A DNA stretch of 64,000 nt from positions 55,862,001-55,926,000 of the forward strand of contig OZ286467.1 of assembly GCA_965644265.1 (NCBI GenBank), written 5' to 3'. A program made the position numbers and the translations under genes. Under the pieces are notes generated by a model that saw only the letters and a list, made by a program, of their open reading frames with translations, ran no database searches and had not been told where the DNA came from. The DNA comes from Glycera tridactyla (lineage: Eukaryota). Positions 1 through 64,000 of the stretch are shown piece by piece (positions within the stretch are counted from its first letter, which is position 1; every line of letters begins with the position of its first letter).

Positions 1-14
1 CCCCGTCACACACA

Positions 15-155
15 CAGTCAAACCTGCTCAAGAGACCACCTCTCTACAAAGACCACCTACCTTTAAAGGCCACCTGAGCTGCGACTGTGATAATAATCTC
101 AACAGTAAATGACCTCTATGAAATCCACCTGTCTATAAAGGCCACTTTTTTGTGA
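15..155 (+). mobile_element. Tc1/mariner-type MITE (CAGTC-AACCTG / GACCACC family), right end not resolved
   Basis: Starts CAGTCAAACCTG with repeated GACCACC motifs; same family as 3727, 10708 and 45845. Confidence 0.6.
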
Positions 156-2847
156 CAGGCTTGCTGTCCCTTGGCCATATTGTGTACAGTCGGTGTCAAA
201 GTGGCGGCGGGGGTATTTTTAGTCACCTCTGTGACAAAGCTCTAGTTAGTGCTAATTTATGCTACAAGTTGCAAGTTTGACAGTTCTATGTTCATTCAGA
301 AAAGCGGTTCCTGCTTCAAACCATCCTTGCAAATGGATGCTATATATGGCCAATTCTCCGAAATTGGGGTCAGCTACCGAAAAACATATCTCATGTAAAT
401 TCAGCAGCTTTCACCCAGAATTTGAACATGGTGACTGATGTAATGTGATTCAAACAATAGGTGGTCCAATTTTGATAGGATTATCTCTAATTTTAGTGAA
501 GTTAGAGGCAATTTAATGGTCAATTTAGTGCTCGAAAGAATCAACAAGGTGATAAACAACCTCTGAAAAACGATTTGGCACTTAAAGGGTGACATTCCCA
601 TCAATGGATAACATACCTACGGTCAGAGTTTTAGCATGTTTACAAGCAACAGGTGCCATCTTGGATTGATCACTCCTTTAAATGTGATCCCCGTGCATTC
701 ATGACACTATATATTTTTCCGGTTCCGTTCATAATCTGCTTTATAGTTGATAAAAACGTGCATGGATGTCAATCACAAATTATAGTAACATGCAAACTTT
801 GCATAACATACATATATACTAGGTGATACTAAGCCAAGGGATCTCAGGATAAAGTTGACCTTGTTGGACGGTTGCTCGACATTTGGATGATCCATGCTTT
901 TTCATCCACTGATGGTCACAAATGATCACTGTGGTAAAGGAATATGGATGATGTGAGCATATGAATGTTATTTTGACATAATCTGCATGAGCTACAACCC
1001 AATATGTATGTTATCCTTGACTTTTTTTCTTGAGAGTGGTCATATAAAATCAGATAACTTTGGAAAGTTCTAATGTTTTCAAGCCTATTCAATGATATTA
1101 TGTAAATTTGGATTACTGTGAAAATAAATTTAGCTACTAGCTACTTCTGGTGGCAATTACTGAATGAAATTTACATGAGATAACTCGGGTGTAAAAAATT
1201 GGGGTCAGCAGTAACATACGTCACATAAAATAACATACATATAAGATGATGTTCATTACTTCCCAAATTTTCCAGAGAATGACAAAACCCTGTTCCCATC
1301 ATCTCATCAATATGTATTCAATTGGAATAATGAGTTTGGTACTTGTGCTTATTGTAATTGCTTAGAAAAAAATTAAACACAGCGCCTGAGGATTGAGGAC
1401 AGACATTGTATTTCTGGCTCAAATCCTTTTGAATGACTGACCTTGAGAAGGAAATAAGTAGTGTAGAATGACATCTTAGAACAAAGTTTATCGATTTATA
1501 ATGATAAATGTTAATTCAGAGCAATTTATGAGTGTTTTTGAAAGATTCTTAAAAAAAAAGTAACATACGCAACGGCTGACGACCCCCACTCATGAAAACA
1601 GTGATAATTATTTTTTGGCTCAGCAGATCTCCTCGTTTTTTTTGGTATAAAGACCCAACAAGTGGTGGAACTGTATGGCAATAATGGTTTATCACATGTG
1701 ATTGTTTGAAAAAGTGACCCTATCTGCCACTTTTTGGCCCCATATTGGGAAAATTGGCCATATATGTCTATCCAAAGCCAAGTTACTGCTTCTCAAAGTT
1801 GGGCTACATTCAGACCGGACATTTTATCCGATCATGATGAAACAGAAACGATTCTGTGCAAAATTTTGTTCTGAATAAGGCCACCGGATTTCATTTGAAT
1901 ACATGGGAAAGTGATAGAGTCATGTTTACATGATGACACAAGATGGTCGCATTGTTGCTGCCAGAAATGACCCGGAACCTCCATTTTCGACACTCGCTGT
2001 GAATACTGATCGGATCTCAGACTTGCATACATGTTCAGAAAGATAAAAAGTTGAATCTACTATTGGTATCCTCACATTCGGAATAGGTGCAAAATTAGGC
2101 ATGCGTCATATGCTGCGATTTCATGCTTTTACTATGGTGACAGATATGCGAGCCGAGTCGAGTGGCTATGTTGTATTCCCTACTTGGTATATCACAAAAT
2201 GAATCTACATGCCTCATCTGAGATGAATTAAATAACTTGACAACAAAGAAGATAGTCAGAGATGCTACACTACGATTCAGAAGTAGCATGTATTCTTATC
2301 AGACCAGAATTCTTGTACTTTATGAGTGATGATTCTCTGAAAAATCAAGATTTCTCTTGTTATTCCATTGGAACTACTGGCACTGCTACTCCTTGAAATT
2401 AGCACTGCTACAATATTTGCCCATCAGAGGCAGGCATCTATGGATAGTGATGGTTTTGCTTGAGTAATCAGTTGATTTTTCTGGAAGTGTACAGACATAT
2501 CAAGAGTTGTAGCAAGGGGAGCAGTGGGCCAATTGACACATCTATACCGGTCCACTTTGGCCCCCAGTTGTCATTTGGAGGGATTCCACATATTTTTGAC
2601 TGCACTAGCTGCATCCTTTTTCATTTCACTAAAGCTTCAATAGCAGATTGACCCATACCTTTTCAGCGAAAAGACCCCAGTTGGCCTCACATCTTGAAAC
2701 TCTGTTTTCGTCAAGCCACTTTTGCTGTACTTCATTCTATAGGTCAGCAGAAACAGATAGTCATGAGTTTGATGACAGATTCCTTTAGCTTCTAAATGAA
2801 ACACACACCCCTAGCTTCTTCATTATTATATTGATATATATTCAACT

Positions 2848-3007
2848 TTGAAACCTGCGACGAGAGACCACTTTAAATGTCACCAATAAGTGGTCTCTCA
2901 AAGGAGGTGGTCTCTCATCAAAGGTATGTTTGACTATGTCAAATAGAAATACTGGCCTGGAAAGGTGTTCTACCATAGGAGGTGGTCTCTTGTCGCAGGT
3001 TTCACTG
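2848..3007. mobile_element. Tc1/mariner-type MITE (GAAACCTGCGAC-AGAGACC family)
   Basis: Inverted ends GAAACCTGCGACGAGAGACC / GGTCTCTTGTCGCAGGTTTCACTG followed by TA; related pieces near 7430, 9895-10020 and 27315. Confidence 0.7.
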
Positions 3008-3242
3008 TATAGTGAGAGTACTGGTATTCGTCAAACACAATTGTCTTAATCCCATTCATTCTTCACTGTAGTTGATGTGACTTGACATTTGGCCATGTGC
3101 CAAATAGTCCAGTGGCTTACATTCTTGAGTGTCTAGTGAAATGAGATTATCTGGCTTTATTGATCAGGTGCATGCACTTTGTGTGGCAATTCTGCATTTA
3201 AAACACATAATTTTGCACAGGAAGGTTTTAAGCCATTAAGTA

Positions 3243-3420
3243 CAGTCAAACTTGTCCTGAGCAAGACTTGTACTAAGCAAGAACTCGTCTTAAGCAACAT
3301 GATTCTGTTCATCCCACCAGAGTATTTTTCACTATATTTGACCTGTACTAAGCATGAACTTGCTCTAAGCACAGACATTCTTCATGTCCCGTGGCTTCTT
3401 GCTTAGGACAAGTTTGACTG
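3243..3420. mobile_element. Tc1/mariner-type MITE
   Basis: TIRs CAGTCAAACTTGTCCTGAGCAAG / CTTGCTTAGGACAAGTTTGACTG; TA on the left, TG on the right. Confidence 0.8.
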
Positions 3421-3726
3421 TGCTTTAATAAGCCCCTGGAGACAGTTGGGTTATGATAATCTAACCCTGATAAATTGATTGCTTGAAAACAGGAGCGCAG
3501 GCTGTTCCTTGGCTGTCTTCAGCTCCGAGATTTTCAGACAGCAGCTTTGCGATGAGCATTGCATTTCTTATGGCCACCGCCGGGAAGGCCTGTGGATGAA
3601 TAGGTGAGCTCCAACACTCATTTGTGAGATGGTAGTTGCGTTGCACTGCGCAGCCAGGGGCTAATCTCCTCCCCACTTGTAACCTGGAAATAATAAGCTT
3701 TCCTGTCTTACTAAATTATTCAATCA

Positions 3727-4103
3727 CAGTCAGACCTGCTTGAGAGACCACCTACTTATAAAGACCACCCGCAGGACATTGCTAGCTGTGGGTAGCCAAT
3801 GGCTACCAAATTTACCCTCTGGCTGCCATATTTTAAAAGTTAGGAGCCAGCTGCCCCTAAAATTTTGAGAGTTTGTAATCGGCAATGTATTAACTAGCTA
3901 CCAAAATTTTGCTCTGGCTACCAAAAATTTCAACTTAGGAGCCAGCCGACTCCTAAATATTTTGGCCAATGTAGAGCCCTGCACCCTGAGCTGCAAACAC
4001 TATGGTATTTTCAACAGTAAATTAGCTCTCTGTAAAGTCCACCTGCCAATAAAGGCCACTTTTTGATGTGGCCAAATGTGGCCTTTATACACAGATTTGA
4101 CTG
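3727..4103 (+). mobile_element. Tc1/mariner-type MITE interrupted by a hAT MITE
   Basis: CAGTCAGACCTG ... CAGATTTGACTG+TA; the internal sequence resumes on both sides of the 3772-3981 insert. Confidence 0.75.
3772..3981. mobile_element. hAT-type MITE with ~6-bp TSD
   Basis: Ends CAGGACATTG / CAATGTAGAGCCCTG; internal GGCTACCAAAA repeats; flanks CACCCG / CACCCT, where the uninterrupted family sequence has a single CACCCT (10747). Confidence 0.7.
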
Positions 4104-4848
4104 TAATTCTAATGATGCATTCTTGGCTGCATCCTGCTTCTTCCATGCATACTAAATGGCTGAGGATAAGTCACTAATGAGTCCCAGGGATGCAGTGTCC
4201 AATCTAGAAAATGACTACAAGGGGGAAAATGCCCCACTCTCTGAAAAAGGGGGCATTTTGTGGGAAAAATAGGGGTGATTTGAAGGCCAGGGGGATTTTT
4301 TCAGGCGATGCCATGATCTTTCATATAAATGAAAAAAAAGCTTGGTAGTGTGGCCAGATGAAAATGACTACCCAGTTCTAGCACATGGCATACATGATCC
4401 TCCGTCCTGATACTTGATGTAAAACTCATAGCAATCAGTCAATCAATCAAGTAATGAATCAATCGGTTGTGATGACTAGATCTATCGACTGATGAAATAT
4501 ATTCCGCAGACAAAATGAGCTTGACTACCAGCTCGTACACATAAATAACCCCCTATTCCCTGTAGATCCTTCCTAACCACCCCCTCACTGAGATTGCTTA
4601 GTACTGGGGCTTCCCTTTCAGCACCTCCACCACAGGCTTTTGCTGAATGTATTCAACAAAGATTGGCACCAAGATAGGCACAAAAAATTATGCATTTCTC
4701 AGTGACTCTCTTTTTGTTGCCTCTCATACTGCAAGCTGTAGTGGATAAAAAACAGTGAGGCTTCACACCCTACCATCGTCATCTCAGTTTCATGGGCTTC
4801 CAAATGTACCTGTATCTTGGTTGTTGGGAGAGTGGTGATCTCCTTTGA

Positions 4849-5092
4849 CTGGGAATTCAGGGATGTGCAGAGAAAAAAAAACCTGATGTGTCAAATGACC
4901 CAATGACACAAAATGCAGTGGGTCATTTTGGATTTGAATGGGCCATTCCCTGGTGCGGCACTCTGCACGTCCCTGCGTTCATTGTTCAGAGTGGGTCATT
5001 GGCTCATTGCATCATGTCTCAGTGGGCCAATTCAAATTTGAATGTGGCAAATGGTGCAGGGCCCACCCCTCCGCACATCCCTGGAATTCCTG
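4849..5092. mobile_element. MITE, probably hAT-type
   Basis: Inverted ends CTGGGAATTCAGGGATGTGC / GCACATCCCTGGAATTCCTG; no TSD recognised. Confidence 0.55.
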
Positions 5093-5519
5093 CCAATTCA
5101 TACAGGCCATCTCTGGCATGTCACTGGTCCTTCTCTAGACTAACATTCATAGTATACATTGATAACTATTGTACTTCTGGGCCTGAAGCTTTGTAGAACA
5201 GTCCAAGCAACACCAAGCATAATCTTGTATATAGTACTATAGACATTCATCCTTTCGCTATTGTTCTGCTTGCTCTGTTACATTCACTTGCAATGATTTG
5301 CCGAAATCTTTGGCCAGTGAATCCTACAGGAACACCTTTTTAGAAACGACCTCATTGTACATAGATATGTATTTGATCAGTCAGCGTATGCCTTGACAGA
5401 ATTAAGTTCACCACAATAAGCTGTGTGTTTGATATAAGCAGCAGTAGGACAAATCTTAAACAAAAACACATGGCTGACTGACTTCAATCAAGATAGTAGA
5501 ATCACACAAATGTTCTATT

Positions 5520-5743
5520 CAGGGTTGTATCCAGAGGGGGCATGAGGGCATTTCACACGTTATATGACAGTGGGCCCTTTTCAGGGCAATCAGGAGCCAC
5601 AATGCCCCCTAAATCCACCTAGAGGCTGCACTGTCTGATATCAAGTGAATCCATTTGGGGACATTTTGTGAAGAAATGCCCCCTTCACTTGAATTCAAGG
5701 GGGGCAAATGCCCCCAATTTTAGAAATCCTGGATGCAACCCTG
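5520..5743. mobile_element. hAT-type MITE
   Basis: TIRs CAGGGTTGTATCCAG / CTGGATGCAACCCTG; second copy at 20521-20709; TSD not recognisable. Confidence 0.75.
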
Positions 5744-6682
5744 GTGTATGATTTATGAATCAATGATCAGTCCTGAAATCGTCGCCACTTCTAAATGATG
5801 ATATTGTTGTTGGATGATTGGATACATTCAATGATGCAGTGAAACCTGAAATGAGGGAAAACCATGAATGCACCGTAAAGTGGTCTCATCAGCCTTCAAT
5901 TCAAGCGTTAAATAGGAAAGCTGTGCGAAAAAAGTGCTTTCCCAACAGCGGTGGTACTCCACATACCCTTCCACTTTTGATTACCCTCAATCCATATTGG
6001 ACCCCCTCCCTGGTTCAAAGTAAATATCTAGTGCATGTGGGCATTGCATATAAATTAAGCTTTTTTTTCTGTTTGTAGGTGATAATTTACCCATTGGCGG
6101 AGGTCAACAAATATGTCTACATGGGATAATGAACTGGATAGTACTGTTACATGTTGTTCTATGGTTCTCCTTGAGTACGGCTAACATGAATTACCATCTT
6201 CCGTCCTGAGTAAAATGCTGGAATCATCTCCGGATATAATAATCAGAATCATTCAAGTAATCTGTTCTTCAAGAAATAACATCCCCAGAATGGAATCGTG
6301 GATACACCCAAAGTGAACTCTCAACTCTTCAGGATAACATGTATTAGACCTAATATTACTAAGAACTGAATTTTGGATGCCTATTCCATATTTTGTTTCA
6401 TGGAACTAACACTCGTTATGGTAGGAGCCTGTGGAGTCGCTGTCTGTGAATCCTAATTCTGTGAAATATTGCCTACTTCTAACAGCATTAATGAAGATCT
6501 CATCGGAGTATGACTACTATACAGTATTGCTGGGGCTGGCTACATTGTCCTCACTGTGAGTATGGGATCAAGAAGTAAAGTAGTCTGTATCTACATTTGT
6601 CAACAAAGTTGGATGATATCTCAATATATGAATCCACTTATGCATAGAACTACACAGACCTCAGTATCCTCAATGGGGGCTA

Positions 6683-6901
6683 CAGAGTATCAGATTTCTG
6701 GTGGGTCCAGGGCCCGTGGCCCACATTTTTGCCTTTTTGGCCCTTTGATATGACCTATAATGGGTCCACTGGCCCAGCTTTTTTGTCGCTTTGAACCATT
6801 GATGAATGGTGGGTGACCCACCATTTCGAGTTATGGCCCATGGTATTTCTAATTCATGGGCCATAAGGGCCCACTGACCTGTCAGAAAATCTAGAGCCCT
6901 T
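6683..6901. mobile_element. hAT-type MITE with 6-bp TSD GGGCTA
   Basis: Ends CAGAGTATCAGATTTCTG / CAGAAAATCTAGAGCCCT; GGGCTA at 6677-6682 and 6902-6907; GGCCCA subterminal repeats. Confidence 0.75.
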
Positions 6902-9900
6902 GGGCTAATTCAGATGTGATATATCCAGGAATAATTATGTATGTCAGTGATGCATTTTCGGGCGCATCCTACGTATTTCATGCACTTTAAATGAAGAAGG
7001 ACTCATCAACAAAGTCACTGATGAGTCCCTGGGATGCAAGAGGAAAATGACACTTCCATTAATTTCTGTGAGCTGGGATGATGAAACTGATGTATATAAT
7101 GACAAACATTAATTTCTGTACAAGTGTTTGTGAATGGAATGGGTATCTGACATGAAAATAATTTCTGGCACTTATCCATTTAAAGACTCACATGATGCAT
7201 CATGGGACCCACTCCAGACAGTCAGTTGGGGTCCCTGGGATGCATCATCATTTTGTTGAAAATGCATCACTGTATGTTAAGATTCACTGTACAGTTCTGT
7301 GCACACTACCAGACTGGTTAGATCATTTAGTACTCCCAGCTGGTAGATGTTCAGAATTGTTGAGAAATGAAGTCGGTGGAGCTGCAAATACTTGAAATGT
7401 ACATAGTCTGCCATATTACTTCATTCAAACCTGTGACAAGAGATCACCGGAAGTGTCACCAAAAAAGTGGTCTCTCATCAGAAGTTTATTTGACTATTTC
7501 ATTGCTTCACTAATTGACTGGTAATGTCTGTCTATGATATACAGGGTTCATACAAGGTAATCCGTTGTTTGCCTTGAGGAAGTATGGACTTTTGTGATCT
7601 GACCAGATATCTTGGAAAAAGAATGGAATTACGTCACAATAACAATGATCCATCAGCTGCTGGGGTTATTTCATCGGGGGATTTGCCCAAAATACTTCAG
7701 ATAGGCATATATACCTTTGAGCATGACATGCAGGTATTCATTTATATAAATTTATAGAAATCCCGAGAATGCCGGCATGTGAATCAAGTAATCTCGGCGT
7801 ATAATTGTGATCATGAAAGTTGTTTGCAAAAAATGGAGTCATTGCGATGAATAAGTAGAAAATGGTATGGAATGTTACAACTTTGATGAAGCGTTTCTCG
7901 GATCAGTGTCCAAGTTCATTGTTCAGTTCATTCAAATAATTGCTCTTGACTGTAATTTTTTCTCAGAGACTAATTCTCCATTGGAGTGATGTGGCCAAAT
8001 TCGAAGATGTGCCTGACTGCCATCCGTCCAATCAGACATTTCATTGAAATTATTGAGTTTTTGCAGAAATTAAATCACTGTCACGATTCAATCTATCATA
8101 TGTGATATTATCCCATGAGGTGCCTTCAACCCTATGCCTTCACAACTGCTGATTATTTCGATGGCGGTTTTTACATCAAGCCCAATTATGCACTTTTTCA
8201 ATTTTCTACATCTGTCTTTTATAAACTTGTTTTAACTGCCATCACAGTTTACTTCCATCAAACTGCCCTCGTGACATACCTTGAATACAGGTATCTCAAC
8301 AGAGTATAATCATGTACGGAATCGTTCACCCTGGTAACCTGCATAATGCTTGAAATTAATATAGAAATATGTACTTATGCATCTTCATATTAGTGAAAAA
8401 AATTGTAATATTGTTAACTTTGCTTATATTTATACTTGAATTCAAATGGTAGCATTTATACTGTAGTGCCTTATGAGGAATATTGTATGTACATATATTT
8501 ATCTTATGAAACGTTGATTTTTGCTGACATATACCATTGTATATGTGAGTCAAAGATGTGATCGATATTGCATGATCGTGTTGATGACTAGCACTGTGAT
8601 CATGGTTGCGTATGGAAAACGGGATAACTGGTGGTTTCAGATCAATCACCTAAAGTGATTCATTCATTTCAGATGGCAGAAAGTATTCAATGAAGTGGTC
8701 ATTATCAAACCGAGATGCCGTGCATCACAATTTTGGAGTGGTGATCCTCTTATTTGATCATTGGAAATACTGCCATCATTACTCTTAAAAATTGACATCA
8801 TTGCTAAATTTGATTATCAAAGGTTGGCATCGCTGATGAAACAGATATCCTTTCACCATGGAAGGATTGATGTGATAAGTGTTACTATGTTGCAGGGATA
8901 TCCTTACACTGTGCACTGTGCTAAATGGCACATAAAGCAGTGAAACGGCACATTAAGCCATACATTTTGTGCCCAAAAGGCGCATGGAATTTTCCATACT
9001 TCGATATGATCACATGGGTTGGGGCACACACAAATCTGAAATGGCACATGGAATCTGCCTCTATGTGCCCAGAGGACCCATACGTATTCCCAAGTAAGGA
9101 AATCTCTGATGTTGTACAAAAGTTGTTGAAATTCAGAACAATTGGGCCTTGTTTTCTGCCTTTTTTGGGCCTGATGATGGATTGTATGGCCGTTATCATT
9201 AGGTCGGGAAAGGCAAACTTGAATAGGCTCATGGCTGAATCTTGGCTCGTCGTTTGACATAAGATAGATTTAAGCTCATGTGCCTTCAAATTTCATCCGT
9301 CCTCCATCAAATTATTGTCCAGTTATAATCTAAGGAGTTTTGGTACTATTCACCTGATATTTGGCTGGCTATGATCATGAGAAGATGTCTTGGGTCATGT
9401 CTGAAGTTGTGTGAGTGTATGTGCATGTGTGATTGTGTGTGTATGTCCAGCAATTTGAATGTCATCCTCTGAAATGTACTATGTGAGGCTTTCCGATGGC
9501 TTGATTTTGACTATATTCTAGTTCCTCTGCCATTTGCTGCTGTACAAAATCCAAAAAATTATTACTGTGGTTTGAGCCCCCCCCCCCCCCCCCTCATGTA
9601 CAATATGATGGGGTTTGGGGAAATTATGATTGAATGGGAAACAACCCAAACCTTGGTATGATATTGTTCTTGTGATTCAATATCTATCCAAAGTAAAAGG
9701 GCCAAATTCGGGCTCTTTTCTGCATTATCTAGATGATGCGGGAAAGAGCCTGAATTTGACCCTTTCACTTTGAATTTTCTTGCCACCGAGTTGCAGTCAC
9801 AAGAAATTCTGATAATCACATTTTAGATAAAGATCAATTGCATCCTGTCACTATGATTAACATGGTTTTCATTGTGAGGATCTCCACATGCTGTGAAACC

Positions 9901-10707
9901 TGTGAGAAGAGACTTTTATAACTGATAACAAAGATAGTGTCTCAAATGAGGTGGCCTCTCATCAGAGGTTTGGATGTAACAGGTGATTTCTCATTTGGGT
10001 TTTCTTGTCACAGCTTTCATTGAGTGGGTGAGATGCCAATTAGCCTAATAGCCTTGGCTACCGGCTCCATGAATTAGATATAGAAATCCACTCAGGATTT
10101 GCAAATCTTCAGGTGACAAATTTCAGGAGCATTCTTCTTCCTGGTTCAGTCATCAGAAATATGAATTAGAAGAATGCTTCTTGAGTCACAAACCTAAACA
10201 AATATGCTTAGAATGCATAATCCATAGAAGTAGAAGATTCAATTATGCCCATCTAGATAATAGTCTCAAATGTATTTTTGAATTAATTAGCCTTTGGCCA
10301 TGTATGCTGGATTATATTTTGTACCAACTTTAACAATATATGACCACTGCATGAATTGGGAAACTCCCATGATCCTATTAGCAGTACTCATGAGGAAGTG
10401 TTCCACGATGACTGTATGGAAGTGTATAAGGAAGTGGGACCAGGTGATGTAGGGAAGGTAATTTTAACCTCCACACAACCATGGCAGATTTCCAAGACGT
10501 ATGAGAGAGTTGAGCTCAGGTTTCTGATACTGTAGAACCTGCTATGCTAGACCCTTAATAAGGGATCACCTGTCTTCTGAAACCATCTTCTATGATCGCT
10601 TTGTTTATTTGACATAGTCAAATACACCTTCAGTGAGGGACTACCTCATATGTACAACCAGTTTTTGTTGGCATTTAGGTTGATCTCTCAACACAGTTTT
10701 CACTGTA

Positions 10708-10853
10708 CAGTCGAACATCCTCTAAAGACAACCTCCCTATGAAGACCACCCTCAGCTGCGACGGTGGTAGTATTTTCAATAGTAAATGACCTCTGTATAG
10801 AGACCACCTCCCTTGATGCGACCCAAGGTGGTCTTTATAGAGAGGTTCGACTG
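10708..10853 (+). mobile_element. Tc1/mariner-type MITE with TA TSD
   Basis: TA-CAGTCGAAC ... GTTCGACTG-TA; abuts another decayed MITE (about 10530-10705) across the shared TA. Confidence 0.85.
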
Positions 10854-13489
10854 TATCTTGTTAAATTATTACTTCTTTGTCACTACACTCAACACATAAT
10901 TCTGACCCTAACTGTAATCTTGACTGCCACCCTGTGGCCTGTCATTTTCTGTGACCAGTCATCCCTCGACCACTAAGTAAGCTGATGTAAGAAAAAGAAA
11001 TGTCCAAGTTCAAGTGACGGAGACATTTTCTAACTTTGTAAAACTTATCCTAATTAGTTCTGTATGGTTGCCTGCCATCATGTATTCAGGGGAGGGTTGC
11101 ACTGTGTGTCTAAGTTCAGCCTAACTGCCAGTAACATGTGATATTATGTAATATTTTCTGTAATTCATCAATGATTTGTACATGATGTCAATGTACTGTA
11201 TATTTAACACTTTGTACATAAATTACAGTCACCTTTACACTGGGAGCTGCACCATTTATATATGAAGCACTTGATGGTTCAATCTATCATTCTAATTGGG
11301 GGTAGGCTGTTGATCATATAATAAATTTATGGATTCTAGTTGTTTACCAGAAGGCTTTCATCATCATTGACATCACATAAGTTACTCTGCTCTATGCTAG
11401 GTATTGGCTCATCTCTTCTACATAGTTCTACAGTAATTTTCTCTTCAGATGTCCTGGTGAAGTTAGAATGTCACATGCACTTTCCTACGATTCAACCTGC
11501 CTTCTGCGTATGATCAGGGACATAATACATCTTGCGACTGTGTTATTCTTTTTGTGCATCCGTCCAATATCGTTCGATATTTTTCAGTAATCGTAGGCAT
11601 AAAAGCACGAATGTAGACTTGCTCAGATTGAATTATCGGAGATGGGGGGGAGGAGGGTGCGAAGACCGTGAACGGGGTCATTGCGCCTCGAAACTCGCGA
11701 GTGGATAACGACTTGCTTGGCAACGAAGACTGACTGACAGAGGCCAGGATTCGTCAGCGTGGTCATCACAGATGACCCAAGCAAAGCGTGTAGAATTGCT
11801 CACTCGCGAGTTTTGATGTCCACTTCGCTTTTCGCTTGATACAGGTTGGTGGGCTCCGCAGCACCGAAAATGGCGTTCCGCTTTTTTTTTGTGTTAAAAA
11901 GGTTTCCGCTTAATACAGGTCAGTTATAGTGAAACAACGTTCGGGCGGACCATGGGTATGCACTTAAGACAGGATTCCGCCTAGCGCGGGACTACACTCA
12001 ACCAGGTTTTACTGTAATTAGGGTTTACATTGTTGCCCTAACATCAGCACTAACTATATGTTTTTGACTTTCAATCAATCAATCAATCAATTGATCGATT
12101 CCATTACATAATCCTTGAATAATTGTGGACTTTGATTTAGGCTGAGCAGTAAGAACCCTGTTATTTGCCATGGTATCAAATGTGCAGCTGAGCCAAAGTT
12201 TGGCTTGATGAATTTTTTTATCAACTCATGTTTTGCAATGAAGCCTGCCAATTTTTGAAAAATCTATGTGTCATTATATTCATAGTTGAATATTCTCATG
12301 TTTTGATCTAATATATTCCTATACAGCTGAAAGTTATGAGGACAATTTTGCCAGTAATTCATACTACAGTACCTTGTACTTTCCTTGGTGTGATGTTCCC
12401 TTGTGTTAGCCTTGCGTTTGTGCCTATTGTTTCCTCTTCTCAAATACCATTGAACAATAAGTTCTCCCTATCATATCATGTTTAGCAATCAAGCCTGCCA
12501 ATTTTTGAAAATCCATTTGTCATGATATAATTGTTGGATATTCCAATGTTTTCACAAAACAGTTGCGTTGAAGAACTCGTGTGAATTCACATGACATCAT
12601 TGTGCCTACTGTGACCATCAGTGTTGATGTTTATAGCCTTGCCTAATGGTAATGGCTGTTGGTGGGTGCCTGACTGGTGATTTCGATCCTTGATCCAAAC
12701 TACAGCAGGAATATGTAGAGTCCTCATGTGTTCCTCATTTAAATCAGGATTACCCCGTCTGCACTTGGATGGATGTTTGAACTGTCACTGTGTTTTGTAC
12801 GGGGTCATATTCAAACACGTCATTCTGATGCATGTAAACGATGACCTTGCCCTGTGTAGTTGCTAAGGTCACATTTGATGCTTGTGACCTGTATGTGACC
12901 TTGTGTAGACGCATACCAACACAAATGTAATGTGTCCCAGATCAACTCCATTCTCCCCGCTGAACTCAGATATTCAAATCAAGAAACTCATTATACCCTG
13001 CTTTGTTTCTCTTTGAGTCAAATGCTCTGAATTGAATGATCAATAAAAATACATGAGTTAGACGAAAAGCTGAAGTTGTATACTAGTATGGACTAGTGTA
13101 GGGTTATCATGACGCTTAGTGAATTTCCCATACCAATCTCATAGAATTGAATTTTTGCCACTCATCAATCAGGGACATTGACTTGTCTTCATACAATAGT
13201 CACTGAGTGTGATTTTCATGTGACTTTCGTTCAATTGGATTATGCTTGATTCATCATACCATCGCCAGTATATTTCTTCGGTTTCAATGATTTGAGGAAC
13301 GATCTCTCCCTAGCCTCCCCATCAATTTTCAGACTGAACTTTCCAAGCTATTTATCTGAGCGAATTCCAGTTCATAATTGAATAACTGAATCTTCCACCC
13401 ACTGGCTATTGTACGGCATCTAGTCTTAGACTAAACAAGGTATGATTTCTGCCACTGTCACATCATATGCGGTAGTGGCTGCTTGTCCA

Positions 13490-13652
13490 TGAGATGCAAG
13501 GGAAGGTGTGAATTCCATAAATTTCCACCTTCCATTGGGTACCTGGATGGAGGAGTCTCGAACGATCCCATCATTGCCTATTGCATGGGCATCACAATAT
13601 AGCAAAAATAGACCTGATGTGACGTTAAACCAGAACCAACCCACCAACCAAC
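13490..13652 (+). mobile_element. SINE-like family A copy
   Basis: GTGAATT-CATAAATTT-CACC, GGAGGAGTCT, GCATGGGCATCACAATATAGC, GTGACGTTAAACC plus CAAC tail. Confidence 0.8.
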
Positions 13653-13970
13653 TTGTCCATGAGATATGACATCCCCAAACCAGCCATATGAAACTCACAT
13701 TGACTATATCTTTACAAAAAGGCCATATTTTCAAAATTCTCAGTGAATGATTAAATCCGCTTATACTGTGATTTTGGGAGAGGGCAATATCTGTATGACT
13801 GTTGAACATATGAATACATGTACATGTGTATACTTATTTGTACTGAATATTGATACCTGTTCTTGATTGTTCAGTTGATCCTATACAACCAGTTTCCAGT
13901 TCCTGACCTCCTTTGTGTATTAGCTCAAAACTAGTGAAAATGGACATTAACACCCCTGACAGAGGGCATC

Positions 13971-14179
13971 TAGAATTCCAGATTGTTGTTGGGCCCAGGA
14001 TCACAGCTCACATATTCGGGCCATCAAAGTCACCTGTCACGAATTCACTAGCCCAGTTTTTTGCTCATATCAACCTCTGATGAGTAGGAGATGGCCCATG
14101 ATTTTAATTTATGGCCCATGGTATTTCTAGTTTACGGGTCATTTGGCCCCACTGATCTATCAGAAAATCTGCAGCTCTG
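13971..14179. mobile_element. hAT-type MITE with 6-bp TSD GGCATC (same family as 6683)
   Basis: Right TIR CAGAAAATCTGCAGCTCTG, decayed left TIR; GGCATC at 13965-13970 and 14180-14185. Confidence 0.7.
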
Positions 14180-17100
14180 GGCATCCACATGGCTGTTATC
14201 AATTGGCTGTGGAGTGGTACCATATCGAACCCAGGTTACCGGATGAGCTCATCTGCTACTCTATGAGATAATCTTTGCACAGGATGGAATCTTCATGTTT
14301 TGAGTGATATGGCTGTTTTACGCTAATTCTATGCAATATCTGTGTTTGTTAATTTCTCAAGTGCCAGGAAGAAATCTTTACTTGATTTCCCGGAGTACCA
14401 TTCCATGTTTTTGATTTTACTGCTTTTTTAATTTTTTGTTATTGGTGTTTCCATGTAGATTTATTTGCATCTCTGCCGTTATTAGTTTTCAATTCAGGAA
14501 GTGACTGATGTTTGTAGCTTTCCACTTTGAAGGACACGTTCAAATATTTTGCATATCATGTTTCTTGCGCAGTAAGTGAATGCAAGGAAAACTATAAGTT
14601 AGAGGCACAGTCACTGCCCTCTACTGGGGGTCGTGCCCAAATATTACGACATGTTAGAAGTTATCTATTTCATAGTCAGATAAAATACATGAATACTGTG
14701 AGTAAAAGTAAATATGATTGCATCCCTTCTGATTGGGGAATACAGTGCATAAACTCATATCTCCATTCATAGGCCACGAACGCCTGTGAATCTTGAGATT
14801 CGAGTACCCTTCTCATAATTGACCAGCCCTCTCAATTTTGCCCTGAAAGTAGAATCGCATTCATAAAGGTACTGAACAAAAGCGAGATATGCTCTTCATT
14901 TCAGATGACATGAGGGCTGGATACAAAAAAGAATTTTTGCAAAAAAATCAATTCATTCATGTGATATGAATTATGCTGAAAAAGGATGAGGGCTCTTTCA
15001 TAAAAAGTGTGTAACAATTCAACCATTTGTCGTACATGAAACCTGATGAAACTTAGTAATTGGGGGGACATTATTCATGATCTCAGAGTTGTGTTCGCTG
15101 ACCAAGAGGCTACTAGTCTCAAATTTCACTTGCCTGCCAAGAATGTTGCTTGCCATTGGCAAGAGAGCCAGTCGGTTATGGATATGTTCACCTAAATATT
15201 CCTTGCCAGTTAAAGGTTTTGAGAGTGAGACATCTAGTGTGGATGTGAATAAACAGTGATTCTCTACACTGCCACCGCTCCAGCAGATGTGAATGCATGA
15301 TGCTTGCAGGCTTTGAACAGTGTACTGTGATGTATCCATGGCTGTTACTTAATATTTCACACAAATGACCACTGCCGATCGTTTGCCCATAGGACCTGTC
15401 GGGAACACCCTGGGAATGATGGGCAATTTGTCTACATTATGCTCCCTCATGGTACACCCGTACGTGTCCACCAGATGCAATATTTGAGCCCATGAGTAGG
15501 CTGTGTAGACAGATTCGACTAAGTTCCACATTCTCAATGAGTATCCAATATGATCAAAATCTCTTACCCAAATTTGTTTTGAAGATGCAAATTACCTTAC
15601 TGCCATTGAGAGCAATTGTGAAGCTAAACATTGGGGTTTGTTCTTTTCTATACATCAATGTTCGTACAGTGACATTTGTCCTAAGCAAGATCTTGCTCAG
15701 GCGACAGGTTTCAGACTTTCCCACCAGAGTATTTTTCACAATATATCCACTGTCTTAAGCGTCAGCGTGCCCTAAGCACACAGTTTCACCACTGCTTGCA
15801 GGTTCATGCTTACAAATTTGACCGTATTCTTTGCCACGTTGGTGTGCATGTAGGCCGTGACTGAACAGCTTGCACCCAAGATGAGCCTGGTACGGGCCAC
15901 CCGCATAGACTGGAGTGTTTTCTAAGGTAGTATGTACATTCTGGAATGTCAGACCTTGTTCTCTTGTTTCTGGTACTTGAGCAGTGTCATGGCAGTCAAA
16001 TCTCCTGTTAGTTCTTAGCGGTAAATTGACAGGTACTGTGTGTAGTTGATGGCTTACATGCACTGGTGGTTGATTATGTATTCATTTGCTCCTGATAATA
16101 CAAAGTGGAAATATCTAGGATGATTGAGTGTCAGCGGGTTGTTACAATTCTAAGAAATTGGAAGTTTCTCGGGATGTAGAACAGTCAACCAACTTAGTTG
16201 ATTATATATACAGGTCCAGTTTTCTGTTTTACCCATTTTTGGCCAAGAATCTTTGTGGAAATGATGATAGAATGTCAAATTCCTTTACTTATCACTGAAA
16301 CAAGGTGCTAGCTATCACCCAACTGCACATAACCTTCCTTAACTAACAAATCATCAGTGCTTCATTCCGTTGTGTACATAGTTTATACTAACGCTTTGTT
16401 TACTGTTAGTGACGTGATGGTGATTGCATGTGCCCAGATATACTGTGATGTACTCTCAAATCCACAATTCAGCTGTAGGATTTTATATGGAATATTCTGT
16501 ATGGTATTGAAAAAATAATCCAGACATTTCATAATTGAAAACTTTGATTAAGTTATCTCCCAAATCTGACACATTTTCTTGTTACAATTACTGTGCTTTG
16601 TTTCAAATGGAAGTTACTGTCAGGCCTGTGTGTCAGCTTCCAGCCAGGTGCATAGTTTGATTACCATTGTCAGGTTCATAGGTTTTGTATAGGCATGGGT
16701 AAGTGTGTCTGAACTGCCAGCTATTGGCATTTGGCAACCTACCCGTCTCCCCACGATCTTGAGTCTGTGAATTGAATAGATTTAGAAGCAGGCAGTGTGC
16801 ATGGAAAACCACTGATATTCACAAGTAAAAACATGTCATTGATAATACATGGTGAATGGATATAGAGATGATATGATAACATCTCTCTTGTAAGGACAAA
16901 TGCTAATTGTTGGTGCATCAGTTGTGGTGCATGCTTTCAAAACTCTATTACAGCATTGAGCGAGAATGAAATTCAATTGGCTTAACAAAATAATGGAAAG
17001 CTACAAGTGACCTGACTGCAATGAGATGACTCCTATACAAAATTACGAGTTTATCCACATCCGTGCACAAGATCACCAGGCTATGCAAGATTCTCTGATG

Positions 17101-17361
17101 TTGAACCACTTTTCAGGTTTCTGTTCAAGATGTATACAGTACCTCAGTTGCTTGCACTGTGTGGAAGCAGTTGTGATTACGGCATTGTTGTATGAGTTAT
17201 ACTTTGTTCTGTTTTTTATTGTTTGTTTGAGAGCTGTTTGAACAGCATTCATGAAGATAACCTTGTTTCGATGAAGCCGTGTTTGTTTTTTGTCACCCGG
17301 ACATTTCTAGGTACTACCTGTATCAGTATGGTGGAGTATTATTCCAATTCCCATCAAGCTG

Positions 17362-17514
17362 CAGGGTGAGAAGACATCACATATATCCACCTGCCCCCCT
17401 GGAAAATCCACCTGCCCTGCTTATATATGCAAGTCATTTATAATCATTTTCCACCTGCCCACATGTAAAATCTAACTGCCCCGGGCAGGTGGGCGTCTAT
17501 CTCTTCTTGCCCTG
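17362..17514. mobile_element. hAT-type MITE with 5-bp TSD AGCTG (hAT5-like)
   Basis: TIRs CAGGGTGAGAAG / CTTCTTGCCCTG; AGCTG at 17357-17361 and 17515-17519; internal CCACCTGCC repeats. Confidence 0.85.
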
Positions 17515-18714
17515 AGCTGTCTTCTCAGGTTGAAATTATTCCCCAAACTTACCTCATTTCAAATGGTGGGGTTTGTTCAAAGTTAAAAGTATTTTCAGGC
17601 TGGAATGTGAGCTTCCACCCAGTCATATAGATATGTCATTAGCAGGTTTGTTGCATGCATATTAAGAATGAAGTGTGCCTGTACTGTCAGCCATGTCCGC
17701 CCAACAACCTTTAATGGTATCATAGAAAAAGACAGAGCAGACACTATCCTTTTGCTGTTAGTCTGACGTGTGTAGGGTGGGAGACTAGGGTCTTCATAGA
17801 TGGCAGCCACCAATGGCAGGGAATTTAATTTGAAGTGTGGCCATTTGAGATGATGGGGCTTAGGAAGGTGAATGTGGTGTCATTAGGTTAGAAACCGGAC
17901 ACACTTTGCCGGACATCGGTCGGTTGCTAAAGTCTGTCAAGCTCTGTCGTGGCGAGTACGTTCTTCGCCCTAGCATCGCGAATTCGGTTCAGATTGAAAT
18001 GAAACCGGCTGACAGGCTTTGTGTACATCTCCGACGGTCAGAAATGTACTCTCTGCGAACCCTTGTGTATTTCACCTTAGAACGCCAATTATGTCGATTT
18101 CACGCTGGTTACGCGGCAAGTGCGGCGGTCGTATCAACATTGTTTCACATAGGGAAGAACAGACGATGATGCCGGCGGATTCGTCGTAAAAATGCTTTGA
18201 AATGACAGCGTAGTGCTCTTCAAAAGCATGCAGATTATTTTAAACCAGGTTCAATGATCGCTGGAAGATCTGTACATTCAATTCGTGCCATTTACAGTAA
18301 AATTGGACAAGAAATGGCGAAATTATCGTGTGAAACGTACCCACCACATTTACGTTAGAAAACTCGCGGATAACGCCTCATTACCGTTCCTATGTCGACA
18401 GGGAAATTGTAAGTCCGGATTGCATCGGTGATGGACCTAGGAATCATTAACTACTCCCTTACTGTACACATTTACAAGCAATACGTGTTCAATGTCAAAA
18501 TGAGCATGTTTTGAAGCTGATGGGTCACACGGTTGGTGTCGTTATTATCATTTTCACTATCCGTTTGAAAGCAAGGAGGGGAACTTTTGCATGATCCTGT
18601 CTCAGCATACGTGTTGTTGAGCTGATGTGAACAACCATTTGTGCCCATAGCCAATGACGTGACCTGCAGAAACGACACGTGTGTGAATTTCACAAATTTT
18701 CACCTTGTGTCAAG

Positions 18715-18880
18715 ACTCCTCCTCGGTCTCTAAGGGAAATCATGAATTTGATCAATTTTCGCCTTCTCTCAGGGACCCAGAAAGAGGAGTCTTGAATCCT
18801 CGCACCAATGGCCATTGCATGGGCGTCACAATATAGCACGGATGAAGCTGTTGCGACGTTAAACCCTAAACAAACAAACA
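18715..18880 (+). mobile_element. SINE-like family A copy
   Basis: Family A motifs ending GCGACGTTAAACCCTAAACAAACAAAC. Confidence 0.8.
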
Positions 18881-19188
18881 GACCCAGAAGGATCGAGTCG
18901 AATGATCCTACCCATGCCAATTGCAAAGGCATCTCAGTATAGCACAGATGTTTGACACAGGACATCAAACAGCCAACGAACCTGCTATGATTTTCTATCT
19001 GTCCTAGTTTTCTAAAGGCGACTTCATTCGATTGGCTTCAAATGCTTTCTACTGTATTGGGATGTGCTGAAGAAGACAATCTCCCTCTCGGCCAAATTTC
19101 CACATCACCGATCCCGATTGCATTTCAATCACAATCGGGTTACAGTAATCTGATATCTCAACATAAACAAGAACACTCAATACAATAA

Positions 19189-20103
19189 CAGAAATGACAC
19201 CTCAGGAGTCTGTGAATTTCATAAATTTTCACCTATTGACCCGGGAGGAGGAGTCTTGGATGATCCCTCCCATGCCCATCTTATGGGCGTCACAATATAG
19301 CACAGCTGCAGCTGACGTGACGTTAACCCCCAACCGACCAGTGTTCATAAAAATAGCGATTCTAATAAGGCAATGGATGGACATTCTTTGGCATGTCAGC
19401 CAGCCAAGTGAAGGTTAGTGAATTTCACTGCGTAACAAAGTGGCCAGAAATAGCTGGCCTAGTGGAAGCCATATGAATCAATCACATTTTCACGGGGTGA
19501 CACCGTGGTCAACATTTTTGAAAACAGAAATGGCACCTTGAGTGTCACTGAGTTTCATGAATATTCACCTTCTGTTTGGGATCTAGAGGGAGGAGTCTTG
19601 AATGACACTACCCCTGCCAATTGCGTGCATAACACAATATAGAAGACCAGATGGTGCCCACGAACGTAAGAGTAACGAACTACCAAACAACCAATCAGTC
19701 AAGACTTTGAGACTAAAGATTATATGATCCCAGGAATGACACCTTGAGTGTACCAGGGGAAGAGTTGGCCCCACGTTTCCCTACGTGTTGTAAGAGGCGA
19801 CTAAGTGGGCATCCCAGAAACGACACCTCGGGTGTGTCTGTGAATTTCATAAATTTTCACCTTCCGTTTGGGACCCAGAAGGAGGAGTCTTGGAAGATCC
19901 CACCCACGCTCATTGCATGGACGTCACAATATAGTTCAAATGGTGCTGATGTGACGTTAAATCACAACCAACCAACCACCTTGAGAGTCTGTGTATTTCA
20001 TGAATTCTCTACCCAGAAGGAGTCTTAAGTGATCCCACCCACGCCCATTGTATGGGCGTCACAGTATAGCACATAAATCGCTTACGTGACGTTGAACCAG
20101 AAG
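19189..20103 (+). mobile_element. Head-to-tail cluster of family A copies (about 19189-19340, 19405-19700, 19733-19760, 19816-19980, 19981-20103)
   Basis: Repeated AATGACACC, GTGAATTTCATAAATTTTCACC, GGAGGAGTCTT and GGGCGTCACAATATAG blocks, all on the + strand. Confidence 0.8.
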
Positions 20104-20520
20104 TAGATAATCATGCATCGGTCGGAAGTTCATTTTTCATCAGCCATCGGTGCTGATGGTAGGTCGTTGACATCATGGATCTTATGTGCAAAATGAGGTG
20201 ATCATTAAAAGATATGCACTCAATGAAAGCCTCTGAAATATACTGATTTAAGTCCATCAAATCTCTCCGAGTCACGAGCACGAGAGGTGCAATTGTCTTA
20301 ATATTGCTGATGATGACTTTTGACGTTTTGATTAGAAACTGATCTATGAGCATCAATTTGAAGCCTGTCACGATTTGAGTTTCATCCAGCAAATTCCAAT
20401 GAGGATCAAGAGAGAAACCCGAGAAGTTGCTCCGTGGAGATTTCATTTTGTATTAGAGCCACTAAATGATTCACGAAGGATCAGTACCTTCCTGCCGAGA
20501 ACCCACAGATATCAGATCTT

Positions 20521-20709
20521 CAGGGTTGCATCCAGAGGAGGGCATGGGGGTATTTCATTCATCACACAGAGTATGGTCCCGTTTCCAAGACAATCAGGGG
20601 CCAAAATGCCCCCAAGAAAAGGGTTGCACTTTTTATTATCGAGTGAGCCCATTTTGAGAAATTTCGTGAAGAAATGCCCCCAATCTCGAAATTCCTGGAT
20701 GCAGCTCTG
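20521..20709. mobile_element. hAT-type MITE (same family as 5520)
   Basis: CAGGGTTGCATCCAG / CTGGATGCAGCTCTG. Confidence 0.75.
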
Positions 20710-20929
20710 AATCCATATTTGGTCTCTTTCTAAATGTATGGTCATATAGCAATGAGATATGTATCACAAAAATGACGGTCCTGTTATAATTGGTCCCACA
20801 AACACTATCTCATACATTTTCTCCTCCCGTTGGAGACCCGATCCCACCGCCGCCTTTCACAGGGGGTCACAATATCACGTAGGCTATGGCGTTGACTGAG
20901 GTGACATTGAGCCAGAACCAACCGACCAT

Positions 20930-21641
20930 TCAAAATGCAAAAAAAAAATGCCAGGATAGAGTTTCATCGAGAAATATTACATAAACATTATTTTCCAATG
21001 ATTCAAATACCTTATATATTTTGTGTTGTATCCTAAGGCACCATGAAATGGGAAACTCACGTGGGAAAAATGTTTTTCACAACAAAAAAACCCAGAAGTC
21101 CATGGAATCAATGAAAAAAATCACTTAAAAATCACAAATCACCTACAGACTATACACGAATACTTGCTGGGTGCAATTTTTTCTCATCCATTTTGTAGAT
21201 CATTACTGGACAATCAAAATAAGAGAAAAAAATTGCATGTCACCACTTTTGGTTTTTTTTTTTGCTAGCCGGTATTGAAAATTTTATCGAATTACACCAT
21301 ACATAAAAAAATAGCAGAAATATAGGGAAATTCAAGATAGCCATCCCCAAATTTATAGGTGTTTTGCCAGACCTGAGGCAATTCTACCCACCATGTTCTG
21401 AGTTATCATCCGGAAACCATCATTCACCCACCCATCTACTCAAGCACACAGCCACCAACCCATACTGGGGTCAAATTCGGAAAAATGTCCCCATTCTTGT
21501 GTACACACGTTTGGACATAAAAATAATGCATTATTTGTTTGAAGGACAGTGATACAGGTATCTACGAAGGTGGACGAGTGACCAACTAGTCTTATGCCAT
21601 AGGTTCCAGTCAGTAAACCTAAAGAACTCCCTGGTACATCC
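20930..21641. mobile_element. Diverged copy of the 23392-24253 element (putative Kolobok-type non-autonomous element), left end missing
   Basis: Colinear by eye over ~700 bp with 23520-24253; ends AACTCCCTGGTACATCC+TTAA. Confidence 0.5.
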
Positions 21642-22136
21642 TTAAATCGACTCATTCTGCCGCATCCTGGTACACTCTGAGATATCCTTAATTGAGCACA
21701 CATCCGCCTGAAAAGGATCAGATTAATTTCTCAAAACGGCTCCCTAAATCTCACAACTATCCATTGTCCAAAAACTGCAATGCGTGTAAGTTCTCTCTAC
21801 AACCATTGGACCAAACCTGCACCTACGCACCCATACCCACTACAGCCGAGTCGAGAATGATCACACTCATGTCCATTGCGTGGGCATCTCATTATAGCCT
21901 GAAAAGTAATCTTATCATGATTAAGTAGCTTGTATTATGGAAAGAAGATTGGGACTGTTCAACCTTTGCTCATTTCAATTAGATTGACGTCGGAACGACC
22001 TGATTCTTAAGTAATTATATGCCTTCAAGCAATCTAAGGCTAATTTGATTTGTCTTCCACAATTACTTTCGCGGTCATTGAATCAGACCATTGCGTTGTG
22101 ATGGACAAGTTCAGAAAGATGTCTGATGTCTGAAAG

Positions 22137-22716
22137 AGTGGATATTTTTGGACGGGAAGCGCATGGGATAGGTTTGGTGGTAACGATGACGCTGTCCATC
22201 TATACTATTGCTACTGTTGTTGTATTTGTTGTTGATGGTGGCGGTGGTGGTGTTACTGCCGGTGGTTTTGATCATCTATACTATTGCTACTGTTGTATTT
22301 GTTGTTGATGGTGGCGGTGGTGGTGTTACTGCCGGTGGTGTTGATGTGATTGTTGTTGTTGTTGTTGTTGTTGTCATTGTTGTTGATGGTGAATAAGAAG
22401 AAGAGGAAAAGAGGAAGAAGAAAAGAAGGAGAAGAAGAGGATGATTATGAGAAGGAGAAAGAGGAGGAGGAGGAGAACAGGGAGAATATGGAGGTGTGGA
22501 TATTTTTGGACGGGAAGCGCATGGGATAGGTTTGGTGGTAACGATGACACTGTCCATCTATACTAGTGCGACTGTTGTTGTATTTGTTGTTGATGGTGGC
22601 GGTGGTGGTGTTACTGCCGGTGGTGGTTATGTGATTGTTGTTGTTGTCGGTGTGGTTGGTGGTTGAAGAAGAAAAAGAGGGAGAAGAAGAAAAAGAAGGA
22701 GAAGTAGGTGAAGAAG

Positions 22717-22762
<46 letters not shown>

Positions 22763-22920
22763 GGAGGAGGAGGAGGAGGAGGAGGAGGAGAAAGAGAAAG
22801 AGAAGGAAGGAGGAGGACATGAGGAATATTGAGGAGAAGTAGAAGGAGAAGAAGAAGAAGAAGAAGAAGAAGAAGAAGAAGAAGAAGGAGAAGGAGAGAA
22901 AGCGGTGAGAAAAAAGAGTA
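22137..22920. repeat. Compound trinucleotide microsatellite (GTT, GGT, GAA, GAT, GAG) with a duplicated ~130-bp unit
   Basis: GTGGATATTTTTGGACGGGAAGCGCATGGGATAGG unit near 22139 and 22497; long GAT, GAG and GAA runs at 22718-22885. Confidence 0.9.
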
Positions 22921-23391
22921 GCAAATGAGGATCATGGAGGGACCTAAGAGACTCGCGATCGGGTTTTCCCCTTTAATTGGCGATAATCGATTTATATAGC
23001 CTTCTTCAGCAATACTCGAAAAGATCTTTGTTGCAACCTTGGTATGCTGGTCTCTGATTTGGCTGGGATCTGGTCAGGTGGCTGGAGAATCAATCACCAT
23101 CTAGGACAAGGACATCCACACCATCTATTTTATTTTGCCTCTGATATATTAACCATCGCTTTATGTCGTCTCTTCCTTCCGCAATCCCCCAAGAGATTCC
23201 ACGTGTATCAATTGCATTCTCTCAGAGCTTTGATTTATTAACTTGTCATCATTCTTTCCTCATTCCTTAGCCAGTTGAGTAAGCGTTATATAGCTCTGCC
23301 CAAATCAGGTTCACTGAATTGTCATGGATCCCGTCTGCATGTTCACGTGTGTGTATGTTGCCTCTTGTCCACCAAATCACGCTCCGTTTAA

Positions 23392-24253
23392 GGATGAATG
23401 AAGCAGTTTTTGAACAACTTGCCACATCCTTGAAATTTTATATCATCATTTCTAGCGATTTATAGATCAGATTTCCTGAAAAGATGTGGTTCGCAGCTGT
23501 AGCTATTTATATAACTGTCGAAATTTGGAGAAAATGCCAAAAAATGTCAAAATACAGTTTCATCAAGAACTATTACATAAACACTATTTTTGAATGAATC
23601 AAACCCCTTATTCATTTTGCCTTGTAGCATAATGCAACATGAATTCGGAAAATCACATGCAGAAAATGTTTTTCACAAAAAAAGACCCAATAGTCCATGG
23701 AAACCAATGGAATAAATCACTGAAAAATCACAAATCACCCTACGGACCATACAGGAATACTTGCTGGATGCAATTTTTTCATTCATTTTGTAGGTCATTA
23801 CTGGACGATCAACAGAAGTGAAAAAAATTGCATGTCACCAGATTCATTTTTTTTGCTAGCCAGTGTTGAAAAATTTATTGAATTACGCCATAAATGAAGC
23901 GGAATAGCAGAAATGTGGAAAAATTTAAGATAGCCATCCAAAATCGGTTTCTTGCCAGACCTGAGGCAATGCTCCCCATCAAATTTCATTTCAAAACAAC
24001 TCAAACTTTTTGAGTTATCATCCGGAAACCATCATTCACCCACCCATCTACTCAAGTACACAGCCACCAAACCACACCAGGGTCAATTTTGGAGAAATTT
24101 CCCCTTTGGTGTTCACACACGTTTGGACATTAAGAAAATGCAGTATTCGTTTGAAGGACAGTGATACAGGTATCTAGGAAGGTGGGCAAGTGACCAACTA
24201 GTGTTATGACATAGGTGCCAGTCAGGAAACCAGAAAAACTCCCTGGTACATCC
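23392..24253. mobile_element. Putative Kolobok-type non-autonomous DNA element
   Basis: TTAA-GGATG ... CATCC-TTAA (TTAA at 23388-23391 and 24254-24257); RR...YY termini with a TTAA target fit Kolobok; the TIR is only 5 bp. Confidence 0.45.
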
Positions 24254-24299
24254 TTAAGATGCAATATATGTTCCGTCGTTACCACATGCATAATCCAGC

Positions 24300-24369
24300 C
24301 AATTTGAGGCCAGTCAACTGATCCCACTTTCACCGCATGATACAGTGGCCAAGAATAAATATCCTAGTG
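24300..24369 (+). mobile_element. 5' part of a family A copy split by the hAT transposon
   Basis: CCAGTCAACTGATCCC..TACAGTGGCCAAG..CCTAGTG continues at 34515 as CTAGTGGAAGCCAT, matching the unsplit copy near 19440-19470. Confidence 0.8.
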
Positions 24370-24576
24370 CAGTGTTCGCGAAAAGTTTTTGACCACGTCT
24401 GACAAATTGTCAGACGTGATTTTGCCTCACGTCTGACAATTTCACATCACGTCTGACAATCATGTCAGACGTGATTTTGCTCCACATCTGACAATTTTGC
24501 GTCCTGTCTTGACATTTTTACATTATCTGGTTCAACAAAACACAACATAACAGGATGGAACAATATATTGATACCC

Positions 24577-24582
24577 TTTATT
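24577..24582 (-). promoter_or_regulatory. Candidate polyadenylation signal of the transposase gene
   Basis: AATAAA on the - strand, ~150 nt after the stop codon and inside the left TIR. Confidence 0.45.
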
Positions 24583-24731
24583 TGGGGGAAAATAAAGGGA
24601 GAAAACAACCATTGCACATAAAACAAATCGAAAATATGTCGAGAAGCCAATCACACATCGCCATCACCATCGCCGTGATACCCGTTAGGGGTTTTTGCGA
24701 TCACGCTACAGAAACACAATTCCTATTCCTC

Positions 24732-27700
24732 TCAGTCAAGCTCTGCCTGGTAGTGTTTCACCAGTTTCTCATTGGTGGCAAAGTCCTGTTCATCATAGGA
24801 CTCATAGCCGAGATCCATGTCTGGGTCTTCTTCCCAGTCTGAGTCTGAGTCATCTTCAGCACTTGTCACTGGTAGAGGACGAGCAATCTCTTCTGTGTGT
24901 GGTTCAGCTTCGATCTCCTCACTCGCATCAATGCTGGCTGCAGCTGCATCCGGCACAACAGCAGACTTCACCTGTCTCTTGTAGTTCACCCGCCTGCGAG
25001 TTCCACCTGGAGTGACCTGCAAAGCACATCAGGATATTTTGAGTTGTAGAAGATATTGTGATTAATTGTTTTGTCTCCAAATACTGTTGAGTGACTATAA
25101 ATTGAGATTTTGATCTTGTTTCAGGTACCACCGAAACGCTCCTAGCAGAACTCAAGGCTGTTTACATCTGATGACAACAGATACAGCTCCTCTGCAGAAC
25201 AGCAACACCACCGACCAGAAATAAAATTTCCATTTTGCAGAATGCTGATACATTTTTCAGGGTCTCAATGAGTGGATTATCTCCATATGACGTAAACTCT
25301 GAGCGAGATCAGGAAAGTTTTCAGGGATCACTATTGTGCCGTTGGATTAATTTGCCTGACAGAATGGAGCAAAATGAGATTAAATTGGCATGTGATGAAG
25401 GCAGTTTGAGGCAGATTCCACCCCACAGGTAGATAATTTGATTTCCTCTTGCACTATTATGAGGATCAAATCAATGTAACTACCAGCACTCCAGTTAAGG
25501 CTGATTCTTGTTCAGAAACTTAACGTGTCACCAGCTTCAAAGGAAGCCCACATGAAGAACTAGGCATTAAGGTATGACACTCACCAACCATCGATCGATC
25601 GCCTTGTCAGGGTTGAATGCAGAAATATCTGGCCCATTCAGTCTCACCGCCATGATGTTATTCAGCCGATCTTGGCCGAGTCTGTGCCGCCGCTCTGTTT
25701 TGATGAGTTTTAACTGACTGAATGCCATCTCATTCACAACAGATGTTGGTGGTAACGCCAAGATTAGGTCAACTAGCTTCAGGGCATTGTCAACCCCCAT
25801 TCCTTGCATTGCCCTGTTGATGTCAAGCCAGTTCTGCTCAGCCAACTTCTTGCCATGACTGTAAAAAAAAAGAACCCAGGTACAGCAAAATCACTGTAAA
25901 TACCACCTTAGCTAAGATGACTCACTATCAAATGCCCCCCCCCCCCCCAACCACCAACTTATTTGATCAGATGAAGAAGCCGTTATGGTATTTTTGGAAA
26001 ACATGGTGACTGAATTTTGCAGTTCTCCGGATCCTTGTTTGCAAGCATTGGCTCTATGAATCATGCATGGGGGGATGCCCAAGCAATTTGTCCCATTTTC
26101 ATTTAACAAACTGCAATTGACATATCTCAGTCTGGACACTCACCTGCGATACAACAAAGTACGCAGTATACACCACTCGTTCAGTAACTGGTGATGCGCA
26201 ATTTCGCTTTCTTGGCTGAAGAAATGTTTCGCCAATATGTCAACTTCCTCCTCACCAAAATCTGAAACATGCAAAAATACAATTATCTATATGCTAGGTC
26301 CCAGTATTCTCTTGTTGCTTGTATCAGCCCCAAACTTTACCAATTGCATGGATGGAGATACATATGAATATTGATTGATACCATCTTTTATGTGCACACC
26401 AGATGCGTCGGATGTAAGTTTAAATCCAGTTACTCGTGCATGGATCCACAAGTCAAATATATCAATTTGGCCTAGTTGAGACCAGTGAACTGATCCCATG
26501 TTTGCTGCGTAATACAGTGGCCAAAGAGGAGTCATATCAGCCTGCCCATGTCCATTGCATGGCCATCACTATACATCACAAATGGAGCTGACTTGACATT
26601 AAGCAGGGCTTTATGCTAATGGTTCCCCTACTGGCACAGGCAGGCAGATTTGCTGTTAGGGCAGGTGATTTTATCAATCTGCCTGCCCGATGGGCAGGTA
26701 CCCAATCATTATTCAGCCTATGATTATATGTAGGAGGGCAGGTGAAAAGGACAGCTGAAGAAAAATGTTAAAGTAGAGCCCTGTTAAATCCTCAACAAAC
26801 AAATTAAGGGAATTCACAATCTTAACTAAATCGAATCAACTCTCAACAACATGCCAAATCAACTCTCAACAACATACCAATTCAACTCTCAACAACATGC
26901 TGACATTGATTCATTAACCTTGACTCATATTAGCTGGCCACTGCCTGAAACTGGCTATCCTTGTTGCTGATATCACTGGAGATTCAAGGTCTGTGTAGCG
27001 GGTCTCCACACATGATACAACAGCCTCCAGGAGAGCTGACTTGTATTTCAAGGTAGGGGCACCACCACGCAGCTTGCACCCCTGGAAACTCACTTCATCC
27101 TTTGAATCCAAAAGAGCCTGAAGTGCTGGGTTGTTCCTGTGAGAATGTGATTCAAAATTGACATCATACGCAAAGATCACATTGCATTTGAAATCACCTA
27201 AGACATGATTTTGTATCAACAAACATGGGTACTGAAATTGAACAGGGGTTTTCATGGTGATTTGTGTGAAATATGTCAAGAGACTGAAAGTACTCATATT
27301 TCATCATTAAACAGATCAACCTGCGACGAGATCACCTCTGAGGGGAGACCATTCTGTATCATCCAATTTCAGGTGGGCAGGTAGAAATTCAATATAAATG
27401 ACTTGCATACATAAGCAGGACAGGTGGGCAGGTTGATTTTCCTGATGTCTTTTTGCCGGATGAGATTAACACTTAATATCAAATTCACTGATACTTACAA
27501 TGTCTTCAACTGTGAAATCATGTCCATTGTTGTCTGGCTGATGGTGTAAACTTCACTCAGGCATGCATCCACCTTCTGAAGCCACAGCGACAGCATGCCC
27601 AGTGGCCGCAGAACATCCTGGAAGCAAAGAAAAACAGCCCAATTTTGAAACAACTATAGCATATCAGTGTTTCCAGTACATCCTGTGATCAAAATGAAGT

Positions 27701-30700
27701 CAGCATGGGGAAAAAACACCTGCCAGGTATGTATCAAATAAACCTGCCCCATATAAATTCAGCCTTCCCCATCATACGACCATTGCAATTTTTCCCACCT
27801 GTTCTTAAAACAGATGAATTGATAATCAACCTGTCTAGCTGTCTGTGAGTGGTGCCAGAAGGAAACATTGTCATGAAACCCAATAATCTTGGACCATCCA
27901 GCCATGAAAAGTGAGATGATATGAACATCACAGGCACTTGAAATGTCATTTCAGAAATGAGCAACAGGGAAAGATTGACCTCACCTTCAGGAGGAGAATG
28001 AAGGCAACATTCTCAGCTCGGGTCAATAGCTTCACCAGACCCTCTGCTTTGGCATTGTAATGGGAGGCATCCTGCAGACAATGTACGATAGGCGCAAATG
28101 CACGAATGCACCAATCGATGGCTCGTTTCATGTGCCCCATCCACCTGGTTCCGCCAACTCTGGGGGGCATGAGGGGTGTCTTTCCAAGCATCTCGAATGT
28201 TTTTCGGAGAAGTCTCCTCTGCTTGCTGCTCCTCTTGAAGAAATAATACAAGCCGACTAAGAGGGTCAGCACCTGGTCGTACAGCTTGGGCGCAGCCTTT
28301 TTGATGGCATCCTTGTACCCGAGTTCCAGTCTGTGTGCTAAACAATGAATGACAATCAAAGCTGGGTGGCGCTCTTGCAAGAGTGCTGCAAGTCCTTTCT
28401 TGCGGCCAAGCATGTTGGAGGCACCATCACAGCTGAAGCCAACAAACTTGTCCATGTAACCGTCAAGACCAGCCTGATGTAAAGTGCTGCATACCACTTC
28501 GAAGAGTGCTGCTGATTCAGTTGAGTCTGGCTCAACAATCTTCAGGAACTTTGTTTCAGCCTCCCCCTTTGTGACAAAACGCACAAATAGCGTCTCTTGC
28601 TCTGTGCTACTGATATCCGTTGCTCCATCCATGGTGAGGCTGAAGTAGCTGCAGTGCTGAATACAGTCATTAAGATGCGATGTCTCCACCTCAGCAATCG
28701 AGTCAATGAATAAGCCACCTGAATGGGGATTCCGGTACGTACATCCCACATCCAACCCTTTCGCCTCATCCAGGTCTGCCAGCCATTCCACGTCTTTGAT
28801 CGGCCGATTCTTCTTGGCTATGGCATGGGCATTTCGAAAGAGAATTTGGAGTCGCGACCTCTCATTCTCCTTCAGCTGAATCAAGGCCTTCCCTGCAGCA
28901 GAGGCGGATGCTCCCACATTACTTGAAGACTGCTGTGCCCTTGCGACTGCTGCAATCTTCTGGTGGGCCTTTGACATCTCATGATCAGTGATGGCTGACT
29001 TCTTAAAGTTGTTGGTCCCCTCAATGAAGCTGCCCTCTTTCTGCATAACCTTCAGGCGACTGTCAGTGGCCAGCTCCTTAAGGTCGCAACAGAATTTGCA
29101 GAACATGAGGTTCTTCGCACAATCATGGATCAGCCAATCTCTTCCGACTTGCCAGCTGCTCTGTGAAAAAAAAGGAGAGATGGTCAGCATATGCATCTCA
29201 GAAGCATCTATTCTGGCACATCCAGCCTGGTTCCTGCAATTTCTGAATTTCCATTTTCGCTAAATTTTCAGAAAATTGGCGTCACTGACCCACTCAACAC
29301 CACCCACACGTGGGCTAATGGTTGCCCTACTAGCATCGGGCAGGTAATTTTATCAGTCTGCTATGAATCTTCATGCTGGGTGTGTGTGTAAGGGGGGGGG
29401 GGGTGAATATGATACTTCACCTGAAGACAGCTAAAGAAAAAAGCTAATTTTTAGAGAAATTCATGCTTATTCCAAATGAAAACTAGAACTGTAATCCAGA
29501 GGATGACTAACAGGTGGGGGACTGGCCTGTTATTTCAGTACGTCCTGTGATCAGGGGATGGTGGGTGTACTGTAATCACAGGATGTACTGGGATTCCAGT
29601 ACACTCTGCAGTGCTGAGTGGGTTTTGGGTAAATAACCAAGTGTGTTCATAATTTCTCTTTTATTGTGATTTTCATCATCTGTACAGTACTGACATGACA
29701 ACACTGTATTTTCTGGTTCAGGGAAGTCCAAAATTGTCGCAGTTGTGTCAGGTGGTACAGAATTACATACCATAGTAGCATAGGTACATTTCTCATGATT
29801 TTTCATCACATGTTTGAGATGTTTCTCCATTTACAGCATAATTGTTCCAGAAACCGTAAAATCAAATAGTCTCAATAAAAAGAGGATGATGTCCAAAGGT
29901 AGGTTGTAGCTTGTAGTTTTGAAATAGATCTATTGAGGGATGGGTTAATTCATTTTTTTCACCTTTGTGTCGAATGCGGTCGGTCAAGAACCATCGAATA
30001 CATGATTCATCAAATTGTGTGTGTGTGTGTGGGGGGGGGGGGGAAGGTTGATGGTTCAAATCCAATACAAGCCAAAAAATAATTTGGAACACATTTCATG
30101 GACCTGTTGCCAGTACAAGCTGGGAATATGTCTCTGACATGATTTCTATCACTAAAAAAATGTGTGTGTGTATGTGTGTGTGTGTGTGTGTGTGCGCGCG
30201 CATAATCCTCTATGTTGATACATGCATTTAACATCAACCAATCATCACATGTTTGAGATGTTTCTCCATTTACAGCATAATTGTTCCAGAAACCGTAAAA
30301 TCAAATAGTCTCAATAAAAAGAGGATGATGTCCAAAGGTAGGTCGTAGCTTGTAGTTTTGAAATAGATCTATTGAGGGATGTGGGACTCAACCAGGAAGT
30401 TACTTTTGCGTCCATCAGGGTTTCATTTACCCCTGCGTCCTGCGTCATACACGAATCAAATCACATCCGGGACCCATCATACTGCCAATCCACCTACCTA
30501 CCCACCTACCCACCCACCTATCCACTCACCTGCCCATCCACCATTCTACCCACCCATCCACCCACCACTCTACCCACATACCCATCCACCTACCCACCAC
30601 TCTACCCACCCACCCACATACCCAAGCACCTACCAACCCACCCACACGTGGGTGGGTGGGTAGGTGGATGGTTAGATGAGTGTGTAGGTGGGTGGGTGGG

Positions 30701-33700
30701 TGGTTAGGTGAGTGAGTGGGTGAGGTGAGTGGGTGGGTGGGTGGGGTGGTGAGTGGGTGGGTGGTTGAGTGGGTCATTGAGGTGAGTGGGTGGGGCAGTG
30801 AGTGGGTGAGGTGAGTGGGCAGGTGGGTTGGTGAGTGAGTGGGTGGGTGGGCAGGTGGGTGTGGTGAGTGGGCAGGTGGTTGTGGTGAGTGGGTGGGTCA
30901 GTGAGGTGAGTGGGTGGGGCAGTGAGTGGGTGAGTGGGTGGGTGGGGGGGGGTGAGTGGGCAGGTGGGTGTGGTGAGTGGGCAGGTGGTTGTGGTGAGTG
31001 GGTGGGTCAGTGAGGTGAGTGGGTGGGGCAGTGAGTGGGTGAGGTGAGTGGGGGGGTGGTGAGTGAGTGGGTGGGTGGGGGGGTGAGTGGGTGGGTGAGG
31101 TGAGTGGGTGGGTGGGTCAGTGAGGTGAGTGGGTGGGTGGGCAGGTGAGTGAGTCAGTGAGGTGAGTGGGCTGGTGGGTGAGTGGATGGGTGGTTGAGTG
31201 GGTCATTGAGGTGAGTGGGTGGGGCAGTGAGTGGGTGAGGTGAGTGGGCAGGTGGGTTGGTGAGTGAGTGGGTGGGTGAGGTGGGTTGGTGAGTGAGTGG
31301 GTGGGTGGGCAGGTGGGTGTGGTGAGTGAGTGGGTGGGTGAGTGGGCAGGTGGTTGTGGTGGGTGGGTGGGTCAGTGAGGTGAGTGGGTGGGGCAGTGAG
31401 TGGGCAGGTGGGTTGGTGAGTGAGTGGGTGGGTGAGGTGGGTTGGTGAGTGGGTGGGTCAGTGAGGTGAGTGGGTGGGTGGGCAGGTGAGTGAGTCAGTG
31501 AGGTGAGTGGGCAGGTTGGTGTGGTGGGTGAGTGGATGGGTGGTTGAGTGGGTCATTGAGGTGAGTGGGTGGGGCAGTGAGTGGGTGAGGTGAGTGGGCA
31601 GGTGGGTTGGTGAGTGAGTGGGTGGGTGAGGTGGGTTGGTGAGTGAGTGGGTGGGTGGGCAGGTGGGTGTGGTGAGTGAGTGGGTGGGTGAGTGGGCAGG
31701 TGGTTGTGGTGGGTGGGTGGGTCAGTGAGGTGAGTGGGTGGGGCAGTGAGTGGGCAGGTGGGTTGGTGAGTGAGTGGGTGGGTGAGGTGGGTTGGTGAGT
31801 GGGTGGGTCAGTGAGGTGAGTGGGTGGGTGGGCAGGTGAGTGAGTCAGTGAGGTGAGTGGGCAGGTTGGTGTGGTGGGTGAGTGGATGGGTGGTTGAGTG
31901 GGTCATTGAGGTGAGTGGGTGGGGCAGTGAGTGGGTGAGGTGAGTGGGCAGGTGGGTTGGTGAGTGAGTGGGTGGGTGGGCAGGTGGGTGTGGTGAGTGG
32001 GCAGGTGGTTGTGGTGAGTGGGTGGGTCAGTGAGGTGAGTGGGTGGGGCAGTGAGTGGGTGAGTGGGTGGGTGGGGGGGTGAGTGGGTGGGTGAGGTGAG
32101 TGGGCGGGTGGGTGGGGTGAGTGGGCAGGTGGGTGTGGTGAGTGGGTGGGTCAGTGAGGTGAGTGGGTGGGGCAGTGAGTGGGTGAGGTGAGTGGGGGGG
32201 TGGTGAGTGAGTGGGTGGGTGGGGGGTGAGTGGGTGGGTGAGGTGAGTGGGTGGGTGGGTCAGTGAGGTGAGTGGGTGGGTGGGCAGGTGAGTGAGTCAG
32301 TGAGGTGAGTGGGCTGGTGGGTGAGTGGATGGGTGGTTGAGTGGGTCATTGAGGTGAGTGGGTGGGGCAGTGAGTGGGTGAGGTGAGTGGGCAGGTGGGT
32401 TGGTGAGTGAGTGGGTGGGTGAGGTGGGTTGGTGAGTGAGTGGGTGGGTGGGCAGGTGGGTGTGGTGAGTGAGTGGGTGGGTGAGTGGGCAGGTGGTTGT
32501 GGTGGGTGGGTGGGTCAGTGAGGTGAGTGGGTGGGGCAGTGAGTGGGCAGGTGGGTTGGTGAGTGAGTGGGTGGGTGAGGTGGGTTGGTGAGTGAGTGGG
32601 TGGGTGGGCAGGTGGGTGTGGTGAGTGAGTGGGTGGGTGAGTGGGCAGGTGGTTGTGGTGGGTGGGTGGGTCAGTGAGGTGAGTGGGTGGGTGGGCAGGT
32701 GAGTGAGTCAGTGAGGTGAGTGGGCTGGTGGGTGAGTGGATGGGTGGTTGAGTGGGTCAGTGAGGTGAGTGGGTGGGGCAGTGAGTGGGTGAGGTGAGTG
32801 GGCAGGTGGGTTGGTGAGTGAGTGGGTGGGTGAGGTGGGTTGGTGAGTGAGTGGGTGGGTGGGCAGGTGGGTGTGGTGAGTGAGTGGGTGGGTGAGTGGG
32901 CAGGTGGTTGTGGTGGGTGGGTGGGTCAGTGAGGTGAGTGGGTGGGGCAGTGAGTGGGCAGGTGGGTTGGTGAGTGAGTGGGTGGGTGAGGTGGGTTGGT
33001 GAGTGGGTGGGTCAGTGAGGTGAGTGGGTGGGTGGGCAGGTGAGTGAGTCATTGAGGTGAGTGGGCAGGTGGGTGTGGTGGGTGAGTGGATGGGTGGTTG
33101 AGTGGGTCATTGAGGTGAGTGGGTGGGGCAGTGAGTGGGTGAGGTGAGTGGGCAGGTGGGTTGGTGAGTGAGTGGGTGGGTGAGGTGGGTTGGTGAGTGA
33201 GTGGGTGGGTGGGCAGGTGGTTGTGGTGAGTGGGGCGGTGAGTGGGTGGGTGGGCGAGTGAGTGGGTGGGTGAGGTGGGTGGGGCAGTGAGTTGGTAGGG
33301 TGGGTGGGTGGGTGAGGTGAGCGAGTGGGAGGATGGGTGAGTGGGTGGGCAGGTGAGTGAGTGAGTGATGGTCGGCGTGGTCATGATCTTGGTCACTCAC
33401 GAAACCTGCAGTGATCTTGGTCACTGCAGGTAGATCAGGGCGAGAAGACATCCTGAAAATCCACCTGCCCCCCCTGGAAAATCCACCTGCCCTGCTTATA
33501 TATGTAAGTCATTTATGTTCATTCTCCACCTGCCCACCTGAAAAATCTACCTGCCCCGGGCAGGTGGGCGGCTATCTCTTCTCGCCCTGTAGATGGGTGT
33601 GGATTTGTGGTAGCTGTGGTAGCCAGCTGTTAGCCCCTGTTCCCTTCCCCCCCCCCCCCAATCACCCACCAACCCACCCACCCCCACATGTTAATTTTGA

Positions 33701-33953
33701 TGCACTTGCATTGAAAATCAGCGAATACACAGAATAATAACACAAAAAAAGCTACCTGAAATTTTCTGATTGTTGGCTTCTTTCTCTCCTGGTTGCCCGT
33801 TGATTCATCCAGTCTTCCCTTTTTCATCTCCTGGCTACTTGGTGATGCTTCCAGTTGTCTCTTTGCTTCCCTGCTGGGGCCAGGCACTGGTGATTGTGGC
33901 TCTGAGGCTGGCTTCCCAGGCCTTGGAGTTCTCTTGACAAACTTGTCCATCAT
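24732..33953 (-). CDS. hAT-family transposase (ZNF862/DUF4371-like), 7 exons, 795 aa predicted
   Basis: Exons 33953-33756, 29160-27985, 27617-27499, 27136-26919, 26261-26144, 25858-25585 and 25016-24732; all introns GT-AG with compatible phases (0,0,2,1,2,0); 2388 nt with no internal stop found. Motifs: TTF-like zinc finger (RKFQ|SSW..FCKFC..DHEMSKAH), TMDGATD, SCDGASNM, HCLAHRLEL, and dimerisation domain LPPTSVVNEMAFS. Confidence 0.88.
26478..26603 (+). mobile_element. Internally deleted family A copy in transposase intron 4
   Basis: GACCAGTGAACTGATCCC..CAGTGGCC joined to GCCCATGTCCATTGCATGG..GGAGCTGAC-TGACATTAA. Confidence 0.7.
26604..26783. mobile_element. hAT-type MITE inserted in the family A tail, ~5-bp TSD
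   Basis: CAGGGCTTTA / TAGAGCCCTG; flanks TTAAG / TTAAA; GGCAGGT repeats; related remnant at 29311-29352. Confidence 0.7.
27365..27460 (-). mobile_element. Partial reversed copy of the 17362/33436 MITE in intron 3
   Basis: CAGGTGGGCAGGTAG..AAATGACTTGCATACATAAGCAGG is the reverse complement of the MITE core. Confidence 0.7.
29804..30381. repeat. 139-bp direct duplication (29804-29942 and 30243-30381)
   Basis: Near-identical, with one T/C difference seen; the spacer contains (GT)n and poly-G runs. Confidence 0.9.
30481..33368. repeat. GGGT/GAGT-rich satellite in transposase intron 1, with a short inverted C-rich arm and ~350-bp higher-order period
   Basis: C-rich at 30481-30644, CACGTG at 30645-30650, G-rich thereafter; marker GGATGGGTGGTTGAGTGGGTCA at 31184, 31534, 31884, 32327, 32738 and 33088. 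Confidence 0.95.
33436..33589. mobile_element. hAT-type MITE with 5-bp TSD TAGAT (hAT5-like)
   Basis: Perfect TIR CAGGGCGAGAAG / CTTCTCGCCCTG; TAGAT at 33431-33435 and 33590-33594. Confidence 0.9.
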
Positions 33954-34059
33954 CAAAGTTCTCCCCTCCAAACCGCTGATCAGTGACAATCACTGGCTAT
34001 AATTGAGTCACTGATTCATGGGATCGTTCACTGATGATTAGATGATTTCCTCACTTCTG

Positions 34060-34500
34060 TGAAAACACACGAAAGAGCGCGAAACCGCCGGTTTTTGTAA
34101 GCGCCACCTCTCGTAACGTGACGAATTTGCCGATTACCACGTTCCACTAGTCCCGGTTTTTATTCTTCATTGTATACAAGAAATACGACCGTCAAAACAA
34201 TTCGGGATTAGGGTAAATCGAATTTGTAACACGCACGCTGATTGGTCAATATTTCGTATATCCGGTTTTCTCGGCCAATCAGAATCGAGGAGACATTCGG
34301 TGTCGGCTTCATGCCAGAACAAAATGGCGGCGCGCAGTCGATCGTATCAACGCGAAATAAATTGTTTTCGCTGTCGGATTTCGCCACAAATGGCATGGAT
34401 TTTTCGCCCGAACGTGACGCCGGACATCGTGTCAGACGTGAAAGTAAGCCACGCCGGTCAATTTATCAAAACGACGGATTTGTCCGACGGTCCGACGTGT
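34060..34500. promoter_or_regulatory. CpG-rich candidate promoter of the transposase
   Basis: Directly upstream of exon 1; ATTGG at 34241-34245, CCAAT at 34275-34279, YY1-like AAAATGGCGG at 34321-34330. Confidence 0.5.
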
Positions 34501-34514
34501 TTTCGCAAACACTG

Positions 34515-34745
34515 CTAGTGGAAGCCATGTTAGTCAATCCCATGTTCACGGGGTAACACTATGGTCAACATTTTTACCAACAGGAATGACACCCGGAGTG
34601 TCTGTGAATTCCATAATATTTCACCTTCTATTGGGACCCAGAAGGATGTGTCTTAGATGATCCCACCCATGGCTCATTGCATGGGCATCACAATATAGCA
34701 CAAATGGAGCTGACGTGACGTTACAACAGGACCAACCAACCAACA
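34515..34745 (+). mobile_element. 3' part of the family A copy split by the hAT transposon
   Basis: CTAGTGGAAGCCATG..AATGACACC..GCATGGGCATCACAATATAGC..GTGACGTTA plus CAAC tail. Confidence 0.85.
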
Positions 34746-34799
34746 GTCATCACCAAAACCGCCACCAAGTGCTGCGCTTTGCAAAAAAAAACATTGCTA

Positions 34800-34941
34800 T
34801 CAGGCTTGAGTGTCTTTATAGGCAGGTGGTCTTCATAGAGAGGTCATTTACTGTGGAAAATACTACCGCGGTCGCAGCTCAGGGTGGTCTTTATAGAGAG
34901 GTGGTCCATATAGAGAGGTGGTCTTTAGAGCAGTTTCAACC
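34800..34941 (-). mobile_element. Tc1/mariner-type MITE (GACCACC family), reversed
   Basis: AGGTGGTCTTTA repeats and AGAGGTCATTTACTGT-GAAAATACTACC; ends CAGTTTCAACCG+TA. Confidence 0.7.
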
Positions 34942-34984
34942 GTAGTTGGATATGCCATCATTAGATTCAGTTTGTCCATGAAGT

Positions 34985-35160
34985 ATGGAGAGTCACACTT
35001 GCTCCGAAAAGCACACCTTCAGTGTCTGTGAATATTTCATGAGTTTCTTTAGATTGCATAAAGTCTTGAATGATCCCGACCATATTCATTGGATGGGCGT
35101 TTCAGTATATCACAGTTGCTGATCACGGGACGTGAGACAGTCAACCATCAAACCGATCAT
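34985..35160 (+). mobile_element. Family A copy (degenerate)
   Basis: CACCTTCAGTGTCTGTGAAT..GTCTTGAATGATCCC..GGATGGGCGT. Confidence 0.55.
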
Positions 35161-35244
35161 CTCACCATCTTGTGGAATTTACATACGAATGTGACATAAT
35201 ATCTGGATAGGATTCGGATGAGGAAGAAGCTGAAGGAATATATT

Positions 35245-35343
35245 GGGTTTGCTGACTTATTTCATAGAGCTTCCAGAGGGTTTGCTGACTTATTTCATAG
35301 AGCTTCCAGAGGGTTTGCTGACTTATTTCATAGAGCTTCCAGA
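35245..35343. repeat. Three perfect 33-bp tandem repeats
   Basis: GGGTTTGCTGACTTATTTCATAGAGCTTCCAGA x3. Confidence 0.95.
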
Positions 35344-35555
35344 GAGACTGAGGCTCATGTCGGATATTATTTGTGCCAAGTATGTACTCTGACTGCCATC
35401 TGACTCTATGTTATTTTCATATTTCTAGTTATTATAGTTTGAATAATAGGAGTGATAATCATCTTCCAACAAAGTTTTAATTCAAGATAGATGGTTTTGG
35501 TACAGTTATTGCAGTATTCCTTTGCTTAATGTACATGGACATCAAATTGTCGATA

Positions 35556-35745
35556 GCAGAAATGACACCTTGAGTTCTGTGCATTCCATAAATATTCGCC
35601 CTCTGTTGAGAACCCAGAAGGAGGTGTCTCGAATTACCCCACTCATGCCCATTGCATGGGCGTCATTTTCTAGCACAAATGGAGCTGACGTGACCTTAAA
35701 TCCGAACCAACAATCCAAGCAACCAACCTACCAACCAACCAACCG
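35556..35745 (+). mobile_element. Family A copy
   Basis: CAGAAATGACACCTTGAG..CCCATTGCATGGGCGTC..GTGACCTTAAA plus CAAC tail. Confidence 0.8.
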
Positions 35746-36284
35746 ATCAAATTGTCGATTGGTGGCCCAGGTGGGAATTTCACTCTCACGATGTGTGGTT
35801 GGATTCCATTTAATAGAATAATAGGTTAAGGTTACAACGTCTCCATAGTTCGGCGGGGAGTTGCCCTCGCATTTCACGGAGAAATACACAGCAGGTCAAA
35901 ATCGGAGTCACGTGGATTAAGCGTATAAAGAAGCAAGATGCAGTGGAAGTTCAAGAGTGTCTCCATGGTTAAATTCCGCCCCACTGAACAAGATGATCAT
36001 GCAATGGCAGGTGGGCGACCCCGGCCCTAGTATTGGTTGCGATAACGTGATATGTTGTGGTTCAACGTCTGATATCCACAGCAAGTTCATTCAGCTTCAC
36101 AATGACATTCCTTCGCAGGCCTGTTCCAGCTAGAGCATTTCTCCCAACCACAGGCAAAGAGTTGACTGCATGGGCTAAGCACTCTACAATTACCATCACT
36201 GCCTAGTCAAATACCCATCTACACCTGGGTGATTTCTACTCAATGAGAAGCACAATTCATATAGATAGATCTGCCTAATGGTGT

Positions 36285-36496
36285 AACCCAGTGCATGCCG
36301 ACTGGGATATCAAAGGCCGGCCGTGTAAATAGGAGTCTTTTCCTGTGCGGACGTAAAAGAACCACTGCTGTCTTTTGCAAAGAGTAGGGACGGCCCCCGG
36401 CATGCGGTGACTCTTTTCTTCAGCATTTTTAGGGATTTCTGAGTCCGATATAACCCAAGTGGGTTTAAGCGACGTTATCTCAAACAAACAAACAAA
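36285..36496 (+). mobile_element. Free-standing ~210-bp retroposed element B (LINE 3' UTR / Deu-Nin-like core)
   Basis: Starts AACCCAGTGCATGCCGACTGGG, ends (CAAA)n; TSD CTGCCTAAT(G/A)GTG at 36271-36283 and 36497-36509. Confidence 0.85.
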
Positions 36497-37403
36497 CTGC
36501 CTAATAGTGCCGGTCCAGTATGGAATGGTGAACATTGCTCATCTGGGACATGCATCTGAGGAGGAGCCCTGGACAATATTGTGAACAATGTTACTCAGTT
36601 GAGACCCCCCCCCCCCCAGGTTTGTCTAATGGGCGTTAACACCTACCTTTCAATGTCTTCAGTGGGATTGAAGTCAACGTAATGTGACAATGCTCAAATA
36701 CCAATGCCAATTCTATTCTAGTATGCTTATATTAGTTGTAAAATTCTCGCTTCTCTGCCTAACAATTCAAGTATGTGTTTGTTTTGCAAGAATCTGTAAA
36801 TCAGATGCTTATAGTATGTCTCACTATAAGTGAGGTGCTTCATGTTTGTATAATGTCATGACTGGAGGAGGAGGGATGATACACTCTCCTAATAAAAGTT
36901 CTGATGAATGAGGCCTCAGAAGCAATTTAAAGCATTCGTTGTGGCCTTTGACACCTTTGGAAGCCTTCGATAATCAAAGATGTCGCCGAAGATAGCCTTG
37001 CGTTGATCGTTGAAGCAACTCAACATGAATAATGCTGTTTTGCAGTGGTTCGGTGCCCGGTGGAATGTAACAAAGACATGGGTCGAGAAGCACATAATGT
37101 GCCTTTCTACGCACTAGTCTTCATAATAACGACATCATTAGTACACACAGTCGATCTTAGAAAAGGCGCCCGAGGTACATCGGGAAGCAGGCAAAAGTCT
37201 CTTCAATGATAGGATTCACAAAGCTTTAACAAAACTTTTTTATATGGTGTCCAGATCCAAATGCATGTTTATGTTTGAGATGTGCTTGAGATAGTGTCAA
37301 TACTGATGTATGACATTTTCAATAAAAGCGATTGGAAATTATGATTGATAATTGATTGATATAGAGAGTAATGTTTTCAAGTGTAATTCATTTGTGGTGA
37401 GAA

Positions 37404-40400
37404 TAGTCTGGAAGCCAAATGGGATTTTTTCAAGAACCTTGCAAAAATACCCCCCAAAGAGGTTATTGCAGAATCTGGTACAGAAAATGGTCTAGAATCA
37501 TAATCTGAATGATGCCCAGCTGGCATCATTGAGCATTTTCAGAAATTCAAGATGGCGTCCAAGATGGCCGCCCCCACATTGGCCTGACTGAAATGAGGTA
37601 TATCTCACTTATTTTTCTCTCAATTTGTTCATGTAATACCTCTTTTCCTATGTTGTTCAGGCTACAGACTCATCTGTGATGTTATTTTAGTGATTTGATA
37701 TATATTTACATAGTTAAATGGCTACAGTCATGTGAAATATACAAAAAAATGCTTTTCCATACATGTTCAGAAGATACATACAATTGAACCTGGCTTTTCA
37801 CCATAACTCCAGCAGCCTTTTTCAGGCCACCCCATGAACAATCACAGCACAATATTGTAACCATTCATGTTATATCAATTCGAATGATCTGGCCTGTCTG
37901 TGCCCAGTTCTCTATCGCCAGACACTGAATCGCACTTTGGACATGCTATTCCATAGCAAGCAGCAACAAATCTTATGGCCCCCTTAATGAGTGTATCCAT
38001 GTTAATGTGTTCTTCAAGAGACAGTCGTATGTGCCCTTTGTTTAAGATATTGAGAGCCTTTATTTTACCAATGCCATGAATTGCACCTGCAGTGTCGCAT
38101 CCAGTCAAAGCATGCATTGCTAGCAAATGTGGCACACTACCACTGTGCTTCTCAACTGTTGCACCAATATCAACAATCCTTCTCTTTGAACTGGTTGGCA
38201 CCATCATGATGTGGCAAACTGGGTCGAGACATTTATAGTAATGCAAAAAGTGTATGAAGACATCAGTGTCATCGCTGATGACATGTATATGGTCACTGCC
38301 CTGCTTTGCAGCTACTACAACCTGGTTGATAACGATTGTATCTGCCTCCTCATGCTTGATCTCCATGTCAGGTCGCTGAATCTCTAAGCCTTGAGTGGTT
38401 ACAAGGATCTTTCACAAATTCTGATGGCAGGTTACAACATATGAGATCAATTACCTGTGCCTTGTTACTAGTGATTGTAAGTGATGTTGACTGTGGTGGA
38501 AGTGGGGATGATAAAGTGAAATGGAGTTGAGATGCACCAGCCAAAGCTCTGGTGTCTCGAGTACACCCTCTGGGACTATAATCATAATGTCTGTCAAAAA
38601 ATGAGATACACGTCACTGTTTTGTAGTTTTGGACTGATGTATCTGGCAAGGGACACCACAAGATCTTTGACTGTACCATTAGGCCAATGGATAGCCCAAA
38701 GTATAGCACAGCCATCAAACACAATTACATCAGCTCTTTTAAAAGTTCGAGATGAGTGTTCAACTTGAAAGTGATTTTTCAATCTTGATTTGGCAGTGGC
38801 TGGACGGAGGCCACAATTCTCTGTGAATGGTGAGGTTGGGATAGGTGCTTAACTCATATGAGAAAAGATTCTGCAGATCAATTTCACCTGATGCTAATAA
38901 CCCAAGTGTGTGGTTGAATATATCTGTAGTGCATTTTGAACATTTACTGACACATCAGCAAGTTTGCCAGAAACTATGTTGAATAAAGCATGAGGATGCC
39001 CTTCAGGATTGAGAGGATGAATACACTGTCAAAGCTTTTCATGTAGCTTGTCACGATCAGGTGCCTCTGACTGCATCCATGCTTTTGTTGTCACTGACAG
39101 CTTCACGCATTGCAGTAATGTCTCAAATAATCTGGCTGCATGTGTGAAGACTCAGAGCCCAGCGTCTTGTAGCTTTTTCACCCAGAGTGATACCAGTTAA
39201 CCCTTCATGGCTGTGACCATATCTCATGAAAGTGGTTTCCATGAATATGTCTGACCATGTAGAGTTGGCAGAGCCAGGTGTATGTCTCTTGGTGTGGTGA
39301 CCCTTCATGAATTGTCTCTGTATGTCAGATGGAAGTGATTCCATGGATCTAAGATAGTGAAGCCTATACCATGCATGATTGGCATGACCAGCTGCAAAGT
39401 ATGAAATCATATGAACATTAGACCAAAATTGTAGAGGCCAGTCTGATTCTCGTTCCGCTCTGATGAAGGCCATCAGGATAAGGCAAGGACTTATAAAAGA
39501 GTCCACCCACAATTTTGCTGTTGGACTCCTGTCAGATATACTGATCAGCAACTCATCCAGTTCATCATATGTACTTATATTGATTATCTGTTCCCATAGC
39601 TGTTCTTCTGTGAGAAGTCTGAAAGCCCTCACATTTTGTGGATACCTATTGCCAGTCAGCATTTTCTCAACACCACCAAAAGCATGCTTGAGTAGTTCAC
39701 TTAATCCACTGTCTACCATCAACTTTCCAACTTTCCAATACAACCACAAAAATCGTAAAAGGTATTAATCAAATGTTTTTCTTGGAGTACAACACCTAAT
39801 GCATCCTGAAGAGTTGTAGGTTTATGGGTCGATGCTCCCAGGCTGTCATCCAGTGAAGGGCTGAGTTTGCTGAGCAGGGACAGCAGTGTCTCGCTACATT
39901 GACTTTGCACATTAGCTTTATCACTTCTGCTATTGTAGCATGTAGGGTCCCGGGCAAGTGACTTGAATTTTTTCATTATTTGTTCAGCAATAGTGTTCAA
40001 ATTGCCTGAGTCATCATCACTAGTCTGAACTAAGTTCACTAACTCTATGCTCGAGAACGAAATGCCAACAAATTGGCCAATCCATCACAAGATAGTATGA
40101 GAATCTTTTCACCGAAATGATCTGAGATCTCTCCAACCAATTTCTGACACTGAAGTTCCGCACCACTTTTCTCGGCATACAGATCATGTAGTTCAACTGA
40201 AGACCATAGTTTGTCAGTATCAGATTGCATAATCTTGATAACCTCATTGAAGGCACTGTCTTTATCGGCAGGTCTGACAGAATCCTGGGCTTTTTGGACT
40301 GACTTGGGAGCCTTGAAAGCTGGTCAACAGTCAGTGTGATAGCAAGCATCTGCTGCATGAAGGTTACTAAGAGCACCTTGAATGCGCAGTTCTACTTCTT

Positions 40401-41573
40401 CTGCCCATACATCTTTACGTTCCTGGCATGCATGAAGAATTGCCTCTCGCAGGCACCTCTTATTGAATGACTCAACTGTACGTCATCGACTAACAGTACG
40501 CCATCGATTAGGATTCTTGACATCTTTTTTCTCTATACATTGTTCCCCACAAAAAATACAGTGGGTCAGAAAGCTGAAATCTGTTCTTGTTTTTCTTCTA
40601 GTTCTTTTAGCGGGTGGGGGCTCACTTGATAAGCGTGTTCTAGATTTAAGGATATGCTGAATTTTCAGTGTTGAACAATATGTCGAAACACAGTTTCGGT
40701 GACAATTAATCATGTGATTGCTGTCCCTTTCCAAGGCAACAGTCAGTGGGAAGATCATCTCCTCTTTCTTCACTGGCTGCTATTATGGACTTGATCCTCT
40801 CACGCCCAGCCACCGTAAGCTCACTGTCAGTGTTTTTGGCACTGCACTTGTCAAACTGCTTGAAATAACAAGTTTCCATCTTGATCTACTTGAGTACATT
40901 TACATCATAAATTACATTCTGAAGAAATGAGAGAAGCAAAATAAGTAGGTGCACATCTGATTAAGCAGTGCTAGACAGAGGTTCAATCACAGTCATGACC
41001 TTACCACCCTAAGAGAAAGCACAATGTTATAGAATGTGAAAAAGAAAACGTCAACATCAGTGTTTGGATGCTCGACATACCAAACTCTGAACTTGGGTAC
41101 CATCACCTTGGGAAAATGAAGATAGAAATTATACAGTCACCATTTAGTGGACAAAACAAACTATCATGAGGTTAGTTCATGCAATTATAGCTATTCACAC
41201 CAACGAACCCAAAGTACCAAACATAGAATACGTGGAAATTTTGCCTATTTTATCTCCCTCAAAGTTTTCAAACACATAGAGGATCGTCTGGATCACTTTG
41301 GAAATGCCATAAATCAGTTCTCAGACCATGACAACATGGAAAAAGAGGTATTACATGAAAAAATCGGACAGGAATCCACCAAAATATGGCCATTCACTGT
41401 TGTGATAGTGAAGTGGCGGCCATCTTGGACGCCATCTTGAATTCTCGAAAATGCTCAAGGATGCCAGCTGGGCATCATTCAGATTCTGACTCTGGACCAC
41501 TTTCTGTACCAGATTCTGCAATAACCTCATTGGGGGGAATTTTTGCAAGGTTCAGTTTCTGGCTGCTGGACTA
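37404..41573 (-). mobile_element. AcademX-type DNA transposon, decayed and internally deleted
   Basis: TAGTC...GACTA termini; imperfect TIRs of ~250 bp; 3-bp TSD GAA at 37401-37403 and 41574-41576; encloses transposase and XPG-like fragments. Confidence 0.82.
37875..40773 (-). pseudogene. Fragmented Academ transposase with XPG/FEN1-like nuclease domain
   Basis: Several frames: HCIFCG N-terminal cysteine motif; FIRAERESDW, AAGHANHAWY, WSDIFMETTFMRYG and GITL..RW (Academ transposase-like); HEEADT, SDDTDV and HALTGCDT..GIGK (PIN/H3TH-like). Confidence 0.8.
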
Positions 41574-42211
41574 GAAGTGTACATATATTGAATATGAGGA
41601 TTGATCCGACATTATTTTTGCTATTTGTATACGAGATACTCGTTAGGAATCCTATATTCGCTTAGTACTAAATTTGCATACTTTCGAGTATTGAGAAAGT
41701 ATTTTGAATCCTTTGAAAAGTCAAACCATGACATTCGGTCACAGCGGGCACTGAATTTCAACGGTCGAGCATAGTTGGACGCGCAGGTCATCTACCCAAC
41801 AGTGAAATGTCACACATTACCGGCGAATTTTGTTCTGTCAGTACTTCGTAAAACTACCAATATTTGCATCGTTTCAAATGCTCCATCGCTGTACGGACGC
41901 GAGCATCATTTTGACCAATTTTCACTTTTTGTCAGGGACCGGGAAGGATGAGAGACTTGAATGGTTTCACCCATGCCCGTCGCGTGGGACTCACAATATA
42001 ACTTCAACGTGTAGCTGCAATACTGTATTGGACAGTATTGCAGGTCCACTACCGCACCTCGAAGCACAGGGTATTGTAGCAGTTATTTATACCTTATTGT
42101 GATGTATAATTTTGTTTATGAATAATATGTGAGTATTTGGCAATTTGACATTTGTTTTTGTGTTGCAAATGTGTTTGGAATGGAATTGAGGATTTATTCC
42201 TCATCTCCAAA

Positions 42212-42360
42212 TGAATGGTTGTTTTGTTTGGGGTTTAACGTCACGTCAGCTCCATCTGGGTTATATTGTGACGCCCATAGGCATGGGTGGGATCTTACAA
42301 GACTCCTCCTTCTGGGTCCCCAACAGAAGGCGAAAATTTATGAAATTCACAGACAAAAAC
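42212..42360 (-). mobile_element. Family A copy (only clear minus-strand copy)
   Basis: GTTTAACGTCACGTCAGCTCC..TATATTGTGACGCCCAT..AAGACTCCTCCTTCTGGGTCCC. Confidence 0.85.
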
Positions 42361-42799
42361 AAACAAATCTGAAACGAAAGCTTTGAATCATTTTTGAATC
42401 CTTTCAATATAGCGCAAAAGGAGATGACGTAACGCTCAACGAGAATCAGGCAATCAGGCGAGATGGCCGGTCGTAATTGCATTCCTCACAGTGACAAATG
42501 ATACCGGTACTCCCATGTGTCACATAGTCGTATGTAGGCGACACGTCCTAGTTTTTACTAGGCACTCGAGGCTATTTCTATAGCAGCGGGGACCTACAAG
42601 GTGCTTCCGGTACGTGTCACGAATTGACAAATGTCAGTGACTTCATGAAGCCATTGCTGACAGGCTGGACCTAGCCGAAGACACCTCCACTTCTATTCTG
42701 GAACTGTCTGTTCAAAATCACTGATTGTTTCCCAAGATCCACCGGACAGGTAGCTCAGATAATCGACTATCTGATGTACAATATGAATACGTCAGAAAT

Positions 42800-42965
42800 T
42801 GCACCTTCAGTGTCTCTGAATTCAATAAATTCACATCTTTCATATTAGGTACTGCAGGAGGAGCAGTCCTTAATAATCCCATCATGCCCTTTGTATGGAC
42901 ATATCGATGTGACCCAGATGGTGTCCTCAGGATGAACTCCAACAACCAATCGACTAACCAAACAA
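42800..42965 (+). mobile_element. Family A copy (degenerate)
   Basis: CACCTTCAGTGTCTCTGAATT..GGAGGAGCAGTC..CCCATCATGCCC plus CAAC-like tail. Confidence 0.55.
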
Positions 42966-43958
42966 CCATGTTATATAGAGATGTCAAAGCCCTACTTCCG
43001 ATAGATATTTTTGTCAAACCCAAATGTCAGGTATTCATATCTGACTTCCAAAAATGTAGTCGCGCAGCCATCTTGGAAATTTCTAGATAGTGAAAGTGTT
43101 TTCCCGGGCCTAGTCGTCATCCAAATAAAACGGCACATGGTAACAGTAATAATTTAATGGTGAATTTTATGATCGACCATAAGAATCGGTGGCTCATTTA
43201 ATGAATAAAATACTCGTATGATACTGATGGAGAGGTTGGTATTTCAGACACAAATTATCAAAGTCTACGGCAATCTCACTGTTTGAATAGCATGATGTTC
43301 TGGGGCAGTTCATAAACATTCGCGAATTCATGATAGAATCTTCACTTCCACCTAGCAATAACAAATTTACTTCACCAGCAGAAATAATACACTGACAGAT
43401 ACAATACATACATTTTACATGATCCACCATTCATTAAACACCCATTATGTCAAATATATCTCAATATACTAAGAAAATGACCCATGGGTCCAATAAATGA
43501 CATTCAGTGAAATAGATTATAAATGAATTTATATGAATACAGAATAATTTAGGATGATAGAACATGGTTGTTGGGATCTGGTGAGGATGGGAACATGGAA
43601 AGAAGAAAAGAATAAAGATATGAATGGACCGAAATCAGCCATAAACACCTGCAATATTAATGATGTGATCAGTTGTTCTGCGCTTATGCCACTATAGTCG
43701 GGTCGACGATTTTCCCATGTCAGATTATTTCATGTATCTCTCCTATATTCAGTGCATTCATCTCCAAGTAGCATTGAGGTTGGTGAGACTGAATTGCCTA
43801 CCTGAAACGAAAAATTAAATCCTTTAATGATAAGTTAGACAATTGTGAATCGTATGCATACGACGAGGGTATTAAAGGTCCATCGTGTGTATAGGGGTCT
43901 CTTCCTGTATGCATGTAAACCAGTCGTTGGTGTCCCTCACAAGAAGTAAAGAACTGTC

Positions 43959-45134
43959 CAAGAAAATCCCGATGTCATTGCTCCTCTCGGAATAAGATTC
44001 GGAATCATATACATCTGGCCCAGTCAACAAAGGAGACCACCAACCCATCACTATACAAAAGTAGATACCTAGAGATTAGGTCACATTATAGTGATCATGA
44101 GGCCATCTTCACCGATGGATCCAAATGTGAGAGCAAAGCATCAGCAGCTGCTTATACAGAATCACAAACCTATTACTGCAGGCTACCTGATTGGTCAACA
44201 GTGTTTTCAGCTGAAGTGAGTGCTTTACTTATGGCTTTCAAATACATATCAAGATCGGAAAAACAAAAGTTCATAATTTTCACAGACTCCCTGTCTTCTC
44301 TGCAGGCCTTTCAGGAAAATCTCAGGAACTGTATACTCTTGCAAATCTTAGAAGAGTATCAAATAATCAAAGATCATCAAAAGACTCTCAGACTTTGCTG
44401 GATTCCAAGACATATTGGAAATCCTGAAAATGAGGCAGCTGATAAAGCGGCCAAAAGAGCTCTAGGTTTACCAGTCACTGAGATGGAAATCCACTATTCC
44501 GACTTCAAGCCAAGAATAAAGCTCTATATTGACCAACTCTGGCAGAATGAATGGGGAACCAAAAAGCAAAATAGATTATATTGCATCAGTCCAAAACTGG
44601 AGGACAGATTTCCTGTGAGAACTATGAATAGAAGAGAGGAGATAGTACTTTCCCATCTGAGGATAGGACATACATATCTCACACATTCACACCTCCTGAA
44701 AAAAAACGAGGCAATCCTAATTGCTTTGCATGCGGATGCCATCTCACAGTCGAACATTTATTGCTCAACTGTAGAAAACTATTGCAAACTAGAGTAAAGT
44801 ATTACAGTGTTGAAAATATCGCACAACTTTTCATGAAAGTCGATCCAACGGACATACATGTATTCGATTATTTGCATGAATTGTGAGTATTTAGACAAAT
44901 ATGAATCGTATGCATGCTAACCCAGTGCATGCCGACTGGGATATCAAAGGCCGGCCATGTATATACGAACCTTTTCCTGTACCCATGTTAAAGATCCACT
45001 GCTGTCTTTCGCAAAGAGTAGGGATAGCCCCCGGCAGGCAGTGACTCTTTTCTTCAGCATTTTCAGTTTTTTTTTCAGTCCAATATAACCCAAGCGGGTT
45101 TAAGTGATGTTAAACTCAAACAAACAAACAAACA
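43959..45134 (+). mobile_element. 5'-truncated copy of the Nimb/I-group LINE (RNase H, CCHC remnant, 3' UTR element B)
   Basis: Colinear with about 51489-52742 with a small internal deletion; ORF 44201-44797 contains FTDSLSSLQA and WIPRHIGNPENEAAD. Confidence 0.9.
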
Positions 45135-45844
45135 CACCAACCAAGGCAGGGCTGTCTCCTTTTTCAACATGTTCAGTCTAACCAAGTGAGTGTGAAAGGA
45201 CGTTAAACCCAAACACAAACTAACCAACAAACTTTCTCGTTACATCAACGTGATACGATAAGGAACACGCATTTTCCGGCTGGTGATGGAACGCCAGTTC
45301 ATGACATGAATGTACGGTAGATCGTGTGTCACTGAGTAGAATTTTGCCAGGAAAACAGGTCAACGATAGTGGTTGAATGAACTGTAGGTTTATGTTTGAA
45401 GGTATGTTGAGAATGTTATGGCGCCGGGCAAAGCTATTGATCAGAGGCAGCAGGGCACGTCTTCTTTGCCTTTGGCAGGGTAGCGAGTCATTCATGAAGG
45501 TCACAATGTCACCCGTGATGCTATTCGGCACAGAACATGGCCGACAACACTTCAACAATAGATCAGTCCAACCTGCCTTATTTGCCTCCACCGGTGCAGA
45601 CCCAGATGGCACCACGATCGGGCCGCGCACACTGGACCTGCACGCACTTCTCTTTGGTAATCCAAGCGGCTATATTGAGAAAGGTAGAAACTCGGCGATC
45701 GACACTGATTGGTGGAGCTAATATATAGGTCATTACTGAGGCCAGGCTGCCCTACTTGCTTTGTAAGATTCTCCAGCAATATACAATGCTTCTGTTGTTT
45801 GTTTAGTGGACAAAATCGGCAACAGCAATCTTACATAGTTGGTA

Positions 45845-46021
45845 CAGTCGAACCTGTCTATAAAGACCGCCTTCGGTCGCAGCAAAAAGTGGTCTTTATA
45901 GACAGGTGGTCTTTATAGAGAGGTCATTTACTGTTGAAAATACTACCACGGTCACAGCCAGAGTGGTCTTTATAGAGAGGTGGTCTTTATAGAGAGGTGG
46001 TCTTTAGAGCAGGTTCGACTG
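45845..46021. mobile_element. Tc1/mariner-type MITE (GACCACC family)
   Basis: TA-CAGTCGAACCTG ... CAGGTTCGACTG-TG. Confidence 0.85.
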
Positions 46022-46034
46022 TGAATACAATCTT

Positions 46035-46530
46035 AACTCTATGCAGATGATACGCAGCTATATCTTACATATGATAGACACTCTCAAACGCTGAATTGCT
46101 GAAATAAGGATGCTCACAAATAAGCTCAAACTCAATGACTCCCAGACCGAGTTTCTTCTTTTCTCCAACTACAACCTTGATTCCCCATCTCTGTGAATTT
46201 CATAAATTTTCACCTTTCGTTTGGAACCCAGAAGGAGGAGTCTTGGAAGATCCTACCATGCCCATTGCATGGGCGTCACAATATAGCCCATATGGTGCTG
46301 ACGTGACGTTAAACCACAACCAACCAACCCCATCCACCCAAAAGATTAACATTTGGGAGGATGTCATCAGCTCTGGCAGGTCGATCTGCCGAAAAGCTGG
46401 GTGTCATCTTTAATGGTCGCCAACCCTTCACCATACATGTCACTGCTATTTGTAAGTCTGCATTCTTTCAGCTATACAAAATCAGCCGCATCCACAAATA
46501 TCTGACAGCAGATGCAACACAAATCCTCAT
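46035..46530 (+). pseudogene. L2/CR1-group LINE reverse transcriptase fragment
   Basis: LYADDTQLYL, NKLKLNDSQTEFLLF and LGVIF..HVTAICKSAFFQLYKISRIHKYL motifs in broken frames; interrupted by family A at 46190. Confidence 0.8.
46190..46327 (+). mobile_element. Family A copy with 7-bp TSD
   Basis: TSD CCCCATC at 46183-46189 and 46328-46334, consistent with target-primed retroposition. Confidence 0.9.
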
Positions 46531-47983
46531 GCATTCAGGCTGTGCTGCCGTCACTACCGAGGCAGGTTCGGACTGGGTGATTGAGGCTTATCCGCCTTAC
46601 AAGCCACTGCCCCAGCCTACGTTCGCCTTCATGGATGCAACATTTTAAAGCCATTGTTATCCTTTCCTCATCCTATCTATGCTGAAATATTCTAACCAGA
46701 ATTTGACTTCATGTGACCGTGTTCCGCTGTCAGCTGATGTAATGTCTATCGGGTACGTTTTGGGCCCACTAGCATCGCAAATCTGCATCAGTTTGAAATG
46801 AATCTCACCGAGGGACTGTGTTGACATCGCAGAATAGAAATGGAATCTACGGCGAATAAAAAGACCACAATGATCACTTGTATATTTCACGATGAAAAAT
46901 GCAGTTTTAGTTCTATTCTAAGGAATTGGGAGTTTTTGGATATTTCGATGAATCTTTGTTGGCTGGGAGGAATACCGGCCATGTAAAAGTGTTACTCAAA
47001 TGGAGAAGGAAAACATGCCCAGGTCTAGATAAATCCTGTTGATCACGAGCCGGGGAGGTGATGAACATGTATGGAAGCATGTCACTGTGTGCATCGCGTC
47101 TTGTATGCTGACTTGAACATGTGAGACTGAGGTAGGCCCCTATAAGATTGTATCGGATGCGATGCCACAGAGAAAGTAGACGAGGGCTACCAAATCAAGA
47201 ACATGTAATGTAGCTGTGTTTATGCTCGATTCTAGTCACTCAGGAATCCATCTGTGAATCCACATGTCTCCAGCCCGAAGTGTTCTGTTTTCAATTTAGA
47301 GGGAATGGGCTGAGAGGGGAAGAAATTGACATGATTAGTGCGCTTCCTGTCGGGCGAGGACTTGAAATATAGATAGGTGATCTATTTCAGATGGTACGAA
47401 ATGCAACGCAATACATCCTTATGCAGGAAAAAAACTAATTCGTTCCACCTGTAATGATTTAATGTATAATCATGTGTTGGAGGGCAGGTGCTAGTAGGTA
47501 AGCTCATGCTTCTGTGACTGAAATTAGATATAACACAAATTTCCTATCTGCGCATATTAGATATATTGCCTGTTTCGCCCTTCCCACCCACAGAATGATT
47601 TGGCGGTTCTGGGTTACAATGTCATTTTCTCAGTTGGTGCCAGGGTAGGAAAAGTCTACCTTCACTTTCATGCCTATGTGTACAGCTCCCGTTAACGGTA
47701 GTCCGAGAGTGCTAGATAATTTCTACGTTCGTTGCATCACAGATTAGAACCACAGTGGAGGTATTAACCACACGCCGGGACCATCAGCACAGCACTGGGA
47801 TCAATTTACTTTGCAGTTGAAGCCTTCTGCGCCCATTCAATCTCTGAAGAGCGATGGGACACGTTTGCGCCATCGTAGAAACATTCCGAACTCGGCGAAA
47901 TAGTTTTAATCGCTGTTCTGTTCAGTCTGATGAAGGACAATAACCCTAAACAAGCAAACAAAAGTCATAGAGCAAACAGTCAT

Positions 47984-48125
47984 GTCGAGATGACACCTTC
48001 CTTCAGTGACCAAAAAGGAGACGTTTTGCACAAACCCCCTTGTTCATTACATGGACGCCACATGCGGCGCAGATATGACGTCAAAACAGAACCAACCAGC
48101 CAACCACCAACCCAGCCAACCAACC
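47984..48125 (+). mobile_element. Family A copy (degenerate)
   Basis: GAGATGACACCTT..GACGTCAAAAC plus CAAC tail. Confidence 0.5.
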
Positions 48126-48254
48126 AGCCTCTAGGTAGTATTGATGAACTATAAGTTTGTGTACTCCAGCATGACAGCCTGAGTCCGAAACGGCATCTTG
48201 CGTGTCCGTGAATGTCATAAATTTCCCCATCGGGGACCCTTCTCAGCAACGTCG

Positions 48255-48915
48255 AGGTCCAGTGAACTAACTCGATGTTCACTGCACAGTGGAAGCCAAT
48301 TGAATCAATCCTATGGAAATAGGGTGATATTATGAAATACATTTTAATAACAGGAATGACACACTGACTGTCTGTGAATTTCATGGATTTTCATCCTCCG
48401 TTGGCGGTGGAGTCTTAAATTATCCCATCCATACCTATGCCCATTGCATTGGCGTCACAATATATCATATATGGCGCTGACATGATGTTGAACCACAACC
48501 CAGCAATCAACCTATTATATATGACGCTCACCTGATGTTGAACCACAACCAACCAATCAACCTATTATATATCACGCTCACCTGATGTTGAACCACAACC
48601 AAACAATCAACTTATTATCAACCTATTATGTTGTTGAACCACAACCAACCAATCAACCTATTATATATGGCGCTCACCTGACGTTGAACCACAACCAACC
48701 AACCAACCAACCTATTATATATGGCGCTCACCTGACGTTGAACCACAACCAACCAACCAACCAACCTATTATATATGGCGCTCACTTGACGTTGAACCCC
48801 AACCAACCAATCAACCTATTACATATGGCGCTTACCTGACGTTGAACCACAACCAACCAATCAACCTATTATATATGGCACTCACCTGTCGCTGAACCAC
48901 AACCAACTAACTAAT
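48255..48915 (+). repeat. Family A copy whose 3' end is amplified into a ~45-52-bp minisatellite (about 9 units)
   Basis: Unit TGACGTTGAACCACAACCAACCAATCAACCTATTATATATGGCGCTCACC repeated from ~48470. Confidence 0.85.
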
Positions 48916-49566
48916 CGACCGTATCATCAACAGTTGTTGCCTTAAGCTGTAACTTACGGAAGTTTGTCAGGGATCTGAATTCAAAAGCGGGTATTTGCTC
49001 ACTGCAGACGAGATGACGCCGGCGCCGTAATAATCAAATTTAACAAAATCCGAAGTATCGCCTCAGCAAATCGAATAGAAGTCCTCAACTTTTTATGCAA
49101 TTCATTAGAGCGGTGCCCATTCCAAGCAGCAGCAGCCAATTGAGAATTAAAATCCCTCGTACTAAAGTTCTTCATTTGGGCTGGCATGTATTGCAACGGA
49201 TCCCCGCCCAGGCTGAGAATGATAATGAGTCTCGAAAGTTTCATGAGGGTAATGAGGGATGATTTCAAAATGCCGGATGCAGACCAAGCAGCAGTATGAT
49301 GCCACTCTACGTCTAGCTATGTGGACCACCAGAATCTCTTTAACAACTATTTCGGTTTGAAAATGCTACTTCATACACCGGTCGGCAAAACAGATACTCT
49401 TTCCCTTCAAATATATCTGCCTGAGTTCTTTTGTGTATCAGGTCCCTTTCTCATCTCATCAATTCTGTTTTGTATACTGATTATATTTGTGTATTACTTA
49501 TACTTGCTTGTAAATATGTCTGTTTTCCCAAATAGGAAACTATAGTCCGTAGATACCTCCACAAAA

Positions 49567-52500
49567 GAAAAATTATCCAGTGTGGACATTTTGAGTGCAG
49601 ATGATCCCATTCAAAACTTCACAGAGATAATGCATGGTGTAGCGTTACAAACCATCCCCAAGACCTCTCCTTATCAAGGACAGGCTTCCAAACCATGGTT
49701 CAACGATGATTGCAGAGAAGCTATTGATGAAAGGAAACAAGCACAGAAAGACTTCTCCAGAAGACCTGCTGCGGACTTATTGACTGAGTACAAAGTACTG
49801 AAGGCGAGGTCTCGTAGGACATGTCGCAGCAGTAAGTGTCACTGTTGGAGGGAGTTTGTATCAGGACTTAATTCAAACACACCCATCAATAAGGCTTGGA
49901 ACATGATTCAACGAATCCGTGGAAAGGGTAGAGGCCCACGAATCCACCATCTAAAAAAAGATGATCATCTGATCACGCAACCTCAGGATATTTCGGAATC
50001 ACTAGCATCACAATTTGCACAAAATTCATCTTCTGAAAATCACTCAGAGGAATTTCAAAATTATAAAGAAAAGGCTGAAAGAAAACAACTTGATTTAACA
50101 TCTGATAATACAGAAGAATATAATCAGCTCTTTTCGATGACTGAACTAGAAACTGCATTGAATGCATCCCATGATACCTCCCCAGGGCAAGATGACGTCC
50201 ATTATCAAATGCTGAGACATCTGCCAGCCTGCTCTTTGCAACAGATGCTTGATATCTTTAACCAAATTTGAGAGACTGGATGCTTTCCCACTTCATGGGC
50301 AGAAGCCATAGTCATCCCCATAGCAAAGCCAGGTAAGGATCCATTTGATCCTGTAAATTACAGACCAATAGCACTCACAAGCTGTGTCTGTAAGACCATG
50401 GAAAGAATGATAAATAAGAGGTTGGTTTGGTACTTGGAGTCGAATGAATTGCTAACACCATATCAGAGTGGTTTCCGGAAGGGCAGAAATACACTGGACA
50501 ACCTGATAAGGTTCGAGACATTTATTCGTGAGGCCTTTGTTCAGAAGCAGCACTTAGTTGCAGTTTTCTTTGACATGGAGAAGGCTTATGACACCACCTG
50601 GAAATATGGAATTATGAAAGATCTACTCAAAATGAACCTTAGAGGCAGGATGCCCATTTCCATAGAAATTTTTTTGCGGGATCGGTCTTTCCGTGTCCGA
50701 GTTGGATCTACTTTCTCAGATGATTTCGACCAGGAAATGGGGGTCCCACAAGGAAGCATTCTATCAGTTACCCTTTTCAGCATTAAAATGAATAGTATCA
50801 TTGAATGCCTCTCCCAGGACACCAATTGCTCCTTATATGTAGATGACTTTCTTATTTGCTATGGAGCTAGACAAGTTCGGGTAGTGGAGAGGAAACTACA
50901 GCAAACCCTATACAAACTTCAAGACTGGGCGGACAAGAATGGCTTTAAATTTTCTAAACCAGAACAGTTTGCATGCATTTCTGTAGATCAACAAGGCATC
51001 ATGATGAACCTGAGCTCTTTCTAGGTGGATCAGCAATACCAGTAGTGGAACAAACAAAGTTCCTAGGCCTGGTCTTTGACCGACGATTGGCTTTCAAACC
51101 CCATATTCAGCAACTCAAAGTCAAATGCCTCCAGTCACTTGACATGCTGAAGGTGTTATCCCACCTGGACTGGGGGGTTGATCGGGAAACACTGCTCATG
51201 GTTTACAGATCTCTTATTCGATCTAAATTAGATTATGGGTGCATGATTTAGGGATCGGCATGCCCAACCAACCTCAAAATGCTTGATACAGTCCATAACC
51301 AAGCCTTACGCATATGCCTCCGAGCTTTTCGGACATCACCTACTGAAAGCCTACATGTGGAAGCCAATGAACCTTCACTTCATCTACGAAGGATAAAGTT
51401 AGGTCTCCAGTACTGTCTGAAATTGAAAGCAAACCCATCGAATCCAACACATGAAAGTGTCTTCAGGCCTAAATATAAACAGGAATTTCAAGAAAATCTC
51501 CATGTCATTGCTCCTCTTGGAATAAGATTCGAAAATCGCTTTGGAAGTTGTGACTTTGACACACTCCCAGTATCACAGATGGATCCTGCTCAGATTGCGG
51601 ACTGGGACTGTGACATTCCACAAACACATCTGGACTTGACTCAGTCCACAAAGGAGAACACCAACCCATCGCTATACAAAAGTAGATACCTAGAGATCAG
51701 GTCACGTTATAGTGATCATGAGGCCATCTTCACAGATGGATCCAAATGTGACAGCAAAGCATCTGCAGCTGTTTATACAGAATCACAAACCTATTATTGC
51801 AGGCTACCTGATTGGTCAACAGTGTTTTCAGCTAAACTAAGGGCCTTACTAATGGCTTTCAAATACTTATCAAGGTCGGAAAAACAAAAGTTCATAATTT
51901 CCACAGACTCCCTGTCATCTCTGCAGGCCTTGCAGGGAAATCTCAGGAACTGTATCCTCTTGCAAATCTTGCAAGAGTATCAAATAATCAAAGATCATCA
52001 AAAGACTGTTAGACTTTGCTGGATTCCGAGCCATATCGGAATTCCTGGAAATGAGGCAGCGGATAAAGCGGCCAAAAGGGCTTTAGGTCTGCCAGTCACT
52101 GAGATGGAAATCCATTATTCTGACTTCAAACCAAGAATAAAGCTCTATATTGACCAACTCTGGCAGAATGAATGGGCAACCAAAAAGCGAAATAAATTAT
52201 ATCGCATCAGACCAAAACTTAAGAACGGATTCCCTGTGAGAACTATGAATAGAAGAGAGGAGATAGTACTTTCCTGTCTGAGGATAGGACATACATATCT
52301 CACACATTCTCACCTTCTGAAACAACAAGGCAATCCTAATTGCTTTGCATGCGGATGCCATCTCACTGTCAAACATTTATTGCTCGACTGTAGAAAACTA
52401 TCGCAATCTAGAGTAAAGTATTACACTGTAGAAAATATGACACAACTTTTCATGAAAGTTGATCCAACAGACATATTCGGTTATTTGCATGAATTGGGAA

Positions 52501-52742
52501 TATTTAGACAAATATGAATCGTGTGCATGCTAACCCAGTGCATGCTGACTGGGATATCAAAGGCCGGCCGTGTATTTAGGAGCCTTTTCCTTTACGCACG
52601 TTAAAGATCCACTGCTGTCTTTTGCAAAGAGTAGGGACGGCCCCCGGCATGCAGTGACTCTTTTTCTTCAGCATTTTCAGTTTTTCAGTCCGATATAACC
52701 CAAGCAGGTTTAAGTGACGTTAAACTAAAGCAATCAAACAAA
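49567..52742 (+). mobile_element. 5'-truncated I-group (Nimb-like) LINE with TSD
   Basis: TSD CCTCCACAAAA at 49556-49566 and 52743-52753; ends GTGACGTTAAAC plus CAAA-like tail; encodes RT, RNase H and CCHC. Confidence 0.92.
49582..52517 (+). pseudogene. LINE ORF2 (RT, RNase H, zinc knuckle), disabled
   Basis: YRPIALTSC upstream, QSGFR, FFDMEKAYD, GVPQGSILS, LYVDD; FTDGSK, DSLSSLQAL, WIPSHIGIPGNEAAD; CFACGCHLTVKHLLLDC. Lesions: TGA at 50269, frameshift near 50970, TAG at 51249. Confidence 0.92.
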
Positions 52743-53104
52743 CCTCCACAAAAAAGTTCAAATCTAAATTGCCAGAATGAGGAGTGTGGAATAATCACAC
52801 CCATACTAATGGCATAGTCCTCTCAATATAACCCAGATGGTGCATGTGAGACATCAACCGATCAGTCAAATGAAGAATAAGCCTTGTTCTTCATCATCAT
52901 AAAGTAAGGGATTATTAGCCAAACCACGCAACCAAAGTAAAAATGATGTAAGTGTAAACGAGGTAGTAGTGAGAGTGGGAATCCCTCCCACGAAGATATT
53001 TCTCCCACAGATAGTGAATCAGTTGCTGTAGCTGTGCGGTGGACATTCATGTGATTCATGGAATGTGATCCTGACCTCCATGCCCGCCAAACACACCCAT
53101 GCAT

Positions 53105-53105
<1 letters not shown>

Positions 53106-53180
<75 letters not shown>
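53106..53180. repeat. (CA)n microsatellite
   Basis: Perfect CA run of roughly 36 units with degenerate flanks. Confidence 0.95.
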
Positions 53181-53184
<4 letters not shown>

Positions 53185-53625
53185 AAGCACACACATACCC
53201 ACGCCCATACCCACGCACACACCCACGTATACACACACGAACGCACACAAACTCACCCACACTCACACACGCGTGATTCAGAGGGACTGCATGCCACTAC
53301 TCAGATAGCATTTATTCGGTTTGAAATCTTAACCATACAGAAGAAATGGGTCTAACTGAAATTCCACCGTTTGTTTCTGATCTGTCGAATCCAAATATGA
53401 CTGATGCGTTTCCCATTCTCCTCCCGGCAATCCAGGCTCGATTGAAGTGAAACTCACTGACAGGCTTTGTTGACATGTCTGGCGAAAAGAAATCTGATCA
53501 AGATGATACAAAAATATGTTGATTTCACGCAGTCCCCATAGTGACAGCGTTGAATGACCTCCATGATTGTACTGAACTATTTTCCGGGGAATTTCAAGCA
53601 TTTTCACCTTCCGTTTTATACCCAG

Positions 53626-54327
53626 TTTGTTTGTTTGTTTGACCTAACGTCACTTAAAGCCGCTTGGGTGTAATCGGACTGGAAAAACTGAAAATGCTGA
53701 AGAAAAGAGTCACTGCCTTTTGGGGGCCGTCCCTACTCTTTGTGAAAGACAGCAGTGGATCTTTGATGTGCGTAAAGGAAATAGCTCCTGAATACACAGC
53801 CGGCATTTGATATCCCAGTTGGCATGCACTGAGTTAGCATGCACACAATTCATATTTGTCTAAATATTCCCAATTCATGCAAATAATCAAATACGTCTGT
53901 TGGATTGACTCATGGAAAGTTGGGTCATATTTTCAACAGTGTAATACTTCACTCTAGTCTGTGATAGTTTTCTACAGTCGAGCAATAAATGTTTGACTGT
54001 GAGATGGCATCCGCATGCAAAGCAGTTAGGATGGCCTTGTTTTTTCAGAAGGTGTGAATGTGTGAGATATGTATGTCCTATCCTCAGACGGGAAAGTACT
54101 ATCTCCTCTCTTCTATTCATAGTTCTCACAGGGAATCCGTTCTCAAGTTTTGGTCTGATGCGATGTAATTTTTTTTGCTTTTTGGTTCCCCATTCATTCT
54201 GCCGGAATTGGTCAATATAGAGCTTTATTCTTGATTTGAAGTCTGAATAATGGATTTCCATCTCAGTGACTGGCAAACCTAGAGCCCTTTTGGCCGCTTT
54301 ATCCGCTGCCTCATTTCCAGGAATTCA
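53626..54327 (-). mobile_element. Inverted 5'-truncated copy of the same LINE (3' 700 bp)
   Basis: Reverse complement of ~52040-52742; ORF 53887-54276 with CFACGCHLTVKHLLLDC; element B at the 3' end. Confidence 0.9.
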
Positions 54328-54822
54328 ATAGGAAGAGTCGTAAAACGACAAACGAATCCACTTCTCTAGCAAGCAAAAGGTATCCGAACCATAAAATAGT
54401 AATGGTTTGGTACACATTTAAAATGAAGAATAAAAACGTTGATCAGAGTATTCTGGAGTGATTGGCTCTTTGGATCAGGGATTGGCCATTTTCCAACAAT
54501 CTGATCTTATCCCGACGATAAGACATGAGTAGGTGCGAAGGAGATTTTTCTCCTTGACATTTGAGAATGAATGTATGCCTACTTAACACATTTTATTTCC
54601 TCGAAGCAGTGAAGCACTTCCGTCTGATGATCCTGTCAGTGACATCTGGCTGGTAAACACATTTCTCTTGAGTCTATCGATTCTCAACATGTAACTGCGT
54701 CTGGCTATTTTGATGATGAGGATATTTGAGGACTGTGAACAAATCGACAACAGAAATCACCCCATAAATCTGGGAACTCTGATTATTTCACGATATGTTG
54801 ATTTGATTCATTGCTGCCACTG

Positions 54823-55033
54823 AACCCCCAGTGCATGCTGACTGGGATATTAAAGGCCGGCCATGTATTTGGGAGCCTTTCTTTACGCACGTTAAAGATC
54901 CACTGCTGTCTTTCGCAAAGAGTAGGGATGGCCCCCGGCAGGCAGTGACTCTTTTCTTCAGAGTTTTCAGTTTTTTTCAGTCCGATATAACCCAAGCGGG
55001 TTTAAGTGACGTTAAACTCAAACAAACAAACAA
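54823..55033 (+). mobile_element. Free-standing element B
   Basis: Starts AACCCCCAGTGCATGCTGACTGGG; TSD CTGCCACTG at 54814-54822 and 55034-55042. Confidence 0.88.
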
Positions 55034-55109
55034 CTGCCACTGGATGTTAATGGCTGGCCGCGGGTTTGGGAGTCTACTCCAATATGCATGGGCTTTGGCT
55101 TTGGTCAGG

Positions 55110-55400
55110 TAGAAATTAGTTAACTGATCCCATGTTCACTGCGTAACACAGTGGCAAAAATGAACTGACCCAGTGGAAGCCATGTGGATCAATCCCATGT
55201 TCACAGGGTAACACTGTGGTCAACAGTTTTGATAAGAGGAGTGACACCTTGAGCCTCTGTGAATCTCATAAATGTTCGCCTTCTGTTGGGGGGCCCAGAA
55301 GGAGGAGTCTTGAATGATCCCACTTGTAGCCATTGCATGGGCGTCACAACATAGCACAAATGGAGCTGACGCGACTTTAAAACAGAATCAACTAACCAAC
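55110..55400 (+). mobile_element. Family A copy (long form)
   Basis: AACTGATCCCATGTTCACTGCGTAACACAGTGG through GCATGGGCGTCACAAC-TAGC and CAAC tail. Confidence 0.85.
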
Positions 55401-55694
55401 CGTATGCATGTTGAAGAACCACCGTTATCCTGGCAAGGAGTAGGGTATTTCCCCCGATAGTCGTGCCTCATTTCCTCAGACTTTCCAGTTTTTCTGATAT
55501 AACCCATGGTTGAAAGGACGTTAAGACCAAACAAACAAGCATACAAACAAGCAAACGGAAAAGAAGCCAGTATATAGATAATCTGCCCATCTCTACTACC
55601 AAATTGTCTTGAATGACACCCATAGCAATTCATCATATTAAGGCTCAGAGACTGAAATAGTGTGGGTTCATGCAATAATTCTGCCTGTCCACAA

Positions 55695-55845
55695 CTCAGA
55701 AGTGTCTGAATTCTATAGATTATCTTCTGTTTGGGACCAGGGAGGAGGTCTTGTGAATGATGTCACCCATACCCACTGCACGGACGTCTCAATATAGTCC
55801 AAACAGTGCCACATCAGTCTTCGATTGACCAATCAAACAACCACC
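55695..55845 (+). mobile_element. Family A copy (degenerate)
   Basis: GTGTCTGAATT..GGGACCAGGGAGGAGGTCTT..GGACGTCTCAATATAG. Confidence 0.6.
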
Positions 55846-57001
55846 GCTCGTCTGAATCACGAAATTCCGAAAGATAGATTAGGATTATATTTTCTTACAG
55901 ATGAGGATTATATTTTCTAATTTTAGCTTCAGTCATCATTCAAAGCTCATAATTTTGATAATCCCTCATCGTCATGGGCGAGGCGGCAACTAAGGAAATA
56001 AATGAGAAACTGGCAATATACCGGGAGGCAGACAAGTATGATTTGTGAGAGGTCTTGTGGTTTGATCTGTATTTATGAGCGAGGGGGCCCCTCTGCATTA
56101 CCTCTTCAACCTATCACTCATTCATCATTCGACTAACCAACGATCGCTTCATAATAGCATATGCTTGGTTGGTGTTATGGCACATCGAGTTTATCGGACT
56201 CACATATCGCCCTCTGATGAAAGAGCGTCCTTGAATGACCCCACCATTGCCCATTGCATTAGCATTACAAAATAGCCCTCACGGCGCCGATCGATGTGAT
56301 TGTGCCGAAATTCCCGGAAATTTTGCAGCTTATAAAATCGCCAAAACTGCTTCAGGGTTGACAATCAGAGATGAAAATCCATTATTCAACTACCTTCGAA
56401 TTTAGCCACTCTCCCGAATCCCGGGAGAGCGAATTTCACTCTCCCGATGGGAGAATGTAATTTTTTCATTTGATCAGAAAGATATGAGTTTTTTTCTGTT
56501 GAGACAGAAGAGCACAGTTTTGACTTCTACAACAAAAACCCTATTCCATGCAAGATGGCTATGTATATACCTGCCCATGTTTGATTCCGAGTAACAAACC
56601 TGAGCAATAAATGGGTTGGTGATACTTAGATAGTCACTCACATGACGGGTAATTTGTAATTTACCTAAAAAATGTCTAGCTCTCAAGATCTGTTTTCCTT
56701 GCACTTTTGGAACAAATCGGGAGGGTAAATTTATTTTCGGGAGATTGATTTTTCAAGTCTACTCTCCCGACAGGAGGGTGACCAAACACGTGAAGACTGA
56801 TTATTCAGACTACGAACCGAAAATAAACCTCCATCTTGAATAACTCTGGGGCAGAATAGATGCTCAAAAAAGAAACATAAAATATCTTTGCACTAGACCA
56901 AAACCGTAGAGGAAAATTCCTATGAGAACATTGAAAATAAAAACAAGATAGTTCATCAGTGTATGAGGGAAGGGTGCTTATATCTCATAACTTGTCAACT
57001 A

Positions 57002-57165
57002 CAGAAATGACATCTTGAGTGCCTGAATTTCATAATTTGTCACCTGTTGGGGACCCAGAAGGAGGAGTCTTGAATGATTCCACCATGCCCATTGCATTGG
57101 CGTCACAATATAGCACAAATGGCCCTGAAGTGACAGCAAACCAGAAACAACCAATCAACCAACCT
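57002..57165 (+). mobile_element. Family A copy
   Basis: CAGAAATGACATCTTGAG..GGGACCCAGAAGGAGGAGTCTT..GCATTGGCGTCACAATATAGC. Confidence 0.85.
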
Positions 57166-57807
57166 TTTGAAAAGTGAAGAATTCCGAATTGGTTCGCATG
57201 CGAGAGACACCATACATTTGGACATTTGTTACTTGACCATGAATGAACTATCACGTATGGAGAAAAACAACCCAATGTGCGAAAAAAAACGACACAACCT
57301 CTCATGGAAGTTGATTCAACAGGACGCAAGCATGTTAATTACACGCAGGTGTTATGGTAAAGGCAGAGGTAGTGACAATCATTGCATATTGCCTCATGAA
57401 TGAAGTGGCGGGTGGCATGGAATCGCTGAGGTTTCTTATTTGTACGTATCATATGTATCATGCATATAGAATGCTGCAGGCATACTATTGATAAGTCTCG
57501 TGTCAAAGTTGGATCTCATCTGCGATGTGTAATAACAACCCATAGTGGACAACCTCATTAGCGGCAGTGACCTCGCATCAAGGACAAGTAGAAAAAATAC
57601 GCAGATGACTCACCAATAATGATCCGATTTTATTTCAAAACTGAGAAAAATGTTGATTTGTGTATTCTTGTCTCATTGGTCATGTTACTTCCGCCATTGT
57701 TCATCTGCGCAAATAAACTTTTTCACTGAAACTGGAATGAGTGGGCGGGGAGATATCAATATCACACGTTAGAATATTTCACAGCCATCAAATACAGCCA
57801 AATGGAG

Positions 57808-58030
57808 GTCAAGTCAGCTGATCCCTTGTTCTCAGGGTAACAATGTGGCCAACATCTCTGGTACCAGGAATGAAACATTGAGTGTCAGTGAATTTTCTGA
57901 AAATTCACCTTCCGTTGGGGCCCTGAAGGGTGAGTCATGAATGGTCCCACCCCTGCCCATTGCATGGGTGTCACAATATAGCATGTATGACGCTGACGTG
58001 ATGTTAAATCAAAAACAACCAACCAACCTG
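57808..58030 (+). mobile_element. Family A copy
   Basis: CTGATCCCTTGTTC..GCCCATTGCATGGGTGTCACAATATAGC..GTGATGTTAAA plus tail. Confidence 0.8.
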
Positions 58031-59544
58031 ACAATATGTTCCTACCACAAGGGAGGAGTGAAACACTAGTGAATGTGACGTCCGAACACATTTTCGTATA
58101 CATAGATACTCAGCATATAACGAAACCTGAATATTGTGCTAATTGGAATAGCAAAGCCCGAATCCCATATGATGCCATTATAAAGAAAATATTTGAACAG
58201 ATTCAACATATGAACGTAATTGATAGGAAGCATATCCTCGGGAGCACACAGACCACTCAGAATCGTGTTTCATGATATTCGAAAATGCCATATAATCAAG
58301 TAATCTCTTCATAACTACATATGCTCATCAATTGATGCTCATGAGACGTAAAGCAACTAACTAATTATTGGATAAGAATTAGTGAAGTGCGGAACTCTGG
58401 ATCTGAGAGAACTGAGTCCAGGTGTTGGTGCGTTACTGGAATCTCGAGCATGTGAATGCGAATAGACCCATGTGTCAGCAACATATGGAATATTGAATAA
58501 TTTGGTAATTCAGTGCTGTTGATGAGAGAACAAAGAGCAAGCCACACATAAATCTGTTTAGATGATGTGTGGGTAAATGTGTCGGAATTCACAGCCTATT
58601 TCCCCTTTTGAATCCTTATTTGCAACCCTCATTCAATCTGTTGTGAAATTGGTGCTGACTACCGAAAAACGCAGCATTTTCAAATAGCCTTGTTCCTCAT
58701 TTGTCATAAACAAATTTCAATCCATCAAAATATGGTGCGAGTTCCAACTGACTAGAATTGTGCTGATCACTCACAGAAGGCTCCCAGCTATCTGAAATTC
58801 ACCAGATCGGAATGGAGAACTCCAATCTATTCCAGAATAAACATGGTGTACTCTAAGCCACTTGTTCTCAAGTTATGAAAATGTTTTCCCAATGAGAGAG
58901 TATGTCAGGTTAGGAGCAGAGCTTCTATATTGTGAACATTGAATATATTTTCATGCTCGGAAATGCAGGTAGTTGTTGAGCAAATTCTTGGAAATGCAGA
59001 TAGTTGATTGAGCAAATTTTTCAATATACACCTTGGTGGTCTTGTTCATTGTCTTCTCTCTTCGTTTAGGCTGAGCGCATGGTATGAAACAACATTTAAT
59101 CGGTACCAGGGCTGTAAGAATCAGTGCATAAATGACACTTGTTTCAAACTGCAAACCAATTTGATAATTCCTCTTGTCAAAGTCAGAACTCGGGCCACAT
59201 TGGTATCTTGGAATGAAAAAGGAAAATAGCAATCGTATTGTAACTACTCGTCTATATTACAGTTTGGACCACCTGCCACCGCCAGATGTGGGGAAGTGGC
59301 TATTGTCACTTTTGGTTAATTTTATTTCATTCGTGGGGGAGGGTTTAGGGGTAGGGGTTTTGTAGGTCTATGTGAGAATGGAGCACGATGCTTGGTGGGG
59401 GCATTCGGTTGGAGCCAAATAATGATTGTGGATTTTTAGGCATCAGCCTGTGTTCAACATGGATGCTCCAATGTCCACCCACGGACCACCCACCTTGAAT
59501 GCTTGGTTAACACATCTACAGTGAGCTGATCTTATGTTCTTTAT

Positions 59545-59832
59545 GGATTACAGTGGCCAAAATTGCCCGACCGACAGAAAGGACACCAAATCAATTCCAT
59601 ATGCATTGGGCAACACTGCTGTCAACTTTTTCAGTGACAGAAATGACATACTGAGTGTGTGTGAATTTGAACAAATGTTCACCTCCTGTTGGGGACCAGG
59701 GATGACGAGTTCAATGATAGCACTCATGCCTATTGCATGGGCTTCACAAAATAATATATATGACGCTGATGTAGTATTGAAGCAGACCCGACCAACTAAC
59801 CAACCAACCAACCAACCAACCAACCAACCAAC
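59545..59832 (+). mobile_element. Family A copy
   Basis: TACAGTGGCC..CAGAAATGACA..GCCTATTGCATGGGC plus long (CAAC)n tail. Confidence 0.75.
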
Positions 59833-60709
59833 CTCATCTCAGGTGTCTATGGATATATGAAAGACATCTTCCAGAAAGGACACAACAGATCGATTCTGTG
59901 ACTGATTTGTAGCTAACGAGTTGCGTGCTATTACTCCCCATTTGCACACCCATTTAAAAGGTTCATTGGCATTCACAATGTCGTGTGCACAGAAAAAGCC
60001 TACATCTTTGATCGTGAGTTATGAAGGTGGAGCCATGCTAGCTTTGATCTTGTAAGGCTATCTAATGAAAATATGTGCGCTGAAAAAAGTGCCACAAGAG
60101 TATAGACATTGTTCAACTCCGATGAAATCGGAACAACCATGATTTGTTCTAGATTATTAAAGGAATTTTCCCCATGTCCACATCATAATATTGAGTCCCC
60201 ATTCATTCATTTGAATTATTCAACAGCAACTGACATGTCAATTGAGGAGAATAACAATCGTGAAATGGATGTATCGTGATCTCAAACGAGAAAGAACAGT
60301 CCATTCAAACCATCTCAGGTATGTCATTGGATTGAATGCCATGAAATACAATTTATCATTCATAATGACTTACCATCTAACTGACTATAGACGGCCAAAA
60401 CACATTTAGATACTTGATTTGAAGAGGAGCTGATGGATGATTAGATTTGCTTCAGGATAATTTAGGGCAACCTTTCGAGCTCTTTTAGCTGATGCCTGAT
60501 TGTAATGCACACACCACTTGAAATCCAATACGGTGGGAAGTTCTTGTTGCTGTGCCAAAGCAAAATCCCTCTACTTGTCAATCAGTTGCATGAGAGAAGA
60601 AATACATTTGACACCTTCGAGGGTCTGTGAATTTCATAACTTTCCACCTTTTTGCTGAGAGCTCAGATGTCTTGATGCCATCCATTTCTTCGGCGTCTCA
60701 ATGTAGTCC

Positions 60710-60927
60710 AACCCAGTGCATGCCGACCGGGATATCAAAGGCTGGCCGTGTACGTAGAAGTCTGTTCCTGTATGCACGTGAAAGAAACATATGCACTGCC
60801 GTCTCTCGCATAGAGTAGGGACGGCCCCCGCCAGCGGTGCCGCTTTTCTTCAGCATTTTCAGTTTTTCAGTCCCATATAACCCGAGGTGATTAAAAGGAC
60901 CTTAAACCCAAGCAAACAATCAACACA
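60710..60927 (+). mobile_element. Free-standing element B inserted into a decayed family A copy
   Basis: Starts (AA)CCCAGTGCATGCCGACCGGG; TSD CTCAATG(T/C)AGTCCAA at 60697-60711 and 60928-60942. Confidence 0.82.
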
Positions 60928-62194
60928 CTCAATGCAGTCCAAATAACGTACGAGAGACGTAAAACAAGCGACCAACCAAGTGCTCCAAATAAACATGTGA
61001 TTATTTCTATTGGCTGTAGGAGCCATCCGTGATTGGTGGATAGACGTCTGAGCATTCATGGGGGACACTGCATTCAACGAGACAGATGGAGATGTAAGTA
61101 GCTGGACACTGAGGTTGGGAGTGAGTTATGGAGCCTACATTCAAATTAAGACAGATATGGCGGTAGTCAGACCAACATTGAAAGATTGATGCATAAGTAG
61201 GCCCACTGGTGCTACTTTGAACACACAAATCACAATGTAGAGAATAAATGGTACACGAAGCCTGAAATGAATTAAATTGTCGTTTACTAATTAAATAAAG
61301 GGCAGATATCTGTGGATCGGAAGTGCTTTCTCTAATCCTATGACTCAGATCTCTTTCAACGGCTATGCAATATAGCCGAGGTGGTGTTGACGAGAGGGAA
61401 ATCGCCAAGCAACTCACGACCCGACCATCCCAATCACATGGCTAATATATAACCCCAAACATCCATTCCACTTTCACCTGCAGCATCTTTCACACCATTT
61501 ACAGACACAGACACAGTTGGACACAAGAACAATGAGAAAAACAAATGTGAGGAAATTTTCATTGTGGTGTCAAATGGCTCATTTCATAGATTATATTGAT
61601 TCTTGTCCCAAATCAGAGATGACACCTCGAGTATTTCATGATTACTCTCTATTCTATTTTCATCCATGTATTATTGCAATGGTTACTTCCACTTGTAATT
61701 GGGTCGGAAAGTACTATTGTAGTCCATTGCCTGAGATGGATTTCATATGCAGGCGACTCTTGTCCGGACCTGGACTTTTGACCAGGGATGAACACATTCT
61801 TCTCGGCGCATTGCTCAATGGCATTTATTCAAAATTCGCTATTTCGTGGAGAAATGTTGAATGATCCCCTCACTTGCCCATTACATTTCTGTCTCAATAT
61901 AAAAGCTCAGCCGGTGCTCATGAGATCGTAAACAGTCAACCAGCTAATCAACAAGCCAATGATACCTGTCTCATTGGCCAGTATACCGAAAGATTGGACT
62001 GCCGTGGAAAGAATTATGCCGTGTTCCTGACATTTGGGAGCTGGATTCTTTGTCCCATGCAGGCACCACTCTCACACACTCTAAACTTTAGATGATGGGA
62101 ACCATTGAGGTTGTCAAATGGAAGTAGCTGCTGTCAAGTGGAAGTAGCTGCTGTTCGCACAAATAATGGTATTTCTGAATATGTGTCAGCTCAC

Positions 62195-62435
62195 AAATTG
62201 CTCCGCATTGGGTGCCATCTCACAGGTTGGGATGTATTGCTTGATTGTAGAAAACTATCACCCATTATAGAAAAGTATCACAGTGGAAGTTGATTCAATA
62301 TACATTTTGATCATTTGCATGAATAATGGGCATTTAAGCAAATATGAATTGTATGCATGCTCACCCAGTGCACAGCGACTGGGAGATCAAACGTCGGCCA
62401 TGTGAATGGGGGTCTATTACTGTATGCATGCCCCC
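62195..62435 (+). mobile_element. Old fragment of the same LINE 3' end, including the ORF-to-element-B junction
   Basis: GCHLT..LLDCRKLS; AAATATGAATTGTATGCATGCTCACCCAGTGCACAGCGACTGGG. Confidence 0.75.
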
Positions 62436-62459
62436 CACGGCTTCCACCTTTATGCGGTG

Positions 62460-63190
62460 GTGGGGATTGTGTGCTTCAATGATCTCAAGAGCCATGCCAG
62501 ACAGGTTCAACCATACTGGACAGGTCTTGAGTGAGGGGCCAGACAAAGTGAAGCTACACTCCTCCATGGGAGAGCCTTGCCTTCGACATGGTGGAGGGGC
62601 TTGAGTGTCATGAGGACCCTGAGAGCTATACCAGATAGGTTCAACCATACTGGGCAGGTCTCAGGCAAGTGGCCAGGAGAAGTCTCCCTGGGGCAGGGGG
62701 GATTGCGTGCTTCAGTGATTTCAAGGGCTATGCCGGACAGGTCCAACCATACTGGACAGGTCTTGAGTGAGGGCCAGACAAAGTGAAGCCCCCCGTAGGT
62801 GCCCGGGACTTTTGGCAAACCAGTAGAGAATAGGTTCCATGTGTATCCCTATGTGATATAAGTGGGACCCCTTTCTTTACATGCATGCTCCAATGATCTC
62901 GAAGAGCTATGCCAGACAGGTACAACCATACTGGACAGGTTTTCAGTGAGGGCTCATTGGAAGTGAAGCTACCCGATGGATGCCCAGGATGTTTGGAACA
63001 CCGAAAGAGTAAAATAGGCCCCACGTGAATCCTTATGTGTCCTAAGTGGGAATCCACTTCTCCTCCATGGGAATACTATGCCTTTGGCATGGTAGAGGGG
63101 CTTTTGTGGCATGAGAACCCTCTGAGCTAAACCAGATAGGTTCAACCATACTGGGCAGGTCTCAGGTGAGTGGCGATTTGCATGTTCCCT
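62460..63190. repeat. Irregular array with five copies of a 28-bp core
   Basis: CCAGA(C/T)AGGT(T/C/A)CAACCATACTGG(A/G)CAGG at 62497, 62631, 62733, 62912 and 63132. Confidence 0.85.
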
Positions 63191-63578
63191 GGAGGTAGCA
63201 CGGGGATTGTAAGTGGTGATAAAAAAACCTATCCTCATTTGGGGCCGTTTCAACCAAAGTCTGATTGGATTGATCGGCCTGACTGGAAATTTTCCCAGCT
63301 GATTTCAGGGCTTCTTTTCTCTGGACCTTGTCTGCACGGTACCAGCTTTCAAAAACAATTTCTAGGGGATACCCTCTTCTCAGAAAATGTCCCATAATTT
63401 TGGCGCTCTCGTTAATAAAATCAGTGTTTTTGGAGCAAATGCGTTTCACTCTCAAAAATTGACTGAAAGGTAGACTCTTTTTCATATGCATTGGGTGGGC
63501 TGATTTGAAATGGAGGTAACTATGGCTGTCTGTAGGTTTACAATATACAGTGGTCCATAGTTTGTCTTCACTGTCTTT
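63190..63578 (-). pseudogene. Penelope-like element RT thumb/linker fragment
   Basis: TTVYCKPTDSHSYLHFKSAHP..KKSLPFSQFLRVKRICS..FLRRGYP, then FITTYNP in another frame. Confidence 0.88.
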
Positions 63579-63590
63579 ATATATATATAC

Positions 63591-63680
63591 AGTCCAACCT
63601 GCTCTAAAGACCACCTCTCCATGAAGATCACCTCTCTATAAAGGCCACATTTCGATGCAACCAAAGGCAGTCTTTATATA
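63591..63680 (+). mobile_element. Partial Tc1/mariner-type MITE in a (TA)n run, cutting the Penelope fragment
   Basis: TA-CAGTCCAACCTGCTCTAAAGACCACC. Confidence 0.7.
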
Positions 63681-64000
63681 TATATATATAGAGAGAGAGA
63701 GGGGGGGGGGGAGAGAAAGATTGTTTTGGTGGATAAACAGGTGTTATGCAGTGATATTTACATGCTTGCAGAATGATTGATGGTATTCATTTTTCGATAT
63801 GTGCAGATATTTTAACACATCATGTATATTTTTTAATGCCTATTATAATTAACATGTTCAAGTGTTAATAAAGTGTTGCAAGCCGATTAACATGTTTGAG
63901 TGCTATTTTTAATTAACAAATCAACATGCAATTGATTAATGCCTTTATATATGAAGAGCTAACCGCAGCACTCGGAACTTTATAACTTTTAGGCTCCGAC

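Follow-up and report, generated by a model that had tools for sequence, protein, structure and literature searches.

Elements of the hAT superfamily that make 6-bp target-site duplications (TSDs) have been named but hardly studied, and to our knowledge Hermes, with its 8-bp duplications, is the source of everything known structurally about how hAT elements join their targets. A TSD of 8 bp is the usual, not the universal, hAT trait. Named exceptions are hAT5, hAT6 and hAT7 (PMC12730594), and the first two are placed there in an animal lineage to which Blackjack also belongs. A passage in the same paper credits the name hAT6 to Kapitonov and Jurka (2007, Repbase Reports 7:1192-1204).

The 64,000-nt stretch of the Glycera tridactyla genome analysed here (contig OZ286467.1, forward-strand positions 55,862,001 to 55,926,000; hereafter the window) contains a hAT element of 10,145 bp at 24370-34514, whose TSD is 6 bp rather than the usual 8 bp. 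We read it, with a probability of roughly 0.8, as a single copy from a hAT family that is young and autonomous, moves by cut and paste and belongs to the ZNF862/C17orf113-like branch. The family shares a hAT-type transposase, short CAG-initiated terminal inverted repeats (TIRs) and a 6-bp TSD with the hAT6 group, to which it is matched by this description; it differs from that group in its unusual length (7.5–12.3 kb), its six introns and a variable minisatellite in intron 1. The hAT5 group (Kapitonov and Jurka 2007) is also an animal hAT lineage with a non-canonical short TSD, but one of 5 bp. Hermes of Musca domestica (PDB 2bw3, 4d1q, 8sjd) is the structure that the catalytic exon matches best, and the only one that it matches strongly. 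The D, D, CxxH, E layout is common to both transposases, the glutamate following the helical insertion domain and adjoining the C-terminal dimerisation region, although they are only 12–15% identical, and Hermes combines its 8-bp TSD with a BED finger and a single-exon gene, whereas the window family has a C17orf113-type finger and seven exons. Homologue names and the zf-C17orf113 finger place the vertebrate domesticated genes ZNF862, KIAA1586 and C17orf113 in the same transposase lineage. These, however, are immobile single-locus host genes without TIRs, in contrast to a multi-copy family with TIRs, TSDs and non-autonomous derivatives. Ac, Tol2 and BuT2 (for BuT2, PMC3942097) resemble the window family in carrying an internal transposase gene that is spliced and in having short, MITE-like derivatives that share their ends, but they are 2.5–5 kb long with 8-bp TSDs; the window family is twice as long and has more introns.

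An earlier note, made from the sequence of the window, had described a complete hAT element with both TIRs, subterminal repeats and the TSD CTAGTG, and each of these details was found again (Table 1). The two TIRs match at 14 of their 15 positions; hAT termini are TIRs of 10–25 bp starting YARNG, and the 15-bp repeats with their CAGTG start conform to this. The subterminal motif CACGTCTGACA, with at most one mismatch, occurs eight times in the window (1.1 expected by chance; a count of eight was reached in 0 of 100 shuffles), six of these occurrences lying in the left array and one close to the right end. The 6-bp length of the TSD had been deduced in the note from an unsplit copy of the interrupted repeat (its family A) near 19460, which does carry a single CTAGTG. 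Once one CTAGTG is removed, the flanks of the element align without gaps across the junction with the unsplit copies of the host repeat, of which the window has four to five (those spanning the junction are the 19423 copy, 55118-55403, 57803-58027 and 48288-48511). Because these empty-site alignments are gapless, the boundaries of the element are fixed, and because the bases beside the TSD (TC/TG on the left, CA/GA on the right) cannot extend the repeat on either side, its length is exactly 6 bp.

Table 1. Features of the element and its target, in window coordinates, with the genomic locations of the intact copies
Feature	Position	Strand	Details
Unsplit host-repeat paralogue	~19423-19642	+	Empty-site reference; single CTAGTG at 19451-19456
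Left TSD	24364-24369		CTAGTG
Left TIR	24370-24384	+	15 bp, CAGTGTTCGCGAAAA, starts CAGTG
Left subterminal array	24394-24493		Six CACGTCTGACA motifs in both orientations; candidate transposase binding sites
Candidate polyadenylation signal	24577-24582	-	AATAAA, ~150 nt past the stop codon
Exon 7	24732-25016	-	Acidic C-terminal tail and stop codon
Exon 6	25585-25858	-	hAT C-terminal dimerisation domain and catalytic Glu (NEMAFS)
Exon 5	26144-26261	-	
Exon 4	26919-27136	-	
Exon 3	27499-27617	-	
Exon 2	27985-29160	-	392 aa; C17orf113-type zinc finger, RNase-H-like core (both Asp, CxxH), start of helical insertion domain
Minisatellite in intron 1	30648-33367		G-rich, 2.7 kb, period ~29-37
Exon 1, coding part	33756-33953	-	66 aa; starts ATG ATG, ends ...RKFQ
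Candidate promoter	34238-34287	-	Two CCAAT/ATTGG boxes, ~300 bp upstream of the ATG
Right subterminal motif	34430-34440	-	CACGTCTGACA
Right TIR	34500-34514	-	CAGTGTTTGCGAAAA, read on the minus strand
Right TSD	34515-34520		CTAGTG
Intact copies in the genome	C26:55.89M (the window), C47:13.07M, C26:100.04M, C7:4.09M, C4:19.59M, C1:81.37M		

The predicted transposase gene occupies the minus strand. Its joined exons total 2388 nt, that is 795 codons and a stop, with no internal stop, and each of the six predicted introns has GT-AG borders and a pyrimidine tract; the seven in-frame exons and 795 aa of the earlier note were obtained again on recomputation. Placed on a continuous 645-aa homologue (P0020), the exon peptides abut exactly, at 308/309, 346/347, 462/464 and 552/553. 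The finger consensus R-x-F...W...R-x-W-L...C..C, common to 35 relatives, crosses the junction of exons 1 and 2 within its R-x-F...W...R-x-W-L portion. The copies differ in the length of the intron-1 minisatellite, and most of the spread in their sizes comes from this difference.

Homology and domain searches were carried out exon by exon, the joined frame being checked for length and stops only. Exon 6 matches the Pfam family Dimer_Tnp_hAT (PF05699) with 25.0 bits (curated cut-off 21.4; E 1.7e-5), and exon 2 matches zf-C17orf113 (PF25431) with 34.6 bits (cut-off 29.5). DUF4371 (PF14291), a domain of the N-terminal half of the core that is present in most homologues according to precomputed annotation, reaches 23.1 bits with exon 2 alone against a cut-off of 32.1. 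The homologues number 96, and those that have names are ZNF862-like. In 36 sequences, four residues of exon 2 never vary: D178, D245, C273 and H276 (in whole-protein numbering, the two aspartates are about residues 244 and 311). The catalytic glutamate of NEMAFS in exon 6, at about residue 653, is conserved in relatives. The earlier note had listed these same catalytic motifs, which stand, and had also singled out EMAFS as a departure from the usual ERxFS, which does not: at the point of departure T, K, T and T stand in the four full-length relatives that are closest, only the glutamate being conserved, so EMAFS is no oddity. The AF2 model of exon 2 (pLDDT 88) predicts a Hermes-like fold; in a fold search with this model the 11 best PDB matches were all Hermes hAT transposase (probability 1.0, E 5e-6 to 1e-4). 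Sequence searches of the PDB with exon 2 alone and with the 36-sequence profile returned chance matches only, and the link to Hermes therefore rests on the fold and on the Pfam C-terminal domain. Together with the CAGTG start of the TIRs, these two agree with the hAT identity given in the earlier note.

At least six copies in the genome are intact, with seven open exons and every splice site kept. They are 0.1–0.9% apart, the window copy differing from the others by as little as 6 of 6031 nt (in each of two sister copies) and by at most ~0.9%, and their flanks are mutually unrelated, which fits the recently active look that the earlier note had remarked on. At C26:100.04M and at an assembly gap at C26:16,843,313-16,843,412, the arrangement could reflect either a real inversion or a switch in the assembly. 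The family further includes two decayed copies and one interrupted by an assembly gap, and at least 40 short relatives have the same ends; sister families at 54–58%, 41% and 31% identity are found in the same genome. Purifying selection has acted between the copies: substitutions are mainly synonymous, with pN/pS of 0.09–0.28, and between the window and C1 copies 11 of 524 synonymous sites have changed as against 9 of 1855 non-synonymous sites (Fisher p = 0.0013).

The search for further copies and their TSD lengths that the earlier note had proposed shows that the 6-bp TSD characterises the family as a whole. Of the 22 end pairs from the family and its short relatives, 17 have a duplication of exactly 6 bp, and in these no other length fits. 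The exceptions include one full-length copy with non-matching flanks and another in a (TAA)n tract, which accommodates a duplication of 4 or 7 bp but not of 6. No target-site consensus is visible among 18 six-mers, and no insertion site was found to be shared among the copies compared. Because the 6-bp TSD is family-wide, we place the family in the hAT6 kind, where it is probably best filed as a new member that is probably still active. Nor does a TSD of this length bar hAT membership, since hAT5, hAT6 and hAT7 exist as exceptions. The family is a good new example and not a new kind, the 6-bp hAT variant being rare but known since 2007. Our literature search found no paper that places ZNF862-like elements relative to hAT6; beyond citation of the 2007 Repbase reports, it yielded general hAT papers only.

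Among more distant relatives the TSD takes other lengths. A metagenomic relative, L076 (39% identical), whose ends also start CAGTGT, has a 5-bp TSD, and L116 (25% identical), with related CAGTGT... ends, has one of 8 bp. It is possible, if on balance doubtful, that a single ZNF862-like hAT lineage has altered its strand-transfer stagger, and with it the TSD length, more than once, giving 8 bp in L116, 5 bp in L076 and 6 bp in the window family. A TIR/TSD candidate at the metagenome locus L073 was A/T-rich and not YAR-initiated, and was rejected as a likely chance occurrence.

By analogy with hAT biology, transcription would start from the right end on the minus strand, and the six introns would then be removed. 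The product would carry a zinc finger at its N-terminus and a hAT dimerisation domain at its C-terminus, and between them an RNase-H-like DDE core that a helical insertion domain divides in two. The sites that it binds would be the 15-bp TIRs and probably the subterminal CACGTCTGACA motifs; it would then cut the element out and reinsert it across a stagger of 6 nucleotides, repair of which would leave the 6-bp duplication.

The seven exons, the low pN/pS and the naming of database relatives as host genes would also suit a domesticated ZNF862-like host gene family that had been spread by segmental duplication, with no transposon involved. We regard this as very improbable. It is contradicted by the unrelated flanks of the copies, by the TIRs at which all of them end and by the separate 6-bp duplications found in 17 of 22 end pairs, and it is at odds with the unsplit paralogues of the target and with the short non-coding derivatives that have the same ends. 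Scarcely any weight can be given to the idea that mis-set boundaries hide a canonical 8-bp hAT or a member of another 6-bp superfamily. Passages on eukaryote TE classification (PMC12730594; PMC3706591) do give 6-bp TSDs as typical also of IS3EU and Dada, but both are ruled out by a protein that is hAT by Pfam, through its dimerisation domain, and by predicted fold, while the boundaries are settled by the gapless alignments to the empty sites and the 17 pairs fit no length but 6.

A different alternative, which we consider unlikely, accepts that the family moved recently and holds that it is now silent, or that the window copy is coding-intact yet dead, whether through epigenetic silencing, through the replacements Q462R and F533L or through dependence in trans on a sister copy. 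The window copy is the only one of the six intact copies with these two replacements, and its 10-kb size and 2.7-kb minisatellite could hamper expression or transposition. Neither changed residue, however, falls in an invariant column of the catalytic exon, and the copy remains within 6 of 6031 nt of two sisters, with identical TSDs and near-perfect TIRs (14/15). We accordingly keep to a young, autonomous hAT family that may still be moving today, and its sequence makes the window copy potentially active.

In animals it is uncommon to find DNA transposons that are near-identical and coding-intact, and such elements are raw material both for research on how genomes keep changing and for gene-transfer tools. 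The present family, which has six intact copies, clear ends and numerous short derivatives, offers a practical start for testing how the stagger is set. If a 5-bp and a 6-bp family of this kind are both active, their comparison could map the protein determinant of stagger length in a DDE transposase. In genome annotation, these seven-exon 'ZNF862-like genes' belong to transposons and not to the host.

The window maps to contig C26 of the 2.04-Gb Glycera genome (G000:C26:55,862,001-55,926,000), and the hAT element within it is complete, as the earlier note had described from its terminal inverted repeats, subterminal repeats and flanking CTAGTG. The two ends match at 14 of 15 positions, and CTAGTG adjoins both directly. 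Across the 64 kb of the window there are eight matches to the motif CACGTCTGACA with at most one mismatch, against a chance expectation of 1.1 (none of 100 shuffles reached eight); six are found in the 125 bp nearest the left end, where both orientations occur, and another is 75 bp away from the right end.

The insertion site is a common dispersed repeat. When the two flanks were joined, less one CTAGTG, and aligned to the unsplit repeat copy near 19451, the alignment ran without a gap across the junction, and the same joined flank also matches the three other unsplit copies tabulated. Since the neighbouring bases do not match on either side of the hexamer, the duplication cannot be extended, and that of the window copy is exactly 6 bp, the length originally read from the split repeat. 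The split repeat belongs to a high-copy family, with at least ten partial copies in the window; a 49-bp fragment of it, 82% identical, lies inside intron 4 in all copies of the element.

Positions of the element, its parts and related sequences (window coordinates unless a contig or locus is named)
Feature	Position	Strand	Remark
Element	24370-34514		10,145 bp
Left end	starts 24370		CAGTGTTCGCGAAAA
Right end	ends 34514	minus reading	CAGTGTTTGCGAAAA
Exon 1	33953-33756	minus	
Exon 2	29160-27985	minus	
Exon 3	27617-27499	minus	
Exon 4	27136-26919	minus	
Exon 5	26261-26144	minus	
Exon 6	25858-25585	minus	
Exon 7	25016-24732	minus	
Minisatellite, intron 1	30648-33367		G-rich
Direct repeat, intron 1	29803-29942, 30242-30381		140 nt
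Split repeat	24312-24369, 34521-34747		
Split repeat, other copies	19423-19642, 55118-55403, 57803-58027, 48288-48511		
Split repeat fragment	26476-26524		
Transposase copy	window		all 7 exons uninterrupted, splice sites intact
Transposase copy	C47:13.07M		all 7 exons uninterrupted, splice sites intact
Transposase copy	C26:100.04M (100,038,945-100,048,154)		all 7 exons uninterrupted, splice sites intact
Transposase copy	C7:4.09M		all 7 exons uninterrupted, splice sites intact
Transposase copy	C4:19.59M		all 7 exons uninterrupted, splice sites intact
Transposase copy	C1:81.37M		all 7 exons uninterrupted, splice sites intact
Transposase copy	C4:111.06M		stops and one frameshift
Transposase copy	C17:22.43M		broken, ~8-12% diverged
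Transposase copy	C26:16.84M (16,843,313-16,850,875)		100-N assembly gap
Short element, example	G000:C34:17,316,405-17,318,180		
Short element pair	G000:C18:57,690,845-57,692,287, 57,695,986-57,697,428		
Metagenome relative	L076:1598-6034		4.4 kb
Metagenome relative	L116:245-3969		3.7 kb

Homology to longer relatives marked six minus-strand blocks, and a further block, beginning with ATG, lies near the right end of the element. The resulting model totals 2388 nt, or 795 codons plus a stop, with no internal stop, and so returns the same 795-aa, seven-exon frame that had been proposed from the sequence; all introns are GT-AG, and their pyrimidine tracts are good. On a continuous 645-aa homologue, P0020, successive exon peptides meet exactly at 308|309, 346|347, 462|464 (a split codon) and 552|553, as they do on P0034 at 421|422, and the consensus R-x-F-x-x-x-W-x-x-x-R-x-W-L of 35 relatives continues from exon 1 into exon 2 with the correct spacing. 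These comparisons with homologues support the predicted junctions.

With exons searched singly against Pfam, exon 2 exceeded the cut-off for zf-C17orf113 and fell short of that for DUF4371, and exon 6 passed the threshold for the hAT dimerisation domain. A word search returned 96 relatives (best identity 55%); those with names are 'ZNF862-like' or 'KIAA1586-like', mostly from bivalves, Lingula and Ptychodera. The two catalytic Asp residues and the C-x-x-H motif recognised earlier are invariant in an alignment of 36 sequences, as is the Glu that follows, and the four closest full-length relatives also keep the Glu of the C-terminal motif. The Met that replaces the usual Arg of ERxFS (here EMAFS) is indeed present, but it is not an oddity: those relatives have T, K, T and T there, and EMAFS is thus normal for the ZNF862-like branch. 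Although sequence searches of the PDB gave no match, all eleven best structural matches to an AlphaFold model of exon 2 (pLDDT 88) were the Hermes hAT transposase.

The transposase is present at nine places in the genome. Leaving out the minisatellite, there are 6 differences in 6031 nt between the window copy and each of two sisters, and ~0.9% between it and the farthest intact copies; the flanks are unrelated among copies, so these arose by transposition and not by segment duplication. Changes between copies are chiefly synonymous (pN/pS 0.09-0.28; window against C1, 11/524 synonymous and 9/1855 non-synonymous, p = 0.0013), which shows that selection continued to maintain a functional protein in the lineage during its diversification. 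Q462R and F533L are private to the window copy, and the C1 copy lacks the first of two adjacent ATGs. The flanks of the C47 copy (L061; L003, L032; 13.065M and 13.073M) are inverted relative to each other, 82% identical over ~190 bp, indicating insertion into a palindromic or foldback repeat.

Copy sizes range from 7.5 to 12.3 kb, mostly through the intron 1 minisatellite (period about 29-37, plus-strand GC skew +0.6), which fills that intron in the window and at the same place in L061-L071. Its length is different in every copy, which shows that it has grown and shrunk since they separated. The direct repeat in this intron (99% identical, 439 bp apart) surrounds a (GT)n-rich stretch.

We also compared the flanks, at stored loci, of all relatives whose ends were recovered from the genome. 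Of the 22 natural end pairs, 17 fit no length but six, which makes the 6-bp duplication a family trait, not peculiar to the window copy. The exceptions are a copy within a (TAA)n tract, which allows 4, 7 or 10, a pair matching at 5/6 bases, a pair with a one-base offset, an old short copy with no match and the full-length copy at C26:100.04M, whose flanks are unrelated. Duplications of 6 bp are also made by short non-coding elements (at least 40, 0.7-2.8 kb; L009-L030, L041-L060), which have in common with the 10-kb element only the first 100-150 bp and roughly the last 40-100 bp, at ~80% identity; a first look gave 345 left-end candidates in the genome.

The C18 short elements (L030, L052, L053), 5,141 bp apart, have identical flanks and an identical CCCACT duplication; the pair is a tandem segmental duplication including the element, not two insertions. 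The C26:100.04M copy (L004, L033, L062) is flanked by GTACAT on the left and GAGACC on the right, and its left hexamer equals the right flank of the 16.85 Mb copy on the same chromosome (L034, L070, L071), which is inverted and has exon 2 cut by the gap; the odds of a chance 6/6 match among ~100 comparisons are ~2%. Recombination between the copies that inverted 83 Mb would be expected to leave such a pattern, as would an assembly switch within a 99.9% identical repeat.

The usual hAT duplication is 8 bp. By its defining trait, the 6-bp duplication, the Glycera family is of hAT6 type. PMC12730594 traces the names hAT5 and hAT6, for the 5- and 6-bp groups, to Repbase Reports of 2007, adds hAT7, and places hAT5 and hAT6 within an 8-bp animal lineage. 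Two complete metagenome relatives, with inverted repeats beginning CAGTGT/CAGGGT, fit this placement: L076 (39% identical in exon 2; ends begin CAGTGTGGCAC) has a 5-bp duplication, CAGTA, and L116 (25% identical, 740-aa uninterrupted frame) an 8-bp one, CACTTAAT. These single observations, one from each, suggest that stagger length is changeable in the ZNF862-like branch. Young elements of this branch abound in the Glycera genome: further ZNF862-like transposase families with open frames occupy ~6 places at 54-58% identity and ~12 at 40-41%, together with four at 31% whose 818-aa frames are uninterrupted and many more at 24-29%.

The earlier observation is borne out and its interpretation supported: the element is a new, well-preserved member of a known, little-studied kind and is probably still mobile. 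It will not surprise a transposon specialist, but it offers good material for studying what fixes the target stagger of a DDE transposase.

What the first reader, a model, noticed from the sequence alone, without database searches (positions are those of the whole stretch)
36286..36470. Predicted pseudoknotted multi-helix RNA fold in element B
Seen in the 36285 copy: hairpin CCCAGU/ACUGGG with an 8-nt loop GCAUGCCG that is exactly complementary to the downstream CGGCAUGC (pseudoknot). Helix GGCCGU/ACGGCC encloses hairpins AGGA/UCCU and CUGCU-CUUU/AAAG-AGUAG and leaves the conserved CGUUAAAGAUCC unpaired. GACU(C)/(G)AGUC follows the pseudoknot strand, and AUAUC/GAUAU could close the domain. The 54823 copy has GGCCAU/AUGGCC, a compensatory pair that CpG decay could also explain. 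The hairpin-loop pseudoknot is reminiscent of pistol/HDV-type ribozymes, but I could not fit it to a known consensus.
Basis: partly seen in the sequence, partly recalled or inferred. Interest (0 to 1): 0.7.

Follow-up and report, generated by a model that had tools for sequence, protein, structure and literature searches.

The report
LINE tail RNA: hairpins, no pseudoknot
This stretch is the untranslated tail of a jumping gene (a LINE), often copied alone; related elements confirm three or four simple hairpins of the kind such tails use to be recognised for copying, but not the proposed pseudoknot or any ribozyme-like fold.

Summary
Window 36284-36496 is a target-site-duplicated, tail-only copy of the 3' UTR plus (CAAA)n tail of an I/Nimb-like LINE (RT + RNase H). 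ORF2 stops at 52515-52517, 17 nt before the first hairpin.

As a whole, though, the fold is no more stable than shuffles (z -0.18). Their nested model scores -33 against an MFE of -58 kcal/mol.

Compared with two sister LINE families from metagenome contigs and with SINE-like repeats:
- **H1:** supported, with CG to UA changes at two pairs.
- **H3:** real, but it is the tip of a long hairpin closed by CGUGU/GCACG.
- **H4:** a hairpin lies here, but its register is unresolved.
- **H5 and H6:** their 3' arms lie in or beside a conserved two-tier terminal stem-loop next to GACGUUAAAC.
- **Pseudoknot:** 8/8 only in a minority subfamily. The family consensus has a mismatch and family C has no partner.
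- **Ribozymes:** Rfam gives no hit.

Most likely this is an ordinary modular LINE 3' UTR used for reverse-transcriptase recognition. The fixed 5' end of the tail-only copies remains unexplained. This scan had already noted the same element and its fixed 5' end elsewhere in this genome.

The parts
36284..36496 (+). Tail-only ('headless') copy of the LINE 3' UTR plus (CAAA)n tail. Flanked by target-site duplications at 36271-36283 and 36497-36509 (12 of 13 bases identical).
   Evidence: Sequence read; aligned with five other copies; matches the UTR that follows the LINE ORF2 stop at 52515-52517.
36287..36306 (+). H1: 6-bp hairpin CCCAGU/ACUGGG with an 8-nt loop, at the very 5' end of the tail-only copies.
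   Evidence: RNAalifold recovers it from an unbiased alignment. Pair count: 93.9% paired, CG to UA at two pairs in three family-C sequences. Stable against shuffles.
36322..36353 (+). Hairpin II: long imperfect hairpin.
   Evidence: Local MFE hairpin in every copy and family. Covariance model R1 finds it in all LINE copies and in SINE-like repeats. 83.6% paired, 8 of 11 pairs changed on both sides, 0/500 shuffles.
36351..36365 (+). Conserved single-stranded motif ACGUWAAAGAWCCAC between hairpin II and the next hairpin.
   Evidence: Nearly invariant across families A, B and C and the SINE-like repeats.
36362..36397 (+). Hairpin region III. The register is unresolved.
Evidence: Competing register: 83.8% paired, 1/500 and 9/500 shuffles. 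GGG/CCC with loops of 4-6 nt that differ between lineages.
36398..36405 (+). CGGCAUGC, the proposed 3' strand of the pseudoknot. Not supported as such.
   Evidence: 8/8 only here, and in the 52531 copy with one G-U. At the equivalent place 52650, 86-96% of contig depth in four runs reads G, which gives a mismatch. Family C has no partner.
36441..36473 (+). Two-tier terminal stem-loop: outer stem GUCC/G(U)GAC and inner hairpin AACCC/GGGUU (36452-36456/36461-36465). The 3' arm of H6 lies in its internal loop.
   Evidence: Found by unconstrained folding in 12 of 14 sequences from families with otherwise unrelated UTRs. 83.5% paired, UA to AU and CG to GC changes, slid controls 7-54%.
36471..36496 (+). 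GACGUUAU (family consensus GACGUUAAAC) followed by the (CAAA)n tail.
   Evidence: The motif precedes the tail in all related LINE families fetched and in seven other retroposon ends in the window.
52518..52742 (+). The same UTR in place, behind the ORF2 (RT + RNase H) of a long LINE copy. H1 starts 17 nt after the stop codon.
   Evidence: ORFs; Pfam RVT_1 and RNase_H; alignment.
44918..45131 (+). UTR of a second, 5'-truncated LINE copy.
53620..53836 (-). UTR of a third, 5'-truncated LINE copy.
54824..55033 (+). Tail-only copy with TSD CTGCCACTG. Starts AACC+CC+CAGUG, with two extra C.
60709..60928 (+). Older tail-only copy (78% identical) with a 15-nt TSD.
43835..43919 (+). Diverged partial copy in which hairpin II is perfectly paired for 12-14 bp.
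55396..55535 (+). 5'-truncated copy of a sister family. Carries UCCU/AGGA where family A has UCUUU/AAAGA.
62330..62432 (+). Diverged LINE end, interrupted after hairpin II. The H1 stem is kept but the loop differs (GCACAGCG).

Best explanation
The stretch is the 3' untranslated region of an I/Nimb-like non-LTR retrotransposon (LINE), retroposed here on its own. Its RNA is best described as a row of local, independently folding modules. These are a 5' hairpin (H1), a long hairpin II, a conserved single-stranded ACGUWAAAGAWCCAC motif, a third hairpin region of uncertain register, a U-rich spacer, and a two-tier terminal stem-loop followed by GACGUUAAAC and the (CAAA)n tail. It is not a pseudoknotted, closed multi-helix domain. 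Shown here: the position behind ORF2, the tail and target-site duplications, and conservation with compensatory changes in H1, hairpin II and the terminal stem-loop. Inferred from what is known of stringent-type LINEs such as eel UnaL2 and CR1/L2 partners of SINEs: the terminal stem-loop and GACGUUAAAC motif are the site that the element's own reverse transcriptase recognises to start target-primed reverse transcription. That would explain why UTR-only RNAs and other repeats with the same tail are mobilised. The upstream modules probably bind element or host proteins or stabilise the RNA. Their roles are not shown.
For: It lies directly behind an ORF with RVT_1 and RNase_H domains. There are six copies in 64 kb, three with target-site duplications. 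H1 covaries. Hairpin II is present in families A, B and C and in SINE-like repeats, with 8 of 11 pairs changed on both sides and 0/500 shuffles. The terminal stem-loop is conserved even in relatives whose UTRs are otherwise unrelated (L001, L002, L003, L030), with UA to AU and CG to GC changes. GACGTTAA precedes the tail at seven other retroposon ends in the window. No Rfam family matches. The whole element is no more stable than shuffles, while the local hairpins are.
Against: Few independent lineages were available: three LINE families plus a handful of SINE-like repeats. Each covariation signal therefore rests on one to three evolutionary events, and many changes within family A are CpG transitions. 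The hairpin II count was made on an alignment fitted to the model. RT recognition is inferred, not tested. A 5-bp contact between the H1 loop (UGCCG) and CGGCA is invariant in families A and B, so a weak tertiary contact is not excluded. A modular RT-recognition tail does not by itself explain the sharp fixed 5' end of the tail-only copies.
Confidence: 0.7

Rival explanations
1. One reading: one closed domain (AUAUC/GAUAU) containing GGCCGU/ACGGCC, AGGA/UCCU, the CUGCU hairpin and GACU/AGUC, locked by a hairpin-loop pseudoknot, possibly a self-cleaving ribozyme that sets the 5' end.
For: All helices are present in the 36285 copy, and 0/1000 loop shuffles reach 8 Watson-Crick pairs. There is a compensatory A-U in H2 in the 54823 copy. 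Tail-only copies start within a few bases of H1. The loop and CGGCA are invariant in families A and B.
Against: In family B, H2 has 4/6 pairs with central mismatches, H5 2/5 and H6 3/5. In family C, H2 has 2/6, and the H2 3' arm and the pseudoknot partner are absent. The family A consensus has G, not U, in the pseudoknot strand. Hairpin II and the terminal stem-loop, which do covary, use the same bases as H2 and H5. The model scores -33 against an MFE of -58 kcal/mol. No HDV-like, pistol, hatchet, twister or hammerhead match at E up to 10. The 5' ends fall in two clusters 4 nt apart rather than at one bond.
Confidence: 0.06
2. H1, perhaps with a short loop contact downstream, is a 5'-end-defining element. 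Either it stalls a 5'-3' exonuclease (xrRNA-like), or it marks a processing site or internal start. Either way the LINE mRNA gives rise to a stable UTR-only RNA that is then retroposed.
For: Contig depth steps up 4- to 20-fold at 52524-52540. Many contigs in organisms B and C and in a sediment metagenome have unrelated flanks beginning at 52531/2 or 52535/6. Three of six window copies start there with TSDs. H1 and its 15-17 nt distance from the stop codon are conserved in families A, B and C. No tRNA-like head is found.
Against: A plain 6-bp hairpin is not known to stop Xrn1. The loop contact is absent in family C and imperfect in the A consensus. No xrRNA family of Rfam matches. No RNA run with raw reads was available, so no RNA 5' end was seen. 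Contig depth is a poor measure of copy number.
Confidence: 0.12
3. There is no selected RNA structure. The copies are alike because they are young, the blocks shared between families are conserved as protein-binding sequence, and the hairpins are incidental.
For: The whole-element z-score is -0.18. Changes within family A are mostly CpG decay, which gives apparent compensation by chance (reasoning). The 3' half of hairpin region III is invariant while its 5' partner varies.
Against: Families with only 57-65% protein identity keep H1, hairpin II and the terminal stem-loop through changes on both sides that are not CpG transitions: CC/GG to UU/AA, C-G to G-C, U-A to A-U. Slid controls drop to 7-64% pairing.
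Confidence: 0.1

Closest known systems
3' UTR stem-loops of stringent-type LINEs recognised by their own reverse transcriptase (eel UnaL2; CR1/L2 partners of SINEs; Kajikawa and Okada 2002 as cited in PMC4824008)
   Same: A conserved stem-loop lies directly before a short tandem-repeat tail. It is shared between a LINE and non-autonomous repeats and carries compensatory changes. PMC4824008 reports the same logic for bivalve SINE tails and CR1 elements.
   Different: The clade differs (I/Nimb-like, with RNase H). The stem-loop is two-tiered and followed by GACGUUAAAC. Recognition by the RT was not tested here.
Vhc stem-loop of the V-domain of mollusc, arthropod and sea-anemone SINEs (Matetovici et al. 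2016, PMC4758252)
   Same: A roughly 40-nt highly conserved block inside retroposons forms a stable hairpin with an internal loop and is followed by unpaired nucleotides. Internal T runs are followed by C, as in this UTR.
   Different: I could not compare sequences, because neither the figures nor the supplements are held. Whether the block here is the V, Meta, Nin-DC or Deu domain therefore stays open. Here the block sits in a LINE 3' UTR.
HDV-like self-cleaving ribozymes of retrotransposons (R2, L1Tc/ingi 5' ends; mentioned in PMC4758252)
   Same: An RNA structure at a fixed 5' end of a retroposed RNA.
   Different: These lie in the 5' UTR and have a nested double pseudoknot (P1, P1.1, P2, P3, P4). 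Here a plain hairpin comes first, there is no Rfam match, and the proposed pseudoknot is not conserved.
Pistol ribozyme
   Same: A hairpin whose loop pairs with a downstream strand, in the 36285 copy.
   Different: Pistol is about 50 nt with the partner strand close by and cleaves near its 3' part. Here the partner is about 95 nt away and mismatched in the consensus, and there is no Rfam match.
Exoribonuclease-resistant RNAs (xrRNAs) of flaviviruses and plant viruses
   Same: A discrete 5' end a few bases upstream of a structured 3' UTR element, with possible loop-to-downstream pairing.
   Different: No match to the Rfam xrRNA models, no three-way junction or ring shown, no RNA data.

Membership tests
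3' UTR of an I/Nimb-like non-LTR retrotransposon | Lies directly downstream of an ORF2 encoding reverse transcriptase (and RNase H in this clade) | tested here: met
   ORF2 stops at 52515-52517 and the same sequence follows in three long copies. Pfam RVT_1 E 6.9e-25 and RNase_H E 1.1e-11. Assignment to the I/Nimb clade rests on domain content and on earlier notes, not on a tree.
3' UTR of an I/Nimb-like non-LTR retrotransposon | Ends in a simple-repeat tail and is flanked by variable target-site duplications | tested here: met
   (CAAA)n tails and TSDs of 9-15 nt at three copies.
3' UTR of an I/Nimb-like non-LTR retrotransposon | Conserved 3'-terminal structure or motif shared with related LINEs | tested here: met
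   Two-tier stem-loop plus GACGUUAA in families A, B and C and in L001, L002, L003 and L030.
3' UTR of an I/Nimb-like non-LTR retrotransposon | Bound by the element's reverse transcriptase to prime reverse transcription | not testable with these tools
   Needs binding or retrotransposition assays.
HDV-like ribozyme | Nested double-pseudoknot fold; match to the Rfam HDV-type models | tested here: not met
   No match at gathering score or at E up to 10 on either strand. The first element is a plain hairpin, not a P1 strand that pairs after a P3 hairpin.
HDV-like ribozyme | Self-cleavage at the 5' edge of the fold | not testable with these tools
   The 5' ends of copies cluster at 52531/2 and 52535/6. 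That is compatible with, but no evidence for, cleavage.
Pistol ribozyme | Conserved hairpin-loop pseudoknot and conserved core nucleotides; Rfam model match | tested here: not met
   No Rfam match. The pseudoknot is 8/8 in one copy (8/8 with a G-U in a second), mismatched in the consensus and absent in family C.
SINE highly conserved domain (V / Meta / Nin-DC / Deu) | Sequence identity to the named consensus domain | tested here: inconclusive
   A block ACGUWAAAGAWCCAC...CGCAAAGAGUAGGG-loop-CCCC is shared with SINE-like repeats on metagenome contigs L012, L016, L019 and L020. No published consensus sequence was available to compare.
Exoribonuclease-resistant RNA | Ring-forming pseudoknotted fold that halts Xrn1 just upstream | tested here: inconclusive
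   A fixed 5' end is seen. No Rfam xrRNA match. The loop contact is not conserved in family C. Resistance itself is not testable here.

The most novel reading that the evidence does not exclude
The conserved hairpin H1, 15-17 nt behind the ORF2 stop codon, is part of a 5'-end-defining RNA element. It could be an exonuclease-stalling, xrRNA-like structure or a processing signal. It would turn decaying LINE mRNA into a stable UTR-only RNA, which the LINE then retroposes in large numbers: a SINE-like parasite made without a Pol III head.
Probability: 0.1. Interest if true: 0.8.

Novelty: new member of a known kind. Interest (0 to 1): 0.3.

Why it matters
LINE 3' UTR structures decide which RNAs a LINE copies, and so which SINEs can spread. 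Here the real, conserved modules of one invertebrate LINE family are separated from chance complementarity. One module, hairpin II with the ACGUWAAAGAWCCAC motif, recurs in SINE-like repeats of other animals. That bears on the unexplained origin of conserved SINE cores. The proposed ribozyme or pseudoknot would have been remarkable, but it is not supported. The fixed 5' end of the tail-only copies is the part still worth an experiment.

Tried and rejected
- **Rfam:** the whole window at gathering score, and the UTRs of families A, B and C at E up to 10 or 5. Only chance-level matches appeared (Pox_AX, DUF805b, PK-BYV).
- **ARAGORN:** no tRNA-like head.
- **Collection scans for more copies.** Viral contigs gave six chance matches. 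The metagenome scan gave 10 loci, of which four or five are SINE-like relatives. The genome-contig scan gave four chance matches.
- **Closest protein relatives** P0001 and P0003 (55% identity), and also P0054, P0122 and P0008. Their UTRs are unrelated apart from the terminal module.
- **RNAalifold on MAFFT alignments** of hairpin II and of the terminal module. It predicted nothing, because hairpin lengths differ and the arms were misaligned. I replaced it with a covariance model and a length-matched subset.
- **Naming the SINE domain from papers.** Sequence words were not found, and the supplements are not held.
- **An upstream hairpin over the stop codon** as an RT block. It is neither stable nor conserved.
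- **Sequencing runs.** Only assembled contigs were available, so RNA 5' ends and strandedness could not be read.
- **Pair count of the long-range helices.** I did not run the pair-count tool on the 231-column alignment, to avoid typing a long structure string. Those counts were made by script instead.
- **A long-range helix GCCGG/CCGGC** that could close the central modules. It is invariant in families A and B and absent in C, so it cannot be tested.

Full report
**What the stretch is.** The motif at 36287 occurs six times in the window: at 36287, 44921, 52534, 53833 (minus strand), 54827 and 60712. Three of these copies continue upstream into a LINE body. The longest copy has ORFs with RVT_1 and RNase_H domains, and its ORF2 stops at 52515-52517. 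'Element B' is therefore the 3' UTR of an I/Nimb-like LINE, about 225 nt plus a (CAAA)n tail.

The other three copies (36284, 54824, 60709) carry target-site duplications. They begin within a few bases of the same point, 15-17 nt after the stop codon, at the foot of the first hairpin. Diverged partial copies lie at 43835-43919, 55396-55535 and 62330-62432.

**The observation.** The whole fold is nevertheless not special.
- Rfam has no match in the window at gathering score.
- Rfam has no ribozyme-like match in the UTR at E up to 10, nor in the sister families at E up to 5.
- No tRNA-like head is present.

**Related sequences.** The ORF2 C-terminus has hundreds of relatives in metagenome and genome assemblies. 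Some were filed under bivalve-symbiont bins, which points to marine invertebrate hosts. Other agents of this scan guess that the animal is an annelid; I did not test that.

Most relatives, including the closest full-length ones at 55% identity, have unrelated UTRs. All they share is a terminal module before the tail. Two sister families do have a homologous UTR:
- **Family B:** L004, L031 and L033, 60-65% protein identity.
- **Family C:** L025, L026 and L032, 57-58% protein identity.

A pattern scan of metagenome contigs also found SINE-like repeats that share the central block (L012, L016, L019, L020).

**Helix by helix.**

*H1* is supported. RNAalifold recovers it from an unbiased alignment. 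Across twelve sequences, 93.9% of cells pair, and two pairs change from C-G to U-A in all three family-C sequences. No shuffle in 500 reaches the observed covariation score, and slid registers fall to 20-50% pairing.

*H3* is real, but it is only the tip of a long hairpin. The outer stem CGUGU/GCACG closes it in every copy and family:
- 10-12 bp in families B and C
- 12-14 bp in the partial copy at 43884
- two internal mismatches in the family A consensus

A covariance model of this hairpin plus the motif behind it finds all LINE copies and the SINE-like repeats L019 and L020. On the resulting alignment 83.6% of cells pair, and 8 of 11 pairs change on both sides. No shuffle in 500 reaches the observed score or percentage paired. 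That alignment is fitted to the model and holds two or three doubtful hits.

H2 itself fails outside family A. Its 3' arm ACGGCC reads AGUUCC in family B (4/6 pairs with central mismatches), and in family C it has no counterpart. The 'compensatory' A-U pairs within family A are CpG transitions on both arms. By the same arithmetic, CpG decay produces apparent compensation for both H2 and hairpin II, so changes within the family decide nothing.

*H4* is unresolved. On an alignment of families A and B and the SINE-like repeats it pairs in 79.8% of cells. That is indistinguishable from shuffles (141/500) and close to the slid registers (62-67%). A competing register, GCUGUCUUU with AGGGACGGC, pairs in 83.8% of cells. 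Only 1 of 500 shuffles reaches that percentage and 9 of 500 reach its covariation score, and the register is clearly specific. It again consumes the H2 3' arm. Family C has a different 7-bp hairpin at this place. A GGG-loop-CCC element with variable 4-6 nt loops is a third option. Some hairpin sits here, but its register is open.

*H5 and H6* are not supported. In family B they pair at 2/5 and 3/5, and in family C at 1-3 of 5. Their 3' arms, AGUC and GAUAU, lie in or beside a two-tier terminal stem-loop. Its outer stem reads GUCC/GGAC, GUCU/AGAC, GACGC/GCGUC or GACAC/GUGUC in different lineages. Its inner hairpin reads AACCC/GGGUU or AAUCG/CGGUU.

It pairs in 83.5% of cells with U-A to A-U and C-G to G-C changes. 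Three of 500 shuffles reach its covariation score, and slid controls give 7-54% pairing.

*The pseudoknot* is exact only in the 36285 copy, and in the 52531 copy with one G-U. I laid contigs from four public runs on the UTR: three coded organisms and a marine sediment metagenome. At 52650, 86-96% of the depth reads G rather than T. The family consensus is therefore CGGCAGGC, which gives five pairs, a mismatch and two more pairs. Family C loops (GCUGCCC, GCUGCGA, GCUGUCC) have no downstream complement. UGCCG and CGGCA are invariant in families A and B, so a weak contact cannot be excluded. The same CCGGC could equally pair with GCCGG in front of hairpin II.

**The fixed 5' end.** The same lay of contigs shows depth rising 4- to 20-fold at 52524-52540. 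Many contigs have unrelated left flanks that begin at 52531/2 or 52535/6, in organisms B and C and in the sediment sample. Tail-only copies with a nearly fixed 5' end are therefore the dominant form, beyond this window as well.

Contig depth is only a rough guide, and no raw RNA reads were available. The cause is open. It could be an internal start, processing, exonuclease stalling, or a founder effect. The two clusters of ends and the lack of any ribozyme match argue against precise self-cleavage, but they do not exclude it.

**Conclusion.** The RNA is most likely a modular LINE 3' UTR. Its terminal stem-loop and GACGUUAAAC motif probably serve recognition by the element's reverse transcriptase, by analogy with stringent-type LINEs; this is inferred, not tested. 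The upstream modules (H1, hairpin II with its motif, hairpin III) are conserved for reasons not yet known.

The covariation evidence rests on few lineages and should be repeated genome-wide.

Earlier notes of this scan had already seen the same element, its fixed 5' end and its likeness to SINE cores elsewhere in this genome.

Noticed in passing
window 13621, 18855, 19319, 19953, 45199, 46305 (+) and 42235 (-): Seven other retroposon 3' ends carry GACGTTAA followed by CAAA/CCAA-type tails, mostly preceded by GCTGAYGT. Several non-autonomous families seem to share this LINE clade's tail signal.
   Followed up: no
window 52598-52606 and 52716-52724 (equivalents 36351-36359 and 36471-36478): The motif ACGUUAAA occurs twice in the UTR, each time directly after a stem-loop (hairpin II and the terminal stem-loop). 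The SINE-like repeat L019 has a third, similar GGCGUUAAACC upstream. The central module may be an internal copy of the terminal recognition module.
   Followed up: partly
window 52518-52533; L031 434-449; L025 1058-1072: The 15-17 nt spacer between the stop codon and H1 (AUCGNNNGCAUG...) is conserved in families A, B and C, although tail-only copies lack it. It contains UGCAUG, which recurs in the H1 loop of families A and B.
   Followed up: no
window 43835-43919: An old partial copy in which H1 is largely lost but hairpin II is perfectly paired for 12-14 bp. Positions that are mismatched in the family A consensus are paired here.
   Followed up: partly
window 28001-36000: GC content rises to 52% and GC skew to +0.34 to +0.36, against about 41% and about 0 elsewhere.
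   Followed up: no
window 36340-36345, 36414-36417, 36426-36430 and equivalents: In the family consensus, all runs of four or more T inside the UTR are followed by C. PMC4758252 noted the same pattern for Vhc and Snail SINEs as weakening Pol III termination. T runs alone therefore do not rule out Pol III transcription.
   Followed up: no
L012, L016, L019, L020 (metagenome contigs): SINE-like repeats from other hosts share the block ACGUWAAAGAWCCAC...CGCAAAGAGUAGGG-loop-CCCC and have their own covarying hairpin directly in front of it, for example GUCUCUCGA/UCGAGGGAC in L019.
   Followed up: partly
Also GCUGGC (60741-60746) is perfectly complementary to GCCAGC downstream.
   Followed up: partly

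Follow-up and report, generated by a model that had tools for sequence, protein, structure and literature searches.

The closest precedent for the element described here is the Drosophila retroelement suffix and its partner LINE, the F element. Suffix (Tchurikov) is a short retroelement that exists as separate copies and also forms the 3' end of the F element (PMC1868783, PMC3136478), and its separate copies are reported to be transcribed more than those borne by F elements (PMC3136478). The unit studied here, hereafter the S unit, is like suffix in having no known Pol III head and in being present both separately and as the 3' end of a LINE. Suffix, however, overlaps the last conserved reverse transcriptase (RT) domain and is coding, whereas the S unit, a tail-only and head-less LINE derivative with thousands of copies, lies strictly in the untranslated region (UTR), starting 15 nt after the stop codon. 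Unlike in the suffix case, the partner LINE of the S unit has an RNase H domain and a microsatellite tail; a single-base 5' end and recurrence across LINE subfamilies are S-unit features that have not been stressed for suffix (PMC1868783, PMC3136478). Other ORF-less, non-autonomous LINE derivatives are listed only as bipartite forms made of 5' and 3' LINE parts, and only from RTE, Ingi, Vingi and R2 (Kojima 2018, PMC5786205). Such derivatives (RIME/ingi, NARTc/L1Tc, Bov-A, Vingi) resemble the S unit in being non-coding and moved by a parent LINE, but in them the two ends of the LINE stay joined, whereas the S unit has no 5' part (local alignment of the first 200 nt of the LINE with the S unit scored no better than shuffles) and its partner has domains arranged as in the I/Nimb group.

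Where conserved SINE bodies come from is an open question (Kojima 2018, PMC5786205), and how head-less short retroposons gain a defined RNA template is poorly understood. The present genome offers a clean, high-copy case, with three LINE subfamilies and copies diverged by as little as 0.6%. What marks this case out is that the mobile unit is exactly UTR, that it starts at a single base 15 nt past the stop codon, that it recurs across subfamilies, and that its copy number is probably about ten thousand. A literature search with S-unit k-mers returned no match.

Three free copies of the S unit lie in the window (the whole 64-kb stretch of DNA that was analysed), all on the + strand and each flanked by its own target-site duplication (TSD) adjoining AACCCAGTG. 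Copy 1 (36285-36496), an older-looking variant, has a 13-bp TSD with one mismatch (36271-36283 and 36497-36509) and one additional T before AACCC. Copy 2 (54823-55033) has a 9-bp TSD (54814-54822 and 55034-55042) and a head with two additional C. Copy 3 (60710-60927), from an old subfamily and 79% identical to copy 1, has a TSD at 60697-60709 and 60928-60940 that measures 13 bp with one mismatch, or 15 bp counting AA. The three are 79–88% identical in pairs over about 212 nt, with a mean column identity of 83% in the three-way alignment, and a (CAAA)n-type tail closes each of them. A BLAST search of the window with the S unit gave three further full-length matches, each of which forms the 3' terminus of a LINE copy truncated at its 5' end: 44919-45132 (+) in the copy at 43959-45137 (+), which starts at LINE position 4622; 52532-52742 (+) in the copy at 49564-52743 (+), which spans LINE positions 2696-6008, contains RT and RNase H ORF pieces and served as our ruler for the boundary; and 53626-53835 (-) in the copy at 54326-53625 (-), which starts at LINE position 5304. 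The earlier note on this DNA, made from the letters alone, had placed three free copies with their own TSDs at just these positions, had identified the unit as a LINE 3' UTR retroposed alone and had reported scattered starts for the longer LINE copies, and the window bears out all three statements.

The partner LINE is about 5.9 kb long and encodes a 447-aa ORF1 that has no Pfam match, followed by an ORF2 with AP-endonuclease (PF03372/PF14529), RT (PF00078) and RNase H (PF00075) domains in that order; the ORF pieces in the window carry the RT (PF00078) and the RNase H (PF00075). Members of the I/Nimb group have their domains in this order, and it is on this order that we base the provisional clade name. 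Comparison of long copies places the full-length LINE 5' end at positions 1957-1961 of a long copy, L081, where about 20 copies start within 7 nt. At the other end, the ORF2 stop codon TGA (52515-52517, + strand) is followed by a 14-nt spacer (52518-52531) and then by the LINE-attached S unit. This unit comprises all of the 3' UTR except the 14-nt spacer, is about 212 nt long and has as its first base the fixed 5' end of the free copies. The spacing of 15 nt from stop codon to S start is identical in L081.

Two candidate relationships were tried and rejected. An AACCC common to the S unit and the LINE 5' end did not hold, as a C run preceded by variable bases marks the start of the LINE RNA in TSD-delimited full-length copies. 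A second LINE family bearing the S unit, suggested by LINE-like coding in the upstream flanks of three loci (L002, L018, L037), is better read as insertions into old LINE copies. As separate observations, at the end of the window there are three successive occurrences of the first ~124 nt of the 5' UTR of the LINE (62431-62554, 62698-62789 and 62890-62969), in the manner of promoter monomers, and a tandem array on contig C1 (14410211-14529031) has at least 27 units with a period of ~4.44 kb that contain the LINE-to-UTR junction and the S-unit head but lack the pattern at S-unit positions 97-115.

The 5' end of the S unit was then mapped genome-wide. An internal 19-mer (S-unit positions 97-115) has 7127 exact matches in the 2.04-Gb genome, and its reversed control has none. 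We took as our sample the first 100 of these places, all on C1, a different contig from that of the window, and aligned each of them to 900 nt of LINE plus S unit; because the anchor lies inside the S unit, this sample is unbiased with respect to the 5' end. The alignment ended exactly at the first A of AACCC in 22 of 100 copies and no more than 3 nt away in 38 of 100, while another 22 extended past the 800 nt fetched. None of the 100 ended between -29 and -9 from the S start. End density was 0.02 per nt further upstream and 0.17–0.26 per nt inside the S unit, so that the spike at the S start stands more than 100-fold above both sides. This sets the S unit apart from ordinary 5'-truncated ("dead on arrival") LINE copies, which are likewise collinear with the LINE 3' end and have the same tail and TSDs but start at scattered points. 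Setting aside a duplicated locus and a LINE copy that had been mis-scored leaves about 36 short copies that are independent; their upstream flanks are mutually unrelated in nearly all cases, and about 20 sampled copies have clean TSDs of 8–14 bp adjoining AACCC.

Exact pattern counts over the whole genome gave the same picture. The head 21-mer occurs 8806 times, the head with 9 nt downstream 6471 times, and the head preceded by 9 nt of LINE 2910 times, with no match for the reversed controls; LINE sequence thus precedes the head in about 45% of head-bearing copies, and in about 55% the match to the LINE is lost within 9 nt. By rough extrapolation from such exact-pattern counts, the copy number is probably of the order of ten thousand. 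The 5'-end distribution, which the earlier note had proposed as a check on its fixed start, shows a spike in the 100-copy sample and is not smooth, and the genome counts agree. These results indicate that the start is set by a defined process and not by random truncation, that it is fixed to a single base either ahead of insertion or in its course, and that the S unit has been inserted alone thousands of times, with TSDs and the (CAAA)n tail of the LINE.

Contigs from four public runs (two studies, two organism labels) carry the S unit within longer, varied contexts, and their summed depth steps up exactly between 52531 and 52532 in all four. The step is 12–14x in three runs that we guessed to be RNA and 3.4x in a run of unrecorded kind with DNA-like depths, figures to be read with the proviso that contigs cannot rank depth. 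The three guessed-RNA runs each have 9–12 contigs that diverge at 52532 into varied sequences; the fourth run has one such contig.

We examined the relationship between short and LINE-attached copies in 78 head-bearing units, which fall into three subfamilies, each with members of both kinds (short/attached: Y1, 23/18; Y2, 8/15; OLD, 11/3). The OLD analysis used the 14 copies already in the C1 sample; the old-subfamily pattern has 919 exact matches genome-wide. Median divergence was 3.9% for short and 3.1% for attached copies in Y1 (P = 0.41) and 9.4% and 9.5%, respectively, in OLD. In Y2, the youngest subfamily, the medians were 3.6% and 1.1% (P = 0.02), with short copies down to 0.6%. No substitutions diagnostic of short versus attached copies were found among these units, nor was any lineage made up of short copies only. 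A tree of all 78 requires at least 19 changes between short and attached labels, compared with 25.9 ± 2.3 in shuffles, 0.7% of which reach 19; the clustering of labels is mild and far from a single origin. Because short copies occur in all three subfamilies and match the attached copies in divergence in Y1 and OLD, we infer that they were made repeatedly, and also recently, from whichever LINE subfamily was active, and not by one separate SINE lineage or short master. The maker would be the LINE's own reverse transcriptase, since the 3' region recognised by such enzymes is retained in full in the short copies.

Classical SINEs with a LINE-derived tail share several traits with the S unit: they are short and non-coding, have TSDs, share their 3' end with a partner LINE and depend on it. 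They also have a head derived from a small RNA (tRNA, 5S or 7SL) with A and B boxes, whereas the S unit has neither and is LINE sequence throughout. At gathering score, Rfam models gave no match (tRNA, 5S, 7SL, snRNA) in the 64-kb window, ARAGORN found no tRNA there or in 34 loci with short copies, and the S unit contains no A or B box. Together with the unrelated upstream flanks, this agrees with the earlier note, which had seen no Pol III head; longer copies with a tRNA head, the case that it had set against its own reading, were not seen in the sample. The S unit contains four internal T4-T5 runs, every one followed by C, a context of weakened Pol III termination that has been noted for mollusc SINEs (PMC4758252).

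A second head-less retroposon in the window has a similar organisation. Element A, of which one copy lies at 35555-35745 (TSD 35541-35554 and 35746-35759), is about 190 nt long, with a fixed 5' start, a (CCAA)n tail and no recognised head. It has 17 copies in the window (e.g., 46190-46329, 57862-58026 and 19815-19978) and is commoner there than the S unit. Over its last ~40 nt (ATATARCCC...GTGACGTTAAAC), element A matches the end of the LINE 3' UTR, and it is therefore probably moved by the same LINE group. In a separate observation, L081 (contig C32) carries at 6822-6950 an in-frame stretch of 129 nt (43 codons) resembling the core of element A, located in ORF2 between RT and RNase H and absent from five other long LINE copies and from the window copy; either an exonised fragment of a SINE or a LINE variant could account for it.

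At the RNA level, a 5'-terminal hairpin is predicted at 52534-52553 (+), beginning 2 nt from the S 5' end, with a 6-bp stem (CCCAGU/ACUGGG) and an 8-nt loop that contains the palindrome GCAUGC (dG -10.1 kcal/mol, z -3.45). This palindrome might pair either with itself or, ~100 nt downstream, with CGGCAUGC. The fold of the whole unit was no better than shuffles (z -0.85), and RNAalifold on the 78 copies found almost no informative variation, too little to test any structure, because the copies are neutral decays of few sources. Upstream of the boundary, a stem-loop is predicted at 52487-52530 (-9 kcal/mol, z -1.2), which places the boundary 2 nt 3' of it; three helices inside the S unit that lack a spike are at least as strong. 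A TATA-like ATATTTAG at 52500-52507 (+), inside the last ORF2 codons, occupies positions -32 to -25 relative to the S start, and the step at -1/+1 is T|A; the box would suit an internal transcription start but could be chance in AT-rich coding sequence. At -1, the short copies are not enriched for the T that the LINE has there, so that microhomology to upstream LINE sequence is not involved, and no extra G, as is sometimes left by a capped start, was seen at the 5' junctions. As a further sequence feature, GUGCAUGCU occurs twice, 7 nt apart, flanking the fixed start (52522-52546), and its second copy falls in the hairpin loop.

We consider it about an even bet (probability ~0.5) that the template of the short copies is a discrete sub-LINE RNA produced by an internal start, by cleavage or by a decay stop. 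Under this proposal, the LINE message would yield an "isolated 3' UTR" RNA whose 5' end is already at the fixed base before reverse transcription, and the LINE enzyme would copy this short RNA completely, just as it copies the full-length LINE. The RNA could come from an internal transcription start (TATA-like box at about -31, pyrimidine/purine step at -1/+1), from cleavage just beyond the stop codon, or from decay in the 5'-to-3' direction stopped by the terminal hairpin. In cellular mRNAs, cleavage at this place is known to yield isolated 3' UTRs. HDV-like self-cleaving ribozymes set LINE 5' ends in R2, RTE and L1Tc, and these, like 3'-UTR-derived stable RNAs and viral exonuclease-resistant RNAs, have 5' ends fixed after transcription and serve as working models for a short template; the S unit differs from them in being known from DNA and in matching no Rfam model. 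The discrete RNA is favoured because the 5' cluster is as tight as the true full-length LINE 5' end, because the upstream side is empty, and because the TSDs adjoin the first base with no microhomology at -1. The 45:55 split in the pattern counts, the repeated origin of the short copies across subfamilies and the precedent of the more strongly transcribed separate suffix copies (PMC3136478) speak for it too, and the 12–14x depth step in the runs guessed to be RNA counts weakly in the same direction. It is disfavoured by the junctions, which lack an extra G, by the absence of a match to any known ribozyme or resistant-RNA family and by the unremarkable whole-unit fold, and also because a strong stop in target-primed reverse transcription would leave the same genomic picture, namely a one-base spike, shared subfamilies and shared ages. 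In that event the template would be ordinary LINE RNA, and in about half of events the enzyme would fall off, or second-strand synthesis would begin, at the S start, possibly owing to a fold, to an RNase H-resistant primer or to something bound there, such as the ORF1 coat protein or, 15 nt past the stop, a terminating ribosome. The position of the boundary, 2 nt beyond the upstream stem-loop and 15 nt past the stop codon, suits such a stop; the shoulder of starts at +1 to +11 could be stutter, and the truncation rate, ~4-fold lower upstream of the boundary, fits an early, poorly processive phase of the enzyme. The weak upstream fold nevertheless argues against a stop and for the discrete RNA. 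So does cost: a site at which more than half of events are lost at 210 nt would be expected to disappear, yet it has been kept through three subfamilies, up to ~20% divergence. Nor are ribosomes expected at the site of target-primed reverse transcription, which is nuclear. On balance we rate a strong stop as less likely than the discrete RNA, but as a serious rival to it. The earlier note had offered a stall of the RT at the 5' structure itself, which fits poorly in that the cDNA ends after the whole 5' hairpin has been copied and the -9 kcal/mol fold upstream is matched by spike-free helices within the unit.

The same note had also raised self-cleavage, for which we found no support: Rfam contains no self-cleaving ribozyme or exonuclease-resistant RNA that matches the window at gathering score, and at E ≤ 10 the interval 52300-52800 gave four weak, unrelated matches and no known ribozyme. 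A further reading, that the first ~25–120 nt of the S unit alone fix the RNA 5' end, by self-cleavage or by stalling a 5'-to-3' exonuclease, would have the GCAUGC loop of the terminal hairpin pair with a conserved CCCGGCA block ~100 nt downstream; we think it has a slim chance. Almost as improbable, in our estimate, is that the short copies constitute a head-less SINE-like family in its own right, transcribed from an internal promoter of Pol II or of an unrecognised Pol III type, which has sequence in common with the LINE 3' UTR and repeatedly exchanges it through template switching. Element A, with its fixed start and the same last ~40 nt, shows that short units lacking known heads do spread in this genome, and the mild clustering of labels on the tree, the excess of short copies in OLD (11:3) and the C that follows each T run, weakening Pol III termination (PMC4758252), count in its favour. 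The short copies, however, carry the variants of each LINE subfamily and its divergence in Y1 and OLD, and they form no lineage with a diagnostic change of its own; the unit also lacks A/B boxes and a small-RNA head and has four T runs inside it. Segmental duplication, mis-assembly or chance alignment is hardly credible as the source of the pattern. Some copies do duplicate one locus (L039/L040, L028/L029), and there are local same-strand clusters and a tandem array, but the reversed-pattern controls are empty and four public runs from two studies have the same depth step with various flanks at 52532. All such artefacts are refuted by the independent flanks and by TSDs proper to each copy.

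If the template is indeed a discrete 3'-UTR RNA, it would amount to a "subgenomic" RNA of a LINE and a plausible first step towards a SINE, to which a head could be added by template switching. If the first part of the unit alone fixed the RNA end, it would be an RNA device undescribed for any retrotransposon, through which LINE messages or host transcripts with the unit would become retroposition-ready mini-RNAs, and thus a possible route for the birth of SINE bodies. A strong stop, on the other hand, would reveal a built-in weak point of the LINE enzyme or RNP.

Two minor observations concern the placement of the copies. Short units often lie inside other short units or LINE copies (~7 of 36, e.g., L055 at C1:18788288-18792491, L014, L016 and L008), and one of these nested units has a 14-bp TSD inside another unit; such nesting may reflect a target preference or a high LINE content. 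Copies also share one strand over tens of kilobases, being all minus across C1 18756207-18791573 and all plus across 19266017-19329005, and five of the six S units in the window are on the + strand. These same-strand runs may reflect an orientation bias inside large genes or local duplications.

Follow-up and report, generated by a model that had tools for sequence, protein, structure and literature searches.

To understand the organization of the 3′ ends of a family of LINE elements, a 64-kb stretch of DNA (the window; contig OZ286467.1 of Glycera tridactyla assembly GCA_965644265.1, positions 55,862,001 to 55,926,000) was analyzed. The features described below are collected in Table 1, with positions given in the coordinates of the window.

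Table 1. Positions of the LINE copies, solo copies and their sequence elements in the 64-kb window
Position	Strand	Feature	Remarks
49555-49566	.	Left copy of the 12-bp target-site duplication (TSD) of LINE copy B	ACCTCCACAAAA; exact repeat at 52742-52753
49567-52517	+	5′-truncated, frameshifted ORF2 remnant of LINE copy B	RT at 50398-51024; RNase H plus C-terminal region at 51279-52517; stop at 52515-52517
52518-52531	+	14-nt linker between the stop codon and the mobile unit	ATCGTGTGCATGCT; conserved in LINE copies A, C and D and in the LINEs L032, L004 and L005 from other assemblies; absent from solo copies
52532-52741	+	The ~210-nt unit that is both the LINE 3′ UTR and the free-moving headless element
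52534-52553	+	5′ hairpin	CCCAGT / 8-nt loop / ACTGGG
52551-52633	+	Stretch matched by the profile of published Deu-type SINE bodies	Profile positions 13-97
52596-52660	+	Core	GCACGTTAAAGATCC, then a predicted stem (52610-52615 with 52651-52656) that encloses AAAGAGTAGGG (52626-52636) and a small G/C hairpin
52690-52741	+	Clade-typical LINE tail	AACCC..GGTT stem, GACGTTAAAC (52716-52725) and a degenerate (CAAA)n
52742-52753	.	Right copy of the TSD of LINE copy B
43959-45133	+	LINE copy A, fragment with the ORF2 end plus the block	Block 44905-45133; RNase_H on 44201-44797
53625-54326	-	LINE copy C, inverted, ORF2 end plus the block	Block 53625-53849
62196-62430	+	LINE copy D, older copy (~78% identity)	Block from 62348; ORF2 end, linker, hairpin and first ~85 nt of the block, then interrupted
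36284-36496	+	Solo copy E	13-bp TSD (36271-36283 and 36497-36509, 1 mismatch)
54823-55033	+	Solo copy F	9-bp TSD (54814-54822 and 55034-55042)
60712-60927	+	Solo copy G, a divergent subfamily (81%)	15-bp TSD (60697-60711 and 60928-60942, 1 mismatch)
55403-55544	+	Copy H, old (~71%) 5′-truncated copy	Starts at the core (block position ~76)

The block follows the end of ORF2 in four LINE copies

The search of the window with the sequence 52518-52760 using BLAST showed that the block, which begins directly after the ORF2 stop codon of LINE copy B, is present in eight copies. A 49-nt sequence from its central part (52599-52647), which was quoted in the preliminary description, recurs with two mismatches at positions 36352 and 54890, while no matches are expected by chance. 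In four copies, A, B, C and D, the block follows the end of a LINE ORF2 with the same junction, which consists of TGA, a linker of ~14 nt, and then (A)ACCCAGTGC. The downstream flanks of copies A, B and C are unrelated, which shows that they are not local duplicates. Copy B is enclosed by a perfect TSD, while no TSD was found for copies A or C, and copy D is interrupted by unrelated repeat sequence, a G-rich repeat at 62430-62800 with units of about 180-250 bp (…GGGGATTGTGTGCTTCAATGATCTCAAGAGCCATGCCAGACAGGTTCAACCATACTGGACAGG…). The junction between the ORF and the block was also bridged by contigs from public sequencing runs of three organism labels. The Pfam search detected RVT_1 (6.9e-25) and RNase_H (1.1e-11) domains in the ORF fragments, and homologues carry RT, RNase H and APE, although the APE domain (Exo_endo_phos) was seen only in one relative (L003), because the window copy is 5′-truncated. 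These data suggest that the element is an I/Nimb-like LINE. The preliminary description had called this LINE autonomous, but the copies in the window are truncated or frameshifted, with no full-length LINE among them, and hence autonomy is a property of the family at best.

The unit also moves alone

Besides the LINE copies, the unit starting at the position corresponding to 52532 occurs without an ORF in three solo copies, E, F and G, which are 81-92% identical to the LINE UTR over about 210 nt. Each of them has its own TSD, and all start within 2-3 nt of the same position, with the hairpin directly after the TSD. To estimate the abundance of this form, contigs of four public runs from the three organism labels were compared with the region 51279-53000. 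The data showed that the depth rises sharply at 52532, about 5-fold in two runs (X5 and X9) and 15- to 70-fold in the other two (X1 and X2), and that the sequences upstream of this position have low agreement, which means many different flanks. Hence, the headless unit of ~210 nt is by far the commonest form. Some contigs share only parts of the block, as they join ~52564-52573 to ~52661 and skip the core, match only from 52662 on, or diverge after 52649 or 52704, and thus related mosaic families that exchange modules seem to exist in this genome.

To find out whether the solo unit has the head of a canonical SINE, the window was searched for small RNA sequences. ARAGORN found 0 tRNAs in the window, while Rfam gave nothing at the gathering score in the window and nothing relevant at E≤5 in the region 54700-55650 around solo copy F, so that no tRNA, 5S or ribozyme was found in or before the unit. 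The unit also contains T4-T7 runs, which would be expected to terminate transcription by Pol III. It is not a canonical SINE. The fixed 5′ end of the solo copies fits an RNA end (a start or a cleavage) better than RT pausing, because the complete hairpin is included in the copies.

The window also contains repeats that are distinct from the block. A second abundant short retroposon family of about 230-290 bp, which ends in an (AACC)n-like tail and is unrelated to the block, has more than 20 hits, including 55171-55401, 34517-34747, 57821-58028, 19424-19605, 13507-13649, 42353-42234 (-), 46189-46329 and 48287-48512. One of its copies abuts the truncated copy H, but the region 55171-55544 is not a composite SINE, because the upstream repeat family ends at 55401 in all its copies. 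A copy of this family is followed by a tandem array at 48463-48920 of about 9 units of 50-54 bp (…GACGTTGAACCACAACCAACCAA…), which resemble the 3′ tail of the LINE/SINE elements, and which may be a satellite grown from a retroposon tail. The region 30001-34000 is strongly G-rich (GC 0.58-0.60, GC skew +0.6) and stands out from the background of ~0.41 GC.

Similarity of the block to Deu-type SINE bodies

To test whether the block resembles the Deu-type core of SINEs, as proposed in the preliminary description, it was compared with stretches of 62-89 nt from five curated bivalve SINE consensuses (PMC10294476, supplement 14), a library which includes tRNA-Deu-L2, tRNA-Deu-CR1 and MD-type families. 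Pairwise local alignments were judged against dinucleotide shuffles. The highest scores were obtained for M. coruscus cons_4 (Mc4), with z values of 8.4-10.9, 0 of 2000 shuffles and about 80 nt aligned, followed by A. marissinica cons_4 (Am4, tRNA-Deu-L2), with z values of 5.8-7.1 against copy E and the UTR of L032, a LINE from a marine-metagenome contig filed under project PRJEB4352. The z values were 4-5 for S. broughtonii cons_45 (Sb45, tRNA-Deu-L2), while S. glomerata cons_11 (Sg11) and M. coruscus cons_1 (Mc1) were weak (1.5-4). These references are labeled Deu automatically by RepeatClassifier in a mollusc library, and Mc4 is in fact labeled tRNA-Core. The single Sb45 consensus was not significant against the whole window (E 2.9), and a three-sequence profile was marginal (E 0.1-0.4). 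However, a profile made of all five sequences, searched against both strands of the window (128 kb), hit only copies of the block, which were copies F (E=1e-4), E (0.0024), B (0.0033) and G (0.044), while the next hit had an E value of about 5. In the reciprocal test, a profile of the LINE and solo blocks ranked Mc4 (13.0 bits) and Am4 (11.2 bits) above 5000 shuffled decoys, the best of which scored 4.6 bits, while the other three references did not beat the decoys. The V and Meta domain stretches from the same library, which served as controls, scored at chance (z about 0). Pattern scans for the core in IMG/VR and JGI metagenomes gave none or only chance matches, as checked by BLAST, and a text search of papers for the core motifs gave only chance hits.

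The elements shared between the block and the SINE bodies occur in the same order. They include a small hairpin, AAAggCCgGcCGTGT in the block against AAAccGAGGTCCCGTGT in the SINEs, GCACGTTAAAGAtCC, and a stem with different letters in each family, which encloses (A)AAAGAGTAGG and a small G/C hairpin. The shared motifs can be summarized as GCACGxTAAAGAxCC and AAAGAGTAGG, with GGxCxCGTGT upstream. On the other hand, the CCCCGG motif, which the preliminary description had included in the conserved pattern, is not shared with the reference Deu SINEs. Structure prediction using RNAfold gave the same stem-plus-two-hairpins layout after GCACGxxAAAGA for LINE copy B, solo copy E and the published SINE cores Sb45 and Mc4, with different stem letters. 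The predicted fold of the whole block was no better than that of shuffled sequences (z -0.9), and the fold of the alignment had few informative pairs, so that the structure cannot be considered as proven. The 3′ part of an MD-type SINE shared only the GGACGTTAAAC end with the block, and the region between the core and the tail is not shared with Nimb-tailed MD SINEs. Overall, the similarity to the bivalve references is moderate, about 65% over about 80 nt, but the data support the preliminary description in that the block is similar to Deu-type SINE bodies and its junction with the ORF is not confined to local duplicates. As judged with these bivalve stretches, and without vertebrate Deu or cnidarian Nin-DC sequences, the module in the UTR is probably truly homologous to Deu-type SINE bodies.

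Conservation of the 3′ UTR among related LINEs

To see whether the block is a property of a single family, proteins related to the last 412 residues of ORF2 were used to find LINEs in other assemblies. In L032 and in a second contig, L004, whose ORF2 is 65-66% identical to that of the window LINE, the UTR has the complete architecture, with the linker, the same hairpin, the core, an insert of ~50 nt, the tail and (CAAA)n. In L005 (58%) the linker, a hairpin at the same place, the central Deu stretch and the tail are present. The five-sequence profile hit the UTRs of L032 (5.6e-6), L005 (1.2e-4) and L004 (1.5e-4), which represent two LINE families, but not L001, L002, L003 or L006, and a later run against whole loci gave no hit in L034-L039. 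The more distant L001 and L006 (53-55%), as well as L034 and the L002/L035 type (40-44%), have only the tail, while L003, L036, L037, L038 and L039 (31-43%) lack the Deu module, and the shared tail was not seen in their UTRs. Two other relatives, L007 and L033, gave no usable UTR.

The hairpin of L005 (L005:1785-1810) keeps its position but has different letters (CTTCAGTG / CACTGAAG), such that CC..GG becomes TT..AA and the change is compensated, although L005 was misaligned here by MAFFT and the hairpin was read by eye. The Deu SINE consensuses, also read by eye, begin with a small hairpin whose stem letters differ between families (GGTC..GACC, AGTC..GACT, GTTC..GAAC). Between copy B and L032 the UTR is 78-82% identical, while the last 690 nt of ORF2 are 70% identical, which argues for selection on the UTR RNA. 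In an ORF2 tree, which contained only unnamed relatives, all LINEs with a Deu-type UTR fell in one 100/100 clade together with the tail-only L001 group, so that one origin is not excluded.

Possible origin of the Deu-type module

The data are best explained, although only with even confidence, by the block being the native, functionally constrained 3′ UTR of a lineage of I/Nimb-like LINEs, which consists of two parts. The terminal tail, with a small stem, GACGTTAAAC and the (CAAA)n microsatellite, is similar to that of the bivalve SINE tails attributed to Nimb partners (PMC11481361), and by analogy with stringent LINEs it is probably where the reverse transcriptase starts target-primed reverse transcription. 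The upstream structured module of ~130 nt, with the 5′ hairpin, GGCCGGCCGTGT, GCACGTTAAAGA and the stem enclosing AAAGAGTAGGG, would be the part homologous to the Deu/Nin-type body of tRNA-derived SINEs. The solo element, which in this explanation uses the proteins of the LINE in trans, carries all of this module and not just the tail, which suggests that the module adds to mobilization, through RNP assembly, stability or protein binding.

The direction of transfer is not resolved by these data, but we lean towards the transfer from LINE to SINE, which we consider about as likely as not. In this view a headless UTR-only RNA, or an internally deleted LINE, acquired a tRNA head by template switching, and later the extreme tail was exchanged for L2- or CR1-type tails, which left the Deu part stranded as a body of unknown origin. 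This is consistent with the facts that SINE 3′ parts generally come from LINE UTRs, that the module is constrained in the LINE, that Deu and a Nimb-type tail are adjacent in MD-type SINEs as they are in the LINE, and that the 5′ border of the domain coincides with the 5′ end of a free RNA unit. Additionally, oyster LP-SINEs join a Nimb 5′ UTR head to a partial Nin-DC body and tail, which they share with tRNA SINEs, and are mobilized by an "as yet unidentified" LINE (PMC4758252), which is exactly what an internally deleted LINE of the present kind would look like under the model of Kojima (PMC5786205). The LINE described here may also identify this partner of the mollusc Nin-DC SINEs and LP-SINEs. 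More tentatively, the Deu/Nin domain itself, the origin of which has been open for about 20 years, could have begun as the structured upstream part of the 3′ UTR of an ancient I/Nimb-like LINE, with headless retroposons like the solo copies or internally deleted LINEs such as the oyster LP-SINEs as intermediates, which gained tRNA or 5S heads and later swapped tails. The extreme conservation of the domain would then reflect its original role as a LINE RNA element that binds the retrotransposition machinery.

Alternatively, an ancestor of this LINE clade could have replaced a short tail-only 3′ UTR with the body and tail of a Deu-type non-autonomous element, either a DeuSINE with a Nimb tail or the headless solo element, by RT template switching from the short RNA onto LINE RNA near the end of ORF2. 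The Deu core would then be older than the LINE and foreign to it. We consider this less likely, but among the sampled LINEs the Deu-type UTR is confined to one well-supported clade, and it is absent from the P0001 group inside that clade, from the sister clade (L034, with a UTR of ~70 nt) and from all more distant relatives. Parsimony therefore favors a gain within the LINE tree, which fits capture from a SINE at least as well as an ancient LINE origin. The greater abundance of the solo element than of the LINE makes it a plausible donor, and the homology starts within about 14 nt of the stop codon, at the 5′ end of the solo unit. Moreover, Deu/Nin SINEs have been reported from cnidarians to vertebrates with L2 and CR1 tails, so they spread independently of Nimb LINEs (PMC4824008; PMC11481361). 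On the other hand, no trace of a tRNA head or Meta domain lies between the stop codon and the block. The linker and block are conserved across LINE families 58-65% identical in ORF2, with the UTR more conserved than the ORF, and any capture would therefore be old and followed by selection in the LINE. Additionally, L006, which belongs to the tail-only group inside the clade, keeps a hairpin (GTTGAA..TTCAAC; L006:1381-1450) followed by CCGTGT, which then goes straight into the tail, and which, as read by eye, looks like a deleted remnant rather than an ancestral short UTR.

It is unlikely, although not excluded, that the resemblance to Deu-type SINE bodies is not homology, and that the short motifs and stem-loop layout of a lineage-specific UTR are convergent, for example because of similar constraints for binding a related RT, or arose by chance. 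The limited identity, the lack of significance of a single Deu query, the failure of three references in the reciprocal test and the small number of sequences in the profile are consistent with this possibility. However, the profile hits fell only on block copies in the window and only on the LINE UTRs among the retrieved loci, several motifs occur in the same order, the shuffle tests reached z values of up to 10.9, and the V and Meta controls were at chance. The possibility that the repeated junction is an artifact of local segmental duplication or assembly, which could be suggested by the location of copies B, C and F within 3 kb of each other, is refuted by the differing flanks, the TSD of copy B, and the presence of the junction in contigs from three organism labels and in the unrelated assemblies L004 and L032.

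Comparison with known elements

Conserved SINE cores (Deu, Nin, V, CORE, Meta) persist across phyla for hundreds of millions of years, and in vertebrates they have repeatedly been exapted as enhancers, while their origin is still called unknown in the open literature that could be searched (PMC5786205; PMC11481361), in which no report of a LINE carrying the Deu domain was found from 2016 on. Like I-superfamily/Nimb-clade LINEs, the element described here has RT followed by RNase H, with APE in relatives, and it has a GACGTTAAAC-type tail like that of the bivalve SINE tails attributed to Nimb partners, while most of its sampled relatives have short UTRs of 70-170 nt without the Deu module. The sharing of a 3′ end by a LINE and a short element is classical, and as in stringent LINE/SINE pairs, for example UnaL2/UnaSINE1 and the CR1-, L2- and Nimb-tailed bivalve SINEs, the two elements share the 3′ end and a microsatellite tail, and the TSDs are variable (9-15 bp). 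Here the shared stretch is the whole UTR of ~210 nt, and not the 35-61 bp reported for bivalve SINE-LINE pairs (PMC11481361), and what is new is that it includes a conserved SINE body domain.

With the DeuSINE/Nin-DC SINE superfamily (AmnSINE1, LF-SINE, SINE3, BivaDeu-SINE1, BivaMD-SINE1, Lgi-Nin-DC-SINE) the block shares the collinear motifs and the predicted stem-loop layout of bivalve Deu-type bodies, but it has no tRNA or 5S head, and the domain is located 14 nt after a LINE ORF2 stop, or at the very 5′ end of a headless element. The idea that the bodies of SINEs are pieces of LINEs left behind after tail exchange is the same as that proposed for LINE-derived SINE bodies and bipartite non-autonomous LINEs (Kojima 2018, PMC5786205), and the oyster Sgl_LP SINE combines a Nimb 5′ UTR head with a partial Nin-DC body and a tail (Matetovici 2016, PMC4758252). 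However, Kojima traced bodies only to the 5′ regions of RTE and Vingi LINEs, and stated that no LINE similar to the widely conserved bodies had been found, while here the candidate source is a 3′ UTR of an I/Nimb-like LINE, and the domain is one of the widely conserved ones.
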